A stretch of 64,000 bases of DNA, from positions 416,001-480,000 of the forward strand of contig CP000068.1 of the NCBI GenBank assembly GCA_000002445.1, read 5' to 3'. Within the stretch, counting starts at the first letter, position 1; every line of letters starts with the position of its first letter. A program made the position numbers and the translations under genes. Under the pieces are notes generated by a model. That model had not been told where the DNA came from. It was given only the letters and a program-made list of their open reading frames with translations, and did not search any database. The DNA is from Trypanosoma brucei. Its lineage: Eukaryota. Shown here in pieces: positions 1-64,000 of this stretch.

Positions 1-1038
1 ACCATGTTGGGCATAGCTATGGCGAGGATATTGCCTTCTGGTAGTTTGGTGCTTCTTGGGTCAAAATATCCCAACCTTTCACTGAACTTCTTCTCTTTTC
101 AGCCGTTGCACACGCTGATTGAGGCGGACTACTTTGATTTCAAAACAGTGTTGTACGGTTTTGGTATAGCCATTGTGGCACTTATAGAAACCCTCATTAG
201 CTCCATTATTGCAAACAATCACGTGGATGATAAGTCTTACCTCAATTACTCGGGAGCCCGAGATACATTTGGCCTGGCTATGGCGAATCTGATGAGCTCG
301 TTAGTTGGCGGTATTCCCTCCACCGCGGCGTTGGCGCGCACAGCGTTAATGATTCATTCCAGCGCCTTTTCTCGTGTTGCCGGGGTTATTTCATGCATGG
401 CTGTGGCTTTATTATGTAGTGTGTTATTGCCACTATTCCGTGATATTCCCATGGCCACCGTTGCGGCAATCCTCATGGTGGTGGCATATAAACTGGTGGA
501 CTTGCACGACTTGCACATATTGCATGTGGTTGATACGGCAAATTTGTATTCGACCATCATTACATGCGCCGCGTGCGTACTTACCGATACGTTCGTTGGA
601 CTTGTTGTTGGTGTCTTTATCAGTGTACTTCTGAACTATTCTGATTCACAGGAGGCGGAGGTTTTATTTGAAGAGGAGGATGAGACATTTGCCTCACCAC
701 ACCGCCCGGAACCCGTTATGTTCCGTGTCCTTATTGTTCGACCACAGGAGTCTCTTCTTTTTATTAATGCGGAAATCATGAAAAATACCATATTTGAGCG
801 AAGTGTCACCTTTTGTGAGTCCACGCCTTCTGGGCTGAAGAGGCGACTTGTTCTCGATATGGCTCTTGTCAACCGCGTGGATTTTGACGGCACGAAGGCG
901 TTGGGTGAAATTATTAGTGCACACCGCGAGAAAAATTGGGTTGTCGATGTTATTAACGCCCAACACCTTCGAAACAGCCTCGCCTTGTGCACACCCTTCC
1001 ATGATTTGCACAAGTTGGAGTATCAAGAATTGTACTGA
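1..1038 (+). CDS. SulP/SLC26-family sulfate permease, C-terminal portion (last TM helices plus STAS domain); 5' end lies upstream of the window
   Basis: The ORF is in frame from base 1 and stops with TGA at 1036-1038. It shows hydrophobic TM segments with the SulP-like pattern GGIPSTAALARTAL ... PLFRDIPMATVAAILMVVAYKLVD. A STAS-like C-terminus follows (VLDMALVNRVDFDGTKALGEII). The identification rests on pattern recognition, not a search. Confidence 0.6.
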   Translation, partial: TMLGIAMARILPSGSLVLLGSKYPNLSLNFFSFQPLHTLIEADYFDFKTVLYGFGIAIVALIETLISSIIANNHVDDKSYLNYSGARDTFGLAMANLMSSLVGGIPSTAALARTALMIHSSAFSRVAGVISCMAVALLCSVLLPLFRDIPMATVAAILMVVAYKLVDLHDLHILHVVDTANLYSTIITCAACVLTDTFVGLVVGVFISVLLNYSDSQEAEVLFEEEDETFASPHRPEPVMFRVLIVRPQESLLFINAEIMKNTIFERSVTFCESTPSGLKRRLVLDMALVNRVDFDGTKALGEIISAHREKNWVVDVINAQHLRNSLALCTPFHDLHKLEYQELY

Positions 1039-3692
1039 TGATGGGCATTATGTACGGATTATCCGAAATAAATAAATAAATAAATAATATATATATATAT
1101 ATATATGTATACAGCACTCTCTTCTTCCTTCCTTCTTTCCTTCTTTTACTTTTGTGACTCGTAACGAAACGAAAAAAAAAAGCAAAAGAAAAGAAACGAA
1201 AGGAAAAACGTATGTGTGTGTTTTGGGCGGGTGGCTTTGTCATTTTTTTTTACCCCTTTCATTTCTGCAGTGGTTTGTGTTTTATTCGTTTCTTTTCTTT
1301 TTCTTTTTCTTTTTTTAGTTCTATTAGCTCAATCACTCACTCATTCATTTGTTTATTCATTCTCATTCTCTTCTTCTTTTTTTTTCTCTCCTCCTTTTCG
1401 GTTAGTTGGTGGTTTATGTGTGTCTTTCTCTTTCTCTCTTTTTCTTTTTCTTTCTCTTTTCTCCATCCCATTTTTTTTTTATTTGAGTTATGAGTCCATT
1501 CCTTTCTTTTTTTTTTTCACTTGCGCACACATGTGCGAATATAAAATGTGAAGGGTACAACATATCTTCTTTTGTTTTTTTCTTGTTTGATCCATCATTT
1601 ATATGAGTGAAGCAAAAATCAGACGTGTTTGTGTTTGTGGAGGAATGGGTAGAGAAGAGAAGTAATTGAAAGTTTTTTCTTTTTTCTTTTTTTTAAAAAA
1701 AAAAAGAGAAAAGAAAGAAGGATGAGGCAAATAGAAAAAAGGAAAAAAAAAGAAGATAGAGAAAAGCACCAACAAGATAAGAAAAGGGAAGACGGATTGG
1801 TATGATGTGATGTTTTAATGAGAAAGTCGTGTGTTGAGGCAGGTTTTTCCTTTTCATTTTCCTTTTCCCCGTTTTTTTTATTGTTGTTGTTGTGGGATTC
1901 AACTTTTTTTTTTTTCGTTTTTAGATAATTATAATTTTAAATATTATTATTAATATTATTATTGTTGTTGTTGTTGGCTGGTTTGTTTGTTTGTTTGTTG
2001 TTGTGGTGTTTTTTGAGTTTGGTTTATTTTATGCTGCCGCACGTACATATATGTATATTTATTTATTTATTTATATGCATATGTGCACACACGTGTGTTT
2101 TTGTATAGACATATTTATACTTGCATGCGCGTGTATATGAAATTGATGGATGGGAACAAATGAATAAAATTAAGGGAAATATTGTTGTTTTTAAATGTAT
2201 TTTTATTACTGCTGCATATATTCGTTGCAGTAAGCGGGGTTCTCTCACCGTAGTATTCGCAGCAATCACAGAGCCGACTTCTTCCAAACCAAAAACTTGA
2301 GTTTCTGTGTTTTTGTGTTTTGTGTGTCTGTTTTTTTTTTTCCCCCGCCTTTTCACACTCTCACATTTCTCGCTGTGTCTTTTATTTTTATTTTTTATTT
2401 TGTCTCCCCTGTGTGATGTGGAAAGGCAGATATAAAAGAGATATGGAAGGAGAGAGGCACATGTATATATGTGTGAGTGTGAGTGTGAGTATGAATGTGT
2501 GTGTTTGTGATGAATAATAAAATGCAATAATTAAGGAGATTACAAAGGGAAATAATTAAAGGGGACGGGATAAAGAAAATAAAATAAAACAAAAGAAAAG
2601 GAAATAAAAGAAAAGGAAGAAGCTTGAGGAGAAATTTGTTGCTTTTATTTTATTTTATTTTATTATTTAAAGTATTTGCATTTTCCGGGCATTACTTATG
2701 CAACGCATGAAAGTGAAGGAAGAATGGGGAGAGGAAATGAGAGAAGGGGTGGGGATGATGTTTTTTTTTGTTTTGTTTGTGGTGGTGACGAATTAATATG
2801 CAAAGGGGGTGAAAGGTCTGACTTTTTGTTTTTTTTCCTTCGTTGTTATTGTTATTGTTATTGTTGTTAAGGGTGGAGGCGGTGGAAGGGATGAGGTAAT
2901 AACAATAAAATGAAAAAAAAGATCTTTTTTTTGTTTTTTTTTAAAAAAGAAAAGGGAACAAAGCAAAAAAAAAAGGGGGGGGGGTCGAGGGAGGAAAGAT
3001 GAAAAAGGGGGAAAAAGAAAAAGTGTTGTGACTTGCTTCGCCAACCGCTATGGAAGGTAAGCATTATGATGTGGTTGGCAGATGCGAAAAGATAAAAGAA
3101 CGGAAGGCGCATTAAATATATGATGGTGGTAGTGGTAGTGGTAGTGGTGGTGCGGATTATTCAAGGGGTTATATGGGCCATGCCAATTTGTCCCTCATTT
3201 TCTTTTTCCTTCTCTACGTTTTCGCTAACACTGCTATTCTACCAGGGCGCTATCCGCTTTGTTTTTTTTTCCTAAAGTTATTATTATTATTATTATTATT
3301 ACTATTATCATTATTTTCTGTCTTTTTTTTGTTTTCGTGTATATATATGTGTGTGTGTGTTTGTGTGTTCGCATGTGTGTGGACTGCTTGTAGGTAAAAC
3401 GGGGTGTATATGTAACCGGAGTTTCCATACCGGGCAATGGGTTCAGCCCGTGTCCCTTACACGTATTTTTTGGCTGTGAGGGGTCTCCTGTCAGCTGATG
3501 ATGATACCAAAGCTTTACCCTCTGATCTCTTTTATTTTATTTTATTTTTTTCTCCTTCCATGCGTATTTTCTTTTACAAAGTATCCCTTTTTGCATCCTC
3601 TTCTTCCTGCTTTACTGAGCTTTCCATCTTTTTTCTCTTTTTTTCTTTTTAAATCCCATTTATTTTATTGAAGGGTCACCTGAAGGCACCTG

Positions 3693-4343
3693 TTGATGGA
3701 GCTTCTCAAGAAAACGGCAGCGCTTCGCATTGAGCAACAGACACTTAATATCCCACAGGAGGAGGTAACCAACATTTCATTAAGTGATGTGCCGTTACTT
3801 CCTGAGCGTATTGCGTGTTTTACAGCTCTTTCGCACCTCACTCTTGTCTCCATGAAACCAAAGTTGAAAACCCTTTTGGCGATACCTTTGGACACGCTGA
3901 AGTCGCTGCGAATGCTTGACGTAAGTGACAACAATATTACCGTTTCAGCGGATGAGACCCTTCCTGTGTATCCCACCATGCGGAAACTGTTTATTGCCAA
4001 TAACAAAATTAATCAGTGGAGCGAGATGGAGCGACTCGCTACCGCTTTCCCAAACGTCGAAGTACTCGATGCTGCGAATAATAATGCGTATGATTGTTCT
4101 CGCCGTGCTGAAGTGTTTGAACTGTTTCCAAAACTGTCAGTACTGGATTCCATGTCAAAGGACGGTAGGGAAGTGGCGGTTCTTGACACGGATGAGGATA
4201 GCAGTGATGAAGAAGATGGTGATGATGATGATGATGAAAGCTTCCAGTCGTTTGTTATTGGCGAGGAATGTGAAGATGATGGAAGTGAATCTGACAGCGA
4301 AGATGATGATGAACCCCCTTCTAAGGTTGTGCGAACGGAATAG
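3693..4343 (+). CDS. Leucine-rich repeat / LRRcap protein with a poly-acidic C-terminal tail (ANP32-like architecture)
   Basis: LRR consensus segments (LxxLxxLxLxxN: LRMLDVSDNNIT, KLFIANNKIN) are followed by an LRRcap-like segment (EVFELFPKLSVLDS). The tail is D/E-rich (DTDEDSSDEEDGDDDDDE...SESDSEDDDE). The true start may lie upstream of the ATG at 3693. Confidence 0.5.
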   Translation: MMELLKKTAALRIEQQTLNIPQEEVTNISLSDVPLLPERIACFTALSHLTLVSMKPKLKTLLAIPLDTLKSLRMLDVSDNNITVSADETLPVYPTMRKLFIANNKINQWSEMERLATAFPNVEVLDAANNNAYDCSRRAEVFELFPKLSVLDSMSKDGREVAVLDTDEDSSDEEDGDDDDDESFQSFVIGEECEDDGSESDSEDDDEPPSKVVRTE

Positions 4344-4919
4344 ACGTTGTTGCGCCCCGAGACCATTGGATGCCAGAGGTTGTTTGTGATGTGCCTCGTC
4401 ATGCTGATGAAGCAGGGAAGAGTTGATCGAAGTTTGGCACGATTTATGGGGAAGTGGTGCGGCTGCGTTTATGTGATGTTCGCCGCGCTTGCCTGGCCCA
4501 ATTTTTGGTTTGCATACGAGCTTACCGATACACACACACACACACACACGCACAGATTTATAAATATGAATATAGATACATAACGCGCATAAGGTTCCGC
4601 TACTTTTGGAACGTTTGTGCGTGAATCACGGGTAACAAGAATCTTAGTGGGGATGCAATCTCTTTATTGTTCGAATCTACATGATAGCTCCGTGTGTGAG
4701 GGCTCTCCTCCCCCATTTTCACCCCACTTCCAACTGTCTCGCTTCAACTTCATTTTTTCTTCTTTCATTTTCGTGTGTCGTATATTTACTCACCCTCGCC
4801 CTTATCTTCACAAACACGCTAAGACGTCCACGTTTAGGACAAAGGTGTTTTTCGTGTGTATTTGAATAAAGTGACATTTCACACTGCGGAGGTTAACATT
4901 GCTTCTGGTGCGTGGGACC

Positions 4920-5693
4920 ATGTCACGCTACGATATCGGCAGCGAACCACCAGCTGAGGTTATTGCCGAAAACTACCGTGAAGTGCAGAAATGTATTCGG
5001 GAAGCAGCAGCCGAAGGTGCAGGCGGGGGGTCCGCTGACCGCGCTGTGAAACTTGTTGCCGTGAGTAAAACGAAATCGCCAGCATGCTTGCAGGCTTTGT
5101 ATGACTGTGGTCACCGTGATTTTGGAGAAAATTACGTGCAGGAAGTTGTGGAGAAGGCGGCGGTGCTCCCCGGTGATATCCACTGGCATTTCATTGGGCA
5201 TCTGCAAAGCAATAAGGTGAAGGAACTCCTCTCAGGCGTCAGTGGGCTTCAAATTGTGCAAACTGTCGACAGCGAATCACTTGCTCAGAAACTCGATAGC
5301 GGTTGTGTCTCGTACCGTGGTGGGCGACCGCTTGATGTTTACGTTCAGGTAAACACCAGTGGCGAAACCACAAAGAGTGGTGTGGAGCCGGGTAGTGCAA
5401 CAGTTGAACTCGCCCGCCACATTTCAACAAAGTGCCCAAACTTACGGCTAACGGGTTTGATGACTATAGGTATGCCGGACTACACGAGTAGGCCAGAGAA
5501 CTTTGAATGTCTGTTGCGATGCCGGGAGGAGGTGGCAGCGGCACTCAACCTCGATGCCACAACACTTGCGCTGTCCATGGGAATGAGTGGTGACTATACA
5601 AATGCCATCCGTATGGGATCAACAGTTGTACGTGTGGGAACCGGTCTGTTTGGTCAGCGCTATTATCCACCAAAGGATGGAGCAGCAAAGTAG
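4920..5693 (+). CDS. PLP-binding protein of the YggS/PROSC (alanine racemase N-terminal domain-like, COG0325) family
   Basis: The track ORF 4899..5693 begins with TTG; the first ATG is at 4920 (MSRYDIG...). It carries the conserved KLVAVSKTK motif (PLP-lysine context), a HFIGHLQSNK motif and a C-terminal SMGMSGD motif typical of this family. Confidence 0.75.
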   Translation: MSRYDIGSEPPAEVIAENYREVQKCIREAAAEGAGGGSADRAVKLVAVSKTKSPACLQALYDCGHRDFGENYVQEVVEKAAVLPGDIHWHFIGHLQSNKVKELLSGVSGLQIVQTVDSESLAQKLDSGCVSYRGGRPLDVYVQVNTSGETTKSGVEPGSATVELARHISTKCPNLRLTGLMTIGMPDYTSRPENFECLLRCREEVAAALNLDATTLALSMGMSGDYTNAIRMGSTVVRVGTGLFGQRYYPPKDGAAK

Positions 5694-6267
5694 GCATCCG
5701 TTTCGTGTGTGATATTGCTTTGTTTCGGGTATTCTTTTCTCCCTATGTGTGCGTGTGTGCACTCGTGTTTGCGTGGTTTGTTGAATAATGATTTCTTCTT
5801 GTGGACGTTTTTTGTTCGAGTTTCGCTATTTTTTTTTCCCCCTTCTCCCCCAAGTCGCACCACGGTTGGAAGAAAAGTGCTTGCGAGAAAGAGTGTGTTT
5901 GAAAATCTGTGAGTTTCTCAGTGTTGCGGCTCGGCATGTGGATGAGTTCTTGTCCTTCACGCGTGTTAAAAACAGCGACTAGGGCTTGTGACGTCCCTGC
6001 TTTGGTTTGTTGTTGGTTGTTATCCAGTAAGCGGGCGTTTATCTTTTCATGCACGTACGTTGTGTGCATTTGTGTGCGTGTATTTGGAGTTGCAAATTCG
6101 TTTTCATCGACGAACACTATGGGACAACAATTAAAACACACAGGCACTTAGGCCCACTTCTGCGGCGAGGTTCATGCGTCTTCTTTCATTTACTTCATTT
6201 TAATCCTTTCCCCCGTCATCACACGTAGGAAGACAATCACTTTCACTTTTTTTTAATAAAAAATTTC

Positions 6268-7686
6268 ATGTCGTGCGACACTGTCACAGTTGTTTTTGAC
6301 CTCCGCTATACTGACTGGGAGCTCTTCGACTCATCCAGGGAGGTTTTCATCACAACTGTGGGAAACTTGTTCGCTATTGCACTCTCCAACCTTTCTCAGA
6401 AGCAACCATATTCCTTGAGGCTTATGGCAACCTCTGGCACTTCGCTGCTTCCTGTGTACGACTCTGCCTGTGATCGCGACAATACAAAGAAAACAGGTAT
6501 TTTTAACGCTGACAAGAGTACCTGTGGGGGAAGCAGCAATGTGTTTGACGTCGTACGTTCTCTGTCCGAGCTGACCCCCGTTCGAAGTCCATCGCGTGAC
6601 ACGGACCGCCACGTTGTGGGTATCCTTCAGCGGCAACATAAGAACTACTCATCGGATAAGTTGCAGCACCATAGCTTAATCTTCTTCACAACCTTTACTA
6701 CGATTGGTGACTTTAGCAATTTGGTACATTCCACGGTACCTGCTGCACTACCCTTTTTGAATGATAGATGGGTGTCCATCCATCTTGACGCCACGGCCTT
6801 TACAACAACATCTCTTGCATTAACCCCCGCCACCCGATCCATTCGCTGCCCCATAGCACCTGCATGTATCCGAACGGCGCTTCAACAGGCACTTGCAACA
6901 GCACTTTCACCAGTGCTTCCATTGGTGCAGGTGTCGTTGCGTTATGGCCGCTACACTGTACCGTGCATTGCAAACAGAACATACTTTACCATTCCTGGCC
7001 GTTGCTGTGCAGCCAAGGATTTGGAAGACACCAACGATGTGGAGGAGAGGAACACTCTTGTATTTTGCGGTGGACGCGTGTGTTCTTCCGAGTATGAACG
7101 GGAGTACCATACAACACAGGAGCTGGTCTTAACAGCCAGTGGTATTGTTAACGCTGATGTGGTAGATGATGCTCATCTATATGGTGAGGCATGGGTGCTG
7201 CGTGGTTGCGAGTCACTGGGTGGTTATACTCGAAGTCCGGGGGAATGGTTACATCACCTCGCTACGGAGTTACGTGGGGACGCATTGCTCCTCCGAACGC
7301 AACAGCCACTTCTCAATCCGCCTCATCAGCTGGCATTTCCATCTTCTCTCTTCGTGGGTTTCTTCATGCGATCGGATGAGATGTACCTGCGGGCTGTCAT
7401 TCCGCCTGAACTTCGGGTTGAGCGGGTGGAGTCCATTGCCTTAAAGGCGAGCAACAGCGGAGGTGGAGGCCGGTTGGATCCCACTTTAGCCGCGGAGCTG
7501 CGGAAGGCAACGGAGGCGCTGAGAGACTGCCGCGGTGAAGTGGAGTTACGGCAACCTGTTGGCGTGTGTCGGGTATTAACACAACTACGGCTGAATCCGT
7601 CACTACAACTGCGCTTGGAGGCGTTGCAGACTGAAGGCGCTGTGCGGCGGACGCTTATCCGCCCCCTTCACTCTCACCGCAGGTGA
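6268..7686 (+). CDS. Hypothetical protein (472 aa), no recognisable domain
   Basis: It is a long ATG-initiated ORF with coding-like composition on the same strand as the flanking genes. Confidence 0.5.
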   Translation: MSCDTVTVVFDLRYTDWELFDSSREVFITTVGNLFAIALSNLSQKQPYSLRLMATSGTSLLPVYDSACDRDNTKKTGIFNADKSTCGGSSNVFDVVRSLSELTPVRSPSRDTDRHVVGILQRQHKNYSSDKLQHHSLIFFTTFTTIGDFSNLVHSTVPAALPFLNDRWVSIHLDATAFTTTSLALTPATRSIRCPIAPACIRTALQQALATALSPVLPLVQVSLRYGRYTVPCIANRTYFTIPGRCCAAKDLEDTNDVEERNTLVFCGGRVCSSEYEREYHTTQELVLTASGIVNADVVDDAHLYGEAWVLRGCESLGGYTRSPGEWLHHLATELRGDALLLRTQQPLLNPPHQLAFPSSLFVGFFMRSDEMYLRAVIPPELRVERVESIALKASNSGGGGRLDPTLAAELRKATEALRDCRGEVELRQPVGVCRVLTQLRLNPSLQLRLEALQTEGAVRRTLIRPLHSHRR

Positions 7687-8596
7687 CGCCATCTTTCCTT
7701 TGTGTTTTGTCTTTCGTTTGTCATTTCCGTGTCTCGAGCACATGCAAGCATGTGTTGTCCGCGACTACACTTCTGGCAGCGGTGTGGTGTACTTGTCCGT
7801 TTTGAGTTATTCGAGTGATCTTTTTTTTTCTTTTTTTTTTTTTACAGCCCTGGACGGACTCTTTTAAGAGCACAGAACACCGAAACGACCATATGCGTTC
7901 GCTTCTTTACAGATGATTGCCTTTTTCTCTTGCTTAACTGGGTTATTGCTGTGCACGAGAGTCTCTTCCCTTTTTCTTCATGTTTCTGTGCAAACATGAA
8001 TATGCCTCTATTTAATTTTATGTGCATTGATTATTTGTTTAACCTATTCATTTGGTGCCCGCGCATGACCCATTTCCTTTGTTGCAGCGCACATCTGGTG
8101 CGTGTTTTCACCTCTTTCCCTTTCCTCACTTCCGAGTAAGATAGACCCTATTTCCGTTTTGAATAAACAAAGTGGATGTACGCATAAATTACTGTATACA
8201 TGTGTAAATTGTGAAAAGGGGAGAATTACAGTTTGGGGGTGTGGAAATGTCGAAGAACAAAAAAGTATGCGGTCGTTTCTCCAGGTAATTCGAAAACGCT
8301 CTGCAGTGCTGTTTTTTTTTTCCTCCTTCCTTTCTATTATCATTTTGTACCGTCTTTATTACTATTATTATTATTATTTTCATTTTTTTTTCCCCATTTT
8401 GTTGCTACTTCCCTAAAATATCATTACCCATTTACTTGTTTATTATCCAGTTATACACGAACTCACACACATACGGAGCGGTAGGAAGGAAAGGGATATA
8501 CAGGAAGAAGGGGTAGGGGAGAGAGTAACTAAGGCATCACCAGCAAGGAACAAAGTTAGTCAGGAGTACAAATACACGCAAGTTTCCTCACTCATC

Positions 8597-10948
8597 ATGT
8601 CAAGTGAAGCTGCTAGTGGCTTATGGCGCTCAGAGGACATGACACTGCTGCGGTTGACGATGCAGCGTGAGACGGCTCATGATTCAGTGCTGAAACTTGG
8701 GCAACTCGCCGCCTTTCAGTTCATCGACCTCAACAGTGACGTGAGCGCCTTCCAGCGAGATTTCGTGCAAGAGGTCCGGCGCTGTGATGGCATGGAGCGG
8801 AAGCTACGGTACCTTCATGATGAAATTGAGAAGGCAGGTCTTACATGCGTCTCTACGGAAGCCATTGGAAGAGAATCTTTGTTCGCGTTGGAGCACAAAA
8901 TTGATGAGTACGAGGGGGAACTTCGTGAGTTGAATGGGCAGTACCAGTCGCTGCTTGAGGAAAGTAATCGCACGCAGGAACATCTTGAGGTGCTTAGTCG
9001 CGAGTTTGGAAGTGGTATTAGGCAAAGCCCAGGGCTCAATCTTCTCACGGGTGTTATTCCAAAGGACCGTATCGCTACATTGGAGCGCCTGGTGTACCGC
9101 ATTACCCGCGGGAACTCTGTGTTGCACACCGATGAGATCACAACTCCCTTTTCTGAGGGAGAAAAGGAACGGATGGTTCAGAAATGTGTGTTTGGTGTTT
9201 ACTTCGCTACCCCACGGTTGTGGGAGAGTTTAAAGCGAATCAGCGAGGTGAATGGAGCTTCACTCTATCCATATGCTGAGAGCACCGAGCGATTGCAGTA
9301 CATGCGTGATACTCTCAACTCACAGCTAGAAACGATGAAGCATACGTTGCAGCAGTCTTTGCTGCGCCAACGGCACCTACTTACTTCCATATCACACAAC
9401 GTGTGCCAGTGGAGGCAGACGGTTGCTGTGGAGAAGTCAGTTTTCTCCACGATGAACATGTTAAAATTCAGTGGATCCACAGCGGTTGCTAAAGGTTGGG
9501 CCCCTGTGCGCTCCCTTGACCGGATACGCGCATCCCTGCAGGAGGCGGAGTACCTGAGCGGCGCCCAGGTGCTAACTATTGTTGAGGAAATTTCAACAAA
9601 AGAAAAACGTCCAACGTGCTTCTTCACCAACAAGTTCACAGTATGCTTCCAAAGTATTGTTGACAGCTACGGTATGGCCCGTTACAAAGAGGTCAACCCA
9701 GGCGTGCTCACCATTGTGACTTTTCCCTATCTTTTCGGTATCATGTACGGTGACATTGGGCATGGAGTTATGCTCACCCTCTTCGCTGCGTTCCTGCTTA
9801 TCAAGGAGAAGGACTGGGAAGGGAGGAAACTTAACGAGATATTTGCCATGATATTTGATGGTAGATATTTACTGCTGCTCATGGGGTTATTCGCTATTTA
9901 TGTTGGGTTTTTATACAACGACTTCTTTGGCTTCTCGGTAGACACGTTTCGCTCCGGTTATCAGTGGCCACCATTGAATGGTAACACACAAGAGGGCGAT
10001 ATGCAACCTTCGTCCCCGAGCGGGGTCACACCAGCGAGAAGTGTTATCTTTGGCATTGACTCAGCGTGGGCAGAGACGGAAAACAAGCTAGAGTTCTACA
10101 ACTCTGTAAAGATGAAGTGCTCTGTCATCATCGGTGTTGTCCAGATGGTTGCCGGTGTAATTCTGTCTCTGATGAACCACATTTACTTTGGGGACAGGAT
10201 TCAAATTTGGTTCCGCTTCGTTCCTGAAATCGTCTTCCTTCTGTGCACCTTTGGCTACATGTGCGTTCTCATAATCATCAAGTGGTGCACGAATTGGGAC
10301 CAACGTACTAGTGAAGCGCCATCACTGCTTGAAACAATGACAAACTTTTTTCTCCAGCCAGGAACGGTGAATGTACCGCTGTATAAAGGTCAGGAGTTTG
10401 TCCAAGTATTGCTTCTTCTAATTGCCTTTGCAATGGTGCCGATTCTTCTCTGTGCCATACCAATGCATGAAAAGAAGGAGCACGAGCGTAAAATGCGGCT
10501 GCAGGCACTGGCCCGTAGGAATGAGGATGAACGCCATGAAGGCAGTGAGGATGACTACGACGAAGATGAGAAATTTGACTTTAGTGAAGTTGTTATCCAT
10601 CAGGTTATTCACACTATTGAGTATGTACTTGGTTGTGTGTCTAACACCGCGTCGTACCTTCGTCTGTGGGCCCTCTCGCTTGCCCACTCGCAGCTTTCTG
10701 AGGTCTTCTGGAGCTTTACATTTCTTATGGCGTTGGATATGGACAAAGGCTCGGGCGTTTTCGTCTTCTTCGGCCTTTGCGTGTGGATGTGCGCGACGGT
10801 GGCCGTCCTTCTCGGCATGGAGTCTCTTTCCGCCTTTCTGCACGCCCTCCGTTTGCACTGGGTAGAGTTCAACAATAAATTCTACGCTGCTGATGGGTAT
10901 CCGTTCACCCCATTCAACATTGCTGAAGTGCTGAAGGAACTGGACTAA
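8597..10948 (+). CDS. V-type proton ATPase subunit a (116 kDa, VPH1/STV1 family)
   Basis: The 783-aa ORF has an N-terminal cytosolic coiled-coil region, multiple C-terminal TM helices and the conserved motif LRLWALSLAHSQLSEVF (contains the essential Arg of subunit a). Its end, LHALRLHWVEFNNKFY, is typical of V-ATPase a subunits. Confidence 0.85.
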   Translation: MSSEAASGLWRSEDMTLLRLTMQRETAHDSVLKLGQLAAFQFIDLNSDVSAFQRDFVQEVRRCDGMERKLRYLHDEIEKAGLTCVSTEAIGRESLFALEHKIDEYEGELRELNGQYQSLLEESNRTQEHLEVLSREFGSGIRQSPGLNLLTGVIPKDRIATLERLVYRITRGNSVLHTDEITTPFSEGEKERMVQKCVFGVYFATPRLWESLKRISEVNGASLYPYAESTERLQYMRDTLNSQLETMKHTLQQSLLRQRHLLTSISHNVCQWRQTVAVEKSVFSTMNMLKFSGSTAVAKGWAPVRSLDRIRASLQEAEYLSGAQVLTIVEEISTKEKRPTCFFTNKFTVCFQSIVDSYGMARYKEVNPGVLTIVTFPYLFGIMYGDIGHGVMLTLFAAFLLIKEKDWEGRKLNEIFAMIFDGRYLLLLMGLFAIYVGFLYNDFFGFSVDTFRSGYQWPPLNGNTQEGDMQPSSPSGVTPARSVIFGIDSAWAETENKLEFYNSVKMKCSVIIGVVQMVAGVILSLMNHIYFGDRIQIWFRFVPEIVFLLCTFGYMCVLIIIKWCTNWDQRTSEAPSLLETMTNFFLQPGTVNVPLYKGQEFVQVLLLLIAFAMVPILLCAIPMHEKKEHERKMRLQALARRNEDERHEGSEDDYDEDEKFDFSEVVIHQVIHTIEYVLGCVSNTASYLRLWALSLAHSQLSEVFWSFTFLMALDMDKGSGVFVFFGLCVWMCATVAVLLGMESLSAFLHALRLHWVEFNNKFYAADGYPFTPFNIAEVLKELD

Positions 10949-11833
10949 ACCTCGCATGGCAGCGACCTCGTTATTTAGGTGAGGTTTCGGGGTCTGTGAG
11001 GGAGGAGGTGAAAACGTCCAATGCAAAGAGAATGCGTAAATGTGGAAGAAAAAGAGAGCGGATGGATTACGAAACAGGCGAACGAGCTACAAAAGAGAGA
11101 GGAGGAGGAGAATGTGTTCGTGCCTTTGGGAAGGGAATGCTCTTCCTGTGCTAATGCTCTTTATATTCAACAAAACGTACGAACTGACTCCCCGTGGTGT
11201 GGAGGGGTTGCTACTAAAAAAAATTTGCTATGAACAACTGTGGTTAGAGGAGGTGTGTGTGTGTATGTGTGTTTGGAGGAGGAGGATGAGGATGAGGAGA
11301 GGGAAAGGAAAGTGATATTCCGAAATGTGTGTTGCTTTTGGTTTGAGGGATAGAAGAACAAAGAAGAGTTGATTCACTGGTGATGATAAGGAAATACTGG
11401 GACCATGGTGGAGAGGGTTTGGAGCTCCTTCAACCAATTCGGAGGTGTGCACCTGTGTGCTTTGCTGTTGCTTGTTGCCTACCTGTATTTTTGTGATTCA
11501 TTGTTGCTGTAAAACAACAAAGGAGAGGAGTGCGAGAAACACAACGAACTTGCGTGGATGCGAGTGATGACAAATAATGATAGTAATAAATCAATACAAT
11601 GTGTTGGTTTACATACAGCCACCCACCCACATGCACACACGATGAGGTGGTGCGTGTCAAGGTGTTTGTTTGGTCGTTGTCCCTTACCATTCCTTATCAC
11701 AACCCTTCTCCTTTCTACTCACTTTTTTCCCTTTCTCGTTCCTGGCCCATGTGCGTTTTCATGCTCTGTGTTATATATATAATATATATGTGGCAGCAGC
11801 CCTTAGAGGGGACACCGGGTTCAACCTATTGAA

Positions 11834-12949
11834 ATGATGCGCCGCGTACTCCTCCGCTGCCCGCGGCCCCGGCGCAACAGTCCGTTAGCTTTCCAAAGCA
11901 CCTCGAGCCCTGTTACAAAGTGTCCCTTATCACCTAAGCTGCAAAGGCCGCTTCAAACGCCAACGGTTGTGGGTGAATCACGCGGTTGCCCAATGATTGG
12001 GACGGCTCCACACCTCAGTTGCCCTATCGAGAAGGAGCAACTTGGCCAATCAGTACAAGTTAGAGATGTCGTAACACAGTTGGGCAAGCTGAAGCTTTCA
12101 GCCTTTGTGACGGCCACGGCATTGGGTGGTTACGTGATTTGTGGCGGTACCAGCCCGTTGGTAATGGTTGCGGTAACGGTCGGTACGCTTCTACAGTGCT
12201 GTTCTGCCAATACAGCCAATCAGATTATTGAGGTGGAATATGACAGGATGATGAAACGAACCTGCCGACGGCCCCTTCCAATGGGGCTCATATCACGCAG
12301 AAGTGCTACCATTTTGTGTGCCGTGGAGTTACTCTCCGGCTCCTGTATTTTAGGTTCCGTCAGCCCAGCGGCCTCTGCGCTCGGGGCCTTCAACTGGCTG
12401 CTGTACGTGGCCGCGTACACCCCACTGAAGCGCGTGTCCGCCATCAATACGTGGGTGGGTTCCATCGTTGGCGGTATTCCGCCGCTAATGGGAGGAATTG
12501 CAGCCACCGGCACCATAACGGGCCCCGCTTATCTGCTGGGTTCGTTGCTGCTCGTCTGGCAAATACCACATTTTATGGGACTTAGTTTTCATTGCCGTCG
12601 TGACTACGAGGCTGCTGGGTACAAAATGCTGGCGTTTTATAACCCGTGGAGGGCTTCTTTCTACGCTGTATTGTTGTCTGTTATGATGGCTTTCATAACT
12701 CTTGCCGGCCCCGCACTTATCAACATGGCAGCTGAGGGTTGGTACTACCCGGTGGTGGCTGCTGCGAATGCCGTTATGATTTACAAGGCACTGTTATTTC
12801 ATTCGGACCCAAAGCGGCACTGCAGGGGTTGTTTTGTGTTTTCCTACATGTACCTCTCCGTCGTACTCGCCGTGCTGATGCTGAATCATTTGGAACCTGT
12901 GAAGCGGACGACGACCCTGTTTCAGCACTTCACTGCTGTTGCATTATAG
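11834..12949 (+). CDS. COX10: Protoheme IX farnesyltransferase (heme O synthase, UbiA prenyltransferase family)
   Basis: It shows the UbiA/COX10 signature NQIIEVEYDRMMKRTCRRPLP (N-x3-D-x2-D-x-M-x-RT-x2-RPL). It also has a second Asp-rich/YxxxK region and multiple TM helices, and an N-terminal mitochondrial-presequence-like region. Confidence 0.8.
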   Translation: MMRRVLLRCPRPRRNSPLAFQSTSSPVTKCPLSPKLQRPLQTPTVVGESRGCPMIGTAPHLSCPIEKEQLGQSVQVRDVVTQLGKLKLSAFVTATALGGYVICGGTSPLVMVAVTVGTLLQCCSANTANQIIEVEYDRMMKRTCRRPLPMGLISRRSATILCAVELLSGSCILGSVSPAASALGAFNWLLYVAAYTPLKRVSAINTWVGSIVGGIPPLMGGIAATGTITGPAYLLGSLLLVWQIPHFMGLSFHCRRDYEAAGYKMLAFYNPWRASFYAVLLSVMMAFITLAGPALINMAAEGWYYPVVAAANAVMIYKALLFHSDPKRHCRGCFVFSYMYLSVVLAVLMLNHLEPVKRTTTLFQHFTAVAL

Positions 12950-14323
12950 GGCTCCGGTGCCTTACCTCTCCCAAAGCGTAGTTTGCCTTCACGGCTCGGT
13001 AGTGGAGTTAGAGAAAGTTGGGGAATAGTGGCAGATAATATAGGAAGGAAATGGTGTGGCGAGACCGGCGGAAACGGGGGAACAAAAGTTTCCAAGTTTC
13101 GCTGTGAGAATGTCAATGAAGCGTACATGTATGTGTATGTGTATGTGTGTAAACATTACAATCAAGTTTTGGTTGTTATGTACGTTTAACCTCGCGGGGT
13201 GTCGTTGAGGTGGGGGATGGAATAGGAACACCAGCAATAATCAAAGGGCACAAAGGTAACGAGGGGAAAGGTTGAATAAGAAGATGCTGTTAGGTTGGGT
13301 TGCATGAATTGGAAGTTTTGCCTTTCCATAATCCCTTTTTCCTTCTTGAGCTTGCATAAGAGTGTGCGGGTATAATGAGTTCCGAGGATTTGAGGAGGAA
13401 GGGGTATGGGAAAGGAGTGTAGTGTAGTGTAGTGTCGTATTACTAATCACGACCATTATTTTTTCTGTTTTTCCTCACATTTCGAACTTTTAGACCCTTT
13501 TACCTTCTCCTCATTACCGTTTTCGCTAATGTTCCCGATTTCCCACACTTTGTTTTATTCCATTGGGTTGTCTGTAGGCTGTCTGAAACATCTCCCCCCT
13601 CACCGCCCCTTCAAAGAGAATGCGTGTATGGAGAAGGAGTGGAAGCAGAAGGGGTTGTGATTATTTTTATCTTCTTGGTTTCTGTTTACATTTTGTGTTA
13701 TTTTCCCATATAACCCCAATGCACCTTTTACCCGAGGCAGCTGACGGGGAATCGTTCCGTCGTCGTCGTTGTAATGCCGGCAGCGGAGGGTGTCATTTGG
13801 CTTCCTGCGTGTCATGCGGGCTGTGATGGTGGAGGGGGAAGAAAAAACGAAACAAGGGATATGGGCTTGGAGGGTGTGTGTGTGTGTGGGGGGGATATCG
13901 TCGAACTTAGCTCCCGTGCCTCGTCTTTGTACCTTTGCACTTTTACCATTTCGGCCCTTTCTCTATTTATTTTTCTGCTTAGGCTCCGCAACCCGTCTAT
14001 TTAACCCTGTTTTCTGTGTGGAAAAAAAAAGAAATACAAGCGCCGGAGCGCGTATTCGTGCACACGTACTTGCATATATGTATATCTATATTTGTGTATA
14101 CGTTGAGGGTGAACTCATCAATGTGTTACAATTTTTTCTTTTCTATTGCCCTCTTTTTTCTTTATTTGTGCGTTTCCACCCTACTAGTCGGTTCAATCCG
14201 AACCCGCACGCCTCTTTTTCCCCTTCTATCATTTATCATTACATCACTGCTTCGCACTTTTATAACCGTCGTTGTTGGTTTGCTTATTTGCTGCTTGTGT
14301 CGCTGATCCGTTACGTGCTTGAG

Positions 14324-16777
14324 ATGCCGAATTCGGCACCGATGAAAACAATACCGCCGAAGTCGCGTGTTCCCCCCGATTGGATTCACCCGGCGCTGCA
14401 TCGCCAGTGGCAGAGACGTGATAAATTGAGGACTCCACACGAATTGCGACTTGAGGAATTAGATGTTCAACGAACGGAGATGGAGGAAGCGAGCCGCCGC
14501 ATTATGAGCATTGTCTCAGAGAAGAAGAGCGCACTTGAGAAGTTGGATCGTCAACGAGAGAAGGCAAAGGCAGATATCGATCTCGATGAGGCGGCGGCAG
14601 GTGAGATAACTGGTGTTCTTGATCGACTAACCAGTCAGATTACTGTCCATAAGACGTTGCCGCGGTGCGATGCACGACTTTTAGACACCAGCGACAGCGA
14701 GAATTTTGCGTCGGGTACTGCGCATTGTGTCCTGAGTGTGGAATGCGGTAGCACATGGGGGGCTGTGGCGTCATGTTTCCCCTGCGACAATGAAATAAAG
14801 CGTTCTTTCTTTTCTCAGTACGCACCTCTCTTCAATGTCACATCTGACGACTCATCGGCAGCACAGAAGGTGGGAGGAGCCGCTTTCTTTGACGAAGGTT
14901 GCCTCCTGTCTGTAGACCAGGTCAGTTGCTTTAACCCGGCATGTCCCTACTGGCACAAAGAACAACTAACGCATTTGAAGCTTACCGCTCGAAAACTTGT
15001 TTCTCGCGCTGCCAATTTTATCCGTGGGAATCGCAACAACTGTGATGTTGCAGCCTTGTTTCACCGTTTTCGTATGTCCATGGAGGCGTCAACCGCTCTG
15101 CACGATGCTGTAAGGATTGAGAGGGATATGATGAACTGCATTGCGACGCTGGGTTGGGCGGCGATATTCTTGCAGAAGGACGAAGTGGCGGAAAACAAAC
15201 AAGGGAGGTATCGACCGCCACCAAGCCGTATCACGTGGGATGCGCCGATTCAGTCAAAACCACACATGCCTCTGATGCAAAAATTGTATTCACTACTGCG
15301 CAACCCTCAAGAATGTAGCGCCTGGGAGTCCTTGATCGGCTCATCACCATCCACTCTCATAGCCGACGCTGTGTCACTTTTCCAGCGTCACGTGGATGTG
15401 CTTTCGTGGCGTTGCCTCATGCGAGTTGCTGGCGATACGCCGGAGCGCCTGTTGTGGCTGGCGTCACGAGGGATTGAAATCTTTCCAACATCTCCGTCCA
15501 TACGCCTTTCGCACCTTTACGCCCTTCTGCACTCTGGCAACACTGCATCAGAGTGTGTGGATGTATGCTTGGAGTCGGTGCGGATTCTCTCTGTGCAAGC
15601 CTCAAAATGCACATTATCCTCGTCCGGTAAGGTAGAGTGGAGTGAAAGTGTGGCGCGGTATATCGCTTACATGATTGCGATGACATGTGTGCGCGTTGCC
15701 CCAATGGACGCCCAGGCGGCAATGCGGTTGCTTACCTACGCAGTGAAGGTTCCTGGTAGGGTGTGCCTCCTTCCGCTAGCCCAGCAGAATTTAACCCTTA
15801 TGTTGATTGCTATTTGCCAGACTGGAAAACTGGAGGGAATGAATGACCTCCCGCTGGCATCCATCTCAGATGTGACATTTGCACTTAGTGAGCACTTCCC
15901 TGGTAGGCCGCAGGATGCATGTGCAGGGCTATTATCACGGCAGTTGAACATGAACGCCGGATGCGCAGCTGCTGGCATAGACGCGGAGCTAATGGATCGC
16001 ATGCAATCTGCTGTTCATCTCTCGCTGATGCGCGCCTTCTCTTCAAATGCCGTACTTGTGGAGAGAATACTGACAAAAGTAAAGATGGGCTCCGTGACTG
16101 CCATGGCGGAGTTATGGTGCGACTACCTTCGCGTTGTACGCCAACACGATGGCACAGAGGCTCTTGTTTCTCTAATTCGCCCGTTACTTGAGGAGTGCGA
16201 GTCCCCACTGCTCATTTTGCACTTTGTGAAAATCCTAGACTTCAACGCAGAAGATACAACGGCTGTAGCGAGATCTGCTGTTCAACGCTTTGCTGAGGAG
16301 AACGGTATCGCAGTGGAAAACATTGCCTCTTTGGCATCCAGTGAAACCGTCACTTTTCCCGTTAGCGATTGGGTTCCCTTTATTTTATTGCATGCTAGAA
16401 GCTTGGCTCCCCAGCAGCGTGTGGAGCTGATCTTTAGTATCCCCCCTGTATTATATTGTGAGGTACCCGAGTTGGTGTTTTTGTTGTGGTTTGAGATCAT
16501 TCCGCCTACCCTGCTACTTAAGGATGACGAACTCTTCCGACGGTGTGCGGAGTATGGATTAGTGTTGCTGCGGGAGCCGTTCCTGAATCACTTTAGCCCA
16601 ATAGATTGCAACTTTGACGAAATGATTGCGATTCCCCACATAGCTAGTCTAGCACTATACCGTGCCGTGCCTGTACTGTTGGGGGCGGCTCATCATCTCA
16701 CTGCACACTATCGAAAGATCGTGTTGGATGTTAGTACTGAGTTGCACGTGATACATCCGTATCTATACGCAACGTAG
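14324..16777 (+). CDS. Hypothetical protein (~817 aa) with one candidate CCCH-type zinc finger (C-x8-C-x4-C-x3-H)
   Basis: The track ORF 13790..16777 begins at a GTG. Its first ~178 codons run through a pyrimidine-rich low-complexity tract typical of a trans-splice acceptor region. The first convincing in-frame ATG is at 14324 (MPNSAPMKT). The motif CLLSVDQVSCFNPACPYWH lies at ~14889-14955. Confidence 0.5.
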   Translation: MPNSAPMKTIPPKSRVPPDWIHPALHRQWQRRDKLRTPHELRLEELDVQRTEMEEASRRIMSIVSEKKSALEKLDRQREKAKADIDLDEAAAGEITGVLDRLTSQITVHKTLPRCDARLLDTSDSENFASGTAHCVLSVECGSTWGAVASCFPCDNEIKRSFFSQYAPLFNVTSDDSSAAQKVGGAAFFDEGCLLSVDQVSCFNPACPYWHKEQLTHLKLTARKLVSRAANFIRGNRNNCDVAALFHRFRMSMEASTALHDAVRIERDMMNCIATLGWAAIFLQKDEVAENKQGRYRPPPSRITWDAPIQSKPHMPLMQKLYSLLRNPQECSAWESLIGSSPSTLIADAVSLFQRHVDVLSWRCLMRVAGDTPERLLWLASRGIEIFPTSPSIRLSHLYALLHSGNTASECVDVCLESVRILSVQASKCTLSSSGKVEWSESVARYIAYMIAMTCVRVAPMDAQAAMRLLTYAVKVPGRVCLLPLAQQNLTLMLIAICQTGKLEGMNDLPLASISDVTFALSEHFPGRPQDACAGLLSRQLNMNAGCAAAGIDAELMDRMQSAVHLSLMRAFSSNAVLVERILTKVKMGSVTAMAELWCDYLRVVRQHDGTEALVSLIRPLLEECESPLLILHFVKILDFNAEDTTAVARSAVQRFAEENGIAVENIASLASSETVTFPVSDWVPFILLHARSLAPQQRVELIFSIPPVLYCEVPELVFLLWFEIIPPTLLLKDDELFRRCAEYGLVLLREPFLNHFSPIDCNFDEMIAIPHIASLALYRAVPVLLGAAHHLTAHYRKIVLDVSTELHVIHPYLYAT

Positions 16778-17301
16778 TGTGGAAAAGAAAAGATATATAT
16801 ATATATATATATATGTATTTGTATGAAGGAAGGTGAGAATGCGCATGAGAAGGTTTCGTTATCACGAGGTGACTCACTTAACTTCGACAGATATGACTGC
16901 ACTTGCGGCAAGGGTCGAAACCCAGCACACTCTAAACACATAATCACGCTGACGACCCTTAACATGTTTTTAATGTTTGTTTGTGTTGTCCCGCGGGCTG
17001 GATGCTAATAATGCGAGCCGGGGTGGGTGGATGGGGTGAGTCTTATTCGTTCTGTTTACCACTAGTCCACTGATTTTGGGCGCTTTCCTTCCTTGTTTGT
17101 GTTTGTTTATTTTATTTTTTCACTATTCATTTTAGTTCTTTTTTTGTTTTGTTTCATAGCGGCTTTCAAAGCAGCGCACCCTTCCCTTTAGGTGAGTTGT
17201 GTTTACCTTCTCAATCTGTTACGAAGGGGTTTGCTTTAGGTATTTGGTTACCTTTACTTCGCTGAAAAAGGAGTAAGTGGGGATTGTCTGCTGCAGGTGC
17301 T

Positions 17302-20259
17302 ATGCCTCTTCAACCATCGTACTTAATGCGGCCTCCCAAGGCATGTTCCGTGTATCCGACGTGTGTTTTTATATTTTGGGAGGCCCCGCGTGCCGTCACT
17401 CAAGTGGACGAGGTGGAAAATATCACCGGGCAGCTGAGGCCCTCACTAGTGCAGTGGTCATATGTTGTTGAGTGGACGACAAATAATAGCCCCAAAACAG
17501 AAGTAGCAGAGATGTTCACGGCGTCATCCCATGCAGTGCTTGAGCTGCTGTATCCTCAGGAAACCCTGCAAGTGCGCATTGTTGCCCGTGGAAGTTGTGA
17601 TGGGAGCGAAATTACACGTGTCTCAACGAGCTGCACAGTGGAACCCGGATTAGCAGTCGCATTGCCTTGGCTTCACCCTCGATCCATGCGCTGCTTATGC
17701 ATATTTGATGCGCTTTTCTTTTCATATAGTGGCATTCATTGCGTTGACGCTATTCCCTCTTCGTGGAAGCACGTCCGCGCCAAGATGGAATCTGTTCGTT
17801 TATTGGAGTCTAGATTTTCGTGTGCGATCGTCAAGGCTGTTTACGAGGAGCCACCGTATCCAATTACCTCCACCACAGTATATTATTTTGTAATGTGCCC
17901 TAAGGCATTGGTGAATCCGCGAGACAAGCTCCGTCACTGTGATATCAAATATCTGTTAGAGAGGGATCAAGAGCAGAAGCCATGTGCTGTCTTTTGTGGT
18001 ATTGGTGAGACGGGTTCCTCTGCTGCTTTAGCGGCCCATCTGTTCATAAGTGCCATACCCCCGTCGTCAAATGAGTTATGCTCCCGTGTATTCTGCATTG
18101 CATATGGCTCACCGAGGCGGTTGCTTGTCGAGGATTACCTCGTTCTTGCGTCCAGTCCCCCGTTTGCAGGAAATTTCCTTCACTATACGGCGTTACTGGC
18201 ACCCAAAGACCCTTTGTTTGAGTTCACCGGTGATGTTCTTAACAGTGACGCTCCCGTGGGTGTTAGTGGAGCAGCAGCCGGAGGTGGCAGTCCGAAGGAA
18301 GTTCATGCGGTGCAACATTTTAACATGCCACTTGGTGTGCGGTGCGGTCCAGTTTTTGACGGAACGTCTGGCAATGTCCATCTTGAGGCGAGGTGTTCAG
18401 GCGTGGAAACGTTAGGTAGGGAGGAGTGCAATGAGCTCCTTGATGTTTCGACCCACCTCAGTATGTTAAACCAACTCATACTTCAGTGTTACCATAGTGG
18501 CGACACTGGTGATATACTTGTACCGATGATAAATAATGTGCAGCACGCAATGGAAGATGGTGTCACTGTATTTTTGACTATCGAGGGTGAGAGCTTGCAT
18601 TTCGGGCCAAGGGTAATATGTACCTCGTCACGGAACCAAGCAATGGCGGCAGTATCTGTCACTGCAGTGACTCCAACACGGCTCACTGCCACATTTTCAC
18701 TCATGGATATGCTCACCACCAAGTTTTTTGCACGCCATCGCCGTCCACCACAATCCTTACTTGTGGAAATCTCACTCTTCACCGACCACGGCTACGTTTC
18801 GTTCAACGAATATCGAATTGTCATAGCTGAGGACATTTCGCTACTTCTTTTCCATAGTAGTCACAGCGATGGGCCCCATCAATGGATTTTCGGCCCACCT
18901 GGTGATCTTGTCGACGGTGCTATTTCTGTTGAACCGCTTCTGACATCATTGGTTGCAGGAGGACCGAACACGTCAACTTTTGTGCCTTTCCAATCAACGT
19001 CTCTATTGTCTGACATCGCTGCGGTTTCGGAGTTGGTGGGGAAACATGCCGTTAAGAAACCGGAGACGGGCCTCTATAACTTTATCTTCCGCGGTGCCGC
19101 ACAATCAACGAAGCCGATTTCCATCGGTTCCATCCCCATGCATGAGGCAGTGCTGCTGAAAGATGCACTGAAGCGCCATGCGGCAAGTGAGACAAGAGAC
19201 CCAAACGCACTGCGCTCTGAGCTTGACCCGTGGAAACGGCGTCTGTTAGCTCGGCTCCCGTCCCTGGATAGTGGGAATTATAGAGAGAAGCTGCTGTCGC
19301 TTCTGCTCATGCTTGGGGGGCCGAAACCTGCCGCTGATACAACCGCAGTTGCGTTGGAAACCTTGCTTCTTTCAAAGGTGCTGCACAATTTACGACGTTC
19401 CCAAAATGCGATTCACCTGAACTACACGAACAGCCTTAGTACCTGCATGGGCTTCGATGTGTTTTACGAGCGCATGCTTCCTCTCGCCCTGGCTTGGGTT
19501 AAACACTCTGAAGAGGCAGAACTGGAAGCCCTTCACAATATCGCGACACTCTGGATTGCGTGCCTTCTGTACCACCTGCGAGGTGCTTATTTGTTTACCC
19601 ACGCGGTGGTTGTCGCTGGTTGTGCCGGGAGCGGCTGTAACACGTTGTGTCACGCTATCGTTCGTGAGAGAGCAGCACGGCAACACCACTTTGTGGGGAC
19701 ACAGCGGGAACGAGTTATCGTCGTCCGCCGGGCGAAGCTGGGGTCGTTGGCTGACGTGAAGGAGGCCCTTGCTCGGGGATTGGGGATCACAGCAATTGTG
19801 TGTGGTGAGTTGTCGGACGTGGCGGGGAAGGAGTTTTTTGATCTGTGGTGTTCTCTGCGCCGCATGCTGTGTCGTCGTATGGCCCAGCGGCTATTTGCCT
19901 TTCTATCTAAAGTGGATGAGCTGTTGGGACGAAATCAGTTGATTAAACCCCTCGAGGAAGCCTGCATCGGTGCTGAGGGGGGTGCCGTTGCTTTCCAAAG
20001 CCTTCAAAGGCAGGCAGCTTTGGCTGCGCGTACTGAGTGGGATGTTGGATCGGAAAAGAGGGGCGAAGACGCGTCACTGGCCGGTTTCGTGGCCGTTTCA
20101 TTTGCTCCTTCCGTTCTGCTCCTTCGGAACTCCCCTTTCGTGCATTCCAGTGGCATGTCCGCGGAAGAGTTTGCTCAGAAGCTCATGTCGATTTCCTCGT
20201 ACCAGCTCCGGAGGGTTCTTGCGGGGATTGTCGAGGGGGAGTTTGTTAACGCCCGATGA
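17302..20259 (+). CDS. Hypothetical protein (~985 aa); contains a degenerate P-loop-like motif GCAGSGCNTL
   Basis: The track ORF starts at TTG 17284; the first in-frame ATG is at 17302. It is a long ORF with coding composition. The Walker-A-like motif has Lys->Cys and Thr->Asn substitutions at ~19601-19660. Confidence 0.5.
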   Translation: MPLQPSYLMRPPKACSVYPTCVFIFWEAPRAVTQVDEVENITGQLRPSLVQWSYVVEWTTNNSPKTEVAEMFTASSHAVLELLYPQETLQVRIVARGSCDGSEITRVSTSCTVEPGLAVALPWLHPRSMRCLCIFDALFFSYSGIHCVDAIPSSWKHVRAKMESVRLLESRFSCAIVKAVYEEPPYPITSTTVYYFVMCPKALVNPRDKLRHCDIKYLLERDQEQKPCAVFCGIGETGSSAALAAHLFISAIPPSSNELCSRVFCIAYGSPRRLLVEDYLVLASSPPFAGNFLHYTALLAPKDPLFEFTGDVLNSDAPVGVSGAAAGGGSPKEVHAVQHFNMPLGVRCGPVFDGTSGNVHLEARCSGVETLGREECNELLDVSTHLSMLNQLILQCYHSGDTGDILVPMINNVQHAMEDGVTVFLTIEGESLHFGPRVICTSSRNQAMAAVSVTAVTPTRLTATFSLMDMLTTKFFARHRRPPQSLLVEISLFTDHGYVSFNEYRIVIAEDISLLLFHSSHSDGPHQWIFGPPGDLVDGAISVEPLLTSLVAGGPNTSTFVPFQSTSLLSDIAAVSELVGKHAVKKPETGLYNFIFRGAAQSTKPISIGSIPMHEAVLLKDALKRHAASETRDPNALRSELDPWKRRLLARLPSLDSGNYREKLLSLLLMLGGPKPAADTTAVALETLLLSKVLHNLRRSQNAIHLNYTNSLSTCMGFDVFYERMLPLALAWVKHSEEAELEALHNIATLWIACLLYHLRGAYLFTHAVVVAGCAGSGCNTLCHAIVRERAARQHHFVGTQRERVIVVRRAKLGSLADVKEALARGLGITAIVCGELSDVAGKEFFDLWCSLRRMLCRRMAQRLFAFLSKVDELLGRNQLIKPLEEACIGAEGGAVAFQSLQRQAALAARTEWDVGSEKRGEDASLAGFVAVSFAPSVLLLRNSPFVHSSGMSAEEFAQKLMSISSYQLRRVLAGIVEGEFVNAR

Positions 20260-20598
20260 CGTTTTTACATCTTCCTATGACTATCGTTCTTATTCCCTAG
20301 CTATTCACCTGTTATCTGGACATATATATATATATATATATGTGCATACGCGCGTGTGTTTGCATGCTTCAAGGTGTTCTCAGTTGATCCCTGTTGCCAC
20401 CCTACGTTAGGTGGTGGTGACACTGTGACCGTCATTTGGTTTCTACTTATCCTCGTCGACTCTCTCCCTCCTCTTTTTCATCACGCTTTTATTTTTCTTG
20501 CCCCTAATTTCTTTAACATTACTTGCGCTGCTTGCAATCACCCCTTGTCGCCATTGCCTTTTTTTTTTCGTTTCTTCCTCGAGGAAGGTGGTGAACAA

Positions 20599-31654: not shown

Positions 31655-32010
31655 ACGAATCTTAAATTCAATTCCCGCAATTCCTTCACATGCTTTAGTC
31701 CTCTTACCTTCTGTAAGCCGATACATTCACGAATATCAATAACCTCCATCTTTACACATCCACCCACATATACATCTTCCAACGCTTTACACTTTTCAAT
31801 GGACAGTTTGAGATGATTATTTGCTTCACGCACATCAACATTACGCAAGAGCTCACACTCATCAATTCGTATTTCCCTTATACTCTCATGATATCTGAAC
31901 ATACTAAAACTTTTAATACTGCCACAATTACTCACAAGAAAGCTCTTCAAGGCTTTACATTGCCCCAAGCCCTTTAACCTGCCTATACCCTGACAGTGCG
32001 TGGGTTTCAC
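31655..32010 (-). pseudogene. LRRP fragment truncated at both ends (array-terminal partial copy)
   Basis: The ORF 31624..32010 shares the first ~115 aa with the truncated LRRP copies (MKPTHCQGIGRLKGL...). It then diverges into flanking sequence (RFVGLMDLGRLK) at the array boundary ~31655, and has no ATG at its 5' end. Confidence 0.6.
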
Positions 32011-32563
32011 ATTGCCATATACCCAGTTTGTTAGTGATTGTGGGTTTTATTAAATATTGTTACTGACGCCATTGTTTCATGAGCCGTGTCAGGTCCCTGC
32101 AGGTCTCACTAAAATTGCATACGAAATATGCCCATTTACCTCACTATTCCCTTCACGGAATATTTTCTTATTACACCATAAATAGGGGGAAATGCATTCA
32201 TTACTGAATGGCCAGACCACACCTCCACGTCTTTAAACTATTTAGTCAGAAAATTGCACATCTTACAAACACTGTTTCATATGAGGGGAGGAGTGTGCTA
32301 CACATGCGCCTTTACTTCACGCCAGCTTGGGCTGTAGATATGCACATACAACCCATTTTCACATCTCCCGTAATATTTATTACAGAAAAAATAGTTTATT
32401 ATTTTTATTTTAAGGGGAAGGGGGACGGAGGGAGGGAGAAAAATATCATATATAATGGAAGGGAAACCTCTCCCGCAACAGGTGAGAAATTTTTAAATTG
32501 TAACCTCTCCAGAGGTTAGCCCTTCCTAAACTAAGCAAAATAAGCAAGAGATGATAATATCAT

Positions 32564-33868
32564 TCATTCCTTCCTGTAACATGGAGAGGTTGCCCCACCC
32601 TTTTTGTCAGGTGAAGAAACTGCCTCACCTTTCTCATCAATTACATCTTCAGCATTACCTCTTCTTCGTCTCACAAACACAAGCACCACAGCTGTAATAA
32701 TCGCGAGGATAGCGACAGGTATGAGAACAGCCATAAGTATTACCTTGCTTTCCTTGATCTTACTGCTTAGTGCTGATCTATCACTAGTCTCCAGGAGGTC
32801 ACCGAAGTCCGCATCAGCTCCAACGACCTCTGGTTCGGTTCCACTTGTTGTTCCTGTTCCTGTTCCTGTTGATATTGTTGTTGATGTTCCTCCTGTTGTT
32901 TCTGTTGCCCCACCCTCTCCAGTTGAAGTGCCAACCCCTCGGTGTGTGGTCTCGGGAGCGGCACCTCCAGGGTTAGTGAATTTTGCACCCTTTCTGCTTG
33001 CTTCCTTGGCTTCGACCAAAACTTCGCTGAGTGGCTTGCCTGCACTCAGTCCGCTGTGGACAGCACTTGCACCACTATAAAAGCCAGATACATCATCATG
33101 AGTCTTTTTACCTTGTTCGTGTGACTCTTCGAGTTCCTTAAGCTTGTTCGTGGCTGAGTCATAGTCGGCCTTCCAGTTGTTGGTGACTGGCTGTTGGCCT
33201 TTTGGTTTCTTATTTTCCCATTCTTCTAAGGCTTGTTTCATCGTCCCTGAGGATATATCGTCATAAAGTGTTGTTTTGTGACCCGTTGCTTCGCAGTCAA
33301 TGGTATTCCTTCCCGTCCCTGAATAATGGGTTTTGAACGTAATACCTTCACAGCTAGTGGTCTGTGCATTATCTCCCTTCTTCCCGCAGTACCACTCTAA
33401 AAGCTGGTGAAGTCCACTGGAATTTTGGCCGTCATAGTCAAGTTCCCATCCTCGCGCCTTTTTTGCCGCTTCTGTCGCAGCCTGGCAGCGTTTTTTCGCT
33501 TCCTCGCCATACATTTTCGCTGTTGGCAGCTTATTCTTTAATTTATCCTTCGCCTTTTCGTATATGTCCTTCACTTTTTTAGTATCAGCATCCGAAAGCT
33601 TCGAATAGCCATCGTTACTGTGTGCACGGTTTTCCAGTGTTTGTAACCAGTGTTCCAACCTGTCCAGCCAGAGTTGTATATCATCCGCAAAGCCTTGAGT
33701 TTTTTCTCGGATTTTGTCTGCCCTTCTTTTTTCTATAGTTTTAGCAAGATCCGTCAGCTTACATAGCGCCAATGCACCTTCCTTGTTTAGCTTTGTCTCC
33801 CCATTTGCTTCCACCGCTCGTAGCAGTAAACCTGCAAAGGTAACCGCAACCAAGGAACACCTTATCAT
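32564..33868 (-). CDS. ISG64: Invariant surface glycoprotein, ISG65 family (ISG64-like), copy A: type I membrane protein
   Basis: The 434-aa protein has a signal peptide (MIRCSLVAVTFAGLLLRAVEA), a helical ectodomain with conserved Cys, and a Thr/Gly-rich stalk (GTSTGEGGATETTGGTSTTISTGTGTGTTSGTEPE). A single TM (VILMAVLIPVAILAIITAVVLVFV) is followed by a short Lys-containing cytoplasmic tail (RRRRGNAEDVIDEKGEAVSSPDKKGGATSPCYRKE). Three tandem copies interleaved with LRRP match, from memory (no search), the T. brucei chr5 ISG64 cluster. Confidence 0.8.
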   Translation of the reverse strand: MIRCSLVAVTFAGLLLRAVEANGETKLNKEGALALCKLTDLAKTIEKRRADKIREKTQGFADDIQLWLDRLEHWLQTLENRAHSNDGYSKLSDADTKKVKDIYEKAKDKLKNKLPTAKMYGEEAKKRCQAATEAAKKARGWELDYDGQNSSGLHQLLEWYCGKKGDNAQTTSCEGITFKTHYSGTGRNTIDCEATGHKTTLYDDISSGTMKQALEEWENKKPKGQQPVTNNWKADYDSATNKLKELEESHEQGKKTHDDVSGFYSGASAVHSGLSAGKPLSEVLVEAKEASRKGAKFTNPGGAAPETTHRGVGTSTGEGGATETTGGTSTTISTGTGTGTTSGTEPEVVGADADFGDLLETSDRSALSSKIKESKVILMAVLIPVAILAIITAVVLVFVRRRRGNAEDVIDEKGEAVSSPDKKGGATSPCYRKE

Positions 33869-34306
33869 ATTTCCCTTGTATCAAACTTCGCTTCTTTGTA
33901 TATTTCGCAAGCCAGTTCACTCTCCCACATAAATACAATTATGCACAAAAAGAAGCAATACTCATAGAATCATCAGCAAACATTATTGTAACTTTAGCAA
34001 TACAACCGCAGTTATCATCTTTACTTCCACTTCATAATCATATTATCTTACAAAGGCAATCACATCATTCCAACAGTAACAACTTTCCACTCTCAGATAT
34101 CCTGTTGATATCCTTGTCTCCTAGTTTTGCTGAAGGATAAAATAAATATTCTGCCACACCAACTTATAGTTGCTTATGGTTTCTCTTATTTCCAATTCCA
34201 TGGGAGGAGGATACACATATGCATATATCATGTATGAAAGAAGTATTTCCTTTTGATGTGATGATTACTGGGTATGAACAAACAAATAGTAACATTCATA
34301 AATTAG

Positions 34307-34939
34307 CTACCTAACAACTTGGTCATTATGAGTAGAATGGGAGGTGTCATTGTCACCGCTACGTTTCGAATAGTATTCTGTTTCACTGATAACTTCCACC
34401 CTGTAGTTGAATAATTTCAGCCTCTCCTGTGTAACCACACTATCAGAAATCACAATACTCCTCAGCACCCTACAATATCTCAAAAATCTCAAATCCTCCA
34501 GTTTCTCACAACACTTCACATTCAGCTTTTCCAACCTCGTGTCTTCATACCTGTGTATTCCCGTTATCTCTCGCAGGTTTCGACACCCGGATAAATTCAA
34601 TTCCCGCAATTCCTTCACATGCTTTAGTCCTCTTACCTTCTGTAAGCCGATACATTCACGAATCTCAATAACCTCCATCTTTACACATCCACCCACATAT
34701 ACATCTTCCAACGCTTTACACTTTTCAATGATCAGTTTGAGAAGATTATCTGCTTCACGCACATCAACATTACGCAAGAGCTCACACTCATCAATTCGTA
34801 TTTCCCTTATACTCTCATGATATCTGAACATACTAAAACTTTTAATACTGCCACAATTACTCACAAGAAAGCTCTTCAAGGCTTTACATTGCCCCAAGCC
34901 CTTTAACCTGCCTATACCCTGACAGTGCGTGGGTTTCAC
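34307..34939 (-). CDS. Leucine-rich repeat protein (LRRP, ESAG8-related), 5'-truncated copy; possible pseudogene
   Basis: Its 210 codons match the C-terminal 210 aa of the full-length copy at 40190..41098. The ORF-track start is a GTG at the repeat-unit junction. A stop lies 17 codons upstream, and the first in-frame ATG is codon 36. Confidence 0.55.
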   Translation of the reverse strand: MKPTHCQGIGRLKGLGQCKALKSFLVSNCGSIKSFSMFRYHESIREIRIDECELLRNVDVREADNLLKLIIEKCKALEDVYVGGCVKMEVIEIRECIGLQKVRGLKHVKELRELNLSGCRNLREITGIHRYEDTRLEKLNVKCCEKLEDLRFLRYCRVLRSIVISDSVVTQERLKLFNYRVEVISETEYYSKRSGDNDTSHSTHNDQVVR

Positions 34940-35493
34940 ATTGCCATATACCCAGCCTTTTATCGACCATGAGTTTATTAGATATTGTTAACTGACGCCA
35001 TTGCTTCATGAGCCGTGTCAGGTCCCTGCAGGTGTCGCTAAAAATGCATACGAAATATGCCCATATACCTCATTACTCCCTTACCGGAATATTTTTTTAT
35101 TACACCATAAATAGGGGGAAATATATTCATTACTGAATGGCCAGACCACACCTCCACATCTTTAAATTATTTAGTCAGAAAATTGCACATCTTACAAACA
35201 CTGTTTTATATGGGGGGGAGGGGTGTGCTACACATGCGCCTTTACTTCACGCCAGCTTGGGCTGTAGATATGCACACACAACCCATTTTCACATCTCCCG
35301 TAATATTTATTACAGAAAAAATAGTTTATTATTTTTATTTTAAGGGGAAGGGGGACGGAGGGAGGGAGAAAAATATCATATATAATGGAAGGGAAACCTC
35401 TCCCGCAACAGGTGAGAAATTTTTAAATTGTAACCTCTCCAGAGGTTAGCCCTTCCTAAACTAAGCAAAATAAGCAAGAGATGATAATATCAT
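34940..35493 (-). promoter_or_regulatory. Conserved ISG 3' flank / 3'UTR-intergenic segment (repeated at ~32011-32563 and 37879-38432), candidate mRNA-processing and stage-regulation region
   Basis: It is ~550 nt, almost base-for-base identical between repeat units 2 and 3 and highly similar in unit 1. It contains a short inverted repeat (aacctctc cag agaggtt) and poly-purine/pyrimidine tracts. The regulatory role is inferred. Confidence 0.3.
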
Positions 35494-36801
35494 TCATTCC
35501 TTCCTGTAACATGGAGAGGTTGCCCCACCCTTTTTGTCAGGTGAAGAAACTGCCTCACCTTTCTCATCAATTACATCTTCAGCATTACCTCTTCTTCGTC
35601 TCACAAACACAAGCACCACAGCTGTAATAATCGCGAGGATAGCGACAGGTATGAGAACAGCCATAAGTATTACCTTGCTTTCCTTGATCTTACTGCTTAG
35701 TGCTGATCTATCACTAGTCTCCAGGAGGTCACCGAAGTCCGCATCAGCTCCAACGACCTCTGGTTCGGTTCCACTTGTTGTTCCTGTTCCTGTTCCTGTT
35801 GATATTGTTGTTGATGTTCCTCCTGTTGTTTCTGTTGCCCCACCCTCTCCAGTTGAAGTGCCAACCCCTCGGTGTGTGGTCTCGGGAGCGGCACCTCCAG
35901 GGTTAGTGAATTTTGCACCCTTTCTGCTTGCTTCCTTGGCTTCGACCAAAACTTCGCTGAGTGGCTTGCCTGCACTCAATCCACTATGAAGAGCGTACGC
36001 TGCATTATAAAAGCCAGATACATCGTTAACTGTCTTTTTCCCCTTTTCGTGTGACTCTTCGAGTTCCTTAAGCTTGTTCGTGGCTGAGTCATAGTCGGCC
36101 TTCCAGTTGTTGTTGACTGGCTCACCGTCGCTTTTTGGCTTCTTCCTCTCCCAATTCTCTAAGGCCTCTTTCATCGTCCCTGATGTCACATCCAGGTAAA
36201 ACGGCACTGTAGAACCCGTTCCTTTGCAATCAATTGGGTTCCTTTCCCGCCCTAAGTAGTGTTCTTTTACTTTAACACCATCACACTTCTGATTGTTTGC
36301 ATTATCTCCCTTCGTTCCGCAGTACCACTCTAAAAGCTGGTGAAGTCCACTAGAGTTTTGACCCTCATCATCAAGTCCCCATCCTCGCGCCCTCTTTGCT
36401 GCCTCGGTCACCTCCTGATGGCGTTTTCCAGCTTCCTCGCCAAATTCTTTCGCTTTCGGGAGTTGTTCACTCACTTTACCTTTCGCCTTTTCGTATATTT
36501 CCTTCACTTTTTTAGTATCAGCATCCGAAAGCTTCGAATAGCCGTTGTTGCTGTGTGCACGGGTTTCCAGTGTTTGTAACCAGTGTTCCAACCTGTCCAG
36601 CCAGAGTTTCAACTCATCTGCGAAACCTTCAGTGTCCTTTCTGATTTTATCTGCTTTTTTTGTTGCAACAAGATCAGCGACATCCGTCAGCTTACACAGC
36701 GCCAACGCACCATCTTTGGTCAACTTTGCATTCGAGTTCGCTACCACCACTCGTAGCAGTAAACCTGCAAAGGTAATCGCAACCAAGGAATACCTTATCA
36801 T
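35494..36801 (-). CDS. ISG64: Invariant surface glycoprotein, ISG65 family (ISG64-like), copy B
   Basis: The 435-aa protein has the same architecture as copy A. The C-terminal ~150 aa (stalk, TM, tail) are identical to copies A and C, while the ectodomain diverges in a mosaic fashion. Confidence 0.8.
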   Translation of the reverse strand: MIRYSLVAITFAGLLLRVVVANSNAKLTKDGALALCKLTDVADLVATKKADKIRKDTEGFADELKLWLDRLEHWLQTLETRAHSNNGYSKLSDADTKKVKEIYEKAKGKVSEQLPKAKEFGEEAGKRHQEVTEAAKRARGWGLDDEGQNSSGLHQLLEWYCGTKGDNANNQKCDGVKVKEHYLGRERNPIDCKGTGSTVPFYLDVTSGTMKEALENWERKKPKSDGEPVNNNWKADYDSATNKLKELEESHEKGKKTVNDVSGFYNAAYALHSGLSAGKPLSEVLVEAKEASRKGAKFTNPGGAAPETTHRGVGTSTGEGGATETTGGTSTTISTGTGTGTTSGTEPEVVGADADFGDLLETSDRSALSSKIKESKVILMAVLIPVAILAIITAVVLVFVRRRRGNAEDVIDEKGEAVSSPDKKGGATSPCYRKE

Positions 36802-37245
36802 ATTTCCCTTGTATCAAACTTCGCTTCTTTGTGTATTTCGCAAGCCAGTTCACTTTCCCATATAAATGCAATTATGCACACAAAGAAAAACAGGCGATAT
36901 TCATAGAATCATCGGCAAACATTATTGTAGTTTCAGCAATACAACCGCAGTTATCATCTTTACTCCCACTTCATAATCATATTATCTTACAAAGGCAATC
37001 ACATGATTCCAACAGTAATAACTTTCCACTCTCAGATATCCTATTGATATCCTTGTTTTTTAGTTTTGCTGAAGGATAAAATAAATATTCTGCCACACCA
37101 ACTTATAGTTGCTTATGGTTTCTCTTATTTCCAATTCCATGGGAGGTGAGTACACATATGCATATATCATGCATGAAAGAAGTATTTCCTTTTGATGTGA
37201 TGATTACTGGGTATGAACAAACAAATAGTAACATTCATAAATTAG

Positions 37246-37878
37246 CTACCTAACAACTTGTTCATTATGAGTTGAGTGGGAGGTGTCATTGTCACCGCTA
37301 CGTTTTGAATAGTATTCTGTTTCACTGATAACTTCCACCCTGTAGTTGAATAATTTCAGCCTCTCCTGTGTAACCACACTATCAGAAATCACAATACTCC
37401 TCAGCACCCTACAATATCTCAAAAATCTCAAATCCTCCAGTTTCTCACAACACTTCACATTCAGCTTTTCCAACCTCGTGTCTTCATACCTGTGTATTCC
37501 CGTTATCTCTCGCAGGTTTCGACACCCAGATAAATTCAATTCCCGCAATTCCTTCACATGCTTTAGTCCTCTTACCTTCTGTAAGCCGATACATTCACGA
37601 ATCTCAATAACCTCCATCTTTACACATCCACCCACATATACATCTTCCAACGCTTTACACTTTTCAATGATCAGTTTGAGAAGATTATCTGCTTCACGCA
37701 CATCAACATTACGCAAGAGCTCACACTCATCAATTCGTATTTCCCTTATACTCTCATGATATCTGAACATACTAAAACTTTTAATACTGCCACAATTACT
37801 CACAAGAAAGCTCTTCAAGGCTTTACATTGCCCCAAGCCCTTTAACCTGCCTATACCCTGACAGTGCGTGGGTTTCAC
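37246..37878 (-). CDS. Leucine-rich repeat protein (LRRP), 5'-truncated copy; possible pseudogene
   Basis: It is identical to 34307..34939 except one residue (D/E) and has the same junction breakpoint. Confidence 0.55.
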   Translation of the reverse strand: MKPTHCQGIGRLKGLGQCKALKSFLVSNCGSIKSFSMFRYHESIREIRIDECELLRNVDVREADNLLKLIIEKCKALEDVYVGGCVKMEVIEIRECIGLQKVRGLKHVKELRELNLSGCRNLREITGIHRYEDTRLEKLNVKCCEKLEDLRFLRYCRVLRSIVISDSVVTQERLKLFNYRVEVISETEYYSKRSGDNDTSHSTHNEQVVR

Positions 37879-38432
37879 ATTGCCATATACCCAGCCTTTT
37901 ATCGACCATGAGTTTATTAGATATTGTTAACTGACGCCATTGCTTCATGAGCCGTGTCAGGTCCCTGCAGGTGTCGCTAAAAATGCATACGAAATATGCC
38001 CATATACCTCATTACTCCCTTACCGGAATATTTTTTTATTACACCATAAATAGGGGGAAATATATTCATTACTGAATGGCCAGACCACACCTCCACATCT
38101 TTAAATTATTTAGTCAGAAAATTGCACATCTTACAAACACTGTTTTATATGGGGGGGAGGGGTGTGCTACACATGCGCCTTTACTTCACGCCAGCTTGGG
38201 CTGTAGATATGCACATACAACCCATTTTCACATCTCCCGTAATATTTATTACAGAAAAAATAGTTTATTATTTTTATTTTAAGGGGAAGGGGGACGGAGG
38301 GAGGGAGAAAAATATCATATATAATGGAAGGGAAACCTCTCCCGCAACAGGTGAGAAATTTTTAAATTGTAACCTCTCCAGAGGTTAGCCCTTCCTAAAC
38401 TAAGCAAAATAAGCAAGAGATGATAATATCAT

Positions 38433-39737
38433 TCATTCCTTCCTGTAACATGGAGAGGTTGCCCCACCCTTTTTGTCAGGTGAAGAAACTGCCTCACCTT
38501 TCTCATCAATTACATCTTCAGCATTACCTCTTCTTCGTCTCACAAACACAAGCACCACGGCTGTAATAATCGCGAGGATAGCGACAGGTATGAGAACGGC
38601 CATAAGTATTACCTTGCTTTCCTTGATCTTACTGCTCAGTGCTGATCTATCACTAGTCTCCAGGAGGTCACCGAAGTCCGCATCAGCTCCAACGACCTCT
38701 GGTTCGGTTCCACTTGTTGTTCCTGTTCCTGTTCCTGTTGATATTGTTGTTGATGTTCCTCCTGTTGTTTCTGTTGCCCCACTCTCTCCAGTTGAAGTGC
38801 CAATCCCTCGCTGTGTGGTTTCGGGAGCGGCACCTCCAGGGTTAGTGAATTTTGCACCCTTTCTGCTTGCTTCCTTGGCTTCGACCAAAACTTCGCTGAG
38901 TGGCTTGCCTGCACTCAGCCCACTATGGACAGCGTACGCTGCATTGTAAAAGCCAGATACATCATCATGAGTCTTTTTACCTTGTTCGTGTGACTCTTCT
39001 AGTTCTTCCATTTTTTTCACAGCTGAGTCGTAGTCGCTTTTCCATTTCTCGTAGTCAGCACTTATTTTTTTCGGTTTCTTCTTCTCCCAATCCTCTAAGG
39101 CTTGTTTCATCGTCCCTGCGGATACATGTAAGTAAAAGAGAGCCGTATAGCCCGTTGCTTCGCAATCAATGGTATTCCTTCCCGTCCCTGAATAATGGGT
39201 TTTGAACGTAATACCTTCACAGCTAGTGCTCTGTGCATTTTCTCCCCTCTTCCCGCAGTACCACTCTAAAACTAGATGAAGTCCACTGGAATTTTGACCC
39301 TCATCATCAAGTCCCCATCCTCGCGCCCTCTTTGCTGCCTCGGTCACAGCCTGGCAGTGTTTTTTTGCTTCATCGCCCCATTTTTTAGCTTCTGGCAGCT
39401 TCTCCTTTAATTTATCCTTTGCCTTTTCGTATATGTCCTTCACTTTTTTAGTATCAGCATCCGAAAGCTTCGAATAGCCATCGTTACTGTGTGCAGGGTC
39501 TTGTAGCGTCTGTAACCAACTGTCCAAGCTGTCCAACCAGAGCTTCAATCCATGTGCAAAGCCTTCAGTATCCCGTCCAATCTTATCTGCTTTTTTATCT
39601 CCGACAGTTTTAGCAAGATCCGTCAGCTTACATAGCGCCAACGCACCATCTCTGTTCAACTTTGCATTCGAGTTCGCTACCACCACTCGTAGCAGTAAAC
39701 CTGCAAAGGTAACCGCAACCAAGGAATACCTTATCAT
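38433..39737 (-). CDS. ISG64: Invariant surface glycoprotein, ISG65 family (ISG64-like), copy C
   Basis: The 434-aa protein has the same architecture. Its ectodomain is a patchwork of segments shared with copy A (SCEGITFKTHYSGTGRNTIDCEATG) and with copy B (GWGLDDEGQNSSGLH; NAAYA-HSGL). Confidence 0.8.
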   Translation of the reverse strand: MIRYSLVAVTFAGLLLRVVVANSNAKLNRDGALALCKLTDLAKTVGDKKADKIGRDTEGFAHGLKLWLDSLDSWLQTLQDPAHSNDGYSKLSDADTKKVKDIYEKAKDKLKEKLPEAKKWGDEAKKHCQAVTEAAKRARGWGLDDEGQNSSGLHLVLEWYCGKRGENAQSTSCEGITFKTHYSGTGRNTIDCEATGYTALFYLHVSAGTMKQALEDWEKKKPKKISADYEKWKSDYDSAVKKMEELEESHEQGKKTHDDVSGFYNAAYAVHSGLSAGKPLSEVLVEAKEASRKGAKFTNPGGAAPETTQRGIGTSTGESGATETTGGTSTTISTGTGTGTTSGTEPEVVGADADFGDLLETSDRSALSSKIKESKVILMAVLIPVAILAIITAVVLVFVRRRRGNAEDVIDEKGEAVSSPDKKGGATSPCYRKE

Positions 39738-40189
39738 ATTTCCCTTGTATCAAACTTCGCTTTTTTAGTTTATATATATTTTCGCAAGCCAGTTCACTTT
39801 CCCATATAAATGCAATTATGCACACAAAGAAAAACAGGCGATATTCATAGAATCATCGGCAAACATTATTGTAACTTTAGCAATACAACCGCAGTTATCA
39901 TCTTTACTCCCACTTCATAATCATATTATCTTACAAAAGCAATCACATGATTCCAACAGTAATAACTTTCCACTCTCAGATATCCTATTGATATCCTTGT
40001 TTTTTAGTTTTGCTGAAGGATAAAATAAATATTCTGCCACACCAACTTATAGTTGCTTATGGTTTCTCTTATTTCCAATTCCATGGGAGGTGAGTACACA
40101 TATGCATATATCATGTATGAAAAAAGTATTTCCTTTTGATATGATGATTACTGGGTATGAACAAACAAATAGTAACATTCATAAATTAG

Positions 40190-41098
40190 CTACCTAACAA
40201 CTTGTTCATTATGAGTTGAGTGGGAGGTGTCATTGTCACCGCTACGTTTTGAATAGTATTCTGTTTCACTGATAACTTCCACCCTGTAGTTGAATAATTT
40301 CAGCCTCTCCTGTGTAACCACACTATCAGAAATCACAATACTCTTCAGCACCCTACAATATCTCAAAAATCTCAAATCCTCCAGTTTTTCACAACACTTA
40401 ACATTCAGCTTTTCCAACCTCGTGTCTTCATATCTGTGTATTCCCGTTATCTCTCGCAGGTTTCGACACCCGGATAAATTCAATTCCCGCAATTCCTTCA
40501 CATGCTTTAGTCCTCTTACCTTCTGTAAGCCGATACATTCACGAATATCAATAACCTCCATCTTTACACATCCACCCACGTATACATCTTCCAACGCTTT
40601 ACACTTTTCAATGGACAGTTTGAGAAGATTATCTGCTTCACGCACATCAACATTACGCAAGAGCTCACACTCATCAATTCGAATTTCCCTTATACTCTCA
40701 TGATATCTGAACATACTAAAACTTTTAATACTGCCACAATTACTCACAAGAAAGCTCTTCAAGGCTTTACATTGCCCCAAGCCCTTTAACCTGCCTATAC
40801 CCTGACAGTGCTTGAGTTTTACACTTTCTAACGCTTTGCAGTGCTTCAGAGGTTCTAATTCAGAAACTGTGCGACAGTCTGTAACCGTTATTTTCTGTAA
40901 ACCATATAACTGTTCCACTCCTTTAAAGGTTTTGAACTCATCACATTGTTTTATATCCAGGCTTTTGGTGGCGGTGAATTCACGGGAAAGTATCACCAAG
41001 TTTTTTAAACCCCTAAATTTCGCAATCTTTAGAGTTTCTTGGAAATAACTATACGGAACTTCCGTTTCTTCTCTCGCCCTCTTCGCCACAATGTTCAT
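40190..41098 (-). CDS. Leucine-rich repeat protein (LRRP; ESAG8-related LRR family), full-length copy relative to the array fragments
   Basis: The 302-aa protein starts at an ATG (41098, MNIVAKRAR...). It has repeated ~23-24 aa LRR units with conserved C/L/N positions (e.g. LKHCKALESVKLKHCQGIGRLKGLGQCKALKSFLVSNCGSIKS). Its 3' two-thirds are identical to the array copies. Confidence 0.7.
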   Translation of the reverse strand: MNIVAKRAREETEVPYSYFQETLKIAKFRGLKNLVILSREFTATKSLDIKQCDEFKTFKGVEQLYGLQKITVTDCRTVSELEPLKHCKALESVKLKHCQGIGRLKGLGQCKALKSFLVSNCGSIKSFSMFRYHESIREIRIDECELLRNVDVREADNLLKLSIEKCKALEDVYVGGCVKMEVIDIRECIGLQKVRGLKHVKELRELNLSGCRNLREITGIHRYEDTRLEKLNVKCCEKLEDLRFLRYCRVLKSIVISDSVVTQERLKLFNYRVEVISETEYYSKRSGDNDTSHSTHNEQVVR

Positions 41099-43383
41099 TT
41101 TGCCTTTGTCTTGGTAGTAATCAGGGAGAAAAAAAAGATGTCATGCACACATTTTCTGACGCATGAGTATATCTGCATCGGAAAATCGATAGATTCCTAT
41201 ACGTTAGTATTAGTATTATTATTATTTTTCAGAAAAAAAATATATATAGTTACGTTCGTGATATGGAGGAGAACAGCGGGAAGGAAACTATAAAGTACCT
41301 CCTTCCATCCAAATGAGGGGAAAAAAGTGCGGGGGCGACAATTTTGTCGCCACTACTTGTGGTTTCTAATTGGTTTCGTTACGTCTAACACTAACTAACT
41401 GATTAACCGTTTGTGCATTAATGCGGTGCCCTTCATATTTAACTTACGTAAGGTCGAACAACACGACATCCACACATATTTGTAAACAATTTAAATATTT
41501 GTTTATATATTCCATCGCTCGCTCACGACTGGCAGTCTGTTTAGTGAACAACTTAAACTCGGTTACCGACCCACTTGTTTCATCTGCCTCTTTTTTGTTT
41601 TTTTTTTTCTCCTTTGGTTACGGTCTCTGCTTCACACTTAGGGATTGGCATGTGGGCGTAAGCGCGTGCATATATTTGGAATAATAAAAAAAAAAAAAAG
41701 ATGGGTCATTGGGTTCCATTAGATGAGACATGCGGCCAAACCAAAACCGAATATTCCCACAAAATATGACACACCGGTGCCAAACATCTCCGCGGCATTT
41801 GTTATTGCGGTCTGTTGTGCATGAAAATCATTGGCTTCGCACATCTGTTGGTTACTTTTCATGTGGCACGAGCGAATTGTGTGTGACAATTAGGGGGAGA
41901 AAAAAAAAAAAGAGAGAACCAAATCTCCAACGCCGTTTAAATTTTTGCCCTGAAAGAAATGGTTCATAAATGTGAAATGGCTAAAAGCAAAACGAGGATT
42001 CCAATTTACGCGGTATATGCTGCACGGAGGAACAAGGAAACAAACCCGCATTAATTTGTGGGTAAGTCGGCGAGCCCTCAGTTTGCAACAATCATGAATT
42101 AAATTGAAGTGAAGTCCAAACATTTGTAGAAGGAAAGAAAATGGAAAAAATTAAAAAAAAAAACACGTCATTACAAGAGACAATGACAGCTGTGACAACA
42201 TAATGCTTTCGATGATACGCCAACTTCTTTCAAAAATAACTATCGAGCTCACTCAATTTCATCCAAATTTTAAATGCCAGAGGTGATACCAACGGCAGCA
42301 CGCACACGCGTAGCTTTCCAACGTGCCCTCCGCGGAATCATTATTTCACGTCGACGATAAACTTTCACATCTGCAATAGTTACGTGGCGCCACAACTTCT
42401 TTTTTTTTAAAAATATAAAAAAACCCAACAACACAACTTTCACTGCAGAGAAGAGGACGATGTCACGTGTTTATCTTTCCCAATGTATTAGATTTAAAGC
42501 GGAAGGAACATATGTGCTGCGCGTTGTAGTGGATACGGTATCATTAAAATAATGAATACAACATTGGATTTGTCTACCTGCATGACGAAGTGGGGAAGGG
42601 GAAGGGAGGGGAGAAAATAAGAAAGCAACAAAATAAAAAGGAGAGAAATATATATTTGCGTGTATGTGTATGTGTGTAGCGGAAACAATCCCCGCAAAGT
42701 AAATGCGCTTGTGCAAACAAAATAGAAGGGACGGTTAGTGACCACACGTGTGTGCGTATGGGGACAATGAATATAAAACACAGGACCGGAGATATACACG
42801 AAAGAAACCAAAGAAACAAACAAACAAACGGGAATTTTAAAAAGAAAAACCAAGAGAACAAATACATGTGAGCCCGCACCCAGGTTAATGAAGAAAGGGT
42901 GGAAGAAAAGAGGGAAGTCAAGAAATAAAAGGGGTAAGGAGCGTATAGCGAAATAAAGAGGGGAGAACATACGTGAAGATTATCATTCGATATATCTACC
43001 CCGTTACACTATGATGCCCGAGCCCGCAAGCGCGCCCCACGGAAACAAAGAGAGAGAAAAGCGCACGATATAAGGCACGGGGTTTGAAACAAATATATAT
43101 ACGAAAAGAAAAAGGGAAAGGGAGATGTGATGCTCTTGTCAACCCCCATCTCCTTACCTTTTGTTGGTTACTGCGTAAAGACGAAGTTTAGTGGGCAAGA
43201 ATAAGATAATATATAATGGTAAAAACACGTTAAACTAAAGGGATGCCATAATGGCTATGGTAACAAAAAATTCGGAGGGTTAGGGTTAGCCGCGCGTACG
43301 GCGGACTCAGGGTTGGGAACAAGCAGGGAACAAATGCAAAGCTTAGCCGAGCAGTGAATAAACCAAATCACCTGTAAACATTG

Positions 43384-46300
43384 TCATAACGTTACCGTAA
43401 AGCCATCAGTATCGCTCAACTGCCCAGTGGCGATACTTGTGCTGCGTCCCGTGGATTGAGAGACCACGGTGTGATCTATGACCTTTCCAACCTTCGCAGC
43501 AACAATATGTATGACTTGCCTACAGTAGTCATCGCTCCATACGAATCCTGCCTCGGGTGGCAACGCAACACGCCACCGTTCGCAAAAGGGCATCAGTGCT
43601 TTCCGTCGTTGTGCGGCTGTAAACGTGCCCAGTAGGGCATTGAGGGAGTCGACAATAGTTTGGGCTGAACGCGTTATTGCATTGCCTGAGAGACCGCGTT
43701 CGCCGCTGGAAATAGAGCCTTCAGAGCTATCCCCGAAGACACAAGTGTCCTTATCGATATCCAGCGCTGCAAAGATCCTTCCCGGCACAGCATTCAGTTG
43801 CCATATTTCCACAGGTGCGTTCACACCGCGAAGTTCAACGGGAGCAAGTGCGGTGACATCAATTTGCTCACGCTCCTCAGCTGAAAGTGACATGTATGTC
43901 GCACGTGTCATTAACACCTGCCCACCATCTGCCACACCTTCCGTCCGCGCTGCCATGTTTGATGTGTGCCCGTAGTAGTCATATCCTTTAGTAACCTCAT
44001 CATTCCGAATTTCGCATAACCCGGTGTGAATCCCAACACGCACACGCAGGCCACTCCACAGCTGGTCGTACACGTTAGGATCCAGATGTGCGGACGGCGG
44101 AGTATACCCCTCTTCTTCTTCAGCTCGCCGCCGCTCCATATCTCGGTAGAGCTCATCGAACGCGGTCGTTCCCCAGTTGTGGTGCAAGAATGTCCGTTGC
44201 AGATCATGTGCAAGCTGTACGGCAGCGAAGGGGTCCTTGCAAGCAATCATGAAGGAGTCTCCAACCGTCTTTACCTCATAACAGTTGTATCGCACAATAA
44301 GTGACCGAATCAAACGGTGGTGCAGGTCAACAGCATCGGGCATCAACTCGGGGTATGCCGACCACTGCGCAGTGCTGCTTTCAATGTCTGTGAAAACAAG
44401 CGTCACAGGATCTGACAGTTCCTTCGGCGCATTCCCGTTGTCACGGGCACTACGCTGTGCGAAGTACAATTGACAAACAACTATCGCCACAAACAGAAAC
44501 ACAGTGAAGAGAGAACCAACGACGATGCCTATGAGCGTTGAGCCTGTAGATCCAGCCGCGTTCGGGTCATGATATTGCATCGACGGCGTGACGGGTAGAG
44601 CGAGAGCGGGTACAGAGGCATTCAACACACGTGCCATCGACCACACGGAGATGCGGGTTGCTCCATAGTTCACAGCACATCCACCATCGCCAAGACCATC
44701 GACATCGTCGTTAACACACTCACCATGGTTGAAAGGGCCATAGTACATATCGCCGGCACTCACACCGATGTTGTTATAGAAAAGATTAATCACCGTCTCC
44801 CCGCTCACCTTTTCTATACGCGGAATGATAGTCCGAACTACTCGTGCGGCGGCGAAACCCACCAATGCCAATGGCGTCCACTGCGCTGGGTCTGGAAGCG
44901 CGGCGTGAAAGCCCTGTACAATTTCGGATGAGCTGTGGACCTCTGCCCAGTGCGGCAGGTTTGTTGCAATTAGCAGTCGGTTGGCGCTTGAGCTACCGTT
45001 GAAAGCTTTCAAAACCTCATCGTATAGAAGCACAACATCGAAGAACGGAACCAGCACATGTACGTCCGGGTTGCGTTCCATGTGTGCCACTACTGAACCA
45101 ACATCGCTGGCAGTGAGACCAATTATGAACACATTGCCGTAAACAGGAAGTGCACCTTCTATTGTTTCATTGACTCGTGCTGTCACCAGAGAATGCGGCG
45201 TCACACCAAATGTCGCGAGCGTCCTTGTCAGTACGTCCCCGATTGCATTAGAGTCCTCCCCCCGAATGACGGCCCGCACGCCGCTGCCGCTGCTGCTCGA
45301 AATGTATGCCGCCAACACGAACAGTTGTTGCTCAAGTGTAGGCGACAAATGGATCACATTCTTCATACGGCGATTTAGCTGTGGGGTGAGGGGCACGGGA
45401 TCAATGAACGCCAAACCCGGCGTCCGCATTATTGTAGGATGCACTACGCCAAATACGGCTGTAACTGTCCTGGTATTCAACTCTTGCTGCAAGCTACCAG
45501 TCAGCCCATCTGAAAGTGCGGGAAGCGTATGCATAAATACCCTATTCGACTGCTCATGATGCCCCCTACTAACGCTGACCGATGCCGCATTGCGCATAAT
45601 TGTCGCCGCCCTTAATGCAATGGGGTCATCTAATGTTAGGATGAAAAGACCGATTAGCGGAGCGTGCAACCCACCGGAATCACTGTAGCACCCTGATACG
45701 TCGCGCGTGATTAGCCCATCCGCCAAGGGCGAAAGGTTACCGTTCTCTTCCAACCTGTTCATGTAAATCACATGCCCACCCTGGTTACAACGGCATGTAG
45801 CGCCCTGAGCAGCTGCGGAGCCTGTGCATTCGCCACCGTAGTCACCAATGACGAGGTCATCAATCACGTACCGGCGCTGATTGTACAGCGATTTTTTAAA
45901 TTCTTCCCTGCTCGTTAGCCACTCGCGATTGCTTAGCGCTTGCAGCAGTGCCTCACCGGCAACCCATCCAAGCACCGCCAGCTTCCCAGTGGTGGCATGC
46001 TTGAGAAAATGGTCTTCACCACCGGGGCTACTTTCGTTCTTTTGCGCCTTTAGATATGACCTCATTTCCTTCTGAAACCGTCGTACGGCATGGTGTTTGA
46101 CGTCGGTTGCGAGCGGGTTTGTTCCCGTGATAATAACTTGACCTGACGCAAAGGCGACCTTTCCACTTCGACGGAGTTCTTCAGCTATGATGCTAATAGC
46201 TGGCTGCAGCGCAGATGGGGCCAGGATGTACATGTCTTTTGTGCGTTCGTCCGAAGGCACCGCCAAAAGAAACTTGAACGTATCTGTGTTGGGAGGCCCT

Positions 46301-47133
46301 AATACAAGCACACCCTGCGGATGCAAGGAAGCGAATCGACTCCACATCGCATTGAAGACTTCACCGCTAGCCGAACCATAATCGGAACTTTCTAGCGCAA
46401 AAACTCCGCAGAGATCACGCCCCATTCTTGACATCAGCCTCATCGTGAGTTCATACTGTACCTCACCATAAGAGGTATTGTGCAAATGCATTAAACCCAA
46501 TCGAAGTGGTCGTAGTTGACTCAGTGCGTAGTAAATGAGGGCGATGAGTTCGGCAACAGGATCGGCTCCAAGGAAGTACAAATGCGGTGTCCACTTGCGG
46601 AGCCCGCTTGACCCAGTAACTGGGGCGAAGGCAATTACATTGTGCTTTTCGAGTAGAGGTGTCACGGCTAAGACATCACGGTCACTCAACGGCCCGAGCA
46701 GCACCAGCAATTCCGATTTGTTTGAAAGTTTCTTGTCAAGCGCATCAATGCTTTGATTACCATAAGATCCCCAGCTTACAGGAACAACGTGCACATTTCG
46801 CGCTGCGGTCCAATTACGTGCAGCGAGCGAGCTGTTGAAACCAGAAATGATGGCATCACCAATTGGTGAGGGAGCACGGAGGCCACGCATAAGGCACAGC
46901 ACAGTCACTGTAACGTTATCTCCCGAATGCACGGAAGCCCGCAGTGGCATCGGAAGCAACATCAACAGCGAAAACATAAACAATGGCACCCACAACCTTG
47001 GGACTCTTGAGTTATCCTTCCCTTCACAGCGAAGGCCAACACCAACACCATTGGCGCTCCCTTTAACGTGGACGGACTTTTCTCCTCCTCTTTTTCTCCA
47101 TTTGTTCCCGAGTAAACTCGTCCTGTCGTTCAT
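43384..47133 (-). CDS. GRESAG4: Receptor-type adenylate cyclase, GRESAG4/ESAG4 family
   Basis: The 1249-aa protein has a large extracellular periplasmic-binding-protein-like domain and a single TM (LIGIVVGSLFTVFLFVAIVVCQLYF). The C-terminal class III cyclase catalytic domain carries FTDIESSTAQWS, VKTVGDSFMIA and GHTSNMAARTE motifs. An alternative start at 46977 (MFSLLMLLPMPLRA signal peptide) would remove a 52-aa N-terminal leader. Confidence 0.85.
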   Translation of the reverse strand: MNDRTSLLGNKWRKRGGEKSVHVKGSANGVGVGLRCEGKDNSRVPRLWVPLFMFSLLMLLPMPLRASVHSGDNVTVTVLCLMRGLRAPSPIGDAIISGFNSSLAARNWTAARNVHVVPVSWGSYGNQSIDALDKKLSNKSELLVLLGPLSDRDVLAVTPLLEKHNVIAFAPVTGSSGLRKWTPHLYFLGADPVAELIALIYYALSQLRPLRLGLMHLHNTSYGEVQYELTMRLMSRMGRDLCGVFALESSDYGSASGEVFNAMWSRFASLHPQGVLVLGPPNTDTFKFLLAVPSDERTKDMYILAPSALQPAISIIAEELRRSGKVAFASGQVIITGTNPLATDVKHHAVRRFQKEMRSYLKAQKNESSPGGEDHFLKHATTGKLAVLGWVAGEALLQALSNREWLTSREEFKKSLYNQRRYVIDDLVIGDYGGECTGSAAAQGATCRCNQGGHVIYMNRLEENGNLSPLADGLITRDVSGCYSDSGGLHAPLIGLFILTLDDPIALRAATIMRNAASVSVSRGHHEQSNRVFMHTLPALSDGLTGSLQQELNTRTVTAVFGVVHPTIMRTPGLAFIDPVPLTPQLNRRMKNVIHLSPTLEQQLFVLAAYISSSSGSGVRAVIRGEDSNAIGDVLTRTLATFGVTPHSLVTARVNETIEGALPVYGNVFIIGLTASDVGSVVAHMERNPDVHVLVPFFDVVLLYDEVLKAFNGSSSANRLLIATNLPHWAEVHSSSEIVQGFHAALPDPAQWTPLALVGFAAARVVRTIIPRIEKVSGETVINLFYNNIGVSAGDMYYGPFNHGECVNDDVDGLGDGGCAVNYGATRISVWSMARVLNASVPALALPVTPSMQYHDPNAAGSTGSTLIGIVVGSLFTVFLFVAIVVCQLYFAQRSARDNGNAPKELSDPVTLVFTDIESSTAQWSAYPELMPDAVDLHHRLIRSLIVRYNCYEVKTVGDSFMIACKDPFAAVQLAHDLQRTFLHHNWGTTAFDELYRDMERRRAEEEEGYTPPSAHLDPNVYDQLWSGLRVRVGIHTGLCEIRNDEVTKGYDYYGHTSNMAARTEGVADGGQVLMTRATYMSLSAEEREQIDVTALAPVELRGVNAPVEIWQLNAVPGRIFAALDIDKDTCVFGDSSEGSISSGERGLSGNAITRSAQTIVDSLNALLGTFTAAQRRKALMPFCERWRVALPPEAGFVWSDDYCRQVIHIVAAKVGKVIDHTVVSQSTGRSTSIATGQLSDTDGFTVTL

Positions 47134-48501
47134 AATATCAGCAAATGGCTCAAATGGATCTGCAGTCTAAGTGTAAGCAGAAGGTGGCGGTCTAAGAAAG
47201 TGAACAAAAAAAAAGAAGAAAAAAAAGGGGAAATGGAAATGCGTTGTGACGTTGGGTAGTGAAGTTCAGACATGGGCTGCGACTGTGGGTGAATTCGCGA
47301 CCACATTATTTTCTTCATCCCTCCCCTTCATTGTGGTAAAACCAATGCAAAAAAGGGGGAAAGTGAAGAGTGGAGAAGGAATTCGAGTTAAGGGTATGTG
47401 CGCAATAGGCAAAAATAGCACAAATAACAATAATAAAGCGTGGTGGTCATATACATTTGCACACGACCACGTGCCCCTAAAGTCTCGGCGACTTTCCCCT
47501 GTGATACGTACATGGCATGGTGGTGGTAATGGAAAGGAATAATCAAACGGGGACCGCGTTAGAAGCTTCTCACACACATCGTTTCATTGGTTTCCAAAGG
47601 TGCAAACTGTGTGCGTGACAGCCGATATTATGTGGAAGAACTCTTTGCGTGACTGTCCACATTTCCATAAACTACCTGGTCTGTTGAGCGGTACGACGGG
47701 GAAAAAGATGAAAATTTACCGACCAACGTTACTTTCCTTCATAAGGGCGAAGAGGCGCCTCCTGGCTCCACGCAGCATAGAAATACGCTACCAGGTCAGT
47801 GCACACATATATACACATAAACACGCAAATATTTACTTACCTTCCCCTCACAGATATATGCATATGTATTATATATATATATTCTTTTTCTTAATAATTT
47901 AAAAAAAAAAGGTCTCTCTTCCCCTTCTCCCCAAAAGACATTTAGTAGTGTAAATTTGGCTCTCCGTGTGCCTGTCTGGCTACCTCCCACTTTTCCTTCC
48001 TCTGAACAATGCGGTTGCCGCTTCATTTCATTTGATTTCCCCTTGTTTCCCTTTCTCTCTCTCTCTCTCTCTACACATTATCATGGGAATCGATTTCGTT
48101 CTTTCTGCTAACGAGGAGTGGAAAAGAAAGGACACGCACACACACAGAGGCATCTGCAAAACAATATTAACGAAATCTCCATGGAAAGCTGGGGCCGACG
48201 ATTCCAAACCCCAATACATTCGCACGACGTGAACAACGAAAAATCAAAAAAAATCGAAAAAAAAAGAAGTACGACCATCGCCGGAAAATAGTTGTATGAG
48301 AAACCATTGAGTGAAAAGAGCATGGCTCCGACGCTCAGCAAAGTTTGTCAGTGCCACACCGTTAATGAATTGGAAAGAAGAGGGAAAGAACGTGAGGAAA
48401 ACCCTAACATTCTGCTGTGCTCCCCCCGCACCCGCATCCACTAACCGGAGTGGCTAATGTCAATGGTGGGGTGGGGGAGGGGGGAGTGGGGAAGCTCTAC
48501 C

Positions 48502-49482
48502 TTACGATGCTCCATTCTTTACAAAGAAATTCCGAATGAATGCGACTGCCTCGTCCACAGAGTCGGTGAAGCAAAGCGAGTCAACCTCCTCCTTTGATAT
48601 GGTTCCGAACTCAGCAAGCGCTTCCCAGTTCACCACTGTCTTCCAAAATTTGGTGCAGAAGAGAACAATGGGAAACTCAGGAATCTTCCGCGTCTGCCGC
48701 AGCGTCAACAGTTCGAAAACCTCATCCATCGTTCCGAATCCCCCGGGCGCGATGACGATCGCACGGCAGGAGTACATCATCCAGAACTTGCGAGTGAAGA
48801 AATAATGGAATGTGAATGCCAGACCTGCCGTCACATATCGGTTGAGCCCTGCTTCAAAGGGAAGCGATATGCCCATTCCCATCGTCAGCGCACCCGGAAC
48901 AGAAGATGCGCCCTTGTTTGCAGCCTCCATGAAACCAGGTCCCCCGCCAGTGGTGACTACCAAATCGTGAAACAAATCCGCTTCCGCATCCACGTCAGCT
49001 TCTTTGTTAACTGCGCTCAAACTTGGCCGGAAATAGTCCGGGAGGCGAGAGAAGGAGGCATTAATCAACTCCTTCTCCTTGAGGGAGAACTCGGCAATAC
49101 GTTTCGACAGCTCGGTAACCCTTTCCATCCATTCGCACATCCATTCAATACTTCGCAGGCGCTTCATCTCCGTCTCGATGCGAGTCTTCTCCTGCGGGTC
49201 GGTTGCGGATTTGAGGGCAGTCACACGGCTCTCCATGGCAGCTTTGTGTTCTTCTTTCGTCATGGAGCGCGCACTGCCAAACAACAGGACGGTGGAGCGA
49301 ATGTGATTTTTGCGCAGTCTTGCCGCGGGCTCCTCAAATTCGCACAAGATACGAATAAGGCGACCTTGTGTGCTTCGTAAGAATGCTTCGTTGTTGTACG
49401 ACTTGACAGCGGGGACGAGTGCCCTCTTTTGTGCATCATCAATTTTCTGCACGTAGGGTGCGGATTCGTCGGTACCGGGCAT
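48502..49482 (-). CDS. LOG-family (TIGR00730 'lysine decarboxylase-like' / cytokinin riboside 5'-monophosphate phosphoribohydrolase fold) protein
   Basis: The 326-aa protein has the LOG signature motifs VVTTGGGPGFMEAANKGA and AIVIAPGGFGTMDEVFELLT (PGGxGTxxE). The GxGxxG Rossmann start is LLFGSARS. It carries an ~80-aa N-terminal extension. Confidence 0.7.
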   Translation of the reverse strand: MPGTDESAPYVQKIDDAQKRALVPAVKSYNNEAFLRSTQGRLIRILCEFEEPAARLRKNHIRSTVLLFGSARSMTKEEHKAAMESRVTALKSATDPQEKTRIETEMKRLRSIEWMCEWMERVTELSKRIAEFSLKEKELINASFSRLPDYFRPSLSAVNKEADVDAEADLFHDLVVTTGGGPGFMEAANKGASSVPGALTMGMGISLPFEAGLNRYVTAGLAFTFHYFFTRKFWMMYSCRAIVIAPGGFGTMDEVFELLTLRQTRKIPEFPIVLFCTKFWKTVVNWEALAEFGTISKEEVDSLCFTDSVDEAVAFIRNFFVKNGAS

Positions 49483-49662
49483 CTGGCGGCGTTAGTTTGT
49501 GTGGCTTCGTCAAAATTAGCTACGGTAGTAAGGTGCAAAATTGGGAGGAAACAGCATAAAAGGAAAGAAAAAAAAAGAGAAAGGAAAAATGATTCAATTA
49601 TGCATGGTGAAGCAGCATGATTAGTGGGGAAGAACAAAGCAGAATATTTACGTGCATTTTTT

Positions 49663-49676
<14 letters not shown>

Positions 49677-49695
<19 letters not shown>

Positions 49696-49704
49696 ACCCA
49701 TGAA
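49677..49704. repeat. (GT)14 microsatellite in intergenic spacer
   Basis: A perfect TG run is visible. Similar short (TA)n, (CT)n and (AC)n runs occur at 16783-16804, 53202-53224, 48054-48072, 4533-4550 and 27543-27558. Confidence 0.9.
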
Positions 49705-50923
49705 GGAAGACGGGCAATAAGTAAGAGCTCAAATTATTTCTTTGTCCTGCCGCGAACCAGCCGTCTGCTTTTTTTTTTATTTTATTACTGAGCTTCGTAC
49801 TTTCTCAACTCTCTCAACCACCGCCCTCCTCCACAACGTTCCACACGTGTTTTACACCCCCCCCCTTGTCGTTACTCGACCTTCACACTATAATGAAAGT
49901 CATGAGGAAATAAAAAAAAAAAAAAGAAACCTTCATGTCAAAGAATCTCAAAGCAGAATTTCACGGCACCGCAGAGACGGTCTTCACATACTTCTTACAC
50001 GTGCTGCCAAAACCGGTGCAAATAATAAAAAAGAAAACGACAACAATAATAACAACAATAACAAAAATTCAAACATGAGGGTTTCGCTCCCCCGCCCACT
50101 CATACGTAAACGCATAAGAACTATCAGTCCTTATAAACACGCTACTACGACTACGCTTCCGCACTTCCACTTTTTTGTCGTTATAATCAACTACTTTCCA
50201 GTGGGCACGGGAGGAAACAAAGGGGAAAGAAAGGTGTCGCTAACAAAACAACAAAAAAAGAAGAAAAAAAAATGGAACAAATATCGAGCACACACAACAA
50301 AAGGTGATTATTGCCTTTAGATAGATGACTGTCCTCCCCATTTTTTCCCCCCATCCATCCATCCATCCGGCCCTGAGCACGCGCACACACAAAATATTCA
50401 GCAGCATTTCCCTTTTAATTCTTCCGTATGTTAGGCGTTAATTCCTAAACATAAAGATATCCCCCCTCTCCCATTTTACGGTTCCTGGTAACAAAATCAT
50501 AATAATAATAATAATTATTATTAGTATTATAATGTTGCTTACTATAATTAACGGCCTCTACTTGGACCATCCCTCTTTTGTTTCTTCCCACACCAGGAAA
50601 TGTAACCCCGTTTGACACCCGTTCAAACAGAGTACTAACACATAAATCATTCGCTACGTACCATTTACCCCAGTATGGCTCAGTTTCCGAGTGCCTTGAC
50701 AAACATGATATAACTATCCTCTCTTGATCCTCTTCCATCATTATCTTTTAACATTTATCATCAGCATCTTCACTATGGTCGTCGTGCATAACTCATCCCC
50801 TTTCTTGCCTTGCCTTCACTTCACTTCATTTGATTTCTTGTTTTTTTTCTTTCATGAGAGGAGAAAGGAAGCGGCTTCCACGCGCGGAACCGAAAGGGTA
50901 CGCATCATGGGGCTTTTTTTTTT

Positions 50924-51808
50924 TCAGTATTTAAACACCTGCGACTCCGCGTAGCCCATGTCCTTTAAAAGCCCTTTCAGTGGTCCCTGCTCGGGAGCCA
51001 TTCCCTCATTGAAAATCTTTTCACCAGCTATTTCCTTTATTAGTTCTGGAGGTCCCGCCACGAGGATTTTCGTGTAACGCTCCCCAGGTTTCGGCATAAA
51101 GGCACGAATCATTTCTTCATTAATTTCCCCGATACCGCCCAACCAACGATGTGGTACCTCTTGTAATGCAAGATACATGTTGAAGTTGTTGAACGTCGCC
51201 TGCAGGTTCGATAGTTCATTCGCCAAAAGAATGTCACCCCGCTTTTCATTAGCATACACGAGAGACACGTGTGTGTTATCTTTTGGGTTATCTAAAATCT
51301 CTCGTAACATTCTATACATGGGTGCTATACCTGTGCCGCTTGCCAGCATGCCTACACTTTTCCACATGTTTGGTTTGTAAAGAATTTTCACAAATGGACC
51401 CTTCACATGTAACTCCTCCCCGGGCCGTAGTTGAAAGAGTTCGCCACTCATCTTATCCTTCAGCCTCTTCTTGACCAAAATTTCGAAGCGTCCCTTTGTG
51501 TTATTTGGTGTAATGGGTACAAAAGGGTACGTTATTTCACTTCCACTATTATCCTTAATTCGCGCAATGATGCACGCGCCAGGTGGCATATGAAAAGGCG
51601 TTTCTGCTGTTTCCAATCCAAAGCAAAGACGGCGCGTGTCAGGTGATTCATATTGCGCTGATATGAGTTTAAAAGCGGAGAATTTATCCGGACTGAAACT
51701 TGATGGCTGCTTCGTTGCGCAATCCACTGCTATTCCATTAGAGGGACGTGCGGCATAAAAGACACCTGCAGTGAGGGATGCAGCGAAAGATAAGGCGAGT
51801 CGCACCAT
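50924..51808 (-). CDS. NADH-cytochrome b5 reductase (FAD/NAD(P)-binding ferredoxin-reductase-type oxidoreductase) with N-terminal membrane anchor
   Basis: The 294-aa protein has FAD-binding motifs (RxYTP-like ITYPFVPITP; the expected GxxS/T pattern is a divergent GELFQLRPGEEL). The NADH-binding motif MLASGTGIAPM (GxGxxP) is present. The N-terminal hydrophobic segment is MVRLALSFAASLTAGVFY. Confidence 0.8.
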   Translation of the reverse strand: MVRLALSFAASLTAGVFYAARPSNGIAVDCATKQPSSFSPDKFSAFKLISAQYESPDTRRLCFGLETAETPFHMPPGACIIARIKDNSGSEITYPFVPITPNNTKGRFEILVKKRLKDKMSGELFQLRPGEELHVKGPFVKILYKPNMWKSVGMLASGTGIAPMYRMLREILDNPKDNTHVSLVYANEKRGDILLANELSNLQATFNNFNMYLALQEVPHRWLGGIGEINEEMIRAFMPKPGERYTKILVAGPPELIKEIAGEKIFNEGMAPEQGPLKGLLKDMGYAESQVFKY

Positions 51809-54800
51809 TATTACTATTATTTTCTTTCTTTTTTTGTAAAAAAGGGAGGGGGATTCTCACCCGCAGCTGCAACTATTCCTATTCCTACTTTATTATTATT
51901 ATTATTGTTGTTGTTGTTGTTTTCGTTTTTGCATGACGCAACAGTGCAATGAAAACGGGCAAAGGCACAAAACAACGACAACAACACAGGCGGTGCCATT
52001 TTTTTTAAATAAATAAAATTGGAGAGAAGTGGAACATCGGGGTAACCGCAAAGAAATATTAGTTAAAGAGATGAGAGGAAAAAATAATAAACTGAGGGGT
52101 GGGGTGGGGTGGGGAAAAAAGAAAATAAAGGACAAGGAAGGGGGAAAAAAAATCAAAGGAACCAAAGGGACTACCATAAAGGAAAGAAAGAAAAGGAGGC
52201 ATGTGGGTGTGCGGGGGAAAAAACAAAACATGGTATCAAAAACATACGTATCCTTTCGGAGGGAAAATAAATAAATAAAATAAAACAACAACAAATTTAG
52301 TGCGACATATCCGGATCGTAAAAGCGAAGAAAGAAAAAAAAAAGAAAAGGAGAGGAGAGGAGATGGTTGGGATTAGGACCCGGCTTCCCCCCCTTCCCTT
52401 CGGAAGGTGTAGTAAAATGTAAAGATGAGACGCATGGAAGTGGAAGTTCAGATGGTGAGGGCAAAAATAAATAAATAAAAATAAAAATAAAAATATAAAA
52501 TAAAATAAAGCAGTATTCACCACTTCCATCATGGAGCATAAAAACCAATTAGATACATTTAAATAAATCTAAAGTCAGGAGTCAAATTGCACACATTCCA
52601 TCATTTTCTTCTCTGAAGGGAGGAAGGGAAGGGGTTTTCTCCCTTGCATGTGCCGTCGTTGTTCACTCTTAACCGAAGAACGGAAGCAAAACAAACAAAC
52701 AAACACACGCACACACACGCTGAAAACAACAACAACAACTAAAAAAAAAAGTTGACCAAAAATACTACATATTTCACGCTCGAGAGAAGTCCCTGTCCTT
52801 ATTTTATTTTTTATGTTGTTTCATTTCTCTCCTCCCTTCACTTTTTTTTTCTCTTTCCCCCTTCATCACAAAAACGAGGTGAAGGCAAATATCCGTGGGA
52901 ATATAATTTGTACGGGGAGGAGAGGAAAGAAAATGAATTAAAAGTAAAATGGGAAATTTCTGGATGCTCCTGCACACACACGCGCGCAAATGCTTCGGAC
53001 AAACACATACGGAGTTATGCATTTGTACACTTCGTAAACGCTACAAAAATAACAAAAAATGTCAGCAGTAATGATGATAATAATATAATATTATATAAAA
53101 TAATAATGACAACAGTGGGGGAAAATAATGAACGCTATTAGCGTGTTTTTTTTACGGGTGCAAGCTCACAAACACATGGACACAAGCACACACAAATGTA
53201 AATATATATATATATATATATATACATGCATAAATAAAGGCATACGGGGAGAGAACCAAAAACCAAACAAATAGTAATACACTCACTGCTTGGTTTCGTA
53301 AATTTGCATTTCCTTAACATCGCGTGCCCGTATACATGTTCATAAATTTGTATTTATAAATGAATAGGTGTTTGTGCATGTTTGTTTGCGCCCGTGTTGC
53401 GTAACGCATTTATTATTTTCATCTTTTCCCGAACTGGATAACATTCATTCAAATATTTCACTGTCCTTACGTAATTAAATGAAAAATTCTTCCTCTCCTT
53501 TCCTTTATTTTCTTTTTCCTGCTTTTCCTTGCGCTTTTCATCTCCTGTTGTGGCTTTGGCCAATGGCGGCCCACCCACACCAGTGACGCAACATTTAAGC
53601 TGCGGCAGAAAAGTCATAAGAAGTGGGAAGAACAAAAACTAAAGAAGCTCCGGGAGAAACCAAAAGTAAACAACAACAACAAAAAAAAAAGAAAAAAGAA
53701 AAAAGGGACCACTTAAAAGGAGTCGCCTCTCTTCTTCTTCTTCTCTCCCTTCTTCATCTTTACAAATAAGATAAGGTAATAAAAATAACAATACTAATCA
53801 AAAGTAGCAGAGAGTTTTTACACAGCAGAGGGAAACAGACAGAGAATGAGGCAATTTCGTTTTTTTTTTAAACTTTCTTTCTCAACATCATCACTTTTCT
53901 GTTTTCCCTTATAAAAGCGGCACAACACGTTTCCCGTGAGACGGAACAGTAACATGTCGTTAAACCGAATACTCAACAATCCCATACGCCAAACCTGCAG
54001 TGCAAGTTCTTTCTTATTATGATCATTTATTATTTTTCTTCCCTGCTTCTTTTCTCTCTTCCAACTTCTTTGAATACTGTCAAATGTCCTCACCAAAACA
54101 ATAATAACAACTACATACGAAAAAAAAATAATAATAATAATAATAGTAATGTAGTAGACAAACAAAAAAAAAAGCGAGTTTAATAATAATAATAATATAA
54201 AGAAGAAACGAAGAGCAAACACGTACACATGAAAGCTTCCTAAATAACTTTTCACGCAACATTCATTCACATGTGCTTCATTCGCTTCATCCATTTGCAT
54301 TCCCCAACCTGCACTCGGTTTAAGCACCTTTTATTTCCGTACCTCATTCAATCTTCAGCACACGCACAAGAAAACCAAAAAAAAAAACCAAAAAAAAAAC
54401 CAAAAAGAAAATAACACACAGGTAATAAAGACGTGGCCACGGAGGGAAAACAACAACAACAACAACGAAAGAGCGTGAAGTGAAAAATAAATGGAAACAA
54501 TGGAGCATATGCACACAGTCAAACCTGAAGAAACGGAAAACAACACACACACAAACATAACATGTCCGAGCAAAATAACTAACAAATACATTGCATATAT
54601 TGCAAGTACATACAAAATTCATTGTAGGGATGAGAAGAATAACAAAACATAAATAAAAACAGAAATAAAAGTAGAACACAAGCGTGGAAATAATAACAAA
54701 ATTCCTCCCCTTCCGTTCACCTCAAAATGTGGAGTAGTGATGCCCAAAAGGGCTGCATATTTTTAAGTGATGTAAAAAGGAGGGAGAAATGAGCAAATGA

Positions 54801-55027
54801 AGGAAAAACATGGAAATACGCTGCGTGCACATACGTACACACCCACCCACCCACAGATCTACTTTAGTAGCAGAGCATGATAAAATCTACCAAAAAACAG
54901 TAATGAATAACACGACGACCTAAACAAAAAAAAGGAGGAAAAAAAAACAACAACAACAACAACCAGCAGCAATACGAAAAAAAAAAAACTGCTTAAAAGA
55001 AAAATGATTAAAAAAATTCGAACCATT

Positions 55028-58387
<3,360 letters not shown>

Positions 58388-59299
58388 TTACCGACCACTT
58401 CTCTTACTTTATTATTATTATTATTTTTTTTTTTTACAGACTCACGCCCACACGAGCACTCTTAGGGATTCTCGAATAACCTATCACTCACTTTCTCTAT
58501 ATTTTCTTGACTTTCGTTTCCCAAGCCAGTGTCGATAGGCTTTCCCCTTAGTTCACACCCCTTTTGCTTCGGTTTTTTTCCTGTTCCTTTCCTTCCCACG
58601 AGACGACCTACCTCAGTTGCTGTGTTGTTTTCTTATATCTTTTTTAAAAAAAAATTTAGTGTTCTTTATATTATTTGCGTTATGCGTTACGATTAGTTGC
58701 GGCGACGGCTATTTGCGAATCGGTGAAGTACGGAAGGGGCGGAAGAAATAGAGTAAGAAAGGGAAGGAGGGAGAAACAAATTAAGAGCATGTGTCGATAA
58801 GACTCCGTTTAGCGACTTGGATGAACAGTGGCAATGGTATATCGACTCCTGGAATGGGAAAACAAGGCAATAAAGCGATAGTTAACACCTAGAGAGGAGA
58901 GACAAGCACACTATGAGTAATCGCAACAATACATCCGGGATGTCCAAACACAAAAACATGGATAGTCGAAAAGGCAGGCCGACAACGGCAACGCGCTGAT
59001 ATATATATATATATATATAGTTGCCCCGCGTAGACAGAAATTATTGACTCCCTCCCCCCCAAAAAAAGGGAGTGACTTTGAAAGTAACAAGCACCAACCA
59101 GAACGATGAGTATGGAAGGCTATGGTATGACTTCGTGTGGCCAGAGACATGGGAGGCTACCAGACCCCGTGGTGGGAAACCTGAAACAATTTCCTTTCTT
59201 TATGTGCAACTCTAAGATATTCGTCAGCGCCTTTACGGTGTTATCTTCTTAGACCTCCTTCTCTATACCAATGCCGTCGACTTCCACCCCGCAGAATTA

Positions 59300-60847
59300 C
59301 TACGCACTGGTTGGCGACTGCGGAAACAGGGCTTCTACACGACTTGCTGCAAGTCTCAACTTTTCTTGTAAGTAACTTAAGCCTTCGTCCTGGTTCTGCA
59401 GCGGGCGTTTCTCACCCTTCGCCTGCGCTTTTCTGTTTTCACACTGAGCCTCTTCAAGCAACTGACGAATTATGTCATCACCCAGTGGGGGTGGGACTTC
59501 CTTCGACCACTCTGGCCTCGGAATACCAACAAGATGCTCCACACCCGCTGTGGGGCATAATGCCTCAAGCCTCTGCAGCCGCTGAAGAGCAGAGAGTTCA
59601 GTATTAATGGATTTTAGGCGGACCTGCAGCACTCGTTGGTCACGCGCCTCCCGCATGTAGGAGTTTCCAATTGCCTTCACGGATACCGTCGATGTTGTAT
59701 CCCCTGTACTTGGGCGGCCAAACGGTATATCATCCTCAGTGTCATCACCGTCGAATTCGGCGCTTCCCTTCTGGTAGTTCAAAGGGCCGCGGACCTCACG
59801 AAACCATCTAAGCCGCTCCTCCAGGGCTTCAGCCCGCTCCGTGTCCATGTCATACGGTGACGGCTCATTTGTGAAGTCCGTTTTGAGCAACTCCATTACC
59901 CGACGGTCCTCTTCTGCCGTAAGACCAATTCCACGGACAAACGGTTTAGCAGCTTTTTTGAACCTAACAATACGACCACCCCGGGACCTCGAGGATGCCG
60001 ACTTCTCCGTTGCGCTCGCCGCCCTAACACTCTCGACGGGAGTCCGACCTTGAATTGCCGCACTCTCCTCTCCTCCTTCTTCCTCTTCCTCTTCCTCTTC
60101 CTCTTCCTCGACATCTTCATCACCCCCTTCGTCTTCCGCGTTTACTGGAACAAGCAACTTACCGTCCTTATCCGTGTATATACGGTACTCTACACCATCG
60201 TCGTCCATTACATTCACAAATGGATCTGCGTCACCTCCAACCTTCTCTGCTTCGGTCTTAACCTCCGCATTCTCTTCGCAACCCGCAGCTTTTCCACTAG
60301 GCATGTTCCGTCCCTGTCCTTGTCCGTGCAGGTGCTTGACGAAGGTGGCAGAGTTCGCCTCCAGAAAGTGCAGCAACCGACTGTCACGGAGGCGTTCAAG
60401 GTCCTCTTTGGTAAGTGTGATATGCTGACCACCATTGACAAGCGTGACGCTCTTCTGAAGAAGTTGCTCGGCTCTCGCTAGCGAAGACAACGAAAGCGAC
60501 GGGGCCACTGACACGGTGGTAGCAGTGGTGGTGTTCATGACACTCACAAAATCATCCCCGCTGCTACTGTCACAGGCGGTGAAATCTAACGTTTCAGTAC
60601 CATCACCTTCCATTTGTGTGAGAAGTAGGCGGTTGGTGAGGGCCTGCATAAACACACGGGAGGTCGTCGATCCCCGCTGCAACTCGATGGCATCGTCATC
60701 CTGATCAGATATCGGGCTTTCGACATCCCTAATATCAAAAACATCTCCGCTACTATTGATGGGGCTTTGAATACCGCTGTCACTGCTCCCGCCCCCTCCA
60801 TAATTGTCACTCGAAGAGCGAGATGTGACGCAGCCGGCGTCTGACAT
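59300..60847 (-). CDS. Hypothetical acidic protein (~515 aa) with poly-Glu tract and C-terminal coiled-coil-like region
   Basis: The ORF 59300..60931 has 28 N-terminal codons that read through low-complexity DNA, so the start is placed at ATG 60847 (MSDAGCVTSRSS). The tract is EEEEEEEEEEEGGEE; no known domain was recognised. Confidence 0.45.
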   Translation of the reverse strand: MSDAGCVTSRSSSDNYGGGGSSDSGIQSPINSSGDVFDIRDVESPISDQDDDAIELQRGSTTSRVFMQALTNRLLLTQMEGDGTETLDFTACDSSSGDDFVSVMNTTTATTVSVAPSLSLSSLARAEQLLQKSVTLVNGGQHITLTKEDLERLRDSRLLHFLEANSATFVKHLHGQGQGRNMPSGKAAGCEENAEVKTEAEKVGGDADPFVNVMDDDGVEYRIYTDKDGKLLVPVNAEDEGGDEDVEEEEEEEEEEEGGEESAAIQGRTPVESVRAASATEKSASSRSRGGRIVRFKKAAKPFVRGIGLTAEEDRRVMELLKTDFTNEPSPYDMDTERAEALEERLRWFREVRGPLNYQKGSAEFDGDDTEDDIPFGRPSTGDTTSTVSVKAIGNSYMREARDQRVLQVRLKSINTELSALQRLQRLEALCPTAGVEHLVGIPRPEWSKEVPPPLGDDIIRQLLEEAQCENRKAQAKGEKRPLQNQDEGLSYLQEKLRLAASRVEALFPQSPTSA

Positions 60848-61822
60848 AATGCCTTTATGTGATACGGTGGCAGAACAACAAACAGACAAACACACATGCA
60901 CATACATATATAAAAAAAAGATGATTTCCATATGCTTTCGATAACCTGAAGCTGTGGGCAGTGAAGCACATGTGCCCCCACCAACATCCGGTAGGCAATG
61001 AAAATATCCATCAATGGATGGACCAGTACACTTTCAACAGCAAACGAATGTTAATTCGGAGAGTGAAACTCACACAGGAAACATAAATGAGCCAATAAAT
61101 GGCATTACATGAGCACAGGTGCACACACCAAAGCATACAGCACCAACTGGAAAAAAAAGGATAGAAAAAGATGGACGCTAAGTTTTCTATTACGTCCCAT
61201 GTACAGCATGAGGGCTTTTCGTTCCTCACACACGCGCACAGATGCCGCGCTTTCCCAGACAGACAGTCCTCTCCAGCCCACGCTTATGACTGATAGCGGT
61301 TACAGCGTACATTTAGTTAGGTGGGGAAATGCGTAGGGAAAGATCATTTGCATGAAACCCGGGTCAGCGATTTAAAAAAAAAGAAAAAAAAAATAAGGTA
61401 CACGAAAAGGGTTACGCTGCTGGTACGTTACCAGTGACCGCGTTGACACTCAGACACACACGTGTAGAAGCTCCCGATTTGAATCCTGATCCCCATTTTT
61501 ATGAATTGTTTACTCGCAGAACACAAAAATGTGTAAGGCATTTGATGACCTCGCGTACATGCCTCCAATCCATGAAGAGATCAAAATTACATGGACACAC
61601 TGCTACCTACATCAGACCAGACTTTCAAGAAGGTGGGAAACACCCAAGGTAAGGTTCAGCACAAAGGTTAAAGGATAACCAACTTACACAGAAAAATATG
61701 CAATGTAGGTAGAAACGGCGAGAACGTGGGGTAGAAAAAAAATATAAAAGACTGTGCCGGCGGCAAGAATATCACTGCACTCATTTGTTTGCTTTCATCA
61801 AAGCAAATCCATCTCGACTGCA

Positions 61823-62761
61823 TCAGCTCGTTCCACTGTATGTCGGTGATTCCCCCGTATACCAATCAGGGAAGCCTGTCTGATCTTCTGCCTTCTCCCG
61901 CAGCTGCCGTACACTGTCGTTAGCGGTTTCCTTCACCTCCACTTGATACCTCGTCCCTACAGCACTTTGCTCTCCATCCTCCGAGAGCATACTCGCTAAT
62001 GCATCCGCTGACAGCGACTCTTCTTCTGTGTTTGAGCCCACAGCTTCCGAAGTCGCAGGGCTGGACGCCTCCTTATTGACGTGTGGTTGTGTACGAGACA
62101 CAATTGCTGTGAGCTTAGCACCAGACTGCGTGGTTTCTCCCTGTTCCTTTGCAAGGAGCGAGACCTGATGCGGTGTGAGCTGCTCCTTGTGCAACTTAGC
62201 CAACACGCCCAGAACAACTGTGGCCTCGCGCATTGTAATAAAACGGCCCGTTAGCTTTGCTTCCTCTGCTTGTATAGCTGCCACACGTTTCTTCACCGCC
62301 AACCCACTGTAAAACCCCTGTAATACCTTTCTTATAGCTTCGCCGTGGTCAACACCCCTACGTTTAAGTTCATAGTATTCCTTCTCCATTGTGTCCAAAG
62401 GTTTTCGCACCCAGAATATGTTGTAATACCGCATGCCCTCCGACGCGACAAGGCGGCTCTTCCGAGCCAATTCGTCTCGAAGGGCCACACGCTCTGGGCT
62501 AAGTGTGCTTGTGTCGTCTTGTGTCGGTTCACTTGCATTGTGGGGGTTAAGGGTTTTTTCCTGCTGAAAGTTGTGGTTAATGGGTGGGAACATGCGGAAA
62601 TGGTTGTACCATTCGGGTGGAATGTAAAAACCAGTGCCAACGAGGCGCCCCATGCGCTTCATATGTTCCCATGGCTCGTACTTTTCATTCCATGTGTCGA
62701 AACGGGGGGCAACACCCATGTTTTTTGGCATCTTGTACCGCCGCACTACACATTGTCGCAT
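61823..62761 (-). CDS. Hypothetical protein (~300-312 aa; alternative ATGs at 62761/62731/62719)
   Basis: It is an ATG-initiated ORF with coding composition on the minus strand, consistent with cluster polarity; no recognisable domain. Confidence 0.45.
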   Translation of the reverse strand: MRQCVVRRYKMPKNMGVAPRFDTWNEKYEPWEHMKRMGRLVGTGFYIPPEWYNHFRMFPPINHNFQQEKTLNPHNASEPTQDDTSTLSPERVALRDELARKSRLVASEGMRYYNIFWVRKPLDTMEKEYYELKRRGVDHGEAIRKVLQGFYSGLAVKKRVAAIQAEEAKLTGRFITMREATVVLGVLAKLHKEQLTPHQVSLLAKEQGETTQSGAKLTAIVSRTQPHVNKEASSPATSEAVGSNTEEESLSADALASMLSEDGEQSAVGTRYQVEVKETANDSVRQLREKAEDQTGFPDWYTGESPTYSGTS

Positions 62762-63301
62762 GGATGTAAACCCCTATGTGAATATGCGTTAATGTTACAC
62801 CCAACTGTCCACGGGATTATATACACGTGTCTTCCCTTTGTAGCGAACGAGAGGAAATTAATAATAACGGCGGTGGCAAGGGGAAGAACCTGAGAGGGGA
62901 ACTAGTCGTTTGTGCATGCACTATCACACATACGCGGGCGAGAGGGGGATGTGACAAAACAAGTGTTTATAGTAGGATATAGTGGCGCGCACACAAATAA
63001 GAAAGGTAAGAAGAAAGTGTGTGGCCGAAAAAAAAAATCACTCGCTCGTGCTCAGTCTCTGATTTTCCCTCTTTTGCCTTCTTTGAGGAGAGCATCTCAT
63101 TTTTCGCGCCCCCCTTCTTTCTTGGATCTCTCCATTGTTCCCCCTTTTCGAAAAGTAATGGGAATGAGCGTCACCAGAAATATAATGAATTAGAAAAAAA
63201 ACCTACCGTGAAATAATGCGCAAAACAATAGCCTGAAATTGCCAAGCATCACCGCATAAAACTCTACCGGCGGCACCGGATTGGCGCAACAACTTTCACA
63301 T

Positions 63302-63405
<104 letters not shown>

Positions 63406-63654
63406 GCACTCACTAACACAAAACTACAACAATAGTAAAACAATGGCCAAGGAAGAAAGAGGGTAGTGAGTGCATATAAAAAAAATAATATATATGTACC
63501 GCTTGTGTAAGCGAAGAACCCTCAACATTTCCATGGAAATGAAAATAAGGCAAGAGAGATACGCAAAACGGGGCGGGATGAGTATTCCGAACGCTCTAAA
63601 TGCGGAGCGTTAAAATAATGGAAAAACTGAAACCCCTAACCGGCAACACGATCA

Positions 63655-63972
63655 TCACACCGACAAATGCACACGAATAAGTGTGTAAAATCGCGTACAG
63701 ACGGACTGCGGCCACACTTGTGGATATTTATGGGCCTTTTTTTTGGTGTAAAAATAACAACCTGTAGTGAAGCAACCCACAGGCGAATAAACCCCCTTCC
63801 TTACCACAACACAACTACCCATTGTCCCTGCAATGCTGTCGACATGGATACTTTCGCCTAAGCCAAACCCATTGATATACTTTCCCTCCTTCCGTCGGTG
63901 GTGAACCTGTTCAAACAATATGAGGTTTAAACCGTTGGCAGGCTTGTCCACACAGTGCCGCTCCATTAACAT
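63655..63972 (-). CDS. Possible small CDS (105 aa), unknown function
   Basis: It is an ATG-initiated ORF on the cluster strand with non-repetitive, coding-like composition near the window edge; no homology recognised. Confidence 0.2.
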   Translation of the reverse strand: MLMERHCVDKPANGLNLILFEQVHHRRKEGKYINGFGLGESIHVDSIAGTMGSCVVVRKGVYSPVGCFTTGCYFYTKKKAHKYPQVWPQSVCTRFYTLIRVHLSV

Positions 63973-64000
63973 TCATCCCTTTATTTCATACTGCACTGAA

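What the first reader, a model, noticed from the sequence alone, without database searches (positions are those of the whole stretch)
31655..41098. Three-copy ISG65-family (ISG64-like) tandem array interleaved with LRRP fragments
Three complete type I membrane glycoprotein genes sit on 2.94 kb repeat units. Each has a signal peptide, helical ectodomain, T/G-rich stalk, one TM and a lysine-bearing tail. Their final ~150 codons and 3' flanks are identical, but the ectodomain-coding ~0.9 kb differs substantially between copies. ISG65-family proteins are abundant bloodstream-stage surface receptors (ISG65 is established as a complement C3-binding receptor). Copy-specific ectodomains could therefore mean different ligand specificities or antigenic differences. 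The array structure itself is read directly from the sequence.
Basis: partly seen in the sequence, partly recalled or inferred. Interest (0 to 1): 0.7.

Follow-up and report, generated by a model that had tools for sequence, protein, structure and literature searches.

The report
Known ISG64 surface-protein gene array

Summary
The window is T. brucei brucei TREU927 chromosome 5. The three minus-strand ORFs (434, 435 and 434 aa) match exactly the annotated proteins Tb927.5.1390, 1410 and 1430, which the literature calls ISG64. They sit on 2929/2939/2944-bp repeat units interleaved with LRRP pieces (Tb927.5.1400, 1420, 1440).

Family membership holds. Pfam PF11727 scores E 1e-47 to 1e-51. The best PDB sequence and fold matches are all ISG65 (TM 0.82-0.87).

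Published work already shows bloodstream-form expression of all three genes, recognises three ISG64 sub-groups, and describes ISG64's disordered stalk. The find is therefore not new.

My own analysis adds four points:
- The array is a(ba)n, built on a 349-bp LRRP block present n+1 times. This holds in T. b. gambiense (3 genes) and T. equiperdum (1 gene).
- The stalk, TM, tail and proximal 3' UTR are homogenised (dS 0.02-0.05). The head-coding 0.8 kb is old (dS 0.47-0.65, dN/dS about 0.3) and strongly mosaic.
- Head repertoires differ between subspecies.
- Only 4 of 24 ISG65 C3-contact positions are conserved, so a like-for-like C3 receptor role is unlikely.

The ligand remains unknown.

The parts
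40190..41098 (-). Full-length LRRP gene Tb927.5.1440 (302 aa). It is the first gene of the array in the direction of transcription, and its codons from about 93 onward start the repeated DNA.
   Evidence: ORF. LRR Pfam hits. Exact match to XP_844818 / Tb927.5.1440.
40475..40823 (-). 'a' block copy 1: a 349-bp LRRP segment that recurs four times and bounds every repeat unit.
   Evidence: Junction alignments. blastn finds 4 copies at 97.7-100% identity.
38433..39737 (-). ISG64 gene Tb927.5.1430 (434 aa).
   Evidence: ORF. PF11727 E 1.9e-47. Exact match to XP_844817. Named ISG64.
37246..37879 (-). N-terminally truncated LRRP piece (annotated Tb927.5.1420, 174 aa), including 'a' block copy 2 (37531-37879).
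35494..36801 (-). ISG64 gene Tb927.5.1410 (435 aa).
   Evidence: ORF. PF11727 E 1.3e-50. Exact match to XP_844815. Listed as '64 kDa ISG Tb927.5.1410' in Sullivan 2013.
34307..34940 (-). N-terminally truncated LRRP piece (annotated Tb927.5.1400, 174 aa), including 'a' block copy 3 (34592-34940).
32564..33868 (-). ISG64 gene Tb927.5.1390 (434 aa), the last gene of the array and of its transcription unit.
   Evidence: ORF. PF11727 E 5.3e-51. Exact match to XP_844813. Named ISG64.
31663..32011 (-). Terminal 'a' block copy 4: an LRRP piece truncated at both ends. Homology to the other LRRP copies stops abruptly at 31663.
   Evidence: Alignment A4. blastn. ORF 31624-32010.
32293..33048 (-). Homogenised module of copy 1390: the end of helix 3, stalk, TM, cytoplasmic tail and proximal 3' UTR. 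The equivalents are 35223-35978 (copy 1410) and 38162-38917 (copy 1430).
   Evidence: The three copies are 99.1-100% identical here. dS is 0.016-0.05 and dN 0-0.008. Only 8 variable sites occur in the tract.
33049..33868 (-). Divergent, mosaic head-coding tract of copy 1390. The equivalents are 35979-36801 (copy 1410) and 38918-39737 (copy 1430).
   Evidence: dS 0.47-0.65, dN 0.17-0.20. Site patterns form 80 runs against 150 +/- 7 expected, with a longest run of 26 against 5.7.
33302..33364 (-). Most discrete cassette: 26 consecutive informative sites at which copy 1410 differs from 1390 = 1430. It covers aa 169-190, equivalent to ISG65 head loop L2.
33176..33199 (-). Hypervariable patch, aa 224-231, at the site of ISG65 loop 3, which is about 19 aa shorter in ISG64. 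All columns vary.
   Evidence: About 32.7 nonsynonymous against 3.3 synonymous differences. The rest of the head has 262 against 180. Nominal Fisher p = 5e-5, but the window was chosen post hoc.
33947..33955 (-). Short polypyrimidine run followed by AG, 51-59 nt upstream of the ATG. It is a candidate trans-splice acceptor signal (inferred only). The equivalents are 36882-36890 and 39826-39834.
   Evidence: Sequence scan. No transcript data were examined here.

Best explanation
This is the ISG64 locus of T. brucei TREU927 chromosome 5 (Tb927.5.1390-1440).

What the genes encode. There are three co-expressed isoforms of a bloodstream-stage type I membrane glycoprotein, each with these parts:
- a signal peptide;
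- an ISG65-type curved three-helix-bundle head with disordered membrane-distal loops;
- a disordered T/G-rich stalk;
- one TM helix;
- a short tail with four lysines, which in the related ISG65 and ISG75 drive ubiquitin-dependent endocytosis and turnover.

How the array arose (inferred). Unequal homologous crossing-over between two 349-bp LRRP-derived direct repeats flanking a single ISG64 gene gave the structure a(ba)n. The LRRP 'fragments' are by-products of that process.

How it evolves (shown by sequence statistics).
- Gene conversion keeps the 3' module nearly identical between copies. That module is the end of helix 3, stalk, TM, tail and proximal 3' UTR.
- The 0.8-kb head-coding part is a patchwork of old, diverged sequence cassettes exchanged in short tracts.
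- Each strain therefore carries its own set of heads.

Function (inferred). The heads keep the ISG65 scaffold under purifying selection, but most ISG65 residues that contact complement C3 are replaced. ISG64 is therefore most likely a receptor-like or immunodominant surface protein with a ligand other than C3 bound the ISG65 way. The head variants most plausibly provide antigenic and/or ligand-allele breadth.
For: Identity.
- Exact protein matches to the annotated genes.
- The ISG64 name, lengths, TM positions and lysine count agree with Zoltner 2015 and Sullivan 2013.

Family and fold.
- PF11727 and PDB ISG65 sequence hits.
- The AF2 model has three long helices at pLDDT 70-89, with low-confidence head loops and stalk.
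- The Foldseek top five are all ISG65, TM 0.82-0.87 normalised to the target.
- Sulzen 2024 showed the disordered linker of TbgISG64 experimentally.

Expression.
- All three genes are up-regulated in bloodstream forms.
- Two ISG64 protein groups were quantified by SILAC.
- ISG64 is strongly recognised by patient IgG.

Array structure.
- The junctions are sharp.
- 'a' blocks number n+1 for n ISG64 genes in TREU927 (4/3), the T. b. gambiense syntenic locus (4/3) and T. equiperdum (2/1).

Evolution.
- dS is 0.47-0.65 in the head and 0.016-0.05 in the C-terminal part. Head dN/dS is 0.30-0.36.
- Mosaic test p < 1e-4.
- At least 6 head types occur across three genomes at 64-83% identity. The 1410-type is shared at 98% with T. 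b. gambiense, but at a different array position.
- The same behaviour was published for the sister ISG65 array (Jackson 2010).

C3 surface.
- Only 4 of 24 ISG65 contact positions are identical in all copies, against 77 of 226 elsewhere in the head.
- Substitutions are non-conservative: E59K (charge reversal), E74W, Y76D, K84T.
- Arg77 is lost in copy 1430. Tyr293, essential for C3d binding in TbgISG65, is lost in copy 1390.
- Loop 3 with its disulphide is absent.
Against: - No ligand for ISG64 has been reported, and I could not test binding. A remodelled surface could still bind C3 or a C3 fragment differently.
- Two of three interface-2 residues (H189, Y190) and W81 are conserved.
- Average dN/dS of about 0.3 and the even spread of variable sites (interface 12/24 against rest 122/228, p = 0.83) give no clear signal of adaptive diversification. 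The only dN > dS patch is 9 codons, chosen post hoc, and contains an indel.
- Unequal crossing-over is inferred from structure only. The T. equiperdum single copy could be an ancestral state, a collapse, or an assembly artefact.
- The AF2 model is low-confidence overall (mean pLDDT 55.7) because it rests on an 8-sequence alignment.
Confidence: 0.9

Rival explanations
1. Dosage array with neutral head variation. The three genes exist mainly to raise ISG64 output in a genome without gene-specific promoters. On this view the head differences are functionally irrelevant leftovers of old alleles shuffled by recombination.
For: - Jackson 2007 and 2010 treat tandem arrays in T. brucei largely as dosage devices with incidental mosaic variation.
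- Head dN/dS is about 0.3 everywhere except one tiny patch.
- Variation is not focused on any known binding surface.
- T. equiperdum appears to manage with one copy.
Against: - A sharp boundary, conserved across subspecies, separates homogenised from non-homogenised DNA. That suggests conversion across the head is selected against or fails, and divergence this large may itself block conversion.
- The 1410-type head persists at 98% identity in two subspecies, while other heads differ by 25-35%.
- The loop-3 patch shows dN far above dS.
Confidence: 0.3
2. ISG64 copies are complement C3 receptors like ISG65. On this view the head differences tune binding to C3 of different mammalian hosts.
For: - Same fold and family as ISG65.
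- W81, H189, Y190 and K97 are conserved, and Arg77 and Tyr293 are each present in two of the three copies.
- The stalk, TM and tail architecture matches.
Against: - 20 of 24 contact positions are not conserved in all three copies, many non-conservatively (E59K charge reversal; E74W, Y76D, K84T).
- Loop 3 is missing.
- Deleting the ISG65 locus alone gave an infection phenotype (Macleod 2022).
- A 2026 screen of 37 surface proteins, including ISG-family representatives, found C3 binding only for ISG65. The panel list is an image, so I could not confirm that ISG64 was included.
Confidence: 0.1
3. Assembly artefact: the three copies, or their differences, result from mis-assembly of a repeat.
For: Repeats of 2.9 kb with near-identical 3' halves are hard to assemble. 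The T. b. gambiense record holds extra ISG64 copies appended near its end, which shows that such loci do cause assembly trouble.
Against: - Each copy has a unique head, which anchors it.
- An independent T. b. gambiense assembly has the same three-copy layout at the syntenic site.
- Copy-specific microarray signals and separate proteomic groups exist.
Confidence: 0.03

Closest known systems
ISG64 of T. brucei (Tb927.5.1390/1410/1430; T. b. gambiense Tbg972.5.6550)
   Same: Identical. The window proteins are these entries residue for residue. Lengths, TM positions and lysine counts match the published table.
   Different: Nothing differs. This is the same locus.
ISG65, the complement C3/C3b receptor (Tb927.2.3270-3320; PDB 7pi6, 7zgj, 8ovb)
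   Same: - Same Pfam family and curved three-helix-bundle fold.
- Same order of signal peptide, head, disordered stalk, TM and lysine tail.
- Bloodstream-stage expression.
- Also a tandem array with mosaic, subspecies-specific copies.
   Different: - About 35-40% identity in the head.
- 20 of 24 C3-contact positions are not conserved in all three ISG64 copies.
- Loop 3 (about 19 aa, with the C240-C251 disulphide) is absent.
- The stalk is T/G-rich.
- The array unit contains a second (LRRP) gene piece.
- The locus is on chromosome 5, not chromosome 2.
ISG75 and other trypanosome three-helix-bundle receptors (HpHbR, factor H receptor, MISP, GARP)
   Same: Elongated helical-bundle ectodomains on the trypanosome surface. 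They appear as weaker fold matches (ranks 6-18).
   Different: Fold scores are much lower (E 2e-3 or worse; TM 0.2-0.5 for most). They belong to different families and bind different ligands.
Partially concerted tandem arrays in T. brucei (Jackson 2007, 2010)
   Same: Tandem duplication, gene-conversion mosaics, subspecies-specific isoforms and divergent edge copies.
   Different: The ISG64 array is not listed in Jackson 2010's Table 2. Its unit holds two genes, and homogenisation stops at a sharp intragenic boundary.

Membership tests
ISG65-75 superfamily (Pfam PF11727) | Profile match above the curated gathering score | tested here: met
   174, 172.7 and 162.3 bits against a cut-off of 25.1, covering profile positions 24-279 of 281.
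ISG65-75 superfamily (Pfam PF11727) | Elongated, curved three-helix-bundle ectodomain | tested here: met
   The AF2 model has helices 29-79, 93-139 and 232-276 at pLDDT 70-89. Foldseek gives ISG65 chains at TM 0.82-0.87 normalised to the target, E 1e-7 to 3e-15. The model is low-confidence outside the helices.
ISG65-75 superfamily (Pfam PF11727) | Type I topology: signal peptide, single TM, short cytoplasmic tail with lysines | tested here: met
   Read from the sequences. TM 376-398 and 4 lysines, as tabulated by Zoltner 2015. No dedicated signal-peptide predictor was available.
ISG65-75 superfamily (Pfam PF11727) | Intrinsically disordered membrane-proximal linker | tested here: met
   pLDDT is below 50 for residues 295-354, which form a T/G/S-rich low-complexity stretch. 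SAXS and HDX experiments on TbgISG64 are in Sulzen 2024.
ISG64 (the chromosome 5 sub-family) | Identity with the genes named ISG64 | tested here: met
   Exact sequence matches to XP_844813, XP_844815 and XP_844817. The interleaved accessions and locus tags Tb927.5.1400/1420/1440 fix the ISG genes as 1390/1410/1430. These are named ISG64.
ISG64 (the chromosome 5 sub-family) | Bloodstream-stage-specific expression at the cell surface | not testable with these tools
   Literature only. Transcripts are 3.6-17x higher in bloodstream than procyclic forms. The protein is quantified in bloodstream forms and is immunoreactive with patient IgG.
ISG65-type complement C3 receptor (functional class) | Conservation of the residues that contact C3d/TED and the CUB domain | tested here: not met
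   4 of 24 positions are identical in all three copies. Tyr293 becomes Ser in copy 1390 and Arg77 becomes Ser in copy 1430. E59K is a charge reversal, and E74W, Y76D and K84T are non-conservative. The numbering was checked.
ISG65-type complement C3 receptor (functional class) | Measured binding to C3, C3b or C3d | not testable with these tools
   No published ISG64 binding data were found. The 2026 screen's panel is unreadable.
Tandem array under partial concerted evolution | Head-to-tail repeat units with homogenised segments and recombinant mosaics | tested here: met
   Units of 2929, 2939 and 2944 bp. The 756-bp module is 99.1-100% identical between copies. Mosaic runs test p < 1e-4.

The most novel reading that the evidence does not exclude
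The 'invariant' ISG64 may in fact be a small, strain-variable, recombining repertoire of heads. At least six types occur in three genomes, and a hypervariable patch sits in a membrane-distal loop. The heads would be kept distinct by selection, while a constant stalk-TM-tail-UTR module is copy-corrected. The different heads would bind different ligands or host alleles, or escape cross-reactive antibody. That would make ISG64 a low-copy analogue of variant antigen systems, not a single invariant receptor.
Probability: 0.25. Interest if true: 0.45.

Novelty: already known. Interest (0 to 1): 0.15.

Why it matters
The locus itself adds nothing new. It has been annotated since the 2005 genome. ISG64 is a known bloodstream-form antigen used in diagnostic development.

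The secondary observations have modest value, for two reasons.

First, ISG64 is one of the most abundant and immunogenic 'invariant' antigens, and its ligand is still unknown. The ISG65 C3-contact surface is not conserved in it. That argues against assuming it is a second C3 receptor and justifies an unbiased ligand search.

Second, head repertoires differ between TREU927, T. b. gambiense and T. equiperdum. This bears on the uneven performance of ISG64-based serology between T. b. gambiense and T. b. rhodesiense sera, and on any vaccine use.

Tried and rejected
- **Word-indexed homology searches.** Searches with the full protein and with a head-only profile returned only the ISG64 clade. The exhaustive HMMER search returned only 8 representatives. 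The family is trypanosome-restricted and no wider context exists.
- **2026 complement screen.** I tried to learn whether ISG64 was tested (10.64898/2026.08.17.745214). The panel table is an image and no supplement is held, so this is unresolved.
- **Variation at the ISG65-C3 interface.** There is no enrichment with 3 copies (9/24 against 101/250, p = 0.83) or with 7 head types (12/24 against 122/228, p = 0.83).
- **Helical periodicity of variability.** It is nominally significant only in helix 1 (p = 0.015) and not in helices 2 and 3. That is too weak to assign a variable face.
- **Per-element dN/dS.** No element exceeds 1 except the 9-codon loop-3 remnant. I treat this as a lead only, because the window was chosen post hoc, the pairwise counts are not independent, and an indel is present.
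- **RNA genes and short repeats.** tRNA, Rfam and short-period tandem-repeat scans of the region found nothing.
- **Antisense ORFs.** The antisense ORFs of 151-158 aa inside the stalk-coding regions (for example 32604-33080) are by-products of low-complexity sequence and match nothing, so I rejected them as genes.
- **Neighbouring large ORFs.** The two ORFs of about 990 aa at 13.8-20.3 kb are unrelated to each other.


Full report
**1. What is there**

Between 31.6 and 41.1 kb the minus strand carries, in the direction of transcription:
- a 302-aa leucine-rich-repeat protein gene (40190-41098);
- three ORFs of 434, 435 and 434 aa (38433-39737, 35494-36801, 32564-33868);
- two truncated LRRP ORFs between them (37246-37878, 34307-34939);
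- a shorter LRRP piece after the last one (31624-32010).

Direct-repeat analysis gives start-to-start spacings of 2929, 2939 and 2944 bp. A unit-by-unit alignment shows 97-100% identity in the flanks and 61-96% per 100 nt in the 5' two-thirds of each long ORF.

**2. Whose genome, and which genes**

The three proteins are exact matches to XP_844813, XP_844815 and XP_844817 of Trypanosoma brucei brucei TREU927, on a 1,608,198-bp chromosome record. The interleaved LRRP ORFs match Tb927.5.1400, Tb927.5.1420 and Tb927.5.1440. That fixes the three long genes as Tb927.5.1390, 1410 and 1430.

The literature calls these genes ISG64:
- Sullivan 2013 lists '64 kDa ISG, Tb927.5.1410' among antigens bound by patient IgG, and cloned three sub-groups, ISG64-1, -2 and -3.
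- The Zoltner 2015 correction tabulates ISG64 as Tb927.5.1390/1410/1430, with lengths 434/435/434, TM at 376-398 (377-399 for 1410) and four cytoplasmic lysines.
- Jensen 2009 reports all three transcripts raised in bloodstream over procyclic forms: 5.5x, 17.1x and 3.6x.
- Sulzen 2024 characterised the T. b. gambiense ISG64 in solution and still refers only to 'potential ligands'.

So the locus, its family, its expression and its sub-groups are already on record.

**3. Family membership, tested here**

- Pfam PF11727 (ISG65-75) matches at 162-174 bits against a cut-off of 25.1.
- The best solved-structure relatives by sequence are ISG65 chains 7pi6, 7zgj and 8ovb, E 1e-58 to 1e-65.
- An AlphaFold2 model of Tb927.5.1410, built on an 8-sequence alignment, has three long helices (29-79, 93-139, 232-276) at pLDDT 70-89. 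The head loops (141-202) and stalk (295-354) are low-confidence, and the mean pLDDT is only 55.7.
- Foldseek against the PDB returns ISG65 entries as the top five hits (TM 0.82-0.87 normalised to the target). The haptoglobin-haemoglobin receptor, factor H receptor and ISG75 follow far behind.
- An exhaustive HMMER search of 1.84 billion representatives finds only eight relatives, so the family is restricted to trypanosomes.
- One N-glycosylation sequon (N149) and four ectodomain cysteines are conserved in all copies.

**4. Anatomy of the array**

Alignment of the junctions shows two sharp edges.
- Homology between the full LRRP gene and the truncated copies begins at 40823 (equivalents 37879, 34940, 32011).
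- The last LRRP piece loses homology at 31663 (equivalents 40475, 37531, 34592).

A 349-bp LRRP block 'a' therefore occurs four times. The locus reads X-a-b-a-b-a-b-a-Y over 31663-40823, where 'b' holds the LRRP 3' end, an ISG64 gene and its flanks.

The same rule, n genes with n+1 'a' blocks, holds at the syntenic T. b. gambiense locus (3 genes, 4 blocks) and in T. equiperdum (1 gene, 2 blocks). This is the footprint expected of unequal homologous crossing-over between flanking repeats. That step is an inference.

The array is the last element of a minus-strand transcription unit. Plus-strand genes end at 28896, so 28.9-31.6 kb is a convergent strand-switch region.

**5. Two evolutionary regimes inside one gene**

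- From the stop codon back to codon 273, and about 270 nt into the 3' UTR, the copies are nearly identical. Copies 1390 and 1410 are base-identical over 700 bp (32348-33048). Copy 1430 differs at 7 bases, giving 3 amino-acid changes. Here dS is 0.016-0.05.
- In codons 23-272, dS is 0.47-0.65 and dN 0.17-0.20, so dN/dS is 0.30-0.36. The head differences are therefore old. On average they are constrained, not recent adaptive change.
- The head-coding DNA is a mosaic. The 226 informative three-sequence sites fall into 80 runs, against 150 +/- 7 in shuffles. The longest run is 26 sites against 5.7 expected, and it coincides with the ISG65 loop-L2 equivalent.
- Across 11 ISG64 genes from three genomes there are at least six head types at 64-83% identity. 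The 1410-type recurs at 98% in T. b. gambiense but in a different array position. The single T. equiperdum head equals the second T. b. gambiense type. C-terminal modules are most alike within a genome.
- Jackson 2010 described this behaviour for the sister ISG65 array and for 31 of 35 variable arrays. The chromosome 5 ISG64 array is not in their table.

**6. Does ISG64 look like a C3 receptor?**

I anchored ISG65 numbering on motifs named in the papers and confirmed it on full-length TbgISG65. I then mapped three sets of contacts:
- the 18 TED-interface residues of Macleod 2022;
- the three CUB-interface residues of Cook 2024;
- three further contacts of Sulzen 2023.

Only W81, H189, Y190 and K97 are identical in all three ISG64 copies. 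That is 4 of 24, against 77 of 226 elsewhere in the head.

Several changes are non-conservative: E59K (a charge reversal), E74W, Y76D and K84T. Arg77 is Ser in copy 1430. Tyr293, whose mutation abolishes C3d binding in TbgISG65, is Ser in copy 1390. Loop 3, with its disulphide, is absent.

Variation among ISG64 heads is not enriched at these positions (p = 0.83 with 3 copies or with 7 types).

The most variable stretches are aa 221-240, 41-70, 21-30 and 171-200. The only place where dN exceeds dS is a 9-codon patch at the loop-3 remnant, with 32.7 nonsynonymous against 3.3 synonymous differences (nominal p = 5e-5). It was chosen post hoc and contains an indel, so it is only a lead.

**7. Verdict**

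The small corrections concern the array end-points, the full-length status of the upstream LRRP gene, and three residue differences in the 'identical' tail of copy 1430.

The finding is an already annotated and studied locus, so it scores low for novelty and interest.

The heads are distinct, old, recombining and strain-specific. Three things temper it:
- on average the heads are under purifying selection;
- they do not vary preferentially at the ISG65-C3 interface;
- they have largely lost that interface.

The ISG65 analogy should therefore not be carried over to ISG64 without binding data.

Noticed in passing
window 28896-31624: Convergent strand-switch region. Plus-strand genes end at 28896 and minus-strand genes begin at 31624, so the ISG64 array is the last element of its polycistronic unit. 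No tRNA or Rfam family was found there, and GC skew changes sign near 31 kb.
   Followed up: partly
window 43384-47133 (-): A 1249-aa receptor-type adenylate cyclase (GRESAG4-like: two periplasmic-binding-protein domains plus a cyclase domain) lies immediately upstream of the array. The same neighbour is present in T. b. gambiense and T. equiperdum. GRESAG4 and ISG64 were both among the antigens bound by patient IgG in Sullivan 2013, though that paper lists a different GRESAG4 gene.
   Followed up: partly
window 33485-33487 (codon 128 of Tb927.5.1390); equivalent codon 128 of Tb927.5.1430 at 39354-39356: Copies 1390 and 1430, and several T. b. gambiense copies, carry a fifth ectodomain cysteine (C128, in helix 2). 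Copy 1410 has His there. An unpaired cysteine could allow disulphide-linked dimers or adducts in some isoforms only.
   Followed up: no
L004 and L001 (T. b. gambiense FN554968.1, 1.335-1.386 Mb): The T. b. gambiense chromosome 5 record holds at least four more full ISG64 genes plus fragments near its end. They sit next to genes that lie elsewhere in TREU927 (STT3, MatE, fumarate-reductase-like). These may be unplaced or allelic contigs appended to the record, or a true second array. If real, T. b. gambiense has at least 7 ISG64 genes.
   Followed up: partly
L002 (T. equiperdum CM010676.1, 493-515 kb): The syntenic locus has a single ISG64 gene flanked by two 'a' blocks. Its head is 99% identical to the second T. 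b. gambiense copy and only 64-71% identical to the TREU927 heads. Copy number and head type therefore both vary between close relatives, or the repeat collapsed in assembly.
   Followed up: partly
window 33869-34306 compared with 36802-37245 and 39738-40189: The 5' intergenic region of the terminal copy (1390) differs from those of the other two, which are nearly identical to each other (83-94% against 97-100%). This is an 'edge copy escapes homogenisation' pattern. It could give copy 1390 a different 5' UTR or splice-site usage.
   Followed up: no
window 13790-16777 and 17284-20259 (+): Two adjacent ORFs of about 990 aa have no Pfam match and no similarity to each other. They are presumably kinetoplastid-specific hypothetical proteins.
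   Followed up: partly
window 32604-33080, 35534-35989, 38473-38949 (+): Antisense ORFs of 151-158 aa lie opposite the stalk/TM-coding parts of each ISG64 gene. They are repeated because the DNA is repeated, and they are low-complexity. I judged them not to be genes.
   Followed up: no

What the first reader, a model, noticed from the sequence alone, without database searches (positions are those of the whole stretch)
32564..39737. Mosaic ectodomains indicate patchy gene conversion among ISG paralogues
Pairwise sharing of sequence blocks switches along the gene. Copies B and C share the N-terminal VANSNAKL, GWGLDDEGQNSSGLH and NAAYA-HSGL, while copy A has VEANGETKL, GWELDYDGQNSSGLH and SGASAVHSGL. 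Copies A and C share the block SCEGITFKTHYSGTGRNTIDCEATG, where B has KCDGVKVKEHYLGRERNPIDCKGTG. All three become identical from the stalk onward. This is the signature of segmental gene conversion or recombination superimposed on concerted evolution of the 3' half and flanks.
Basis: seen in the sequence. Interest (0 to 1): 0.6.

Follow-up and report, generated by a model that had tools for sequence, protein, structure and literature searches.

The report
Mosaic ISG64 surface-protein gene array
Three tandem copies of a trypanosome surface-protein gene (ISG64) have swapped short patches of their outer-domain sequence while the rest of each repeat stays nearly identical. This is real recombination, but the same pattern is already published for tandem gene arrays in this parasite.

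Summary
The window is Trypanosoma brucei brucei TREU927 chromosome 5. It carries the three-copy ISG64 array (A 32564-33868, B 35494-36801, C 38433-39737, minus strand), interleaved with leucine-rich-repeat protein genes.

- **Where the copies differ:** almost all differences lie in CDS nt ~52-822, the folded N-terminal domain. There the copies are 78-81% identical.
- **Switching:** the closest pair changes at least 8 times. Variable sites form 79 runs against 153 expected (z = -10.5).
- **Not selection:** within shared blocks, synonymous divergence is 0 for the matching pair and 0.5-0.9 for the others. This excludes local selection.
- **Formal tests:** adding T. b. gambiense and T. equiperdum copies, PHI is overwhelming, even at purely synonymous sites.
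- **A dated tract:** copy B is orthologous to gambiense copy s1 (97.8%), except for a 28-67 nt tract that is identical to copy A.
- **Flanks:** the 3' UTRs cluster by genome, which is concerted evolution.

It is not new in kind. Jackson 2007 and Jackson et al. 2010 describe such mosaics in T. brucei arrays, with the ISG65 array as exemplar. This array is catalogued there but not analysed. Interest is low to moderate.

The parts
31644..40810 (-). Tandem array: about 3.1 units of ~2.93 kb, each holding one LRR-protein gene and one ISG64 gene
   Evidence: Repeat families with spacing 2929-2944 nt. Ends located by ungapped extension.
32564..33868 (-). ISG64 copy A (434 aa), last gene of the array
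   Evidence: ORF. 100% match to XP_844813, T. b. brucei TREU927. Pfam ISG65-75, E = 5e-51.
35494..36801 (-). ISG64 copy B (435 aa), middle gene. Its ectodomain is orthologous to T. b. gambiense Tbg_s1/Tbg_v1.
   Evidence: ORF. 97.8% nt identity to Tbg_s1 over nt 52-810, against 78% to A and C.
38433..39737 (-). ISG64 copy C (434 aa), first gene of the array
   Evidence: ORF. Matches XP_844817.
33050..33817 (-). Copy A mosaic/divergent region (aligned CDS nt 52-822, the folded N-terminal domain)
   Evidence: Paralogue dS is 0.47-0.61 here, against 0.03-0.06 downstream.
35980..36750 (-). Copy B mosaic/divergent region
38919..39686 (-). Copy C mosaic/divergent region
32564..33049 (-). Copy A homogenised part (linker/stalk, TM, cytoplasmic tail). 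The equivalents are B 35494-35979 and C 38433-38918.
   Evidence: A=B identical over nt 824-1305. C differs at 9 nt. 97.8-99.0% identity.
36721..36749 (-). B=C block, nt 53-81 (C: 39657-39685). A is the odd one out at 11 consecutive variable sites.
   Evidence: pS is 0.00 for B-C and 0.52 against A.
33631..33674 (-). A=B block, nt 195-238 (B: 36564-36607). C is the odd one out at 12 consecutive sites.
   Evidence: pS is 0.00 against ~0.6.
36361..36410 (-). B=C block, nt 392-441 (C: 39297-39346). 11 consecutive sites.
33302..33422 (-). A=C block, nt 447-567 (C: 39171-39291). 30 of 37 variable sites have B as the odd one out, and nt 510-572 is perfectly identical.
   Evidence: pS is 0.00 against ~0.6.
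33131..33192 (-). A=B block, nt 680-741 (B: 36061-36122). 23 of 24 sites have C as the odd one out.
36069..36096 (-). Delimited conversion tract in copy B (nt 706-733). At 11 consecutive sites B differs from its gambiense orthologue s1 and equals copy A (A: 33139-33166). The maximum extent is 67 nt (nt 690-756).
   Evidence: A run of 11 was seen in 0 of 200,000 permutations; analytic bound 3e-10.
33095..33115 (-). A=C block, nt 757-777 (C: 38964-38984). It directly abuts the A=B tract.
40190..41098 (-). Full-length LRR-protein gene (302 aa) at the head of the array. 5'-truncated copies lie at 37246-37878 and 34307-34939, and a 3'-truncated fragment at 31624-32010.
   Evidence: 97-99% identity among copies.

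Best explanation
This is the chromosome-5 ISG64 array of T. brucei (Tb927.5.1390-1430 by my recollection of the gene numbering; a paper confirms Tb927.5.1410 as '64 kDa ISG').

The three paralogues carry deeply diverged versions of the N-terminal three-helix-bundle ectodomain, with synonymous divergence of about 0.5-0.6. These versions are older than the split of the T. brucei subspecies.

Homologous recombination between misaligned or sister repeat units acts across the whole ~2.9 kb unit. In the near-identical parts (UTRs, LRR-protein gene, signal peptide, stalk, TM, tail) it produces long tracts and homogenises the copies within each genome. That is concerted evolution. In the ~20% diverged ectodomain only short patches of about 30-120 nt are transferred. 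The result is shuffling rather than erasure: each gene becomes a patchwork in which the nearest relative changes every few dozen bases.

**Shown:**
- the block structure and its non-randomness;
- recombination signal at synonymous sites;
- incompatible local trees;
- a 28-67 nt patch that distinguishes copy B from its gambiense orthologue and is identical to copy A;
- genome-specific clustering of the 3' UTR.

**Inferred:**
- the events are non-reciprocal gene conversions rather than closely spaced double crossovers;
- divergence-dependent suppression of recombination (mismatch repair), selection for ectodomain diversity, or both, keep the ectodomain from being homogenised;
- the direction A->B for the delimited tract.
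For: - **Identity of the locus.** 100% match to TREU927 proteins on a 1,608,198-bp contig. Pfam ISG65-75, E = 5e-51. Solved ISG65 structures match at E = 4e-65. '64 kDa ISG, Tb927.5.1410' appears in PMC3584999.
- **Block structure.**. At least 8 breakpoints by BIC segmentation, against none in shuffles.
- **Age of the divergence.** dS 0.47-0.61, dN 0.17-0.20, omega ~0.3-0.37 in the ectodomain, against dS 0.03-0.06 downstream. Within shared blocks pS = 0 for the matching pair and 0.5-0.9 for the others.
- **Recombination tests.** PHI z = -29 on all 11 genes and z = -16 on the two syntenic arrays. PHI z = -9.9 on synonymous-only columns, and the synonymous-only triplet runs test gives z = -4.0.
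- **Local trees.** Quartet topologies switch in runs.
- **Orthologue comparison.** Of the 17 ectodomain differences between B and Tbg_s1, 11 lie in one tract (nt 706-733) where B = A and s1 = C at 9 of 11. Sites 270 and 294 carry one state in all three TREU927 copies and another in all eight gambiense/equiperdum copies.
- **Flanks.** The 3' UTR clusters by genome while the ectodomain clusters by type across subspecies.
- **Precedent.** Jackson 2007 and Jackson et al. 2010 report the same behaviour for T. brucei arrays, including ISG65.
Against: - Only three genomes were available. The extra DAL972 copies sit on unplaced contigs appended to the chromosome record and may be alleles rather than additional paralogues.
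- No read-level or independent-assembly check of TREU927 copies A and C was possible.
- Sequence alone cannot separate gene conversion from closely spaced double crossovers. It also cannot separate mitotic intra-array events from meiotic exchange between homologues.
- Donor and recipient are not polarised for most blocks.
- Some segments of A and C (for example C nt 661-720, best match 63%) have no sampled donor. Part of the pattern therefore reflects old unshared divergence or unsampled donors.
Confidence: 0.85

Rival explanations
1. There was no recombination. The blocks reflect lineage-specific local bursts of substitution (diversifying selection) in one copy at a time, or convergent amino-acid selection that makes two copies look alike.
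For: With only three sequences every variable site is a singleton. A run of 'B is odd' sites could in principle be a local burst in B. The protein is host-exposed, and omega (~0.3-0.37) is fairly high.
Against: - Synonymous sites show the same structure: pS is 0.00 against 0.5-0.9 in adjacent blocks.
- PHI on purely synonymous columns gives z = -9.9.
- Both block types (for example KCDGVKVKEHYLGRERNPIDCKGTG and SCEGITFKTHYSGT.RNTIDCE) recur in gambiense and equiperdum genes joined to different neighbouring blocks.
- Four-taxon incompatibilities are clustered.
- Pairwise omega is below 1 everywhere tested.
Confidence: 0.02
2. The mosaic is an assembly artefact: chimeric assembly of near-identical repeats or of two haplotypes in the TREU927 reference.
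For: - The flanks of the repeat units are 96-100% identical, the classic setting for repeat mis-assembly.
- TREU927 is diploid and the reference is a haploid consensus (my own knowledge, not checked here).
- Exact-sequence look-ups found no independent record of copies A and C.
Against: - Partner switches occur every 30-120 nt inside a region that is ~20% diverged. That is far shorter than a Sanger read, so each read would itself carry several switches (inference).
- Independent assemblies reproduce the same ectodomain types over ~760 nt. Tb_B and Tbg_s1 are 97.8% identical and mostly 100% in 60-nt windows. Tbg_s2 and T. equiperdum are 99.2% identical.
- The mis-assembly-prone parts are the flanks, not the ectodomain.
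Confidence: 0.03
3. The recombination is real but is not intra-array gene conversion. The mosaics arise mainly by meiotic or mitotic crossing-over between homologous chromosomes that carry different ISG64 haplotypes, including unequal crossovers. They are therefore shuffled ancestral alleles rather than paralogue-to-paralogue conversion.
For: - Array content and order differ between genomes. Tb_B is the middle copy, while its orthologue Tbg_s1 is the first copy.
- DAL972 has extra copies on unplaced contigs.
- T. equiperdum has a single copy that combines an s2-type ectodomain with an s3-type 3' UTR, as expected from an unequal crossover.
- T. brucei undergoes meiosis in the tsetse fly (my own knowledge, not checked here).
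Against: - The B tract at nt 706-733 is a short insert with the original background restored on both sides within 67 nt or less. It is 100% identical to the neighbouring copy A in the same array. This fits a conversion patch much better than two crossovers.
- Sites 270 and 294 are fixed across all copies within a genome, which requires copy-to-copy transfer.
- The two processes are not exclusive.
Confidence: 0.1

Closest known systems
ISG65 tandem array on T. brucei chromosome 2 (Tb927.2.3270-3320), described as a recombinant mosaic array by Jackson et al. 2010 (PMC2854126)
   Same: - Same protein family (Pfam ISG65-75; roughly half of aligned residues identical in the alignment shown).
- Tandem array.
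- Significant PHI, multiple breakpoints (at least 5 by GARD in that paper), and subspecies-specific mosaics.
   Different: - Different locus (chromosome 5) and subfamily (ISG64).
- Only three copies in TREU927.
- Two-gene repeat unit with an interleaved LRR-protein gene.
- This array is not in that paper's recombination table as far as the held text shows.
'Allelic gene conversion' in T. brucei tandem gene arrays in general (Jackson 2007, PMC1855330)
   Same: - Homogenised non-coding regions with more divergent coding regions.
- Conversion tracts of tens to hundreds of nt.
- The suggestion that, where sequences diverge fast, conversion disperses motifs among duplicates instead of homogenising them.
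- The array is catalogued there as no. [quoted passage not shown]
   Different: No gene-conversion events are listed for array 37 in the supplementary tables held. The orthologue-anchored tract and the contrast between ectodomain and UTR are shown here, not in that paper.
Segmental gene conversion that builds mosaic VSG genes in T. brucei
   Same: Short patches are copied between diverged paralogues of a surface-glycoprotein gene, giving combinatorial ectodomain variants with conserved C-terminal parts.
   Different: - ISG64 genes are chromosome-internal and sit in a polycistronic unit flanked by housekeeping genes; by my own knowledge all copies are co-expressed.
- Nothing here indicates somatic switching during infection.
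- The events here are evolutionary. Copy B shows one or two since the brucei/gambiense split.

Membership tests
ISG65/ISG75 invariant surface glycoprotein family (Pfam PF11727) | Significant match to the family profile over the N-terminal domain | tested here: met
   E = 5.3e-51, 174 bits against a cut-off of 25.1, residues 22-255. Solved ISG65 chains 7pi6, 7zgj and 8ovb match at E = 4e-65 to 3e-58.
ISG65/ISG75 invariant surface glycoprotein family (Pfam PF11727) | Type I membrane architecture: signal peptide, helical ectodomain, linker, single TM helix, short lysine-containing cytoplasmic tail | tested here: met
   Read directly from the sequence: N-terminal hydrophobic MIR.SLVAVTFAGLLL, a hydrophobic stretch VILMAVLIPVAILAIITAVVLVFV followed by RRRR, and a 35-aa tail containing K residues. 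The AF2 model predicts long helices at 29-79, 93-139 and 232-275, but confidence is low overall (mean pLDDT 51).
ISG64 subfamily (chromosome-5 array) | Identity with genes named ISG64, and location on chromosome 5 next to a GRESAG4 adenylate cyclase and LRR-protein genes | tested here: met
   The closest clusters include proteins named '64 kDa invariant surface glycoprotein' in T. equiperdum and DAL972. Tb927.5.1410 is called '64 kDa ISG' in PMC3584999. The syntenic loci L002 and L003 have the same neighbours. The adenylate cyclase lies at 43384-47133.
Recombinant (mosaic) tandem gene array as defined by Jackson 2007 / Jackson et al. 2010 | Tandem repetition of a unit with sequence variants among copies | tested here: met
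   About 3.1 units of ~2.93 kb. The ectodomain is 78-81% identical among copies.
Recombinant (mosaic) tandem gene array as defined by Jackson 2007 / Jackson et al. 2010 | Statistically significant recombination signal (PHI) and multiple breakpoints in alignments of copies from both subspecies | tested here: met
   PHI gave 0/2000 permutations as low as observed, with z = -16 to -29. On synonymous-only columns z = -9.9. At least 8 breakpoints in the TREU927 triplet. GARD and RDP themselves were not available; equivalent tests were scripted.
Recombinant (mosaic) tandem gene array as defined by Jackson 2007 / Jackson et al. 2010 | Subspecies-specific recombinant copies | tested here: met
   Tb_A and Tb_C have no end-to-end orthologue in DAL972; the best matches are 84.7% and 82.3%, and the nearest neighbour changes along the gene. 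Tb_B differs from Tbg_s1 by a tract taken from an A-type sequence.
Concerted evolution | Paralogues within a genome are more alike than orthologues between genomes | tested here: met
Met for the 3' UTR: 95.7-99.8% within TREU927 and 98.0-99.2% among the syntenic DAL972 copies, against 91-93% between the two genomes. Also met at sites 270 and 294.
VSG-type antigenic variation by segmental gene conversion | Somatic switching into a telomeric expression site, 70-bp repeats, monoallelic expression | not tested
   The context is a chromosome-internal polycistronic unit flanked by housekeeping genes. I did not search for 70-bp repeats. The resemblance is mechanistic only, and membership is not claimed.

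The most novel reading that the evidence does not exclude
The ISG64 ectodomain types may be ancient lineages shared across subspecies and actively kept apart by balancing or diversifying selection on a host-exposed receptor surface. Short-patch conversion within the array would then act as a slow combinatorial generator of new ectodomain variants. Under this reading a nominally 'invariant' antigen family is a population-level variable antigen system, with strain-specific repertoires that affect ligand binding, serodiagnosis and vaccine prospects.
Probability: 0.25. Interest if true: 0.45.

Novelty: new member of a known kind. Interest (0 to 1): 0.22.

Why it matters
- **Diagnostics.** ISG64 is one of the abundant antibody-recognised surface antigens of bloodstream trypanosomes and has been used in serodiagnostic tests, in which three ISG64 sub-types were expressed separately (PMC3584999). 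Its ectodomain is a strain-specific patchwork of old sequence types, while the stalk, TM and tail are uniform. This tells antigen designers which parts are shared across strains.
- **Function.** If ISG64 resembles its relative ISG65, a complement C3 receptor by my own knowledge, the paralogues may differ in ligand binding.
- **Evolution.** The locus gives a compact example, anchored by an orthologue, of the same recombination machinery homogenising the flanks while only shuffling a diverged core. The principle itself is already published for T. brucei arrays.

Tried and rejected
- **PHI on the three copies alone.** Rejected as uninformative because all sites are singletons. I replaced it with run, segmentation and 3SEQ-like tests on the triplet, and ran PHI after adding 8 genes from DAL972 and T. 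equiperdum.
- **More ISG64 sequences.** Two protein database searches (full length and ectodomain only) returned only the TREU927, DAL972 and T. equiperdum genes. Exact look-ups of copies A and C in other assemblies found nothing. No Lister 427, EATRO1125, T. b. rhodesiense or T. evansi data could be used.
- **Donor fragments in the window.** tblastn of the ectodomain against all 64 kb finds only the three genes. Ectopic donors such as the chromosome-2 ISG65 array could not be examined.
- **Structure mapping.** The AF2 model is poor (mean pLDDT 51). I used it only for helix boundaries and ran no fold search.
- **RNA genes.** tRNA and Rfam scans of the window were empty.
- **Positive selection.** Pairwise dN/dS gives no evidence of it, with omega ~0.3. 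Site-model tests were not run, because recombination invalidates them.

Full report
**What is there.** The window matches Trypanosoma brucei brucei TREU927 proteins at 100% identity on a 1,608,198-bp contig. That size fits chromosome 5, and the array catalogue of Jackson 2007 places this array on chromosome 5.

The finding covers three minus-strand genes: A 32564-33868 (434 aa), B 35494-36801 (435 aa) and C 38433-39737 (434 aa). They belong to Pfam ISG65-75 (E = 5e-51). They match solved ISG65 structures at E = 4e-65, with roughly half of the aligned residues identical in the alignment shown. Their closest named relatives are '64 kDa invariant surface glycoprotein'. Tb927.5.1410 is called 64 kDa ISG in PMC3584999.

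The genes sit in a tandem array of about 3.1 units of ~2.93 kb, at roughly 31644-40810. Each unit also carries a leucine-rich-repeat protein gene:
- a full-length copy at 40190-41098;
- 5'-truncated copies at 37246-37878 and 34307-34939;
- a 3'-truncated fragment at 31624-32010.

A GRESAG4-type adenylate cyclase lies upstream at 43384-47133. The array is the last element of a minus-strand gene run that meets a plus-strand run at about 29-31.6 kb. No further ISG-like fragment exists in the window.

**Checking the observation.** 'Identical from the stalk onward' is exact only for A and B, from nt 824. C has 9 nt / 3 aa differences between nt 921 and 1182.

At nucleotide level, per-100-nt identity in the ectodomain runs from 0.66 to 0.94 and the best pair changes. 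Most of the flanks are 0.96-1.00.

Of the 246 variable sites, 67 have A as the odd one out, 89 have B, 74 have C, and 16 are three-way. They form 79 runs, against 153 +/- 7 expected (z = -10.5; 0 of 20,000 shuffles). The longest run is 26, against at most 17 in shuffles. A BIC change-point analysis gives 9 segments (8 breakpoints), against a single segment in 30/30 shuffles. The block structure is therefore real.

**Is it recombination?** With three sequences every variable site is a singleton. PHI and GARD cannot work on them alone, and a run could in principle be a local burst of substitution in one copy. Three lines of evidence exclude that.

1. *Synonymous sites behave the same way.* Within shared blocks the matching pair has pS = 0.00 and the other pairs 0.5-0.9. 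Overall, ectodomain dS is 0.47-0.61 with omega ~0.3-0.37, against dS 0.03-0.06 in the stalk/TM/tail part. The runs test on purely synonymous sites gives z = -4.0.

2. *Formal tests on more sequences.* I fetched the syntenic T. b. gambiense DAL972 array (three copies, L003), further DAL972 copies on contigs appended to the chromosome record (L001, L004), and the single T. equiperdum copy (L002).
   - PHI on the 11 complete genes is 0.262, against 0.422 +/- 0.006 (0/2000; z = -29).
   - On the two syntenic arrays z = -16.
   - On columns of codons whose amino acid never changes, z = -9.9 (0/5000).
   - 3SEQ-like tests give p < 5e-5 with A or C as the mosaic, and p = 0.004 with B.

3. *Local trees conflict.* In the quartet A, B, C, Tbg_s1, 87 sites support (A,C)(B,s1) and 14 support (A,B)(C,s1). 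The 14 cluster at nt 711-733 and 921-958. With Tbg_s3 as the fourth taxon the three topologies get 27, 25 and 30 sites, in runs.

**An orthologue-anchored conversion tract.** Copy B is 97.8% identical to gambiense Tbg_s1/Tbg_v1 over nt 52-810, and 100% in most 60-nt windows. It is only 78% identical to its array mates. Of the 17 differences between B and s1 in the ectodomain, 11 are consecutive informative sites at nt 706-733 (window 36069-36096). There B equals A (33139-33166), and s1 equals C at 9 of 11 sites.

A run of 11 among 21 such sites in 190 never occurred in 200,000 permutations; the analytic bound is 3e-10. A and B are perfectly identical over nt 690-756, so the patch is 28-67 nt long. 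Immediately downstream, at nt 757-777, A switches to identity with C while B returns to s1. The perfect A=B identity suggests a recent A-to-B transfer in the TREU927 lineage. The reverse event in gambiense cannot be excluded.

Sites 270 and 294 carry one state in all three TREU927 copies and the other in all eight gambiense/equiperdum copies. These are changes that spread to every copy within a genome.

**Two regimes in one repeat.** The 650 nt after the stop codon cluster by genome. TREU927 copies are 95.7-99.8% alike and the syntenic DAL972 copies 98.0-99.2%, but the two genomes are only 91-93% alike. That is concerted evolution. The ectodomain instead clusters by type across subspecies (Tb_B with Tbg_s1; Tbg_s2 with Teq_1 at 99.2%).

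The divergent region ends at nt ~822 (codon 274). This coincides with the end of the third long helix in a low-confidence AF2 model (helices 29-79, 93-139, 232-275; mean pLDDT 51). It also falls just past the stretch matched by the Pfam ISG65-75 domain, residues 22-255. The mosaic part is thus the folded N-terminal domain. The uniform part is the linker, TM helix and tail.

**Mechanism (inference).** Homologous recombination between repeat units starts easily in the long near-identical flanks and homogenises them. Where exchange reaches into the ~20% diverged ectodomain, only short patches survive. Two causes are possible: divergence-dependent rejection of heteroduplex by mismatch repair (known in T. 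brucei from my own knowledge, not tested here), and selection against loss of distinct ectodomain types. The net effect is to disperse motifs rather than to homogenise. Jackson 2007 proposed this for fast-diverging surface-protein arrays.

Unequal crossing-over also acts on the array:
- copy order is not conserved, since Tb_B is the middle copy and Tbg_s1 the first;
- DAL972 has extra copies;
- T. equiperdum has a single copy that combines an s2-type ectodomain with an s3-type 3' UTR.

**Rivals.**
- *Selection-only explanations* are contradicted by the synonymous-site results.
- *Assembly chimerism* is unlikely. Switches occur every 30-120 nt inside a highly diverged region, and independent assemblies reproduce whole ectodomain types. 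I could not check reads, however, and copies A and C have no independent record.
- *Crossover between homologues* instead of paralogue conversion probably contributes. It does not explain the short patch in B or the genome-wide fixed sites.

**Comparison with what is known.** Jackson 2007 (PMC1855330) surveyed T. brucei tandem arrays and reported widespread gene conversion with homogenised non-coding regions. Its supplementary catalogue lists this array as no. [quoted passage not shown] No conversion events are given for it.

Jackson et al. [quoted passage not shown] They found mosaics in 31/35 data sets and use the chromosome-2 ISG65 array as the worked example. This array is not in their table as far as the held text shows. 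Sullivan et al. 2013 (PMC3584999) already treated ISG64 as three sequence sub-groups for diagnostics.

**Verdict.** The finding is a correct reading and a further instance of a described phenomenon: a new member of a known kind. The orthologue-anchored tract and the contrast between ectodomain and UTR are tidy but not surprising. Interest is 0.22.

Noticed in passing
window 31624-32010, 34307-34939, 37246-37878, 40190-41098 (minus strand): The repeat unit is a two-gene unit. Only the first LRR-protein gene is full length (302 aa). The internal copies lose about 92 N-terminal residues at the repeat junction near 40805, and the last copy is cut off after about 116 residues where the array ends near 31644. 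The array boundaries therefore lie inside the LRR-protein gene.
   Followed up: partly
L002 (T. equiperdum, CM010676.1) 8648-12242, compared with window 31644-41098: T. equiperdum has a single ISG64 gene between the full-length LRR-protein gene and the convergent neighbour. Its ectodomain is 99.2% identical to gambiense copy s2, while its 3' UTR is 99.8% identical to s3. This could be an unequal-crossover deletion product or a collapsed assembly.
   Followed up: partly
L001 and L004 (DAL972 FN554968.1, 1334780-1385737): The end of the DAL972 chromosome-5 record looks like a string of unplaced array contigs: ISG64/LRRP units next to STT3, MatE and phospholipase B genes. It holds at least 4 complete and 2 partial extra ISG64 genes. 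v1 is identical to s1 in the ectodomain but carries a TREU927-like stalk. These may be the second haplotype or additional copies.
   Followed up: partly
window 35494-36801 compared with L003 7060-8358: Positional orthology is broken. The middle TREU927 copy (B) corresponds by sequence to the first gambiense copy (s1). TREU927 copies A and C have no end-to-end counterpart in DAL972.
   Followed up: yes
window ~31900-32563, 34850-35493, 37790-38432 (3' UTRs): The ISG64 3' UTRs of TREU927 and DAL972 are only 91-93% identical. This is far below the 99.2% coding-region average reported for the two genomes (PMC2854126). The whole array, and not only the ectodomain, is carried on deeply diverged haplotypes.
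   Followed up: no
window 32604-33080, 35534-35989, 38473-38949 (plus strand): ORFs of 151-158 aa run antisense to the ISG stalk/TM region and recur in each unit. They are proline-, serine-, threonine- and valine-rich reverse readings of the Thr/Gly-rich stalk and are almost certainly not genes.
   Followed up: no
window ~28900-31600: Plus-strand genes (up to 28896) and the minus-strand run (from 31624) converge here. The region is low-complexity and pyrimidine/purine-rich. ARAGORN found no tRNA and there was no Rfam match anywhere in the window.
   Followed up: partly
window 13790-16777, 17284-20259, 59300-60931, 61823-62761: Four large ORFs (312-995 aa) have no Pfam match at E <= 1e-5. They were not examined further.
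   Followed up: no

What the first reader, a model, noticed from the sequence alone, without database searches (positions are those of the whole stretch)
34307..34990. LRRP copies inside the array are 5'-truncated at an identical breakpoint (also at 37246-37930 and 31655-32060)
The array LRRP ORFs lack the first ~92 codons of the full-length gene at 40190..41098. They begin at a non-ATG codon at exactly the same junction. An in-frame stop lies 17 codons upstream, and the junction is followed by the same unrelated flank (ttattagatattgttaactgacgccattgcttcatgag...). The duplicated unit was therefore [ISG + 3' two-thirds of LRRP], and the array was probably generated by unequal crossing-over. The fragments are probably pseudogenes kept identical by homogenisation. 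Alternatively they express an N-terminally shortened LRR protein from Met36.
Basis: seen in the sequence. Interest (0 to 1): 0.5.

Follow-up and report, generated by a model that had tools for sequence, protein, structure and literature searches.

The report
Truncated LRR gene copies in ISG64 array
In Trypanosoma brucei chromosome 5, each repeat of the ISG64 surface-glycoprotein array carries the last two-thirds of the neighbouring leucine-rich-repeat gene, an ordinary by-product of tandem amplification that the reference genome already annotates as 174-residue genes.

Summary
The window is T. brucei TREU927 chromosome 5, the ISG64 locus. The full LRR gene Tb927.5.1440 (40190-41098, minus strand, 302 aa) is followed by three 2.93-2.94 kb units. 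Each unit holds LRRP codons 93-302, a spacer, an ISG64 gene and the ISG64 3' flank.

All LRRP copies in the array start at the same junction (37878, 34939, 32010). They follow the same flank, and an in-frame stop lies 17 codons upstream.

One correction is needed. The last copy (31663-32010) is also cut at its 3' end, at codon 208.

The same two junctions occur in T. b. gambiense and T. b. equiperdum, so they are old and were inherited. Full and truncated copies share lineage-specific alleles, which shows sequence exchange between them. Unequal homologous recombination between units is the best explanation.

"Pseudogene" is not established. The two internal copies are annotated as coding genes (Tb927.5.1400 and .1420, 174 aa from the first ATG). 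Published spliced-leader mapping places a 5' end about 140 nt upstream of the junction. All nine copies compared keep an intact frame, with pN/pS mostly 0.2-0.4.

That signal could be imported from the full copy. One procyclic transcriptome found no transcript of their own for these genes, and four upstream ATGs precede the start.

The locus is ordinary, already annotated and of low interest.

The parts
40190..41098 (-). Full-length LRR protein gene Tb927.5.1440 (302 aa), the donor of the truncated copies
   Evidence: Exact protein match to XP_844818.1. Pfam LRR hits. Published splice-acceptor site at window 41108-41109, giving a 10-nt 5'UTR (Kolev 2010 Table S12). The sequence shows a polypyrimidine tract and AG at 41111-41110.
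38433..39737 (-). ISG64 gene, unit 0. Tb927.5.1430 by gene order (inferred).
   Evidence: ORF of 434 aa. It is a paralogue of the neighbouring copy that hit Pfam ISG65-75.
37879..38432 (-). ISG64 3' flank 'F' of unit 0, ending at the F|LRRP junction. It holds a polypyrimidine tract and the AG acceptor equivalent to 35081-35080.
   Evidence: Alignments A1 and A4. Position of the AG is inferred from the 2939-bp unit spacing.
37246..37878 (-). 5'-truncated LRRP copy (codons 93-302). The annotated CDS is Tb927.5.1420, 37246-37770, 174 aa.
   Evidence: The v4 coordinates 453246-453770 in Kolev Table S2 equal the window coordinates plus 416000.
35494..36801 (-). ISG64 gene Tb927.5.1410 (435 aa)
   Evidence: Exact match to XP_844815.1. 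Pfam PF11727 ISG65-75, E = 1.3e-50.
34940..35493 (-). ISG64 3' flank 'F' of unit 1. It has polypyrimidine tracts at about 35216-35208 and 35120-35108, and AG at 35081-35080 as the likely spliced-leader acceptor. It also holds the upstream ATGs at 35073, 35009 and 35001; the fourth, at 34947, starts here and its 12-nt uORF runs across the junction.
   Evidence: Sequence. The uORF coordinates of Jensen 2014 map to the window with offset 473095. Their uORF scan runs from the major SL site to the CDS ATG. The AG is conserved in all 9 copies.
34307..34939 (-). 5'-truncated LRRP copy, the finding itself. The annotated CDS is Tb927.5.1400, 34307-34831, 174 aa from the first ATG.
33869..34306 (-). LRRP 3' flank and ISG64 5' region. 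It is shared by the full and truncated copies and carries the signals for ISG64 trans-splicing (inferred).
   Evidence: Repeat families D5-D7. Sequence. Alignment A4.
32564..33868 (-). ISG64 gene, unit 2. Tb927.5.1390 by gene order (inferred).
   Evidence: ORF of 434 aa. ISG64 gene numbering.
32011..32563 (-). Terminal copy of the ISG64 3' flank F
   Evidence: Alignments A1 and A2. The last ~50 nt are 77% identical to the internal units.
31663..32010 (-). Terminal LRRP fragment, truncated at both ends (codons 93-208 only), followed by unrelated sequence
   Evidence: The same two junctions occur in T. b. gambiense (L001 19167-19515) and T. b. equiperdum (L002, about 13209-13556).

Best explanation
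The window is the ISG64 locus of Trypanosoma brucei chromosome 5. It lies at the 3' end of a minus-strand polycistronic transcription unit.

Shown by the sequence:
- A single illegitimate junction joins the ISG64 3' flank (F) to codon 93 of the LRR gene. It arose once, before the T. brucei subspecies diverged.
- Every LRRP copy in the array carries that same breakpoint. This follows if the locus since gained (and possibly lost) whole 2.9-kb units by unequal homologous recombination between LRRP-homologous segments.
- Continued crossing-over or gene conversion keeps the LRRP part, the ISG64 C-terminus and the flanks 96-100% alike. The ISG64 ectodomain-coding parts have diverged.

Two equally parsimonious origins fit the structure. 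In the first, a 348-bp internal LRRP fragment (codons 93-208) was copied downstream of a single ISG64 gene, and recombination between that fragment and the full gene built the array. In the second, a tandem duplication of [codons 93-302 ... F] was followed by a deletion that clipped the last copy at codon 208.

Inferred:
- The truncated copies are passengers of ISG64 amplification.
- F must carry a polypyrimidine tract and AG acceptor so that the upstream ISG64 mRNA is polyadenylated. As a result, the fragment is trans-spliced into its own mRNA at about 35080.
- That mRNA has a 5'UTR of about 248 nt with four upstream ATGs.
- At most it encodes a 174-aa protein from Met129 of the parent. That product would lack the disordered N-terminus and the first 3.5 LRRs.
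- I judge this product more likely dispensable or poorly made than functional.
For: Locus identity:
- Exact protein matches to Tb927.5.1440.1420.1400 and .1410.
- Coordinate offsets agree with two papers.

Array structure:
- Head-to-tail units of 2944, 2939 and 2929 bp.
- One shared 5' junction and one terminal 3' junction.
- Both junctions are conserved in DAL972 and in the T. equiperdum assembly.

Sequence exchange:
- Lineage-specific alleles are shared by full and truncated copies within TREU927 (sites 190, 378, 411, 438).
- Polymorphism among the 9 truncated copies is mosaic.
- Alleles next to the junction (sites 3, 19, 20, 23, 28) are never seen in full copies. This is expected if exchange rarely reaches the edge of homology.

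Copy number:
- Extra ISG64 + truncated-LRRP units sit in unplaced DAL972 contigs.

Origin:
- No remnant of the lost LRRP parts in the flanks.
- No spliced-leader remnant at the junction.

Transcript:
- The uORFs that Jensen 2014 scanned from the major SL site start at 35073, not at the ATGs at 35108 or 35130. This places the SL site between 35074 and about 35107, matching AG 35081-35080 after the tract at 35120-35108.

Poor expression of the fragments:
- Kolev 2010 Table S2 lists both genes as having no transcript of their own in procyclic forms.
- Tb927.5.1440 and the ISG64 genes, but not .1400 or .1420, appear in bloodstream-upregulated lists.
Against: The codon-level signal looks like a coding sequence under constraint:
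- None of 9 truncated copies has a stop or an indel. The flanks of the same copies have 10-12 indel events for 107 variable sites (Poisson P about 0.007-0.016).
- pN/pS is mostly 0.2-0.4.
- Variable sites downstream of Met37 fall at codon positions [9,5,22], against [3,4,1] upstream (Fisher P = 0.019).
- Alleles not seen in any full copy split 11 synonymous to 11 non-synonymous. The neutral expectation is about 22-29% synonymous (P = 0.004-0.03).

This would also fit a translated 174-aa protein. Public annotation calls the copies coding genes.

Limits of the evidence:
- Only three full-length copies were available, so 'private' alleles may be imports.
- Several variable sites are linked, so they are not independent events.
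- Copy-number variation rests on weak assemblies. The single-unit T. equiperdum state may be a repeat collapse, given about 2.4x PacBio coverage plus short reads.
- Absence from expression lists may reflect discarded multi-mapping reads.
Confidence: 0.6

Rival explanations
1. The truncated copies are working genes. Each unit makes a trans-spliced mRNA that is translated from Met129 of the parent frame (ATG at 34831 and 37770). The product is a 174-aa protein of about six LRRs. It is expressed with ISG64 in bloodstream forms and kept by purifying selection.
For: - Annotated as coding in TREU927 and DAL972 and treated as mRNA in 2023.
- An SL-defined 5' end exists.
- Read counts above baseline in bloodstream samples only, for the uORF windows at 35001-34978 and 35009-34884.
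- The frame is intact in 9 of 9 copies with no indels.
- Third-position bias appears only downstream of the proposed start.
- pN/pS is 0.2-0.4, and private alleles split 11 synonymous to 11 non-synonymous.
- The AlphaFold model of the parent shows a regular solenoid with strands every ~23 residues from about 46 to 257. A six-repeat remainder is therefore structurally plausible.
- The ATG has an A at position -3.
Against: - Demonstrated exchange with the selected full-length copy can import the coding-like pattern.
- Four upstream ATGs lie in a ~248-nt leader, including a 126-nt uORF that ends 52 nt before the start.
- No transcript of their own was found in procyclic forms.
- The genes are absent from stage-regulated lists that include .1440 and the ISG64 genes.
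- They occur only in the orthology table of the stored spatial-proteomics supplements.
- The protein would start in the middle of an LRR, without the parent's N-terminal region.
- The column order of the Jensen read counts could not be checked. Part of the 126-nt window is identical to .1440.
Confidence: 0.28
2. The fragments are silent spacer DNA. No separate mRNA is made, and the region is simply part of the ISG64 3'UTR or intergenic region. The apparent SL site is a mapping artefact of repeated sequence.
For: - Kolev 2010 states that the 805 ORFs of Table S2, which include .1400 and .1420, made no transcript of their own and were often part of a neighbour's UTR.
- The genes are not found in the stored Vasquez 2014 ribosome-profiling supplements.
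- SL reads were mapped with random placement of multi-reads.
Against: - The Kolev data are from procyclic forms only, where this locus is nearly silent. ISG64 reads 0.55 against 14-60, and .1440 reads 0.55 against 23.6.
- F carries a conserved polypyrimidine tract plus AG exactly where the Jensen uORF list implies the SL site. F occurs only in these units, so multi-mapping can only move reads among units, not create the site.
- Trypanosome polyadenylation of the upstream ISG64 mRNA requires a downstream acceptor of this kind (established knowledge of coupled trans-splicing and polyadenylation).
Confidence: 0.1
3. The structure is an assembly artefact, or a retrocopy of an internally trans-spliced LRRP mRNA.
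For: Tandem repeats are often mis-assembled. A 5' truncation could mimic a processed copy.
Against: - The same unit order and junctions occur in the independent DAL972 assembly, at 92% overall identity with many substitutions. The same junctions also occur in the T. equiperdum assembly.
- The units differ from one another, especially in the ISG ectodomain.
- There is no spliced-leader remnant at the junction: the score is no better than shuffled sequence.
- No poly(A) tract follows any copy.
Confidence: 0.02

Closest known systems
Tandem gene arrays of Trypanosoma brucei evolving by unequal crossing-over and gene conversion (Jackson 2007, BMC Evol Biol 7:54, PMC1855330)
   Same: Head-to-tail units lie inside a polycistronic unit. 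Coding ends and intergenic spacers evolve in concert. An atypical, truncated copy sits at the end of the array; Jackson describes array Tb24 with a 3'-terminal copy lacking N- and C-termini. Dosage increase without promoters is the usual rationale.
   Different: Here the unit holds two unrelated genes, and its boundary falls inside one of them. One gene (ISG64) is amplified whole and the other only as a 3' two-thirds fragment. This particular array is not among those I found discussed in that paper.
Tb927.5.1440-type LRR proteins: T. brucei-specific orthogroup OG0000319 of Moloney 2023, nine genes on chromosomes 1, 3, 4, 5, 8 and 11
   Same: The fragments are about 96-98% identical to Tb927.5.1440 over codons 93-302. 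They hit the same Pfam LRR models and are placed in the same orthogroup.
   Different: They lack the first 92 codons. The only possible product starts at Met129. No function is known for any member from the sources I could read.
Truncated (partial) duplicate genes created at segmental-duplication boundaries, maintained by non-allelic homologous recombination
   Same: One breakpoint is inherited by all copies. The start codon and N-terminus are lost. Sequence identity is kept up by exchange with the intact parent.
   Different: Classical partial duplicates usually lose expression because they lose their promoter. In trypanosomes transcription is polycistronic, and a new 5' end is supplied by any downstream polypyrimidine/AG signal. 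The fragment is therefore likely to be processed into an mRNA anyway.

Membership tests
Tandem array generated and maintained by unequal homologous recombination | Head-to-tail repeats of near-constant unit length | tested here: met
   Units are 2944, 2939 and 2929 bp. Start-to-start spacings are 2929-2944.
Tandem array generated and maintained by unequal homologous recombination | All internal units share one and the same novel junction | tested here: met
   The F|codon-93 junction is the same at 37878, 34939 and 32010. It is also the same in 7 gambiense copies and in the equiperdum terminal copy.
Tandem array generated and maintained by unequal homologous recombination | Concerted evolution: paralogues within a genome share alleles not found in orthologues | tested here: met
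   TREU927-specific alleles at ORF sites 190, 378, 411 and 438 occur in both full and truncated copies. This does not hold for the ISG ectodomain region, which is 62-88% identical.
Tandem array generated and maintained by unequal homologous recombination | Copy number varies between strains by whole units | tested here: inconclusive
   TREU927 has 3 ISG64 units. DAL972 has 3 placed units plus at least 5 more in unplaced contigs. T. equiperdum has 1, but that assembly has low long-read coverage and may be collapsed.
Pseudogene (non-functional gene relic) | Loss of the original start codon and N-terminal coding region | tested here: met
   Codons 1-92 are absent. A stop lies 17 codons upstream, with no in-frame ATG before Met37 of the ORF.
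Pseudogene (non-functional gene relic) | Disabling mutations (stops, frameshifts) in the remaining frame | tested here: not met
   All 9 of 9 internal truncated copies are intact from codon 93 to the normal stop, with no indel. P(no stop by chance) is only 0.13-0.30, so this is weak on its own.
Pseudogene (non-functional gene relic) | Neutral substitution pattern (dN/dS near 1, no codon-position bias) | tested here: not met
   pN/pS is mostly 0.2-0.4, and codon positions are [9,5,22] downstream of Met37. The pattern can be imported from the full copy by gene conversion, so it does not prove function. The three terminal fragments do look neutral, at [7,5,2].
Pseudogene (non-functional gene relic) | No transcript and no translation | tested here: inconclusive
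   No transcript of their own in procyclic forms. An SL site was assigned, and there are bloodstream-only reads in the leader. Gene-level ribosome-profiling values were not retrievable.
Tb927.5.1440-type LRR protein family | Sequence homology to Tb927.5.1440 and LRR domain hits | tested here: met
   96.7-97.2% protein identity over residues 92-302. Pfam LRR_EndoS and LRR_4 score above their cut-offs. Same 90% cluster and same orthogroup.
Tb927.5.1440-type LRR protein family | Complete architecture: N-terminal region plus about 10 LRRs plus C-terminal tail | tested here: not met
   The model of the parent has strands every ~23 residues from 46 to 257. The fragments begin at strand 3 (Val93), and the only ATG-started product begins at residue 129.
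Retrocopy of a trans-spliced mRNA | Spliced-leader remnant at the 5' junction and a poly(A) tract at the 3' end | tested here: not met
   The best local alignment of the 39-nt SL to the 80 nt upstream of the junction scores at or below shuffled controls. There is no poly(A) tract, and the copy continues into the normal LRRP 3' flank.

The most novel reading that the evidence does not exclude
The 174-aa Met129-start product is really made in bloodstream forms. It would act as a short LRR protein, for example a competitor or partner of the full-length Tb927.5.1440 protein. Its dosage would then scale with ISG64 copy number, so amplification of the array created a new, selected gene rather than debris.
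Probability: 0.2. Interest if true: 0.4.

Novelty: already known. Interest (0 to 1): 0.15.

Why it matters
It matters little beyond annotation hygiene. The locus belongs to the reference genome of a model parasite, and the fragments already have gene identifiers.

The useful points are practical:
- Tb927.5.1400 and .1420 are 5'-truncated copies of Tb927.5.1440, and their coding status is unproven.
- Their near-identity to each other and to .1440 means that standard unique-mapping RNA-seq, Ribo-seq and proteomics cannot see them.
- The repeat structure explains why the ISG64 copy number is unstable or under-assembled in other genomes.

ISG64 belongs to the ISG65-75 family of bloodstream-stage surface proteins and has been evaluated as a diagnostic antigen (papers listed). 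Knowing how its array expands is therefore of modest interest.

Tried and rejected
- **Remnants of the missing LRRP parts.** I searched the flanks with relaxed tblastn. All E-values were above 0.3, so the idea that the array copies are old, diverged full genes was rejected.
- **Retrocopy origin.** I tested for a spliced-leader remnant at the junction. There was no signal, so this was rejected.
- **Gene-ID text search.** Full-text search for Tb927.5.1400.1420 or .1440 found nothing. Searches for ISG + LRRP + tandem and for T. brucei tandem arrays found no description of this array.
- **Supplements with nothing useful.** No supplement text is held for Siegel 2010 or for the polysome paper. Vasquez 2014 has none of the IDs. 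The Jensen 2014 gene-level table was cut in storage. Parsons 2015 is not held.
- **Other strains.** Exact-protein look-up of Tb927.5.1420 in public assemblies found nothing on record.
- **Distant homologues.** The homology search found none outside the 90% cluster. PDB hits are generic plant-NLR-type LRRs.
- **T. equiperdum single-unit locus.** I considered it as the ancestral state. I do not rely on it because the assembly may be collapsed.
- **tRNA scan.** No tRNA genes were found in the window, including the strand-switch region.
- **Tool limits.** L002 and L004 never appeared in the script sandbox, so they were handled through alignments only.
Full report
**What the window is**

The full-length LRR ORF (40190-41098, minus strand) is an exact match to Tb927.5.1440 of Trypanosoma brucei brucei TREU927. 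The ISG ORF at 35494-36801 is an exact match to the protein deposited between Tb927.5.1400 and .1420, that is Tb927.5.1410. The 174-aa proteins Tb927.5.1400 and .1420 sit in the same 90% cluster as the full LRR protein.

Coordinates in two papers fix the window as chromosome 5, v4 416001-480000. The three ISG genes are the ISG64 genes Tb927.5.1390.1410 and .1430.

ORFs of 150 aa or more lie on the plus strand up to 28896 and on the minus strand from 32564 onward. The array is therefore the last part of a minus-strand polycistronic unit that abuts a convergent strand-switch region. No tRNA genes are present.

**Checking the observation**

The four LRRP copies were aligned (A1) and compared by BLAST.
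- Homology to the full gene begins at 40822/40823 and at 37878, 34939 and 32010 in the array copies.
- Codons 1-92 are missing. The copies begin at GTG, which is Val93.
- An in-frame stop lies 17 codons upstream.
- The upstream flank is shared by all three.
- The first in-frame ATG is residue 37 of the ORF (Met129 of the parent). It gives exactly the annotated 174-aa products.

The two internal copies differ at 5 of 633 nt. Copy 37246-37878 differs from the full copy at 13 sites, and both copies are about 96-98% identical to it.

The leftmost copy is also cut at its 3' end. Homology stops at 31663, after codon 208, so only 116 codons remain.

Relaxed protein searches find no trace of the missing N- or C-terminal parts in the flanks.

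**Anatomy of the array**

Read on the minus strand, the order is:
1. full LRRP (N-M-C)
2. spacer, ISG64, flank F
3. [M-C, spacer, ISG64, F], twice
4. M' followed by unrelated sequence

Here M is codons 93-208 and C is codons 209-302. Units are 2944, 2939 and 2929 bp long.

Identity between units forms a mosaic:
- 96-100% in the LRRP part, the ISG64 C-terminal part and F
- 62-88% in the ISG64 ectodomain part

**Related genomes**

*T. b. gambiense DAL972.* The locus is collinear with the window at 92% identity. It has the same three ISG64 genes, the same two internal truncated copies and the same terminal fragment. At least five further ISG64 + truncated-LRRP units lie in contigs appended near the end of the DAL972 chromosome-5 record, separated by runs of N. 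The array is therefore probably longer in that strain, or the haplotypes differ.

*T. equiperdum.* The assembly shows full LRRP, one ISG64 and the terminal fragment, with both junctions identical. That assembly rests on about 2.4-fold PacBio coverage plus short reads. A collapse of the repeat would give the same picture, so I do not treat it as a proven one-unit allele.

Both junctions are shared by all three genomes. They therefore predate the split of these subspecies.

**Mechanism of origin**

One shared junction in every unit is what unequal homologous recombination between misaligned units produces.

The present structure needs two illegitimate events, and two orders are equally parsimonious:
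- *Seed fragment.* A 348-bp internal LRRP piece was copied between F and the downstream sequence. Recombination between it and the full gene then generated 5'-truncated copies with complete 3' ends.
- *Duplication then deletion.* A tandem duplication of [M-C ... F] was followed by a deletion that clipped the last copy at codon 208.

A retrocopy origin is excluded. There is no spliced-leader remnant and no poly(A) tract.

Exchange has continued since the subspecies split.
- TREU927-specific alleles at ORF sites 190, 378, 411 and 438 occur in both the full and the truncated copies of that genome.
- The nine truncated copies are mosaics of shared polymorphisms.
- Alleles within about 30 nt of the junction are confined to truncated and terminal copies. 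This is expected at the edge of a homology block.

**Are the fragments pseudogenes?**

Evidence that looks like coding constraint:
- All nine internal copies keep the frame without a stop or an indel. The non-coding flanks of the same copies carry 10-12 indel events for 107 variable sites. The Poisson probability of zero indels is 0.007-0.016, although flank indels sit mostly in homopolymer tracts.
- pN/pS is mostly 0.2-0.4.
- Variable sites downstream of Met37 fall at codon positions [9,5,22], against [3,4,1] upstream of it (Fisher P = 0.019).
- Alleles not seen in any of the three full copies split 11 synonymous to 11 non-synonymous downstream of Met37. Neutral expectation is about 22-29% synonymous (P = 0.004-0.03). 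Upstream the split is 2 to 7.
- The three terminal fragments show no third-position bias, at [7,5,2].

Why this is not decisive: exchange with the selected full copy is demonstrated, only three full copies were sampled, and several variants are linked. The pattern may therefore be imported.

**Expression evidence from the literature**

*Kolev 2010 (procyclic forms).* Both genes are listed among 805 annotated ORFs that made no transcript of their own and were often part of a neighbour's UTR. Tb927.5.1440 has a splice-acceptor site 10 nt upstream of its ATG. The sequence there shows the expected polypyrimidine tract and AG.

*Stage regulation.* The locus is nearly silent in procyclic forms. ISG64 and .1440 are 25- to 43-fold higher in a bloodstream-type stage. 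They are listed as 'up' by spliced-leader trapping. Genes .1400 and .1420 appear in neither list.

*Jensen 2014.* This study mapped SL reads with random placement of multi-reads. It scanned from the major SL site to the CDS start for uORFs.
- For both genes it lists four uORFs. These map to window 35073-35038, 35009-34884, 35001-34978 and 34947-34936.
- The upstream ATGs at 35108 and 35130 are not listed. The SL site therefore lies between 35074 and about 35107.
- This matches AG 35081-35080 just after the tract at 35120-35108, which is conserved in all nine copies.
- Counts for two of these windows are above baseline in bloodstream samples only.
- I could not verify the column order, and part of one window is identical to .1440.

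*Other sources.* Gene-level footprint values were not retrievable. A 2023 orthology table treats both genes as mRNA. It places them with .1440 in a nine-member, T. brucei-only orthogroup that also contains one declared pseudogene.

**Most likely working**

- In trypanosomes the polyadenylation of an mRNA is coupled to the next downstream trans-splice signal. This is established knowledge.
- F must therefore carry such a signal for ISG64 to be processed.
- Whatever follows F is spliced into an mRNA. In the array that is the LRRP fragment.
- The mRNA would have a leader of about 248 nt with four upstream ATGs. One is a 126-nt uORF that crosses the junction out of frame and ends 52 nt before the main ATG. 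This should depress translation.
- An AlphaFold model of the parent (single sequence, mean pLDDT 65, 70-90 across the repeats) shows a disordered N-terminus. It has a solenoid with strands every ~23 residues from 46 to 257, and a disordered tail.
- The 5' breakpoint falls at the start of the third strand. A Met129 product would keep about six repeats.
- I therefore rank 'passenger fragment, processed but probably dispensable' first (0.6), 'functional short LRR protein' second (0.28) and 'silent spacer' third (0.1).

**Comparison with what is known**

This is a standard T. brucei tandem array evolving in concert, of the kind surveyed by Jackson 2007. That survey also reports terminal copies lacking both ends. 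The one twist is that the unit boundary lies inside a second, unrelated gene.

I found no paper that describes this particular array. However, the genes are annotated in the reference genome and the mechanism is textbook. Novelty is 'already known' and interest is low.

Noticed in passing
window 32564-39737 (the three ISG64 genes), e.g. 36000-36800: Identity between repeat units forms a sharp mosaic. The ISG64 ectodomain-coding part is only 62-88% identical. The ISG64 C-terminal part, its 3' flank and the LRRP fragment are 96-100% identical. Either conversion stops at the ectodomain or the ectodomains are kept different.
   Followed up: partly
window 28897-31662: Convergent strand-switch region. 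Large ORFs are on the plus strand up to 28896 and on the minus strand from 32564, so the ISG64/LRRP array is the last element of its transcription unit. No tRNA genes are present. Kolev 2010 lists a novel transcript, Tb5.NT.37, with an acceptor site at window 29676.
   Followed up: partly
L003 1-20525 and L004 1-15452 (T. b. gambiense DAL972 chromosome-5 record, 1.33-1.39 Mb): At least five more ISG64 + truncated-LRRP units lie in contigs appended to the end of the pseudomolecule, with a run of N after L003 ~13,650. The gambiense array is under-assembled, or its two haplotypes differ.
   Followed up: partly
L002 10001-13600 (T. b. equiperdum, CM010676.1): Only one ISG64 gene lies between the full LRRP and the doubly truncated fragment, which is annotated as a 92-aa protein. 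This could be a true minimal allele or a collapsed repeat, because the assembly has very low long-read coverage.
   Followed up: partly
window 40822 (Val93) and 40475 (Leu208) of the full gene; 32010 and 31663 of the terminal fragment: The two ends of the terminal fragment fall at almost the same phase of the LRR, in the 'LxL' beta-strand, five repeats apart (116 codons, about 5 x 23). In the structure model they sit in strands 92-96 and 205-209. This may be coincidence.
   Followed up: partly
window 34884-35009 and 37823-37948, minus strand: A 126-nt upstream ORF starts in the ISG64 flank, crosses the junction out of the LRRP frame and ends 52 nt before the annotated start. Jensen 2014 reports read counts for it above baseline in bloodstream samples only.
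   Followed up: partly
L001 10001-10990 versus window 40190-41098: The gambiense full-length LRRP is annotated as 329 aa, against 302 aa in TREU927. The published acceptor site 10 nt upstream of the TREU927 ATG supports the shorter start there. The gambiense start may be over-extended.
   Followed up: no
window 34407-34820, 37346-37759, 40290-40703 (plus strand); 32604-33080, 35534-35989, 38473-38949 (plus strand): Long antisense ORFs of 137-158 aa recur inside every LRRP and ISG64 copy. They are repeated only because the units are repeated, and nothing suggests they are genes.
   Followed up: no
window 43384-47133, minus strand: A 1249-aa ORF lies upstream of the array. Its gambiense counterpart carries receptor-type adenylate cyclase domains (periplasmic-binding-like plus guanylate cyclase Pfam hits), so it is a GRESAG4-type gene.
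   Followed up: no
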